This document shows positions 1 through 24,517 of a stretch of 24,517 nt of DNA, one piece after another. The notes under the pieces are model-generated. The model was not told the DNA's origin, did not search any database, and worked only from the letters and a program-made list of their open reading frames with translations. The translations under genes were made by a program, and so were the position numbers. This DNA comes from Thermoanaerobaculia bacterium (lineage in GTDB: Bacteria; Acidobacteriota; Thermoanaerobaculia; Multivoradales; UBA5704), in assembly GCA_044226625.1 (NCBI GenBank), contig JBGAGQ010000081.1, forward strand, positions 1-24,517, given 5' to 3'. Each line of letters begins with the position of its first letter. Position 1 is the stretch's first letter.

Positions 1-1
1 C

Positions 2-142
2 CGAAAGACGAAGCGACACCTTGGTCCGGCGCTCTTCTCGGCTCGACAGCTCCGCGTCGAGCAAACTATCGAGAAAACGATGCGGCGACTGCGACTCCTT
101 GACGGTCTCGGCGATGCGCTCGCTCAGCTGCTCGGCAGCGCA
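2..142 (-). pseudogene. istB: IS21-family IstB ATPase, N-terminal fragment with no start codon (runs off the window)
   Basis: Manual translation of the minus strand gives CAAEQLSERIAETVKESQSPHRFLDSLLDAELSSREERRTKVSLRLS. This matches the IstB N-terminal pattern (FL..LL..E...R..RR....L+.S). The frame has no ATG/GTG/TTG between an upstream TGA (about 236-238) and this segment, and there is no istA upstream. Confidence 0.7.
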
Positions 143-143
143 C

Positions 144-1331
144 TTACTTCCCGCTGCTCGAATCCGGCTGTTGGTAGGCGGCGAAACGGATCCGGGAACC
201 TGTCCGCTGCGCCGGAATCTCCAAAAACCGGTAGCTCACCCACGCGAGCGGTAGCAGCACGGCGAAGAAGAGAACGAGCGCCACGGGCTGGGAGAAGTAG
301 GACCGGTCGACCGCGAGCGATGCCGTGCCGAGTACGAAAGCAAGCTGGAGCGGGAAGTGGAGTAGGTAGATCGAGTAGGACAGATCTCCCAGATAGGCGG
401 TGCGTACGCCGAAGGCTCCCCGAACGGTTTCGACGAACGCGAGGGTGAGAATCGTCGAGGGGAACAGGATCAGGCCGGTGAACAGGGCGGGCGGAAGGGA
501 CCCGGCCTTCGCTTCGAAAGGGAAGCCGGGCGAGTAGACGGCGAGGAGCGTTCCGATCCAGATCGTCGCGGTGATCCACGGCAGGACGCGCGCGAGGCGT
601 GCGGCGGCTCCCGATTCGAGGCCTCGGGCGTAGAGGCGATAGAGGCAGCCGCCGAGGAAGAAGGCGAACATCCCGCGGCCTACGGGGACGTCCCAGAAGG
701 CGAAGAGCGCGAGCCCGAGCGCGGAAAATCCGGCGATCGCGAGCGTCGACATCCGGATCGTCCGGCAGAGGGCGAAGAAGAGGAAGTAGAGAAAGATCTC
801 GACCGAGACCGACCAGATCGGGCCGTTCCAGGAGTGGGAGTAGTGGGGACCCCAGGCCGAGACGAGGAACAGGTTCGGGATGAAGTGGAGCAGGTCGTTG
901 TTCGAGTAGACGAAATCCGCGCCGTAACGGTGGCGGTAGGCCAGCTGGAGCGGCACGACGAGCGCGAGAGTCGCGAGGTGGAGCGGCACGAGACGCGAGA
1001 AGCGGCGGGAGAAGAAGTCGCGCGCGCCGACCTTGCGCTCGGCGATCGGCTGGGAGTAAAGCCAGAAGAAGATGAAGCCCGAGAGGGTGAAGAACAGCTC
1101 GACCGCGAGCTGGCCGTGCCGGTAGAAGAGGAGAAAAGGCTCGAGCAACGGCCGGGCGCCCGAGCCCGGCACGGGGCCGCTGAAGAAGAAGTGCTGCCAG
1201 TGCCAGAAGACGATCGAGAGCGCCGCGATGCCTCGAAACGCGTCGAGCGAATAGATGCGCTTCGGAGGCTGGAGAGTCGCCGCCTCTCCGGAGGTCGAGA
1301 TCGGGCGAGGAGCGTCTTGTCCCTTCGGCAT
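144..1331 (-). CDS. Acyltransferase-3 (OafA/YrhL-like) integral membrane O-acyltransferase
   Basis: Family motifs SLDAFRGIAALSIVFWH, AVELFFTLSGF, RRFSRLVPLH, WSVSVEIFLY, LGDLSYSIYLLH and SYRFLEIP; multiple TM segments; GAGGAG RBS upstream. Confidence 0.92.
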   Translation of the reverse strand: MPKGQDAPRPISTSGEAATLQPPKRIYSLDAFRGIAALSIVFWHWQHFFFSGPVPGSGARPLLEPFLLFYRHGQLAVELFFTLSGFIFFWLYSQPIAERKVGARDFFSRRFSRLVPLHLATLALVVPLQLAYRHRYGADFVYSNNDLLHFIPNLFLVSAWGPHYSHSWNGPIWSVSVEIFLYFLFFALCRTIRMSTLAIAGFSALGLALFAFWDVPVGRGMFAFFLGGCLYRLYARGLESGAAARLARVLPWITATIWIGTLLAVYSPGFPFEAKAGSLPPALFTGLILFPSTILTLAFVETVRGAFGVRTAYLGDLSYSIYLLHFPLQLAFVLGTASLAVDRSYFSQPVALVLFFAVLLPLAWVSYRFLEIPAQRTGSRIRFAAYQQPDSSSGK

Positions 1332-1362
1332 CGGCTCCTCGTCTCTCGTTCTCGCTGGGCGT

Positions 1363-3450
1363 CTACCGTTTCGAAGCTTCCGAGCCTTGAGCCGCGAGCG
1401 CGGCGCGGGCGGCCGTGAGCAGCGGCTTGGCCGAGAGCGGAGCGCCCACGGCGCCGCGCATCCAGGCGTCGGGCGTCAGGCGGCCCTGCTTGGCGACCCG
1501 CTCGAACTCGGTTCCGAAATCCCCTTTCTGGAACTGCTCGGCGACCTGGAACGCAATCATGTGCCCAAGGGCGTAATCGGGCAGGTAGAGGCCATAGGCG
1601 ATCATGTGGGAGTAGACCGCCAGGATCTCCGAGTCGCGGACGCCGAAATGCGGCGCGTACCAGCGGTTCCACACCTCGCGCGAGATCGCGACGGTCGCCT
1701 CGCGAAGCTCCGCCGGCGTGGCGTTCGGATGGGCGTACATCCACCGCCAGACGCGCATGTCGACGAGCGAAACGCCCGAGATCTCGTAGGTGTTCCAAAG
1801 GGTCGCGAGCGCCTCGGCCCGGCGCGCTTCCTCGTCTTGTTTCCCGAGACCGAGCAGCTCCAGATCGCGGTGCTGGAAGACGAAGGCGAGCGCCTCGGTG
1901 AAGGCGTTATTCGGCACGCCGGAGAGCGTCCAGTGATCGATGCCGTGGAGCGAAAAGACCTGCTCGACGTTGTGGCCGAGCTCGTGGATCGCGATGTTGT
2001 ATCCCTTGTAATCCATCCCCCCGGCGGGGACCCGCGTGCGCAGATGGACCTTGTCCTCGCGCCGCACGGCGGGCATCGCGTGCCCCGCGCCCCGCGCGGG
2101 ATCGACGACGATGCGGTCGGCGAGATACTTCGCTTTCTCCGGCGAAAATCCCAGCTGCCCGAGCAACGCGGGCAGCCCGGTCTGGAAGGCCTCGAGGTTC
2201 GGGTATTTCGCGTGGACGATCCGGTCGAGATCGGCCTCGGTATGCCCGCTCCGCGGCTTGAAGCCGGCGTACCAGATGTCGAACGGCGCGAGCGGCCGGC
2301 CGAGCTTCCGCTGGATCAGTTGGGCGAGATCGGCCACCTCCGCCGACTCGAGGACCGAGACCAAAAGAGCCTCCACCTCGGCTTCCGGGACCTGGCGGTT
2401 CGCTTTGAACTGGCGGTCGATCAGGGTCGGAACGCTCGGCGTGTAGGGGTCGACGCCGCGCTCGGCTTGGAATACCTCGAGCAGCTTGGCGTAACGCACG
2501 TCCGCCTCGCGCGCCTGGGCTTTTTCGCGATCGAACGGCTTGCCCGGGTCGACCGGAGCGACTTCGTTCGTCTCCGGATTCCAAAGCAGGTCGCCGTTGT
2601 CGATCACCACGGCCGGGATCTCCTGGCGGATGATCCTTTGCATCACGCGGTAGATCGTCTGCTGCCGGTCGAGCGCGCGGCCGTCCGGATCTTCCTGGTA
2701 ATGCGAGGCGAGCTCATCGCGTAGGCCCCAATGAGAGATCAGGCGCAGCCCCTCGGGAAACAGCTTCTTTCCCGCCCCATCGACTAGCCGATCGAGCCGC
2801 ACGTTCATCGCCGCGATGTAGCTGTCGGCGCTCGAATAGGCGCGCGTGGTCTCCTGGATCGCCTTCGGGGCCACTCGCTGCTCGAACGTCTCCACCAAAC
2901 GGGAGATCGCCCAGGCGTCGCGATCCCATCGCGGTCCTTGGGCCAACCGGTCGTCGAGCGAATCGAGCGGGAAGTTGAGGAGGACCAGGAAGGCGACCTT
3001 CGTCTTGAACAGGTCCTCCGTCGCGTGCGAGGAGAGATCGAGCTCGCCGAGCAACTCGTCGGCTTTGCCGATCGTCCCGAGGTCGAGATCGAACGTCCGG
3101 CGCAAGTCGCGGCGCACCTCGTAGAGATGGCCGTAGATCTGCTCGAACGCCGCTTCCAGTCGATCGAACGTCGCGGCGAGCTCGGCCGGATCGGCGATGA
3201 ACTTCTCGCGACAGAAGCTCGCGAAGGCCGCTTCGTCGCCGTCCTCGGGCCACCAGCGCGCGGCCACCTGGCGCACGCCGCGCGCGATGCGCGAGCGGTT
3301 GGGCTCTCCATGCGCCGCAACGGCAGCGTCGATGGCGCGGTCGATCGCCGCGGGCTCGATCGTGGATTGGGCGTGGGCGGGAGCGGGGAGCACGGCGGTC
3401 GTCGCTAGCATTGAAAGCATCCAGAACGTCGAGAAAGTCCACCGATTCAT
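1363..3450 (-). CDS. Secreted gluzincin-like (M2/M3-type) zinc metallopeptidase of unknown specificity
   Basis: Sec signal peptide ending PAHA|Q; HELGH (HExxH) followed about 25 aa later by NNAFTEALA (third ligand E); later H..AY..Y..DY motif typical of the M2/M3 fold. Confidence 0.7.
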   Translation of the reverse strand: MNRWTFSTFWMLSMLATTAVLPAPAHAQSTIEPAAIDRAIDAAVAAHGEPNRSRIARGVRQVAARWWPEDGDEAAFASFCREKFIADPAELAATFDRLEAAFEQIYGHLYEVRRDLRRTFDLDLGTIGKADELLGELDLSSHATEDLFKTKVAFLVLLNFPLDSLDDRLAQGPRWDRDAWAISRLVETFEQRVAPKAIQETTRAYSSADSYIAAMNVRLDRLVDGAGKKLFPEGLRLISHWGLRDELASHYQEDPDGRALDRQQTIYRVMQRIIRQEIPAVVIDNGDLLWNPETNEVAPVDPGKPFDREKAQAREADVRYAKLLEVFQAERGVDPYTPSVPTLIDRQFKANRQVPEAEVEALLVSVLESAEVADLAQLIQRKLGRPLAPFDIWYAGFKPRSGHTEADLDRIVHAKYPNLEAFQTGLPALLGQLGFSPEKAKYLADRIVVDPARGAGHAMPAVRREDKVHLRTRVPAGGMDYKGYNIAIHELGHNVEQVFSLHGIDHWTLSGVPNNAFTEALAFVFQHRDLELLGLGKQDEEARRAEALATLWNTYEISGVSLVDMRVWRWMYAHPNATPAELREATVAISREVWNRWYAPHFGVRDSEILAVYSHMIAYGLYLPDYALGHMIAFQVAEQFQKGDFGTEFERVAKQGRLTPDAWMRGAVGAPLSAKPLLTAARAALAAQGSEASKR

Positions 3451-3495
3451 GGGGCGATCCTCGGAACGCCCGCGGGCGAACCCGGGGCGGAGGGA

Positions 3496-3522
3496 ATTTT
3501 AGCCCGAACTTTTCACCGGGCT
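3496..3522 (-). promoter_or_regulatory. Putative sigma70 -10 (TAAAAT) for the peptidase gene, with an adjacent inverted repeat AGCCCG-N10-CGGGCT
   Basis: atttta at 3496-3501; inverted repeat arms at 3501-3506 and 3517-3522, just after the znuB stop. Confidence 0.4.
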
Positions 3523-3527
3523 GACCT

Positions 3528-4385
3528 TCAAGCCCGCTCGCCCGGACCGCGGATCTCGAGGCGACCGATCCTGGCGGTACGGCGAACGGAATAGACGGCA
3601 AGCAGCATGGCGGTCCCGAGCAGGATGATCGCCGGGCCGGAGGGGAGATCCGCTTCGTACGAGACGACCAGGCCGGCGAGCGTCATCGCGATGCCGAGGC
3701 CCACCGAGGTCGCGATCACCCATTTGAGGTCGCGACAGAGCATGAGCGCGATGACCGGTGGGATCGTGAGGAGGGCGATCACCAGGATGATCCCCACGAT
3801 CTGGATCAGGATCACGACGACCAGCGCCATGAGGACCAGCAGGAGGGTACGCAGGAAACGGACCGGGGCGCCCTGGACCCGAGCGAACACCTCGTCGAAG
3901 GCGACCGCGACCAGCCCCTTGTAGAACAGGGCGACGGTCGCGAGAACGACGGCCGACAGCCCGAAGGTGATCCAGACGTCGGTCTTCGTCACCAGGAGGA
4001 TGTTGCCGAAGAGATAGGTCATCAGGTTCGGCGCGTAGCCGGGGGTTTTTGCGATGAAGAGGATTCCCACCGCCACCCCCGCCGCCCAGAGGACGCCGAT
4101 CAGGGCATCCTGGGAACGGATCTTCTCGGTATCGGTCAGGCCGAGCAGTACGGCGAAGAGGAGCGACACGGCGATCGCTCCCCAAATCGGTTGGATGCCG
4201 AGGAAGAAGCAGAGCCCGAGACCGCCGAACGCCGCGTGGCTGATACCTCCGCCGATGAAGGCCAGGCGCTTCACGACCACGAACGGCCCGATCACGCCGC
4301 AGAGGATCGCCGCGAGAACCCCGGCGAGGATCGCGTGCTGGACGAATCCGTAGGAGAGCGCGTGAAAGAGCGAGGGGGTGGGCAT
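3528..4385 (-). CDS. znuB: Zn/Mn ABC transporter permease
   Basis: ABC-3 motifs GGISHAAFGG, YLFGNIL, FDEVFARVQG, VGIILVIALLTIPP and DLPSGPAII. Confidence 0.93.
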   Translation of the reverse strand: MPTPSLFHALSYGFVQHAILAGVLAAILCGVIGPFVVVKRLAFIGGGISHAAFGGLGLCFFLGIQPIWGAIAVSLLFAVLLGLTDTEKIRSQDALIGVLWAAGVAVGILFIAKTPGYAPNLMTYLFGNILLVTKTDVWITFGLSAVVLATVALFYKGLVAVAFDEVFARVQGAPVRFLRTLLLVLMALVVVILIQIVGIILVIALLTIPPVIALMLCRDLKWVIATSVGLGIAMTLAGLVVSYEADLPSGPAIILLGTAMLLAVYSVRRTARIGRLEIRGPGERA

Positions 4386-4407
4386 CGGGAGTCGGCTCGC
4401 GCGGAAG

Positions 4408-5181
4408 CTAGTGCGCGTGCAGCACGCGGTGGGGCACGCCGTGACCGAGGAGCTCGACCGGGCAGCCGTAGGCTTCTTCGAGCGCTTCGTTCGTCAGCTC
4501 GTGATGGTAGTGGAGTTGGCGGTTCACGCAGGCGACGTGACGGACCGCGGAGGCGATCGACGTCGGGTCGTGGGTGACCACCACGATCGGAATCCGCTCG
4601 TTGAGCTCGATCAAGAGGGCGCGCAACGTCTCGCGCGACTCGGCGTCGATCGACGCCGTGGGCTCGTCGAGGAAGAGGATCGCCGGCTCGGAGACGAGGG
4701 CCCGGGCGATCAGCACCCGCTGCATCTGCCCGCCCGACAGCTCGCGGATCGGCCGGCTCGCGAGCGGCAGGAGATGGAGGCGGTCGAGGATCGCTTCGGC
4801 GGCGCGACGGTCTTCCCGGTCGTACGGCGCGAGCAGACCGCGCCGGGCGATCCGACCCATCCGGACCACCTCGAGGACGCGGAGCGGGAAAGCGCGATCG
4901 AAGGTCGAAAACTGCGGCACGTAGCCGAGCTTGCCCGGCCGGTCCGGCAGACGATCGACGATCTCTCCCGAGCGCGGCGCGAGCAGGCCGAGCAGCAGCT
5001 TGACCAACGTCGTCTTGCCGCCACCGTTCGGCCCGAGGATCGCGAGGTAGTCCTTGGGGTAGATCGCGAGGTCGACGTTTTCGAGCACCAGGTCCGCGCC
5101 ATAGCCGAACGAAACGCCGCGCGCCTCGATCAACGGCTCGGTTTCGTCCCGAGAGGGGGACCCCGTGGATCGGTCAGCCAT
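4408..5181 (-). CDS. znuC: Zn/Mn ABC transporter ATP-binding subunit
   Basis: Walker A GPNGGGKTT, YVPQ, LSGGQMQR, Walker B LFLDEP, VTHD and a His-rich C-terminus. Overlaps the znuA stop. Confidence 0.94.
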   Translation of the reverse strand: MADRSTGSPSRDETEPLIEARGVSFGYGADLVLENVDLAIYPKDYLAILGPNGGGKTTLVKLLLGLLAPRSGEIVDRLPDRPGKLGYVPQFSTFDRAFPLRVLEVVRMGRIARRGLLAPYDREDRRAAEAILDRLHLLPLASRPIRELSGGQMQRVLIARALVSEPAILFLDEPTASIDAESRETLRALLIELNERIPIVVVTHDPTSIASAVRHVACVNRQLHYHHELTNEALEEAYGCPVELLGHGVPHRVLHAH

Positions 5182-6151
5182 GCGAAAGCTCCCGGCGGAA
5201 GGCGCCGCTCGCGGTTTTCATGCTCGCCAGCCAATCGTACGCCATGGGGTCGACCACCACGACCTCGCCACCCAGCGCTTCGGCGATCACCTCGGCGGGT
5301 TTGGCGGCGAAACCGCGCTGGACGAACACGGCGTGGATGCCGTCGCGGCGGCCCCGGTCGATCATCTCGATCAACCGACCGGCCGACGGCTCGCGCCCGC
5401 CGACCTCGATCGCCACCTGCTCCAAGCCGTATTCGCGGGCGAAATACCCCCAGGCCGGGTGGTAGACCATGAAACGGCGGGAGGCGCCGCCCGCGAGCGC
5501 GGTCCGGATCTGGCGGTCCAGCCGGTCGACCTGCGCGAGAAAAGCGGCCAGGTTGCGGCGAAACTCCCCGGCGTGGCCGGGATCGATCGCTTCGAGCGCC
5601 AGGGCGACGTTCCGCGCCGCGATCCGCACCGTGGCGGGCGCTACCCAGACATGCGGGTCGCCGCCGACGTGGACGTGCTCGCCGTGAACCTCGCGCGGGT
5701 CGCGCTCCCCCGGGTCGGAGCCGAAGAATCCGGGCGATTCGGGTCGCCCCTCCGCCTCGCCTTCGAGGATCGGCTCGATGCCGGCCGACATGTCGACGAC
5801 CCGGATCTCGGGGTGCTCGGCGAGCACCGGGTCGATCTCGTTCGCCTCGAACAGGAACGCCGGGTGCCCGACCTTGACGTAGAGCCGCGCGCGGGCGAGG
5901 GAGACCAACTGCCGGGGGCTCGGAGAGTAGCTGGTCTCCGAAGCTCCGGGCGGGATCATCACCTGGGTCGATACCCGGCCGCCGCCGATCCGGTCGACGA
6001 AATACGCCTGCGGCGGAACGCTCACCGCGACCTGAATCCGCGGCGGCCCGGTGGACTCCGCCGCGCGAGGCGGCGCGGAGCAGGCCGAAAGCCCGATCGC
6101 TGCGACCACGATCGGGGTCGCGAAGATCGGCAGGAGGCGGACGACGGTCAC
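5174..6151 (-). CDS. znuA: Zn/Mn ABC transporter substrate-binding lipoprotein
   Basis: Lipobox LSAC; His loop EVHGEHVH; DPHVW, YHPAWGYFAREYGL and EPS motifs. Start set at GTG 6151 (track ORF begins at TTG 6175). Confidence 0.92.
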   Translation of the reverse strand: MTVVRLLPIFATPIVVAAIGLSACSAPPRAAESTGPPRIQVAVSVPPQAYFVDRIGGGRVSTQVMIPPGASETSYSPSPRQLVSLARARLYVKVGHPAFLFEANEIDPVLAEHPEIRVVDMSAGIEPILEGEAEGRPESPGFFGSDPGERDPREVHGEHVHVGGDPHVWVAPATVRIAARNVALALEAIDPGHAGEFRRNLAAFLAQVDRLDRQIRTALAGGASRRFMVYHPAWGYFAREYGLEQVAIEVGGREPSAGRLIEMIDRGRRDGIHAVFVQRGFAAKPAEVIAEALGGEVVVVDPMAYDWLASMKTASGAFRRELSHG

Positions 6152-6180
6152 CGCGCCATGATATCGCGTTCTCAATTTGC
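6152..6180 (-). promoter_or_regulatory. -10 TATCAT six nt before the znuA GTG (leaderless-type), inside a weak Fur/Zur-like AT-rich dyad
   Basis: Minus strand reads GCAAATTGAGAACGCGATATCATggcgcgGTG. Confidence 0.45.
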
Positions 6181-6227
6181 TGGAGGGGCGCCCGTGCGGC
6201 GCCCTGCCGAGCGGGATCCGCTCGGGA

Positions 6228-7034
6228 TCAGTTCAGGGATTGGAGGTGGCGTCCGGCGATCGCTCGGGCCGCCTGCGCCCGCTCGGCCACTTGGCGGCGT
6301 TTCGCGGACAGCCGGGCGATCCGACGGTTCTCCCGCGCCTCGCGCAGCCGAGAGATCGCCTGGCGCAGGAGGGTATCGGCTTCGAGCGTCTCTCCTGCGT
6401 CGAGCCGGAGATCGGCTTCGAGCTCCAGCATCCCTGCCTCGATCAGCAGATCGCCGCTTCCGCAGACCAGGTGCTTCACCCCTTCGCGCAACGCGTGCTC
6501 GGCGTGCCGCGGATCGCCCGCCTCCAGGTAGCTCTCCCCGATCGCGGTCCAGGCGCGCGCCTTCAAATCGGCGATCAACGCCGCGGGGTGTCGGGAAAGG
6601 TCGAGCTGATTCGCGACCTCCAGGGCGAGCTCGGAAAGCTCGGTCGGGGAGTACGCCTCGAGGAGGGCGGCCACCGGCCGGTCGTCGCCGGCCCCGGCGC
6701 GGGCGAGCAGCGCGTCGGCGAGGGAAAAGCTCTGGAACCGCGCGTCGGCCAGGCGGGCCGAGCGCTCCACCCGCGGCGTCGCCAGGATTTCGGCGAGCAA
6801 ATGGTCGACATCCCGCCGCTCTCGGTCGAGCACCTCGCCAGCGCGCGTGAGGCGGTCGAGCAGGGCGCCGGTGTCGAGCGAGAAGTCGTCCACGGAGAAC
6901 GGCTGATCCCGGCCCCAGGAGGTGAACACCTCACTGCCGACCCGCGGATCGGCCGGCGTGCCTTCCGCCTCCTCCAGGATGCGCCGCAGCGCTTTGAGTG
7001 CACGAGATGCCATGGTGATGAAACTTCCCCTCAT
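6228..7034 (-). CDS. TPR-like helical protein, shorter paralogue of 20713..22002
   Basis: ELALEVANQL..HPAALIADLKARAWTAIG..GSGDLLIEA aligns by eye with ELAVQIALQL..YDPCWVLDLQARAYAHLG..GTGNLRIEA. Alternative start ATG at 7013. Confidence 0.75.
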   Translation of the reverse strand: MRGSFITMASRALKALRRILEEAEGTPADPRVGSEVFTSWGRDQPFSVDDFSLDTGALLDRLTRAGEVLDRERRDVDHLLAEILATPRVERSARLADARFQSFSLADALLARAGAGDDRPVAALLEAYSPTELSELALEVANQLDLSRHPAALIADLKARAWTAIGESYLEAGDPRHAEHALREGVKHLVCGSGDLLIEAGMLELEADLRLDAGETLEADTLLRQAISRLREARENRRIARLSAKRRQVAERAQAARAIAGRHLQSLN

Positions 7035-7137
7035 GAGCTACAGTGCCGCCCGTCCGGGACAACCGGGACACCTCGGCTCGAACTCGTTCCGGACGGCTCG
7101 CCTGGAGGGTTGGGTTTCCCGTACTCTGGGATCGTCG

Positions 7138-8277
7138 ATGACCTCCGATTCACCCCTCCCCATGGCCCTCGCCGCCCTTCGCGAAGGGATCGCCGAGGGG
7201 CTCCACCTCGGCGCCCAGCTCTACGTCTCGCTCGGCGGGGTCCCGCTCTTCGACGGTGCGATCGGCAACGCGAGCCCTGGGAAGCCGCTGATCCCGAGCG
7301 ATCTGATGATCTGGCTCTCCGCGACCAAGCCGGTCGCGGCGGTCGCCGTCGGCCAGCTGTGGGAACGCGGGGCGCTCGATCTCGACGATCCCGTCGCCCA
7401 CCACCTGCCGGAGTTCGCGGCGAACGGCAAAGAGCGAATCACGATTCGCCATCTGCTCACCCATACCGCCGGCATCCGGCTGCTCGAGACCGGCTGGCCG
7501 GAGCAGCCGTTCGAACGGATCGTGGCGAAGATCTGCGCCATGAAGCAGGAGCCGCGCTGGGTGGCGGGCCAGAAAGCGGGATATCACCACGCGTCGAGCT
7601 GGTTCGTGCTCGGCGCCCTAATCGAGGAGATCTCCGGCCGCCCGTTCTCCCGCTACGTCCGCGACGAGATCTTCCTGCCGCTCGGGATGGTCGATTCCTG
7701 GATCGGCATGACTCCGGAAAGTTACGCCGCGGCGCGCGACGGCGGACGCTTCGCGCCCTGCTGGAACACCGAGCGAGCCGAGCCCGGGGCTACCCCCCCG
7801 AGCCACCGGTTCGAAGAGGAAGCCAAAGTCGTCTCCTGCTCGCCCGGGGGCAACGGCTGGGGCCCGGCGCGAGAGCTGGGACGGTTCTACGAGATGTTGC
7901 TCGGTGGCGGCCGCCGGATCGGCGATCCCGCCGGCGCTCGAATCCTCTCGCCCCAAACCGCCTCGGCGCTCACCGCTCGGCATCGGGTCGGGATGTTCGA
8001 CCACACGTTCCGCCACGAGATGGACTGGGGCCTGGGCTTCATCCTCGACGGCAAGCGGCACGGACTCGAGACGGTCCCCTACGGCTACGGCCGGCGCTGC
8101 TCCTACCGCACCTTCGGCCACAGCGGATATCGAAGCGCCACCGCGTTCGCCGACCCGGAGCATGCCCTGGCGGTCGCCCTGATCCCCAACGGAACGCCGA
8201 GCGCGGCGGCGCACGAACGGCGCACCCGCGCGGTCCTCGACGCCCTGTACGACGACCTCGGCCTGGCCGGCGGATGA
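7138..8277 (+). CDS. Serine hydrolase, beta-lactamase class C / family VIII esterase-like
   Basis: SxxK (SATK), LDLDDPV, TIRHLLTHTAG, GYH, IFLPLGM and FGHSG. No signal peptide. Start ATG 7138 (alternative 7162). Confidence 0.9.
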   Translation: MTSDSPLPMALAALREGIAEGLHLGAQLYVSLGGVPLFDGAIGNASPGKPLIPSDLMIWLSATKPVAAVAVGQLWERGALDLDDPVAHHLPEFAANGKERITIRHLLTHTAGIRLLETGWPEQPFERIVAKICAMKQEPRWVAGQKAGYHHASSWFVLGALIEEISGRPFSRYVRDEIFLPLGMVDSWIGMTPESYAAARDGGRFAPCWNTERAEPGATPPSHRFEEEAKVVSCSPGGNGWGPARELGRFYEMLLGGGRRIGDPAGARILSPQTASALTARHRVGMFDHTFRHEMDWGLGFILDGKRHGLETVPYGYGRRCSYRTFGHSGYRSATAFADPEHALAVALIPNGTPSAAAHERRTRAVLDALYDDLGLAGG

Positions 8278-9098
8278 AGCGGGTCCTGATCGCCGGCTGC
8301 GGTTACGTCGGCCGCGAGCTGGGAAGGCGACTCGCCGACGAGGGAGCCGAGGTTTTCGGCCTACGGCGCGGCGCGGACGAGCTGGGTCCCGGCATCCGGC
8401 CGGTTCGGGCCGATCTCTCGGATCCGAAGACTCTCGACGGGCTCCCTGCGGAGCTGGACGGGGTGGTCTACGCCGCGAGCGCTGGGAGCTCGACCCCGGA
8501 TGCCTATCGCGCCGCCTATGTGACCGGCCTCCGGAATCTACTGTCCCGGGTGACGCCCCGCCGACTGATCTTCCTGTCGAGCACGGCGGTCTATGGCGAC
8601 CGGCACGGCGCTTGGACCGACGAGACGACCTCGACCGAGCCGGATCATTTCTCCGGCGAGATCCTGCTCGAAGCGGAGCGGCTGGCGCTTTCCGCCCCCT
8701 GCGCCGCGGTCGTGCTACGCCTGGGAGGAATCTACGGACCGGGGCGCGACCGCCTGGTCCGCGCGGTCGCCTCCGGCGAGGCGAGGCGGCCGGCCGAACC
8801 GACCTGGACCAACCGCATCCATCGCGACGACGCGGCCGGCGCGGCGGCCCACCTGCTCTCGATCGAACGTCCAGAGAGCGTCTATCTCGGGGTCGACTCC
8901 GAGCCGGCCGACCTCGGGACGATGTATGCCTGGATCGCCTCCCGCCTCGGCTGCCCGGCCCCCGCGGTCGCGGAGGCGCCTGCCGAAGGCCGCCTGGCCC
9001 GAGGGAGCAAACGCTGCTCGAACGCCCGGTTGCTCGGGTCGGGCTATTCGTTTGCCTACCCGACCTTCCGGGAAGGCTACGCGCCGCTGATCCCCTAA
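8274..9098 (+). CDS. NAD(P)-dependent epimerase/atypical SDR (YeeZ-like)
   Basis: MKRVLIAGCGYVG Rossmann motif, FLSSTAVYG, LRLGGIYGPGR, NRIHRDD and YPTFREG. ATGA overlap with the hydrolase. Confidence 0.92.
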   Translation: MKRVLIAGCGYVGRELGRRLADEGAEVFGLRRGADELGPGIRPVRADLSDPKTLDGLPAELDGVVYAASAGSSTPDAYRAAYVTGLRNLLSRVTPRRLIFLSSTAVYGDRHGAWTDETTSTEPDHFSGEILLEAERLALSAPCAAVVLRLGGIYGPGRDRLVRAVASGEARRPAEPTWTNRIHRDDAAGAAAHLLSIERPESVYLGVDSEPADLGTMYAWIASRLGCPAPAVAEAPAEGRLARGSKRCSNARLLGSGYSFAYPTFREGYAPLIP

Positions 9099-9120
9099 TT
9101 CTCCGGAGGTCCCGGGCGGC

Positions 9121-9126
9121 TATACT
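9121..9126 (+). promoter_or_regulatory. Putative -10 box TATACT for the spermidine-synthase-like gene
   Basis: Near-consensus hexamer about 40 bp before ATG 9163, with a GAGGT RBS. Confidence 0.5.
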
Positions 9127-9162
9127 CCCGCGACTCTTTTACCTTTCTTCCGAGGTCCTCCC

Positions 9163-11148
9163 ATGGGCAGAGATCGTCTCGAGCTGTTTCTCGCCAGCTT
9201 TCTGATGCTGTTCGCCGAGCTGGTCCTGATCCGCTGGACGAGCGCGCACGTGGTGTATCTGTCGTATTTCTCGAACTTCGTTCTGCTCGGCAGCTTCCTC
9301 GGCATCGGGCTCGGGTTCCTGCGCGCGGCGAAACGCCCCGATCTGTTCCGCTGGGCGCCCCTCGTCCTCCTCGTCGTCACCGCGCCGATCATGTTCCAGC
9401 CGGTGGTCATCGACCGCAGCGGCGGCGACCTGATCTATTTCGGCTCGATCACGTTTCATGGCCTCCCGTCCTGGTTCGTCCTCCCTTCGGTCTTCCTCGC
9501 GGTCACCGCGGCGATGGCCGCGGTCGCCCACGGGGTCGCGGTCCGCTTCGGGCGACTCGCGCCGCTCGAGGCCTATCGATTCGACATCCTCGGCTCGCTC
9601 GTCGGCGTGGTGGTCTTTGCGCTGCTCGCCTGGGTGAGCGCGCCGCCGGTCGCCTGGGCGCTGGTCGTGGCGCTGCTCTTCCTGCCGCTGCTCAAGCGTC
9701 GCGGCTGGGTCTTCGCGGTCAACCTGATCGCCCTGCTGGGAATGATCGGCGTCTTCGGCTACGCGAGCTTCCGGAAGAACCAAAGCTGGTCGCCTTATTA
9801 CCGGGTCGAGGTGCTCCCCCAATACATCCGCGTCAACGGCATCCCGCACCAGGCGATGATCCGGACGCCGGGGAGCTACTACGAGACGCCGTACAAGATG
9901 GCTGCCGGACCGATCCGCGACGTCCTGGTGATCGGCGCGGGCAACGGCAACGACGTGGCGGCGGCTCTGCGCGCGGGAGTCGCCCATGTGGACGCGGTGG
10001 AGATCGACCCGCAGATCCAGGCGGTCGGCCGGGCGCGCCACCCCGAGCACCCGTATTCCGACCCGCGGGTGCGGGCGATCGTCGACGACGGCCGCGCCTT
10101 CCTCGGCCGCACGACGAGCTCTTACGACCTGATCATCCTCGCGCTTCCCGATTCGCTCACCCTGGTGAGCGGTCAATCGGCGATCCGGCTGGAGAGCTAT
10201 CTGTTCACGGAAGAGGCGATCGAAGCGGCGCGCGAACGGCTGCGGCCGGGGGGCGCGTTCGTCCTCTACAACTACTACCGCGAAACTTGGCTGCTCGACC
10301 GGATCGCGGGCACCGTCGCCGACACCTTCGGGACGGCTCCTTGCCTGGAGCTCGGACCCGAACCGACCAAAAAGCAGAAGACGACCGGGCGCTTTTCGAT
10401 GCTCCTCGTGGGCCGCGAGCCGGGAGGCGTGCGCTGCGGCCAGCGTTGGCAGCCCGAGGCGGCGCGGATCGCCCCGGCGACGGATGACCATCCGTACGTC
10501 TACCTGAAGCAGCGACAGCTGCCGGCGCGCTACGCCATGACCCTCGGCTTGGTGCTCCTCGTCTCGTTCGTCCTGGTCCGCGTCGCGGGCGGCAAGATCT
10601 CGGCGATGCGGGGCGCGCTCGATCTGTTCGCGATGGGGGCCGCGTTCATGGTGCTCGAAACCAAGAGCGTGGTCCAGTTCGCGCTCCTGTTCGGCACCAC
10701 CTGGTTCGTCAACGCGCTGGTCTTCGCGGGGATCCTCGCCACGGTCCTGATCGCGATCGAGGTCGAGCGAAAAGTGCGGATCGGCCGACCGCGGCTGCTG
10801 TTCGCGCTTCTCTTCGGCGGTCTCTTGCTCGCCGCTCTGGTCCCATCCTCGGCGCTCCTCGCGCTGGCCCCGTTGCCGCGGTTCGCCGCGGCGACGGCTC
10901 TCGCCTTCTTCCCGATCTTCCTCGCGAATCTGATCTTCGCCGAGCGCTTCCGCGACAGTGAGGACTCGACCCGAGACTTCGGCGCGAACCTGCTGGGTGC
11001 GATGGTCGGCGGCGCGCTGGAGTACCTCTCGCTGGTCACCGGGTATCGCGCCCTGCTCGGCTTGGTCGCCTTGCTCTATGGGATGGCCTGGATCTTCTCG
11101 CGATCGAGGTCGCGGCTCGCCGTCGGTAGCTCGAGCTCGACCCGATAG
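9163..11148 (+). CDS. Membrane-embedded spermidine-synthase-like SAM-dependent transferase
   Basis: N- and C-terminal TM bundles flank a class I SAM fold: VLVIGAGNGND, VEIDP, DDGRAFL, YDLII, ESYLFTEE and ATDDHPY. Confidence 0.85.
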   Translation: MGRDRLELFLASFLMLFAELVLIRWTSAHVVYLSYFSNFVLLGSFLGIGLGFLRAAKRPDLFRWAPLVLLVVTAPIMFQPVVIDRSGGDLIYFGSITFHGLPSWFVLPSVFLAVTAAMAAVAHGVAVRFGRLAPLEAYRFDILGSLVGVVVFALLAWVSAPPVAWALVVALLFLPLLKRRGWVFAVNLIALLGMIGVFGYASFRKNQSWSPYYRVEVLPQYIRVNGIPHQAMIRTPGSYYETPYKMAAGPIRDVLVIGAGNGNDVAAALRAGVAHVDAVEIDPQIQAVGRARHPEHPYSDPRVRAIVDDGRAFLGRTTSSYDLIILALPDSLTLVSGQSAIRLESYLFTEEAIEAARERLRPGGAFVLYNYYRETWLLDRIAGTVADTFGTAPCLELGPEPTKKQKTTGRFSMLLVGREPGGVRCGQRWQPEAARIAPATDDHPYVYLKQRQLPARYAMTLGLVLLVSFVLVRVAGGKISAMRGALDLFAMGAAFMVLETKSVVQFALLFGTTWFVNALVFAGILATVLIAIEVERKVRIGRPRLLFALLFGGLLLAALVPSSALLALAPLPRFAAATALAFFPIFLANLIFAERFRDSEDSTRDFGANLLGAMVGGALEYLSLVTGYRALLGLVALLYGMAWIFSRSRSRLAVGSSSSTR

Positions 11149-12200
11149 CGTCCGGGCGCGGCGAGGACACGGAGCGCCGCGCGCTCACCGTAGCGGCCGG
11201 CCAGCCGGGCGCGAACGTTCGCGAGACCCACGCCCTGTCCTTTAGCGCCGGACCGGCCGGAATCGCACGGGTTCTCGATCGCCAGATGCAGCCGAGGGCC
11301 GTCGCCGCTCCTCCCTTCGGCGACGAGGCGCGCCTCGATCCGGATCGCCCCTCCTTCCAGCAGCTCGGCGATGCCGTGGCGCACGGCGTTCTCGACCAGG
11401 GGCTGGAGGAGGAGAGGAGGCACCGGCCGGTCGAGTGCCGCGGGGTCGAGATCCTCCTCGACCGTCAACCGGTTGCCGAAGCGCGCCCGCTCGACCGAGA
11501 GGTAGGACGAGACGAGCGCCGCCTCCTCGGCGAGCGGGATCTCCTCGGTCGCTCCGACGTTCAGGCTGCGGCGCAGGAACTCGGCGAGCAGGATCGACAT
11601 ACGCCGCGCGGCGGGAGGATCGCTCGCGGCGAGGGCGGCGATCGTGTTCAGGGCGTTGAACAGGAAGTGGGGATCGAGCTGGGACCGTAGCGCCTTCCAT
11701 TCGGCCTCCCGGGCGAGCAAACGCTGGGCGAGGGCTCGGCGCTCGGCCGCGCTGCCCGCCGCGAGGGCGAGCAGGAGATAGTGGAACGCGACGGCGAGCA
11801 GATAGAGCGGCACGCCGAGAGCGAACAGGACCGGCGCCACCGCCGGGAAGCGCTGGTCGAGTCGGTCCAGCCCGGAGACCGACGAGAGGAGCAGCAGCCA
11901 ACCACGCCCGACCAAAGCGAGAAGGGCGCCCGAGGCGAACGCCGCGACCAGATGGCCGCCCAGGACCTCCAGCACCTGCCGGGCGCTTCGGCCGGAATCG
12001 AGCGGCAGCGCGCGGCAGAGGTACCAAGCGGAGAGACAGAGGTAGGCGAAGAGGTAGGCGAGCGGCAGGCCGACGAGCGCCGCCTCGGCCGGCGCGAGCT
12101 CTCCACGCCAGACGAGCAGAACGACGATCAGCGCGGCGAGCGGGCTCCACCCCAGGAGATAGAGCCCGAGCCGCCCGCGGCCTGCGAAGATCGGATGCAC
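11076..12200 (-). CDS. LytS/YehU-family sensor histidine kinase
   Basis: H-box ALRSQLDPHFLFNALNTI, ERARFGNRL, N-box LQPLVENAVRHG, G-box GQGVGLANVRARL and N-terminal TM helices. Start GTG 12200 (MHPIF). Confidence 0.92.
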   Translation of the reverse strand: MHPIFAGRGRLGLYLLGWSPLAALIVVLLVWRGELAPAEAALVGLPLAYLFAYLCLSAWYLCRALPLDSGRSARQVLEVLGGHLVAAFASGALLALVGRGWLLLLSSVSGLDRLDQRFPAVAPVLFALGVPLYLLAVAFHYLLLALAAGSAAERRALAQRLLAREAEWKALRSQLDPHFLFNALNTIAALAASDPPAARRMSILLAEFLRRSLNVGATEEIPLAEEAALVSSYLSVERARFGNRLTVEEDLDPAALDRPVPPLLLQPLVENAVRHGIAELLEGGAIRIEARLVAEGRSGDGPRLHLAIENPCDSGRSGAKGQGVGLANVRARLAGRYGERAALRVLAAPGRYRVELELPTASRDLDREKIQAIP

Positions 12201-12238
12201 TGGAGGTGGCCCTCGAGCCGTCGGGTCGCGAAGGGCGC

Positions 12239-12991
12239 CTAGAAGTCCCGCTTCCGTTGATTCATGATCTCGACTCCGCCCATCAGAACGAAGCCTTTGA
12301 TCACCAAGCGGCCCGTGGGAATCGACGACGGCACCGGCCGATGCTCCTCGAACGAGCCGAGAATCGGCGTGGCGTTGACGACCACCGCCCAGCCCTCGGG
12401 CACCAGGATGTCGATCCCTCCCCACACGGCGAACAGGTCGAGCACCGCTTCGCTTCCCTCGGGCATCGTCGCGCCCCGGAGATCGATCTCGCAGGCGCCG
12501 AGGACCGCGGAAGCCTGACCACCGCGAAACGCGGTGGAAGTGCTCGTCACCTTCGACGATCCCAGCAAGGCGAACGTGTTCACCTCGGCGCTCGCATCGG
12601 CCGTCGAGGATCCCCGCCGCCGCCACGAACGCCGCGGCGAGGTCATCATGCGGATGCCGACCAGCAGGAGGACGCCGGGCGCGATGAGGTCGCCGCGGAT
12701 CGGAAAATCGACCCAATGCCGCAGGAGGATCGCGCCGAAGATCACGATCATGAGGGCGCCGAAGAATCTCTGGCCGTCGCGGCGCGGCTGGAGGACTTTG
12801 ACCACGCCGATCGCGATCGGGAACAGCGGCCAGAGGTAGATCCAATCGTCGGCGCTGAGGACGTCGAAACGGTCGAGCATGAGCAGACCGCCGAACAGGA
12901 AGAGGAAGAGCCCGAAGATCGCTCGGCCTCCGTTCCAGCTGCTGTCGCAGCGGGACGCCGGGCGGTCGGTAGAGGAGGGAAGAGGTTCCAT
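12239..12991 (-). CDS. LiaF-like membrane protein (DUF5668 TM region + DUF2154 C-terminal domain)
   Basis: Four TM helices (YLWPLFPIAIG) followed by FRGGQASAVLGACEIDLR and AVWGGIDILVPEGW; AGGAG RBS. Confidence 0.85.
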   Translation of the reverse strand: MEPLPSSTDRPASRCDSSWNGGRAIFGLFLFLFGGLLMLDRFDVLSADDWIYLWPLFPIAIGVVKVLQPRRDGQRFFGALMIVIFGAILLRHWVDFPIRGDLIAPGVLLLVGIRMMTSPRRSWRRRGSSTADASAEVNTFALLGSSKVTSTSTAFRGGQASAVLGACEIDLRGATMPEGSEAVLDLFAVWGGIDILVPEGWAVVVNATPILGSFEEHRPVPSSIPTGRLVIKGFVLMGGVEIMNQRKRDF

Positions 12992-13043
12992 CGTCCGAGT
13001 CTCCTAGGTGGAGGGCTGCGACGTGCCGCCCTCCTTCGACTTG

Positions 13044-13116
13044 AAGTTACGCGGCGGCCGTTCGGAAGTCTCGCGCCGAACGGCGAACGGCGGTTTCCGA
13101 CCGGCGAATGGCGGTT
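13044..13116 (-). promoter_or_regulatory. LytTR-type direct-repeat operator (21-bp period) upstream of -10 TAACTT
   Basis: CCGAACGGCGAACGGCGGTT (13076-13095) and CCGACCGGCGAATGGCGGTT (13097-13116) are 18/20 identical. Minus-strand core is CCRTTCGCC. aagtta at 13044-13049. Confidence 0.7.
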
Positions 13117-13165
13117 GCGCCCCCCGGGGATCGAGCCGGCCCGCTGCGGCGAGCCCGAGGGCGGC

Positions 13166-15169
13166 TCACTCGGCCGAGAGGATCCGTCGCAACAGAAGCA
13201 GCAGACCGAGGCCCGCGAGACCGAGGACCACCGGCAGAAGGAAGCGCAATCCGCGCGGCTCGTCGCGGACGACCGGCGCGAGCTCGCCGGCCTGCCAGGG
13301 ACGTCCGAGCAGCTCGCCGGTCAAGGCGGCCAGGTCGTAGTCGGGCGCGGCGACCGAGTCGGCCCCCGCGAGCAGGCGCACCTTGGCCGAGTTGCCGGGC
13401 CAGACGAAAACCAGGAGATCGCGGCGGCGCCAGACCGCGAGCTCCACCTCGCCGAGCGGCGCGTTGTCTCCGTCGTCGAAACGGACCGCGATTCGCGGGG
13501 CTCCGGATCCTTCGAGCGGCAGGAGAGTCCGGCAAGGGAGCGGCGGCATCGGGTTGCACTCCCAGAGCGTCCCACCGATCGTCGTCTCGCGGCCGGAGGG
13601 CTCGGGGTTGCGCGGACGGACGGCGAGGACCTCCAGCCTCCGACGGAGCGGACCGTTCGGGGTCGAGATCGAGAGCTGCGTCCACGGCGAGCGCGAGGCG
13701 GGAAGGTCGAGCTCCACCCGACTCCAGCCGCGGCGACGCTCGGCCTCCGCGCGGGTTCCCCAGGCGACCGCCGAGCGTAGCGGCTCGGGCGCGGTCCAGC
13801 GGACGTAGGGAATTTGACGCGCGCCGACGGCCAGGCGGAGATCCCCGAGGTCCCCGTGCGCCGCGGCATAGACGCCATCCGGAATCTCCAACCGGACGAC
13901 GTCTCCCGCCGAGGCGCCGGGGGCCGCGACTTCCCAAGACGATGGAAAGGCCTCCAGGGTGAGGGATGCGCCAGGATCCGCCGCGTGCGGCAAGGGCGGC
14001 GCGGGGCGCGCTCGCTCCGGACCGGCGAGGACCTCCGCCGGATCGACCTCCCCGTCGCTCTCGACCCGCGGGGGCGAACCCGCGCCCGCGCCATAGATCA
14101 GGGTGTAACGCCCCGCGGCCGACGCGCGGAACGAGACCTCCCGCGGCGCGATCTCCAGCCGCACGCCGGACAGCTCGGGCGGCGCTCCGGTCGCGTAGAG
14201 CGACAGGTAGAGGACGTCGCCCGCGGTCACTCCGGCGTCGAGGTTCAGGAGATGCCGGGTTTGCCCCGCGCCTGGCTCCATGGGTTCCGCCGCCTCCGCT
14301 CCACCCGCGGCAGCTACCGGACGTTGCCATACGCCCTCGGCGAGCGTTGTGAAACGCCCTCCGTCGGGCACCTCGACGAGATAGCCGACCGGGCCGGCTC
14401 CCGAGAGCGAAAGCTCGAGCCGGCGAACGGCCGTACCCGCGGCAGGCAGGTTGATCCGACAGGAAACGGCGCCGCTGCCGCCTCGCTCGCAGGTCGTCTC
14501 GGCGGTCGTGAGCGCGATCGACGATCCGGCCGAAAGCTCCAGCTCGACCCCGCGCAGCTCCGGGAAACCGGCCGACTTCGGCCAAGAGAGCCGAAGGTAG
14601 CGGACCGACGTCGGCGGATACGAAAGCGCGGTGCGCTCGAGTCCGCCGTCCCCTTCGCCGAGCCGAAACAGATCCCCCTCGGTGAGCGGCTGCCAGCTCT
14701 TGCGATCGGTGCTCCCTTCGAGCTTGACCGAGGTCGCCGCGGTCCGCCGATCGAGGTCGAAGATCAGTTGCTCGTGAGCGGGAGCGCCCTCGCCAGCGTC
14801 GAGCGTGAGGCGCCAACCGGTAGCGTCGGGTTTGAGATCGATCACCCGCGCCGCACGGCGACCTGGACGCACCGGCGGGCTCACGAGGCGGCGGGCCACC
14901 TCCGTGCCGTCCGGTCCGATCACGCGCAGGTCGGCGCCGTCCGGCGCGACGTGGCGGAGGGCCGAAAGGTCGAGCGCCACCCGGACCCAGCCGGGCGCCG
15001 CCACCTCGAGATCGCGCTCGAAGATTCGCGCCGGTTCCAGCGCGGCGAGCGAGGTGCCGACCCCGAGGAGACCGACGAGAGCCGACAGGGCGAGCGGACG
15101 GACCTTCCGTTCGCCCCAAAAGGTGCGAAGGGACCGGGTGCGGATGGACTTGCTGCGGATGGACCTCAT
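13166..15169 (-). CDS. DUF3999-like exported protein with C-terminal membrane anchor
   Basis: Signal peptide, two copies of a DLR(V/L)..G motif, DDGDNAPL, PDYDL and a C-terminal TM with basic tail. ATG 15169 is coupled (ATGA) to the DUF2339 stop. Confidence 0.75.
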   Translation of the reverse strand: MRSIRSKSIRTRSLRTFWGERKVRPLALSALVGLLGVGTSLAALEPARIFERDLEVAAPGWVRVALDLSALRHVAPDGADLRVIGPDGTEVARRLVSPPVRPGRRAARVIDLKPDATGWRLTLDAGEGAPAHEQLIFDLDRRTAATSVKLEGSTDRKSWQPLTEGDLFRLGEGDGGLERTALSYPPTSVRYLRLSWPKSAGFPELRGVELELSAGSSIALTTAETTCERGGSGAVSCRINLPAAGTAVRRLELSLSGAGPVGYLVEVPDGGRFTTLAEGVWQRPVAAAGGAEAAEPMEPGAGQTRHLLNLDAGVTAGDVLYLSLYATGAPPELSGVRLEIAPREVSFRASAAGRYTLIYGAGAGSPPRVESDGEVDPAEVLAGPERARPAPPLPHAADPGASLTLEAFPSSWEVAAPGASAGDVVRLEIPDGVYAAAHGDLGDLRLAVGARQIPYVRWTAPEPLRSAVAWGTRAEAERRRGWSRVELDLPASRSPWTQLSISTPNGPLRRRLEVLAVRPRNPEPSGRETTIGGTLWECNPMPPLPCRTLLPLEGSGAPRIAVRFDDGDNAPLGEVELAVWRRRDLLVFVWPGNSAKVRLLAGADSVAAPDYDLAALTGELLGRPWQAGELAPVVRDEPRGLRFLLPVVLGLAGLGLLLLLRRILSAE

Positions 15170-17946
15170 GTGGAAGTTCCTTCGCGCTCTTCCTCCGCGC
15201 GGCCGAACACGAACTTCTGGTAGACGAACGCCAGGCCGAGCAGCGAGGCGCCCAGGCCAAGGAAGGAAACGACCCGATACAGGCCTGTGAGGTTCGAGGC
15301 GTCGTAGAGAAAGACCTTCGCCACCGCGAGCGAGGTGATGGCGAGCGATGCCCAACGAAGCGCCCGGCTCTTCCTCCGCACGCCGAGCGCCAGGAGGACC
15401 AACCCGAAGACGAGCCAGGCGACCGAGTAGGCGTACCGCTCGGCGATCGAGGTGGCGCCCTGCCCTAAGAGGCCGCCATGGAAGGCTTGGCGGACTTCGA
15501 GCGTAAGGAGCAGGAACGCGAGCAGCAGGGACGCGACGACGAACGCCTTTGCGCTCCGGAGCCAGCCGCGGCGCGAGAGCTCTCGGAAAGCGATCTGAAA
15601 GAGGACGATCGGCACGCCGAAGCCGTAGAGGAGGAGGTTTACGACCGGCAGGGAACCCACGTCCGAACCTTCCCAAAGCGGGTTGAGCAGGAAAGGAGGT
15701 CCGACGAGGGTCGAGGCGAATCCGGCACCCAGCAGCGCGGCACCGCCCCAGCAGAACGCCCTTCGGCCGTTGCGCCGTTCGATCCAGAGCAGACCGAGAC
15801 CCAGAAGCAGCCACGCCGCGTCGTAGCTGCTCCATTCGGCAAACGTCGGCCCGCCGTGCGCGAGACGTCCCGGGTGGAAGATCTGGCGGATCTCCAAGGT
15901 GATCAGGCCGACAGCGAAACCGATCGCGCCGAGCTCGAGCTCCAACGCCAACCGGGCCGGGGAGCTCTTGGCCCCCTCGTCGGTCGCTGGCGGCGCCGGC
16001 CGTTCCCGAGCGAGCTTCGCCGCGAGCGCGAAGGCCGCCAAAGGAACGCCGTAGCCGTAGAGGAGCCAGTTCCAGAGCGGATGGGTGCCGAGCGGGTAAT
16101 CGAGCACCGCCGGGTTGAGCAGGAGCCGGACGACCACCAATCCGCCCACGACGCGCGCGAGCGTTCTCAAGGCCGGCAGATCGAAGCGGCGGTCGAGCCA
16201 GACCAGAGCCGCGACCTCGACCGCCCAGGCGACCGCGATCCACGGCTTCGAAAGCTCCAGGGGAGCGGCAAAGCTGACGAAGGTCGTGATCGCCGCGGCG
16301 AGCGCCGCGAGGGCGGGCGAAAGCTCCAGCCGCGACCGGCGGCGAGCCGCCAGCGGTAGTGCGCCGACGAGGAAAAGGAGCGCCAGGCCGAGCGACCAGG
16401 CGCCGAAGCGGACCCCGGCGAGCCGCTCGTTACCGAACCCCCAGACGATCAGGAAGAACGCGACCGCGGCCGCCGCGGCAAGGCTTCCCCACCGGCCCGG
16501 CCGGCGGGCGCGCCAAAGCCCGGCGTACCCGCCGAGGACGAAGACCGCGCCGAGCGCCGCCGAGCCGAGGACGAAGCGGACGACCTCGGCGCTCGTCGAA
16601 GCGCCGTCGAGGGCGCCGCCCCACGCGGTCGAGAGCGCCGCGGTCATGGCCGCCGAGACCCAGGCGAGCGGCTCGAGGTCCGAGCGGCGATGCGCGACGA
16701 AGAGCGCTCCGGCGCCGAGCAAACCGAACATGGCGACCTCGGGCAAGGCGAAATCGCCGCGCCCCACGACGAAGGCGAGGACGCCGAGCGCCGCCGCGAC
16801 CGCGAGGCCCGCGAGCGCGACCTGGCCGCCGCGCGGCTCGCCGGGTGTCGTGTCGCGCCTCGGAACGCCGAGCGCCGCGAACACCGCCGAGGCGGCGGAC
16901 ACCAGCAGGAAGAGGGCGAGGAAGATACCGTCGCCCGTCTTGTACGGTTGGGAGAGCCAGATCCCGACCCAGAGCAATCCCGCGGCGAACGAGGCGCCCG
17001 CGATCGGCCACCACGCGCGCTTTTTCGACACGGCGAGCAGGCCGATCTCCAGCACCAGCAGGTAGGCGAACAACTTCGAGGCGTCTCCCGAGCCGGTGCG
17101 CACGAGCAAGGGCGTGAGGTATCCGCCGATCAGCCCGACGATCGCGACGATCGGCCCCTGCCGGAGCGACAACGCGACCGCGACCACCGTGGTGAGGACC
17201 ATCAGCGCAAAACCGACTCCCGGAGGGATCAGGCGATAGAGATGGATGCCGGCGAGGAAACAGGCGAACAGATCGGCGATGCCGGCCGCCGACAGCGCTT
17301 CGCCGATCCGGGCGCTCTTCTTTCGCATCCATTCGCCGCCCGCCAGCAGGACGAGACCGAACGCGATTCCGAGCGCCACGCGGATCGCTGGCGAGATCCA
17401 TCCCTGCTCGAACGAGTACTTGACCAGGAAGACGCCGGCCAGGGCGAGCGCGATCGCGCCGAGCCAAATCGGCGCGCGCGTCGCCAGGTTCTTCTCCCAC
17501 CCCTCGAACGGCCGCCGCGCGGGCCCGGCGGGAGGGAAGGGAGCCACGGGAGCCTGGGGGGCCGAAACTCGAGGCGAGGGAACCGGAGCGGCCGACGGCG
17601 AGACGACCGGCGCATCGGTGGACGCAGGGGTTATCGGCGGAACGGAGACCGCCGCAGGGAAAACCGGAGAAGGTGGAGCCACCGAAACGACTTCGGAGGA
17701 GGGAGTCACCGGAAGGGCCGGACCCGCCGCGGCCTGGGGCCCGGTCGGAGCTTCGACGACGCCTACGAGTGCCTCTCCCTCGAGCGGCTCACGACGCTCT
17801 AGACGAGCGAGCCGCTGCTCCAGCTGCACCATCTGGCGGGCCAAGGGCTCCAGCCGGGGATCCACCATCGGCCGGCGCGACAGGCGGATGACCCAGACGA
17901 GAAGGCCGAACACGATGAGGCCGAGTACCGCGCCGAAGCACTCCAT
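15166..17946 (-). CDS. DUF2339 large polytopic membrane protein
   Basis: Pro-rich linker, WEKNL..WLG..GVFLVKYSFEQGWISPAIRV, GLIGGYLTPLL and C-terminal AKVFLYDASNLTGLYRVVSFLGLG. Confidence 0.9.
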   Translation of the reverse strand: MECFGAVLGLIVFGLLVWVIRLSRRPMVDPRLEPLARQMVQLEQRLARLERREPLEGEALVGVVEAPTGPQAAAGPALPVTPSSEVVSVAPPSPVFPAAVSVPPITPASTDAPVVSPSAAPVPSPRVSAPQAPVAPFPPAGPARRPFEGWEKNLATRAPIWLGAIALALAGVFLVKYSFEQGWISPAIRVALGIAFGLVLLAGGEWMRKKSARIGEALSAAGIADLFACFLAGIHLYRLIPPGVGFALMVLTTVVAVALSLRQGPIVAIVGLIGGYLTPLLVRTGSGDASKLFAYLLVLEIGLLAVSKKRAWWPIAGASFAAGLLWVGIWLSQPYKTGDGIFLALFLLVSAASAVFAALGVPRRDTTPGEPRGGQVALAGLAVAAALGVLAFVVGRGDFALPEVAMFGLLGAGALFVAHRRSDLEPLAWVSAAMTAALSTAWGGALDGASTSAEVVRFVLGSAALGAVFVLGGYAGLWRARRPGRWGSLAAAAAVAFFLIVWGFGNERLAGVRFGAWSLGLALLFLVGALPLAARRRSRLELSPALAALAAAITTFVSFAAPLELSKPWIAVAWAVEVAALVWLDRRFDLPALRTLARVVGGLVVVRLLLNPAVLDYPLGTHPLWNWLLYGYGVPLAAFALAAKLARERPAPPATDEGAKSSPARLALELELGAIGFAVGLITLEIRQIFHPGRLAHGGPTFAEWSSYDAAWLLLGLGLLWIERRNGRRAFCWGGAALLGAGFASTLVGPPFLLNPLWEGSDVGSLPVVNLLLYGFGVPIVLFQIAFRELSRRGWLRSAKAFVVASLLLAFLLLTLEVRQAFHGGLLGQGATSIAERYAYSVAWLVFGLVLLALGVRRKSRALRWASLAITSLAVAKVFLYDASNLTGLYRVVSFLGLGASLLGLAFVYQKFVFGRAEEEREGTST

Positions 17947-17981
17947 GATCCCGTGACGCCTTTCCCGAAGAGTCCACGGGC

Positions 17982-17991
17982 TAGACTATCA
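17982..17991. promoter_or_regulatory. Candidate bidirectional promoter with overlapping -10 boxes (TAGACT on +, TGaTAGTCT on -)
   Basis: ctagactatca lies between the divergent DUF2339 and DUF4442 genes. Confidence 0.5.
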
Positions 17992-18026
17992 CCGGGCTTT
18001 TCGCCCCTTCCGGCCTCGCGCGACCC

Positions 18027-18614
18027 GTGACCGCACCCGAAACGCCTCACCCGAAACAGGCTCCCGGAGAGTCGCCCCGATCCTTGGCCGAACCTCCCGG
18101 CGCTCGAGGCGATCACGGCGATCGTTCGGGCGCGCCCGCCACCCCCACGCCTCGCCGTCGCGGCGGACGGCGTTGGCTGATGCGGCTGATGAACCTCTTC
18201 CCTCCCTATCTGGGCGCCGGGATCCGAGTGCGCCCGAACGACGACCTGACGGCGTTCGACGTGCGGATGAAGCTCCGGTGGTGGAACCGAAACTACGTCG
18301 GCACCCACTTCGGCGGCTCGCTCTATTCGCTCTGCGATCCCTTTTTCATGCTCATCCTCTTCGAAGCGCTCGGACCGGGCTACATCGTGTGGGACAAGGC
18401 CGCGAGCATCCGATTTCGACGCCCCGGACGGGGCACGGTCCACGCTCGGTTCGAGATTACCGCCGAGCGGGTGGCCGAAATCCGAAGCGCCGCGGACCGG
18501 GAGGGGAAAGTCGAGCCGCTTTTCACCGCCGAGGTGGTCGACGACGAGGGGCAGGTGATCGCGGAGGTCGAAAAGTTGCTGTACGTGCGGAAGAAAGCAC
18601 TGGCCTCGACTTAA
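18027..18614 (+). CDS. DUF4442 / PaaI-like hotdog-fold thioesterase
   Basis: MNLFPPYLGAGI, NRNYVGTHFGGSLYSLCDPF and YIVWDKAASIRF. Start uncertain because the N-terminus is low complexity. Confidence 0.88.
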   Translation: MTAPETPHPKQAPGESPRSLAEPPGARGDHGDRSGAPATPTPRRRGGRRWLMRLMNLFPPYLGAGIRVRPNDDLTAFDVRMKLRWWNRNYVGTHFGGSLYSLCDPFFMLILFEALGPGYIVWDKAASIRFRRPGRGTVHARFEITAERVAEIRSAADREGKVEPLFTAEVVDDEGQVIAEVEKLLYVRKKALAST

Positions 18615-19207
18615 CCGCGAGGACCCTCATCGCCCTCGGCCCGCTCGGCGCCCTCCCAGTGTTGCCGAGGGAGCTCGAACTGGGCGAACCGCGTCTCGGC
18701 CGGCCACTTCGGGTTGGGATTCGAACCGAAGCCGGTGAAATGAAATCCGACCTTCTCCAGGATGCGCCAGGAGGCGGCATTGGTTTCCAAGCACATCGCG
18801 GTCAACCGCTCGACCCGCAGGTCTCGGAAGGCCAGGTCGATCGCGGCGCGGGCAGCGGCGGTGGCATATCCGCGGCCCCAATAGGGTCGGCCGATCCAGT
18901 AACCCAGCTCGGCTCGGGAGATTCCCTCGCCCTCTCCCTCGGCCCCTTCGGCGCGAATTCCCAACAGCCCGCAGACCCCCACCAGCTTCGGGCTCGAATC
19001 GGCCGGGGCGGCCATCGCAACGACCGCGAACAACCTCTCCTCGCCGGCGGCTCGCTTTTCGATCGCCGAGCGGACGAACTGCTCGGCCCCATCGGGCGGA
19101 TAGGGCTCCGGGAGGTTGGTCGTCGCACCGATTGCCGGATCTTCCGCGAGAGGCTGGATGGCCCCCACGTGTTGCCACCCGACCGGCTCGAGGGTGACCG
19201 CAGCCAT
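18611..19207 (-). CDS. GNAT N-acetyltransferase, RimJ/RimL family
   Basis: LPEPY, AELGYWIGRPYWGRGYAT and NAASWRILEKVGF; GAGGTG RBS before ATG 19207. Confidence 0.92.
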   Translation of the reverse strand: MAAVTLEPVGWQHVGAIQPLAEDPAIGATTNLPEPYPPDGAEQFVRSAIEKRAAGEERLFAVVAMAAPADSSPKLVGVCGLLGIRAEGAEGEGEGISRAELGYWIGRPYWGRGYATAAARAAIDLAFRDLRVERLTAMCLETNAASWRILEKVGFHFTGFGSNPNPKWPAETRFAQFELPRQHWEGAERAEGDEGPRG

Positions 19208-19374
19208 TCGTTTCACCTCGTGGACTGAATAAATCGTTCGGCAAGCGTAACGCACTTCGAGTCTAGGCGCGAATGCTGATGATTCCTTGTCACGCTCCCC
19301 CTGGGCCCGCGCACCTCATTTTCCAAACGGAGAGAGCTTTTTCTTGCTTTCTGCCCGCGCGCGAGAGTCTCCCC

Positions 19375-20217
19375 ATGGAGCCGCCGAAGATGCACAAGGC
19401 CGGACCGGAGCCCGAGATCGAAGCGCGAGGAGGCCAGGACTCTCGCCGGCAGAATCCTTCCGGCGTTTCGAGGCTCGGGCGGCTCGTCGCCGCGTCCCCC
19501 GCGATGCGCCAGGTTCTCTCTCGCATGGCCGCCCTTGCCGGCTCGGATCTTCCGATCCTGATCGAAGGGGGGCCGGGCACCGGCAAGAGCCTCGCCGCTT
19601 CGACTCTTTGCGAGCTGAGCTACTGGGCGCGCTTTCCGCGCCTGGAGGTCGATCTCTCCGAATCGGGCGTGCCGGTCGAGGAGGGATTGGCGGAGATCCG
19701 CTCGCTCGCCCGCCGGGGATACGGCACGTTGATCTTCGAGTCGGTCGAAACGCTTTCGTCCGAACGGCAAAAGCTCCTGGTTCATCTTCTCGACGAAATC
19801 CTCCCCGTCGAGCATGGCGGAAAGCTCCGCCTGATCTCGACGAGCCGAAGGGAGCTGCGGGCCGAAGTGGCCCGAGGGCGCTTCCGGGCCGACCTCTACT
19901 ACCGGCTGCGCGGCGCCCTCCTTCGTATGCCGAGCTTCGCGGAACGGCCCGAAGATCTCCCTCTCGTGCTCGCCGACGCGATGCAGGGATCCCCTTTCGA
20001 GAGCTTCGACGGAGCCCGTCGCGCATCGGACGCGGGCGTTGCCGAGCCGCCCCGGAATCTACGGGAGTATCGCCGGAAGCAGGAGAGGGCGCTCGTCCTC
20101 GAAGCGCTCGAAGGGGTGCGCTGGAACGTCTCGGCCGCCGCCCGTGGATTGGGCCTCAGCCGCGTGGGCCTGAGCAAGAAGATGAAGGTGCTCGGCCTTG
20201 TCCGGCCCACGGCCTGA
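19375..20217 (+). CDS. Degenerate sigma54-activator-like AAA + Fis-type HTH regulator
   Basis: SPAM, LPILIEGGPGTGKS, GRFRADLYYRL, ERPEDLP and HTH WNVSAAARGLGLSR. GAFTGA is absent and Walker B is altered. Start ATG 19375 (alternatives 19273, 19390). Confidence 0.85.
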   Translation: MEPPKMHKAGPEPEIEARGGQDSRRQNPSGVSRLGRLVAASPAMRQVLSRMAALAGSDLPILIEGGPGTGKSLAASTLCELSYWARFPRLEVDLSESGVPVEEGLAEIRSLARRGYGTLIFESVETLSSERQKLLVHLLDEILPVEHGGKLRLISTSRRELRAEVARGRFRADLYYRLRGALLRMPSFAERPEDLPLVLADAMQGSPFESFDGARRASDAGVAEPPRNLREYRRKQERALVLEALEGVRWNVSAAARGLGLSRVGLSKKMKVLGLVRPTA

Positions 20218-20259
20218 GGACGCTTTCGAAACGGCAGGGCGACCGAGAATCGGCGACGC

Positions 20260-20553
20260 TCAGTTGGGCTCGGGAACCGACGGGTTGGCCGCGCCGCTCT
20301 GCGGAGGGGCGGGAGCCCCGTCCGGATCGAGGATGCTGCCATGGTTCGCGAACAGCTGATGGGGCCGATCCGGCTCGTTTCCGGCGAGGCCGATCGACTG
20401 GAAGATCCTCCCGATCAGCTCGTCGGCGAAGGCCCACAGACCGCGGCCCGTTTCGGCGGGACTGATGCCGGAGAGGGCCGACGCGGGCTGCGCGGCGGCG
20501 AGGAAGAGGGCGAGACTCGACAGAACCAAGACCTGCGGCAGTTTGCGGATCAT
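20260..20553 (-). CDS. Small secreted peptide precursor (97 aa) with GSILDPDG motif
   Basis: Strong AAAGGAG RBS 7 nt before ATG; Sec signal MIRKLPQVLVLSSLALFLAAAQPASA; amphipathic helix GLWAFADELIGRIFQSIGL; ANHGSILDPDG; Pro-rich tail. Confidence 0.8.
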   Translation of the reverse strand: MIRKLPQVLVLSSLALFLAAAQPASALSGISPAETGRGLWAFADELIGRIFQSIGLAGNEPDRPHQLFANHGSILDPDGAPAPPQSGAANPSVPEPN

Positions 20554-20579
20554 GCGCGGCTCCTTTGGAAGAGGTGAGG

Positions 20580-20599
20580 CTCGTAAAGTCGTTTACGAG
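20580..20599. promoter_or_regulatory. Perfect 8-4-8 inverted repeat upstream of the peptide gene
   Basis: CTCGTAAA-GTCG-TTTACGAG; function unknown. Confidence 0.55.
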
Positions 20600-20712
20600 G
20601 TTTCTTGTTTAGGGAACACAAATGCCGTTCAGGGCCATTTCTTGATCGAATGTATCCGAATTCGAGAACCTTGTGGGCGCATTTCTCCCTCTCCGGGCCC
20701 TTTTCCCCGGAT

Positions 20713-22002
20713 CTAGATGGTCGGTTGGCGTCGTTCGCGGGCCAGGTGGGCCGCGAGATGCTTCGCCAGGTTGAGCGTCAGCCGCTCCTCCTCACAAGCC
20801 CGCTGGAACAGCAGCAGCGAGGCGAGCGCTTCGCGTCGTATCTCTCGGTCTTCGAGCAGCGGCAGGATGTCGACCGCCAGGCGTTTGAGGTCGGCGAGCC
20901 GCGAGGTCTGGGTGTAGAGGATCGCGAGGTCGAGGCAGACCAACGCGGCGTCGATCCCCATGTGTCGGGCCAGGAAAGCCTCCTGCACCGATCGCAACGT
21001 CCTCTCGGCGACCTCGGTGTAGCCCTGTCGAAGCCGCAACCGCGCCTCGTACCAGGAAAGGCGGATCAGGTCGAGCTCACCGCCGAACCTTTGCGCGAGC
21101 GAAAGCACGGTCGGCAGCAGCGCCTCCGCTTCCGCGTGCAGCCCGCTTTGCACCATGCTCTCGAGAAGGTTGTTGTGCAGAACCAGATCGAGCCGGGGCT
21201 CCCGCTCCGGCGTGATCATCGCGGCGGCCCGGCGCAGGTGCGGGATCGCCTGGGCGGCCCGGTCCATCTCAAGCAGCGTATGCGCTTTGTTCAGGTACGC
21301 CCGTCCGGCGAGGTGGCGATCCCGTGCAGAGGAATCCTCGCAGTAGATCGAGATCGCGCGATCGATCAGGCCGAGCGCCTCGCCGAACCGGCGCTGATCG
21401 CGGCGGAGCGCGGCTTTGAGGACCGCGATCTCGGCCTCGATCCGTAGATTGCCCGTTCCGCTCGTCGCCATCGGATTTTCGGCCAGACGAAACGCGTCCT
21501 CCGCGCTTCGCAGCTCGCCGAGCACGCGCCGGGCGTTGCCGAGATGGGCGTAGGCCCGTGCCTGAAGATCGAGCACCCAGCACGGGTCGTAGGCCGGGCC
21601 GAGCTGGAGAGCGATCTGCACCGCCAGCTCCGCCGCGTCGACCGCCCGGGACGGGTCGTCGAGCGCCTCTCGGCGGCTGCGGGTGAGGAGCAGTTGGCAG
21701 AGGCCCCAGGTCTGGAGCTCGCCTCGTTCTCTGACGGCCCGATGCTGGTCGTCGAACGGCATCCGTTCGAGCTCCGCCAGCAGATCCACGGCCTCTCGCG
21801 CTTCGACCGCGGCCACCATCTCATCCCAATGTCCCATCTCCTCCAGCTGTTTCGCCAGCCGGTTGGCGGTCTCCTGGCACGTCGCGCAGGCCGACAAGAG
21901 GTGAGGAGCGATCGCGCGGAGCACCTCCTCGTGCTCCATGCGCCCAGAAAGCCACCGCGCCAGAGCCTCCATGTTCGGGTGGGACGAAAGAGATTCCGTC
22001 AA
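20713..22002 (-). CDS. TPR-repeat protein with N-terminal zf-HC2/ZAS-like zinc finger
   Basis: H8...H34-x4-C39-x2-C42 (HLLSACATC); TPR-like repeats ARAYAHLGNARRVLGELRSAEDAF, LRRDQRRFGEALGLIDRAISI and GRAYLNKAHTLLEMDRAAQAI; GGGGAGG RBS before TTG. Confidence 0.85.
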   Translation of the reverse strand: MTESLSSHPNMEALARWLSGRMEHEEVLRAIAPHLLSACATCQETANRLAKQLEEMGHWDEMVAAVEAREAVDLLAELERMPFDDQHRAVRERGELQTWGLCQLLLTRSRREALDDPSRAVDAAELAVQIALQLGPAYDPCWVLDLQARAYAHLGNARRVLGELRSAEDAFRLAENPMATSGTGNLRIEAEIAVLKAALRRDQRRFGEALGLIDRAISIYCEDSSARDRHLAGRAYLNKAHTLLEMDRAAQAIPHLRRAAAMITPEREPRLDLVLHNNLLESMVQSGLHAEAEALLPTVLSLAQRFGGELDLIRLSWYEARLRLRQGYTEVAERTLRSVQEAFLARHMGIDAALVCLDLAILYTQTSRLADLKRLAVDILPLLEDREIRREALASLLLFQRACEEERLTLNLAKHLAAHLARERRQPTI

Positions 22003-22199
22003 GATGCAGCCCTCCCCAGCGGGAATGTGTCCCCTTCGGAAAAAGTGTCGCTAAAAGGAACCAGTTTCCTCAGAGGGGAATTTTGGGACAACAATTTTCC
22101 TCACCCGGGAGAAAGGGGAGGATCTCGACCGGGGGAAGGTCTTCGAGGAATGCCGGGCGGGAGAAGCGCGGCCCAGGATTCGGGCGAGGGCCTCGTCGA

Positions 22200-23108
22200 T
22201 CAGGCGACCGGCGTCCCCTCGCTCGCGGTGAGGGCGCGGAACAGCGAAGACAGGCGGGCCGTCATCGGTCCCGGGAGGTCCGCGCCGGGGGACCCGATCC
22301 GGCGGCCGTCGATCTCCTTGACCGCGGCGAGCTCCCCCATCGTGCCGGTACAGAAAACCTCCTCCGCGCGATACGCCTCGGTGAGCGACAGGTCTCGCTC
22401 CGCGTGCGGGATGCCGTTCTTTCGGCAGAGGTCGAGCACGGTCGCCCGCGTGATCCCCTCCGGACAGGAATGGCAGAACGGCGTGAGCAACTCACCTCGC
22501 CGAACGAGGAAGACGTGGGTCGCGTTCGTCTCGGCGATGAAGCCGCGGGGGTCGAGCATCAGGGCGTCGTCGGCGCCCGCCTGGTTCGCCTGGATCTTCG
22601 CCAGGATCGACTGGATCAGGTTGCAATGGTGGATCTTCGGATCGAGCCCGTCGGGGGGGAAGCGACGGATCGTGCTGGTCACGAGCGTGAGGCCCGCCCG
22701 GCCGTACACCGGAGCCTTGTGCTCGGCAAGCACGATCAGGGTCGGCCCGCTCTGGTTGAGCCGCGGGTCCATGCCGCTCGTGATCTTGACGCCGCGAGTG
22801 AGGGTCAGGCGGATGTGGACCTGATCCCGCATCCCGTTCGCCTCGAGCGTCTTTCGAATCTCCGCGACGATCGCCTCGCGCGTGGGGATCTCGGCGAAGG
22901 CCAGCGCCTGCGCCGAGCCGGTCAACCGATCGAGATGCTCGTCGAGCTTGAACACCCGGCCATCGTAGACCCGCAGACCCTCCCAAACGGCGTCGCCCCC
23001 TTGCACGGCGGAGTCGAACGGGCTGATCCCGGCCTGATCGCGATGGACCAAGCGACCGTTGATGTTGACCAGCAGATCGCGATTCTTCTCGTTCCAGGTC
23101 TGGAGCAC
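22200..23108 (-). CDS. Aminotransferase class IV (BCAT/DAAT fold), BCAT-like subfamily
   Basis: ISPFDSAVQGGDAVWEGLRVY, HLDRL, GFIAETNATHVF, EGITR and AEEVFCTGTMGEL. GTG 23108 has a GAGG RBS. Confidence 0.9.
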   Translation of the reverse strand: MLQTWNEKNRDLLVNINGRLVHRDQAGISPFDSAVQGGDAVWEGLRVYDGRVFKLDEHLDRLTGSAQALAFAEIPTREAIVAEIRKTLEANGMRDQVHIRLTLTRGVKITSGMDPRLNQSGPTLIVLAEHKAPVYGRAGLTLVTSTIRRFPPDGLDPKIHHCNLIQSILAKIQANQAGADDALMLDPRGFIAETNATHVFLVRRGELLTPFCHSCPEGITRATVLDLCRKNGIPHAERDLSLTEAYRAEEVFCTGTMGELAAVKEIDGRRIGSPGADLPGPMTARLSSLFRALTASEGTPVA

Positions 23109-23187
23109 GGGGGGTCCTCGATCGGGGTTCGGAAGTTTTGGAATCGAGCCGGAGCTTCCGGTCGACTGGTGGTCGGTCGGCCTTACC

Positions 23188-24360
23188 TCAGCGTCCCATC
23201 CGGCGCGCAAGGATCTCGACGCCGCGCTCCACGACGTCGGGAGGCGCGGCGGTGAAGCAGAGCCGGGCATGGTTCGGATACGGGCCGAAGCTCGGGCCGG
23301 GCGACAGCAACAGCCCGTGATCGGCGCAATCCCCGAGGAAGCCTTCGAGCCCCCCTTCCTCGAGATGCTCGGCGACGTCGAGGAAGAAGAACGTGCTCCC
23401 TTTCGGCGTCGGCACGCCGAGCCGCTCCGCCGTCTTCGCCGCGGTCTCGGCATAGACGCGCCGGGCGTTTTCGATCCAAGCGTCTCCCGCGGGCGAGAGC
23501 GCCGCGAGCGCCGCGAGCTGCGAGGCGGTGGGCGTACTGTAAAAGCCGTGGGTGCTCACCTTGCGCAGGTCGGCCATCGTCTCGGCCGGGCCGACCACGT
23601 AGCCGCAGCGGTTGCCCGCCATGCCGAACGCTTTGGAGAACGAGTGGGCGGCGAACGTTCGCTCCGGCGCAAGCGGCCGGGTGTAGGCGTGCTCCCCCTC
23701 GAAGAGGTAATCCTCGTAGACCTCGTCGGCGAGGATCCATAGATCCTCCCGGCAGGCCCATTCGACGAGGGCCTCGATCCAGGACCGCGGGATCGTCAGA
23801 CCGCTCGGGTTGTTCGGCGTGCTCAAGTAGAGCGCGATCGTCCGCTCCGTGCGATGGCGGACGACCGCCTCGACGGCCGACTCGGGCGAATCGGGGAGGG
23901 CGTACGAAGGCTCCGGCGCGGCGAGAAAAGGCACCGGCACCGGCACCCCGTGGAACGAGCGGACGATCCCCGAGATCAGCGGCCAATACGGGGCGAGCAG
24001 GAGCACCTCGTCGCCCGGCGAGACGATCGCCCCGGCGACCGTGCTCAAACCGCCGGTCGCCCCGGTGGTCATCAAGACGTTCTCCGGGCCGGTCGGTGCG
24101 CCCGACCGCTCCCGCACCCGCTCCGCCAATCGGGAAACCAGCTCCGGGTTCCCCTGGACCGGCGCATACCGGTGCATGCCAGGATGATCGGCGACGCGAA
24201 AATCCTCCATCCGACAACCCGGCGGCGGCTCCATCCAGGTATCGCCGACCGAGAGCGGGTAGATCTCGCCCCGGTATCCCTCCAGACGGTGGGCCAGCTT
24301 CGAATAGACGGCTCCGGGAATCGCGGCGACGGTGGGAGCGACCTGAGGAAATCGGGGCAT
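23188..24360 (-). CDS. PLP-dependent aminotransferase class I/II (aspartate-aminotransferase-like)
   Basis: LSVGD, TTGATGG, PNNPSG, DEVY and SFSKAFGMAGNRCG with the PLP lysine intact. Start ATG 24360. Confidence 0.92.
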   Translation of the reverse strand: MPRFPQVAPTVAAIPGAVYSKLAHRLEGYRGEIYPLSVGDTWMEPPPGCRMEDFRVADHPGMHRYAPVQGNPELVSRLAERVRERSGAPTGPENVLMTTGATGGLSTVAGAIVSPGDEVLLLAPYWPLISGIVRSFHGVPVPVPFLAAPEPSYALPDSPESAVEAVVRHRTERTIALYLSTPNNPSGLTIPRSWIEALVEWACREDLWILADEVYEDYLFEGEHAYTRPLAPERTFAAHSFSKAFGMAGNRCGYVVGPAETMADLRKVSTHGFYSTPTASQLAALAALSPAGDAWIENARRVYAETAAKTAERLGVPTPKGSTFFFLDVAEHLEEGGLEGFLGDCADHGLLLSPGPSFGPYPNHARLCFTAAPPDVVERGVEILARRMGR

Positions 24361-24425
24361 GGCGGGGAGCCTAGCATTGGGGGAGGCCCGGGCCGGAACG
24401 GCCGCCGCCTGCCTGCCGATATACT
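24361..24425. promoter_or_regulatory. Divergent promoters: extended -10 TGcTAGGCT (minus strand, leaderless-type) and -10 TATACT (plus strand)
   Basis: agcctagca at 24368-24376 lies 7 nt from ATG 24360; TATACT at 24420-24425 precedes manC. Confidence 0.5.
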
Positions 24426-24455
24426 CCCCCGCCAAATTCTTCGGAGACCTCCCCC

Positions 24456-24517
24456 GTGAAAGCCCTCATTCTCGCCGGCGGCAGCGGCACCCGATTCTGG
24501 CCCTTGTCGCGGAAGGC
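24456..24517 (+). CDS. manC: Mannose-1-phosphate guanylyltransferase, 5' end (truncated by the window)
   Basis: GTG start with GGAG RBS; translates to MKALILAGGSGTRFWPLSRK, the ManC signature. Confidence 0.85.
   Translation, partial: MKALILAGGSGTRFWPLSRK

Follow-up and report, generated by a model that had tools for sequence, protein, structure and literature searches.

A candidate DPxG peptide and TPR sensor gene pair, recurrent in Thermoanaerobaculia, that may be an undescribed peptide-signalling system

Genetically encoded peptide signalling with cytoplasmic receptors is described for Bacillota and their mobile elements (PMC10075063, PMC9765709). In these RRNPP(A) systems (Rap-Phr, NprR-NprX, PlcR-PapR, Rgg-SHP, AimR-AimP), a small exported propeptide is encoded next to a cytoplasmic TPR protein, an XRE-type HTH or the Rap 3-helix bundle forms the N-terminal effector module, and the short linear unmodified pheromone is sometimes present in several copies, as in multi-peptide propeptides (PMC9765709). 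A second group relevant here is the class I zinc-binding anti-sigma (ZAS) factors, such as ChrR, RsrA, RslA, and RsiW, in which a His/Cys-x23-26-H-x3-C-x2-C motif lies in an N-terminal helical domain. The zinc ligands of ChrR are H6, H31, C35, and C38, and a C-terminal cupin sensor is fused to the anti-sigma domain (ASD).

A sequence-only reading of a 24,517-nucleotide stretch of DNA from a Thermoanaerobaculia bacterium (contig JBGAGQ010000081.1 of GCA_044226625.1, here called the window) had proposed that a TPR protein and an adjacent small signal-peptide gene form an analogue of RRNPP systems in a high-GC, probably acidobacterial, lineage, with a zinc-finger output domain. We therefore examined the two genes, their relatives, and their predicted structures. 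The observation itself was confirmed, whereas the interpretation was supported only in part. The pair resembles RRNPP systems in layout and in the many paralogous pairs per genome but, with no detectable homology to their receptors, would be analogous rather than homologous to them, and it differs from them in its host, in its usual gene order (small gene upstream of the TPR gene), and, at this locus, in its N-terminal module. Literature searches on RRNPP systems in Acidobacteria returned no paper, although supplementary files, which could list non-Bacillota candidates from RRNPP surveys, were not covered. Searches on quorum sensing in Thermoanaerobaculia, on zf-HC2 or ECF-linked anti-sigma proteins with tetratricopeptide repeats, on small secreted paralogous proteins of Acidobacteria, and on the motif itself likewise revealed nothing on this family; the motif search returned only the "NDPNG" of GH32 and unrelated papers.

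The gene pair and its spacer

Both genes lie on the minus strand. The TPR gene (20713 to 22002) encodes 429 amino acids from a TTG start and has a GC3 of 0.83. The small gene (20260 to 20553) encodes 97 amino acids from an ATG start and has a GC3 of 0.85, against 0.54 to 0.68 for two overlapping alternative ORFs. An AAGGAG ribosome-binding site lies at 20560 to 20565 on the same strand, 6 nt before the ATG, and AAGGAGCCGC is conserved in all five orthologous spacers that were aligned.

The spacer (20554 to 20712, minus strand) is 159 bp at 52% GC, compared to 68 to 69% for the genes and the window, so that its description as AT-richer holds. The claim that it contains dyads was only partly right, since a single inverted repeat was found, CTCGTAAA/TTTACGAG at 20580 to 20599, with 8-bp arms and a 4-nt loop, 27 to 46 nt upstream of the ATG of the small gene. 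It reads as terminator-like only on the plus strand, and this exact hairpin is not conserved in the orthologues. In the same alignment of five orthologous spacers, the block GTTCTCGAATTCGGATAC (20652 to 20669, minus strand) is conserved in the spacers of the four genus orthologues aligned and is a candidate promoter or operator, inferred from conservation alone. A consensus scan for sigma-70-like promoters over 20150 to 22250 found 0 sites, and inspection of the spacer by eye for sigma-54 and ECF-type promoter spacing gave no consistent case.

The small protein begins with a signal-peptide-like segment (residues 1 to 26; 20476 to 20553, minus strand) that comprises a K/R n-region (MIRK), a hydrophobic core, and an A24-S25-A26 site. 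This was judged by eye and by hydropathy only, but the same layout occurs in all 13 aligned paralogues. It is followed by a Trp/Phe-rich, amphipathic helix-like segment, GLWAFADELIGRIFQSIG (residues 38 to 55; 20389 to 20442, minus strand), in which GLWAE is conserved in the orthologues, and a W/F-rich segment is present across paralogues and in the wider family. Residues 67 to 81 (L67-FANHGSILDPDG-AP81, that is, LFANHGSILDPDGAP; 20311 to 20355, minus strand) hold the core motif G72-x3-D76-P77-x-G79, here G72-SIL-DPDG79. D76 and G79 are invariant and G72 and P77 near-invariant in 13 paralogues, N.G..L[DS]PDG.P is conserved in the genus orthologues, and the motif is the only block conserved at ≥70% in 39 upstream-type homologues. 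Orthologues of the small protein occur in 5 genus relatives at 45 to 57% identity in conserved synteny, while the accompanying TPR proteins are 75 to 81% identical.

Linkage of the two families across genomes

To determine if the pairing exceeds chance, we first searched the genome for paralogues. The genome holds 24 TPR paralogues, of which 16 or 17 have such a small gene beside them. A search with the whole small protein found no paralogue in its own genome below an E value of 0.1; the family appeared only through the motif and then a profile. Of 41 six-frame G...DP[DN]G hits, 10 lie within 1 kb of a TPR paralogue, compared to 0.29 expected (Poisson, 9e-13), whereas four control motifs gave 0 hits near paralogues out of 19, 28, 17, and 37 genome-wide. 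With the profile, 17 of 19 small-family hits lie within 400 nt of a TPR-family ORF, and 16 of 24 full paralogues have such a hit; of the 6 hits that had not been used to build the profile, 4 are adjacent.

The same linkage was observed in other genomes. Of 30 loci centred on small-gene hits, 28 of which come from 15 other genomes, 29 have a TPR ORF at an E value of ≤2e-48. Conversely, of 44 loci fetched from other Thermoanaerobaculia MAGs by similarity to the single TPR protein alone, 41 carry the small gene, and the 3 misses are TPR fragments. In 40 of these 41 loci the small gene lies upstream of the TPR gene, so that the order in the window, with the small gene downstream, is the exception. 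The lack of enrichment of adjacent small ORFs and the lack of motif conservation had been named beforehand as outcomes that would count against the proposal, and neither was found. The sequence-only reading had also suggested that both families are expanded in Thermoanaerobaculia; this, together with the lineage guess, was borne out by these loci and by genome searches with an 11-paralogue alignment. The pair recurs dozens of times per genome in this group of soil Acidobacteriota. Outside it, 0 of 250 other Acidobacteriota genomes had a small-family match at an E value of ≤1e-5, but since only 20 candidates per genome were scored and family f1 was not resampled, this bounds the range only loosely.

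The small family has 1286 representatives at an E value of ≤1e-3. Its motif copies sit at or near the C terminus and are often in tandem, and most members carry 3 to 4 disulfide-type loops, with Cys at position -3 in 398 of 473 units. Neither family has a Pfam or NCBIfam model or a functional name: database entries for the TPR protein read "tetratricopeptide repeat protein" or "hypothetical," and the ESM Atlas gave only unnamed "hypothetical protein" clusters. Clustering of the ORFs in 29 full-length loci revealed only one further conserved neighbour, a divergent acyl-CoA-synthetase-like gene (23 loci), and no conserved transporter, export ABC transporter, protease, immunity-type membrane protein, or modification enzyme.

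The predicted TPR protein and its N-terminal module

The TPR protein scored below the Pfam gathering cut-offs for TPR_12, TPR_8, and TPR_1 (27.2, 20.3, and 19.6 bits against 30.1, 25.7, and 27.8), although closer paralogues do pass (for example, TPR_12 at 58.9 bits). No hydrophobic 19-mer reached a Kyte-Doolittle mean above 1.51, indicating a cytoplasmic protein without a transmembrane segment. AlphaFold2 predicted an all-helical repeat protein (pLDDT 91, 22 helices) with paired helices from H99 to H423. The repeat domain (residues ~100 to 429; 20716 to 21705, minus strand) is the presumed ligand-binding part, and it has near-invariant polar residues (N156, R159, Q203, R205, E208, N278, R314, W317, E319, R390, and E391) that are inferred to line the groove. 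The best Foldseek matches of the model (E values of 2e-5 to 1e-4; TM of 0.5 to 0.56 normalised to the query) were the TPR domains of LGN/Pins (LGN at an E value of 2e-5) and kinesin light chain, which hold extended peptides in the inner groove of a superhelix. These are eukaryotic scaffold proteins at 14 to 19% identity, and the likeness is of fold class only. Rap proteins (RapF, RapI, RapH, and phage Rap) appeared at ranks 19 to 44. At the sequence level, no homology to any RRNPP receptor family was detected, since Pfam and NCBIfam scans listed only generic TPR families and the NsdA family of Streptomyces TPR-like regulators (NF053720). The latter is the only named family with a sequence match to the TPR part (E value of 3.2e-9, residues 114 to 231), but the protein is not a member (36.8 bits against a cut-off of 75), and NsdA is not known to have a zinc domain or a peptide partner.

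Residues 1 to 60 (21823 to 22002, minus strand) contain the motif H8-x25-H34-x4-C39-x2-C42, whose four residues are invariant in 39 of 39 aligned homologues and 26 of 26 N termini. This region, which had been called a zinc finger, reads instead as a ZAS-like anti-sigma domain, although the sequence and structure scores are marginal. The best PDB sequence hit of the profile was the anti-sigma factor ChrR (E value of 0.0087), with H8, H34, and both Cys columns aligned to His and Cys residues of ChrR with a one-residue gap, so that the spacing is H-x4-C-x2-C and not H-x3-C-x2-C. A VIA-align structure search placed RslA and MucA (Z of 5.0), RsiW (4.8), RskA (4.2), RseA (4.1), ChrR (3.9), and DdvA (3.8) among the top 34 rows, all below the caution level of Z 8, and Foldseek on the isolated N-terminal 100 residues gave no match (best E value, 8.5). 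The fused sensor would be a TPR domain of ~330 amino acids.

Within the same family the N-terminal module is exchanged. HTH_31, an XRE-type HTH, was found in place of the ZAS-like motif in the paralogues designated C5 (42.6 bits) and C57 (30.6 bits) against a cut-off of 27, and C13 scored just below at 26.9. Other paralogues lie in operons with sigma factor and small genes. In the locus designated C76, ECF sigma genes lie directly upstream and are read as co-transcribed with the TPR paralogues, and orthologous loci read small gene, then sigma, then TPR, with a small hit in 20 of 30 and a sigma-like ORF in 25 of 30. However, most paralogues lack an adjacent sigma factor, and none of the 43 Sigma70_r2 matches of the genome lies on the contig of the window's pair (C83). 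An initial reading of an ECF-sigma-like ORF upstream of paralogue C20 was not supported, because no Sigma70_r2 match was reported there. The class of the TPR protein tracked that of the small protein: 0 of 9 ASD-type partners had tight Cys loops, compared to 15 of 20 non-ASD partners (hypergeometric probability of about 2e-4, with related loci not independent), and in the window's own genome all 4 HTH-type paralogues have Cys-bracketed units.

Interpretation and rival readings

The analysis establishes the genes, their conservation, their tight linkage, the domain make-up, and the exchange of modules, whereas export, processing, uptake, binding, and the sigma partner of the window's protein are inferred. 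The reading that we favour, though only tentatively and at less than even confidence, is that the exported protein yields the ligand of its neighbouring TPR sensor. In this view, the pair is one copy of a lineage-specific, massively duplicated cassette in which the small Sec-exported protein carries a signal peptide, a Trp-rich amphipathic helix, and one to several copies of a G-x-x-[ILVM]-D-P-x-G unit. The protein would be exported and cut, and a short peptide containing the DPxG unit would be taken up again and bind the concave face of its own TPR partner. Binding would change what the N-terminal module does, releasing or holding an ECF sigma factor in the anti-sigma forms or binding DNA in the HTH forms, so that transcription would follow the level of the peptide from the cell itself or its neighbours. 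The four variable positions around the invariant D-P-x-G would give each co-resident pair its own channel. Besides the linkage, the motif enrichment and conservation, the exchange of modules, the tracking of receptor and peptide classes, and the resemblance to peptide-binding TPRs, this reading is favoured by an Opp/Dpp-type binding protein encoded in the genome (1 match). The HTH-bearing paralogues and the C-terminal, often tandem, motif copies favour the RRNPP analogy in particular.

Several findings weigh against this reading. The organism is presumably diderm, as is established for Acidobacteriota, so that a Sec substrate would end in the periplasm and passage across the outer membrane and back is unexplained. 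The core motif is nearly the same in dozens of co-resident pairs, which invites cross-talk, and specificity from the four variable positions is only a supposition. The conserved amphipathic helix is not typical of a mere propeptide spacer and hints at a function of the exported protein itself, and the disulfide-type loops are unlike the linear RRNPP pheromones. The window's TPR gene has no adjacent sigma factor to indicate its output, and the structural match of its N-terminal domain to anti-sigma domains is weak. Moreover, since adjacent genes are inherited together, clade-level agreement of receptor and peptide types does not prove recognition. A co-fold of the TPR protein with residues 28 to 97 of the small protein gave only weak support (scores of 0.57, 0.47, and 0.41, median 0.47; best of 3 controls, 0.02; partner pLDDT, 41 to 46; runs agreeing in at least 45% of contacts). 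In calibration, the mark was reached by 58 of 80 solved complexes and 2 of 110 mismatched pairs, but at 0.60 or under by only 7 of those 80 and by both mismatches, so that such a pass is more often wrong than right unless the guess was already likely. As no contacts were given, the result does not place the motif in the groove, and we count it neither for nor against. A further-reaching and more doubtful possibility, which is not excluded, is that a peptide-pheromone superfamily arose independently of RRNPP in diderm Acidobacteriota, with dozens of private channels per genome. This would be the first peptide-ligand-controlled cytoplasmic anti-sigma factor and the first RRNPP-like cell-cell signalling found outside Bacillota.

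If the exported peptide is the ligand, the system would show how diderm bacteria can use peptide pheromones, provide a new input class for ECF sigma/anti-sigma switches, and offer a large natural library of short-peptide/TPR recognition pairs useful for orthogonal synthetic circuits. The cassette makes up a visible share of the regulatory genes of an abundant but little-cultivated soil and bioreactor lineage. Even if the pair is only a regulator and its target, the exported DPxG-loop proteins remain a large unknown family of envelope or extracellular proteins worth characterising.

This regulator-plus-target arrangement is the main rival and is not excluded, although we consider it somewhat less likely than the favoured reading. 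The TPR protein would sense some other intracellular cue and control a small exported protein with its own extracytoplasmic role, such as envelope, metal, or calcium binding, adhesion, or antagonism, and the one-to-one pairing would reflect duplication of whole cassettes rather than molecular recognition. Regulators next to their targets are the commonest bacterial arrangement, the Trp-rich helix and disulfide-type loops look like a structured exported protein, the small gene heads a sigma/anti-sigma operon in C76-type loci as an autoregulated ECF regulon member would, and no transporter or protease is conserved beside the pair. However, the anti-sigma-type proteins have no DNA-binding domain, and of the own paralogues with a small partner only the second C76 TPR has an adjacent sigma gene, while one also lies near the pair designated C124, beside its short paralogue. 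It is therefore hard to see how such proteins would target just the neighbouring gene, and a dedicated 430-aa regulator for each 100-aa protein, dozens of times over, is unusual.

The remaining readings appear improbable. The TPR domain might bind the unexported precursor as a chaperone or as a gauge of export flux, with sigma or HTH output reporting how fast the precursor leaves the cytoplasm, which resembles in logic, though not in parts, the release of sigma-28 by FlgM export. Both proteins are made in the same compartment, often from one operon, and no uptake step is required, but dozens of parallel gauges of one export pathway make little sense, and the conserved unit lies at the C-terminal end, away from the signal peptide. 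Slightly less likely still, the exported proteins might be bacteriocin-like antagonistic peptides that the TPR proteins regulate or against which they confer self-protection. The proteins are small, exported (by inference), Cys-rich, fast-evolving, and multicopy, and one paralogue gave a stray Pfam match to a fungal defensin, but this match (E value of 0.019) is not significant, no immunity, export, or modification gene is conserved nearby, and a cytoplasmic TPR protein is an unlikely immunity factor for an exported peptide. That the small ORF is spurious and its adjacency due to chance, as might be considered in a high-GC genome full of such ORFs, is effectively refuted by its GC3, ribosome-binding site, syntenic orthologues, family size, and linkage. 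No RNA contig covered the small gene, but contigs say nothing about absence or level; in one metatranscriptome run, two 151-nt contigs lay only on the neighbouring AAA+ gene, and in another run, whose RNA status is a guess, two 151-nt contigs lay on the TPR gene (20883 to 21174).

The two-gene locus and the recurrence of the pairing

The two genes lie on the minus strand of a 24,517-bp contig (C83) of a 6.6-Mb genome with 67.7% GC. The larger gene (20713..22002) has a TTG start and encodes 429 amino acids, whereas the smaller gene (20260..20553) has an ATG start and encodes 97 amino acids. A match of the TPR gene was flagged as containing one internal TAG (20713-20715), but this is the gene's own stop codon, included at the end of the match, and not a break. 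Third-position GC was 0.83 and 0.85, respectively, which matches the neighboring real genes and exceeds the values for two overlapping alternative ORFs (0.54-0.68). An AAGGAG sequence lies 6 nt before the ATG of the small gene, and the 159-bp spacer between the genes is 52% GC, compared to 68-69% in the genes themselves. The spacer holds one inverted repeat with 8-bp arms, at 20580-20599. This hairpin is followed by a T-rich run only on the plus strand and so scans as an intrinsic terminator for a transcript antisense to the small gene; on the genes' own strand, it would sit in the 5' leader of the small gene. The small protein reads as a K/R n-region, a hydrophobic core, and an A-S-A site (residues 1-26), followed by a Trp/Phe-rich helix-like stretch (GLWAFADELIGRIFQSIG) and then by LFANHGSILDPDGAP and a Pro/Ser-rich tail, with the signal peptide being judged from the sequence only. 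What the sequence-only reading had observed at this locus was thus upheld, apart from its claim of dyads in the plural.

To determine if the pairing could be due to chance, paralogues of both genes were sought in the same genome. A phmmer search revealed 24 full-length paralogues of the TPR protein (26 tblastn matches when fragments were included). A whole-length search found no paralogue of the small protein, but a search with the motif did. In an annotation-free six-frame scan, 10 of the 41 G...DP[DN]G hits in the genome were located within 1 kb outside a TPR paralogue, against an expectation of 0.29 (Poisson probability, about 9e-13). Four control motifs (the PD swap, E for D, A for the last G, and the reversed motif) gave 0 hits near paralogues out of 19, 28, 17, and 37 hits genome-wide. 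The ORFs carrying the motif all shared one layout, namely, a signal-peptide-like N terminus with an AxA-type site, a W/F-rich helix, and one to three G-x-x-[ILVMF]-D-P-x-G units. A profile built from 13 of these ORFs found 19 ORFs in the genome, of which 17 were within 400 nt of a TPR-family ORF, and 16 of the 24 paralogues had such a neighbor. Of the 6 hits that had not been used to build the profile, 4 were adjacent to a TPR-family ORF. Two further members, on contigs C60 (15875-16171, plus strand) and C125 (105990-106268, plus strand), have the signal peptide, the W-rich helix, and IDPSG or IDPNG but have no TPR-family gene within 16 kb and 36 kb, and may be orphan propeptides. These results indicated that the pairing is not chance.

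Related loci were recorded as belonging to Thermoanaerobaculia or Acidobacteriota MAGs. The TPR profile matched 20 of 21 related genomes, with 29-78 matches per genome in the same family, although only 82 candidates were scored per genome. The small-protein profile matched 16 of the 21 genomes, with 15-45 matches per genome in the genus, 8-29 in the other genera of the family, and 0-7 in other families of the order. Of 30 loci centered on the best small-protein hits, 28 of which came from 15 other genomes, 29 had a TPR-family ORF beside them at E<=2e-48; the exception was a weak hit inside an 852-aa ORF. E values from profile searches of such small sets of loci are relative to those sets; the hits were checked by reading the sequences. 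The fairest test employed 44 loci that were retrieved by similarity to the TPR protein of C83 alone (41-78% identity). Of these, 41 carried a small-family gene, and the three misses were TPR fragments. In 40 of those 41 loci, the small gene was located immediately upstream on the same strand and usually possessed two or three [KDN]EG[MVT][ST]IDP[ND]G units, the last at or within a few residues of the C terminus. Only the genus-level orthologue (locus L104) shared the gene order of C83, with the small gene downstream. In a 250-genome sample of the rest of the phylum, no match reached an E value of 1e-5 in a search of reduced sensitivity. In a library of 1.84 billion cluster representatives, the small-protein profile found 1286 proteins at E<=1e-3 and 112 at E<=1e-10. 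The top 150, which included a few of this genome's own proteins, were 82-212 aa long, and 142 of the 150 had two or more DPxG units, with most units being Cys-bracketed ([DKE][NE]GC-x-[IL]-D-P-x-G-x-C).

The pair on C83 is itself conserved. Five genus relatives keep the same neighborhood, i.e., two aminotransferases, the TPR gene, the small gene, an AAA+/HTH_8 gene, and a GNAT gene. Across these relatives the TPR protein was 75-81% identical, but the small protein was only 45-57% identical; what survived in the latter was the signal peptide, GLWAE, and N-x-G-x-x-L-[DS]-P-D-G-x-P. In 39 upstream-type homologues, the two EG..IDP.G units were the only blocks conserved at 70% or more. The AAA+ gene (19273-20217, plus strand) is convergent with the small gene and is kept in synteny in the genus (65-74% identity). 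It encodes a 314-aa protein (Sigma54_activ_2, 64 bits; HTH_8, 36.5 bits) that has no receiver or other sensor domain and, by our reading of the sequence, no GAFTGA loop.

Predicted domains of the TPR protein and their variation

Pfam gave only subthreshold TPR hits for the copy on C83, and NCBIfam gave NsdA below the cutoff, whereas closer paralogues passed the TPR cutoffs. Public names were "tetratricopeptide repeat protein" or "hypothetical." AlphaFold2 modeling with 39 homologues predicted an all-helical structure (pLDDT, 91; pTM, 0.85). The best Foldseek matches of this model were peptide-binding TPR superhelices, namely, LGN/Pins (E = 2e-5; TM, about 0.5-0.56), KLC1, and designed TPRs, while Rap proteins, including peptide-bound phage Raps, appeared at ranks 19-44. 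This shows a fold class rather than kinship. At the N terminus, H8, H34, C39, and C42 were invariant in 39 of 39 sequences. A profile of the first 100 residues had the anti-sigma factor ChrR as its best PDB sequence hit (E = 0.0087), with H8, H34, and both Cys columns aligned to His and Cys residues of ChrR. A structure search with the isolated domain (pLDDT, 81) placed RslA, MucA, RsiW, RskA, RseA, ChrR, and DdvA among the top 34 rows, but with Z values of only 3.8-5.0, which are below the caution level of the method, and Foldseek found nothing. Therefore, what the sequence-only reading had called a zinc finger is read here, with moderate confidence, as a ZAS-like class I anti-sigma domain.

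The output module is swapped within the family. Four paralogues in this genome, named for their contigs (C5, C57, C13, and C46), have an XRE-type HTH in place of the zinc domain. HTH_31 scored 42.6 and 30.6 bits for C5 and C57, respectively (cutoff, 27), while C13 was just below the cutoff at 26.9 and C46 was weak. These are exactly the four paralogues whose partners have tight Cys-bracketed units and are convergently transcribed. Across 29 paired loci from 15 genomes, tight Cys loops occurred with 0 of 9 ASD-type partners and with 15 of 20 partners lacking the ASD, and three of the remaining five had variant loops; because the loci are related, the hypergeometric value of about 2e-4 overstates the case. 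Moreover, next to Cys-type small genes, on the side away from the long HTH-TPR gene, lies a shorter divergent gene that has an HTH-like N terminus and only the first part of the TPR domain (profile positions ~30-198). Such genes were seen on C13 (~11000-11893, plus strand) and C46 (~19900-20733, plus strand) and at retrieved loci L063-L067, L079, L080, L082, and L084, and these loci therefore have two regulators flanking one small gene.

On contig C76 (153522-158601), a tandem locus reads ECF sigma, ASD-TPR, ECF sigma, small exported protein, ECF sigma, ASD-TPR. The small protein there (156245-156559) carries the unit GIQIDADG, in which Pro is replaced. Among 30 loci fetched as the best TPR-profile matches, most of them orthologues of the C76 locus, 20 had a small-family hit with GIQIDGNG repeats and 25 had a sigma-like ORF, again with E values relative to a small set. 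A gene similar to the AAA+ gene of C83 lies 650 nt upstream of the first sigma-TPR pair on C76. Thus, the same putative sensor domain is found with three outputs, i.e., a putative anti-sigma domain with a sigma factor alongside, a putative anti-sigma domain without one, or a DNA-binding HTH, and it nearly always comes with a predicted exported DPxG protein. The copy on C83 has no sigma gene on its contig, as none of the 43 Sigma70_r2 matches of the genome is located there.

Putative mechanism and relation to known systems

An interchangeable transcriptional output fused to a constant TPR domain, kept one-to-one with a fast-evolving exported protein, points to recognition between the two products. 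The only strongly conserved feature of that exported protein is a short, often C-terminal and repeated unit, whose four variable positions differ between paralogous pairs and are kept within orthologous ones. The simplest scheme follows the RRNPP logic, in which export and cleavage would be followed by uptake (one Opp/Dpp-type binding protein is encoded in the genome), binding in the TPR groove, and a change in sigma sequestration or DNA binding. It is the linkage of the genes that the analysis establishes, and every step beyond it, from export to altered output, is inferred. A cofold of the pair on C83 returned only weak support, which we count neither for nor against the scheme. Several features do not fit easily: the envelope is presumably diderm, the core of the motif is nearly identical in dozens of coresident pairs, the amphipathic helix is conserved, disulfide-type loops are frequent, which looks more like a structured exported protein, and the copy on C83 has no known sigma partner. 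The main rival explanation is a local regulator encoded beside its regulated target; this possibility is weakened because the anti-sigma forms cannot themselves pick out a neighboring promoter. The interpretation in the sequence-only reading, that of an RRNPP-like system with a zinc-finger output domain, was partly supported.

On paper the system works like an RRNPP system, but it does not qualify as one on homology or, for the copy on C83, on the effector domain. At the N terminus it resembles ZAS anti-sigma factors, although with noncanonical spacing and, in this case, without an adjacent sigma gene. Neither gene family has a Pfam or NCBIfam model, and the ESM Atlas neighbors are unnamed. 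The RRNPP surveys consulted frame these systems as a Bacillota/Firmicutes feature (PMC10075063; PMC9765709), and our literature searches, which did not extend to the supplements of those surveys, found no description of the present families. We consider the pair to be a nonhomologous analogue of propeptide/TPR-receptor cassettes, presumably diderm and coupled to a putative anti-sigma domain, whose function is inferred.

Other features of the contig

Elsewhere on C83, a LiaF-like membrane protein (12239-12991, minus strand; LiaF-TM, 49.9 bits) and a 926-aa DUF2339 membrane protein (15166-17946, minus strand) are encoded, and no link between these and the gene pair was seen. The contig also encodes a 268-aa short paralogue of the TPR family (6228-7034, minus strand), which matched profile positions 68-259 at E = 4e-23 and has neither a zinc motif nor an HTH. 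This gene lies directly upstream of, and is cooriented with, a ZnuA/ABC ATPase/ABC-3 permease operon of the zinc or manganese uptake type (3528-6175, minus strand).
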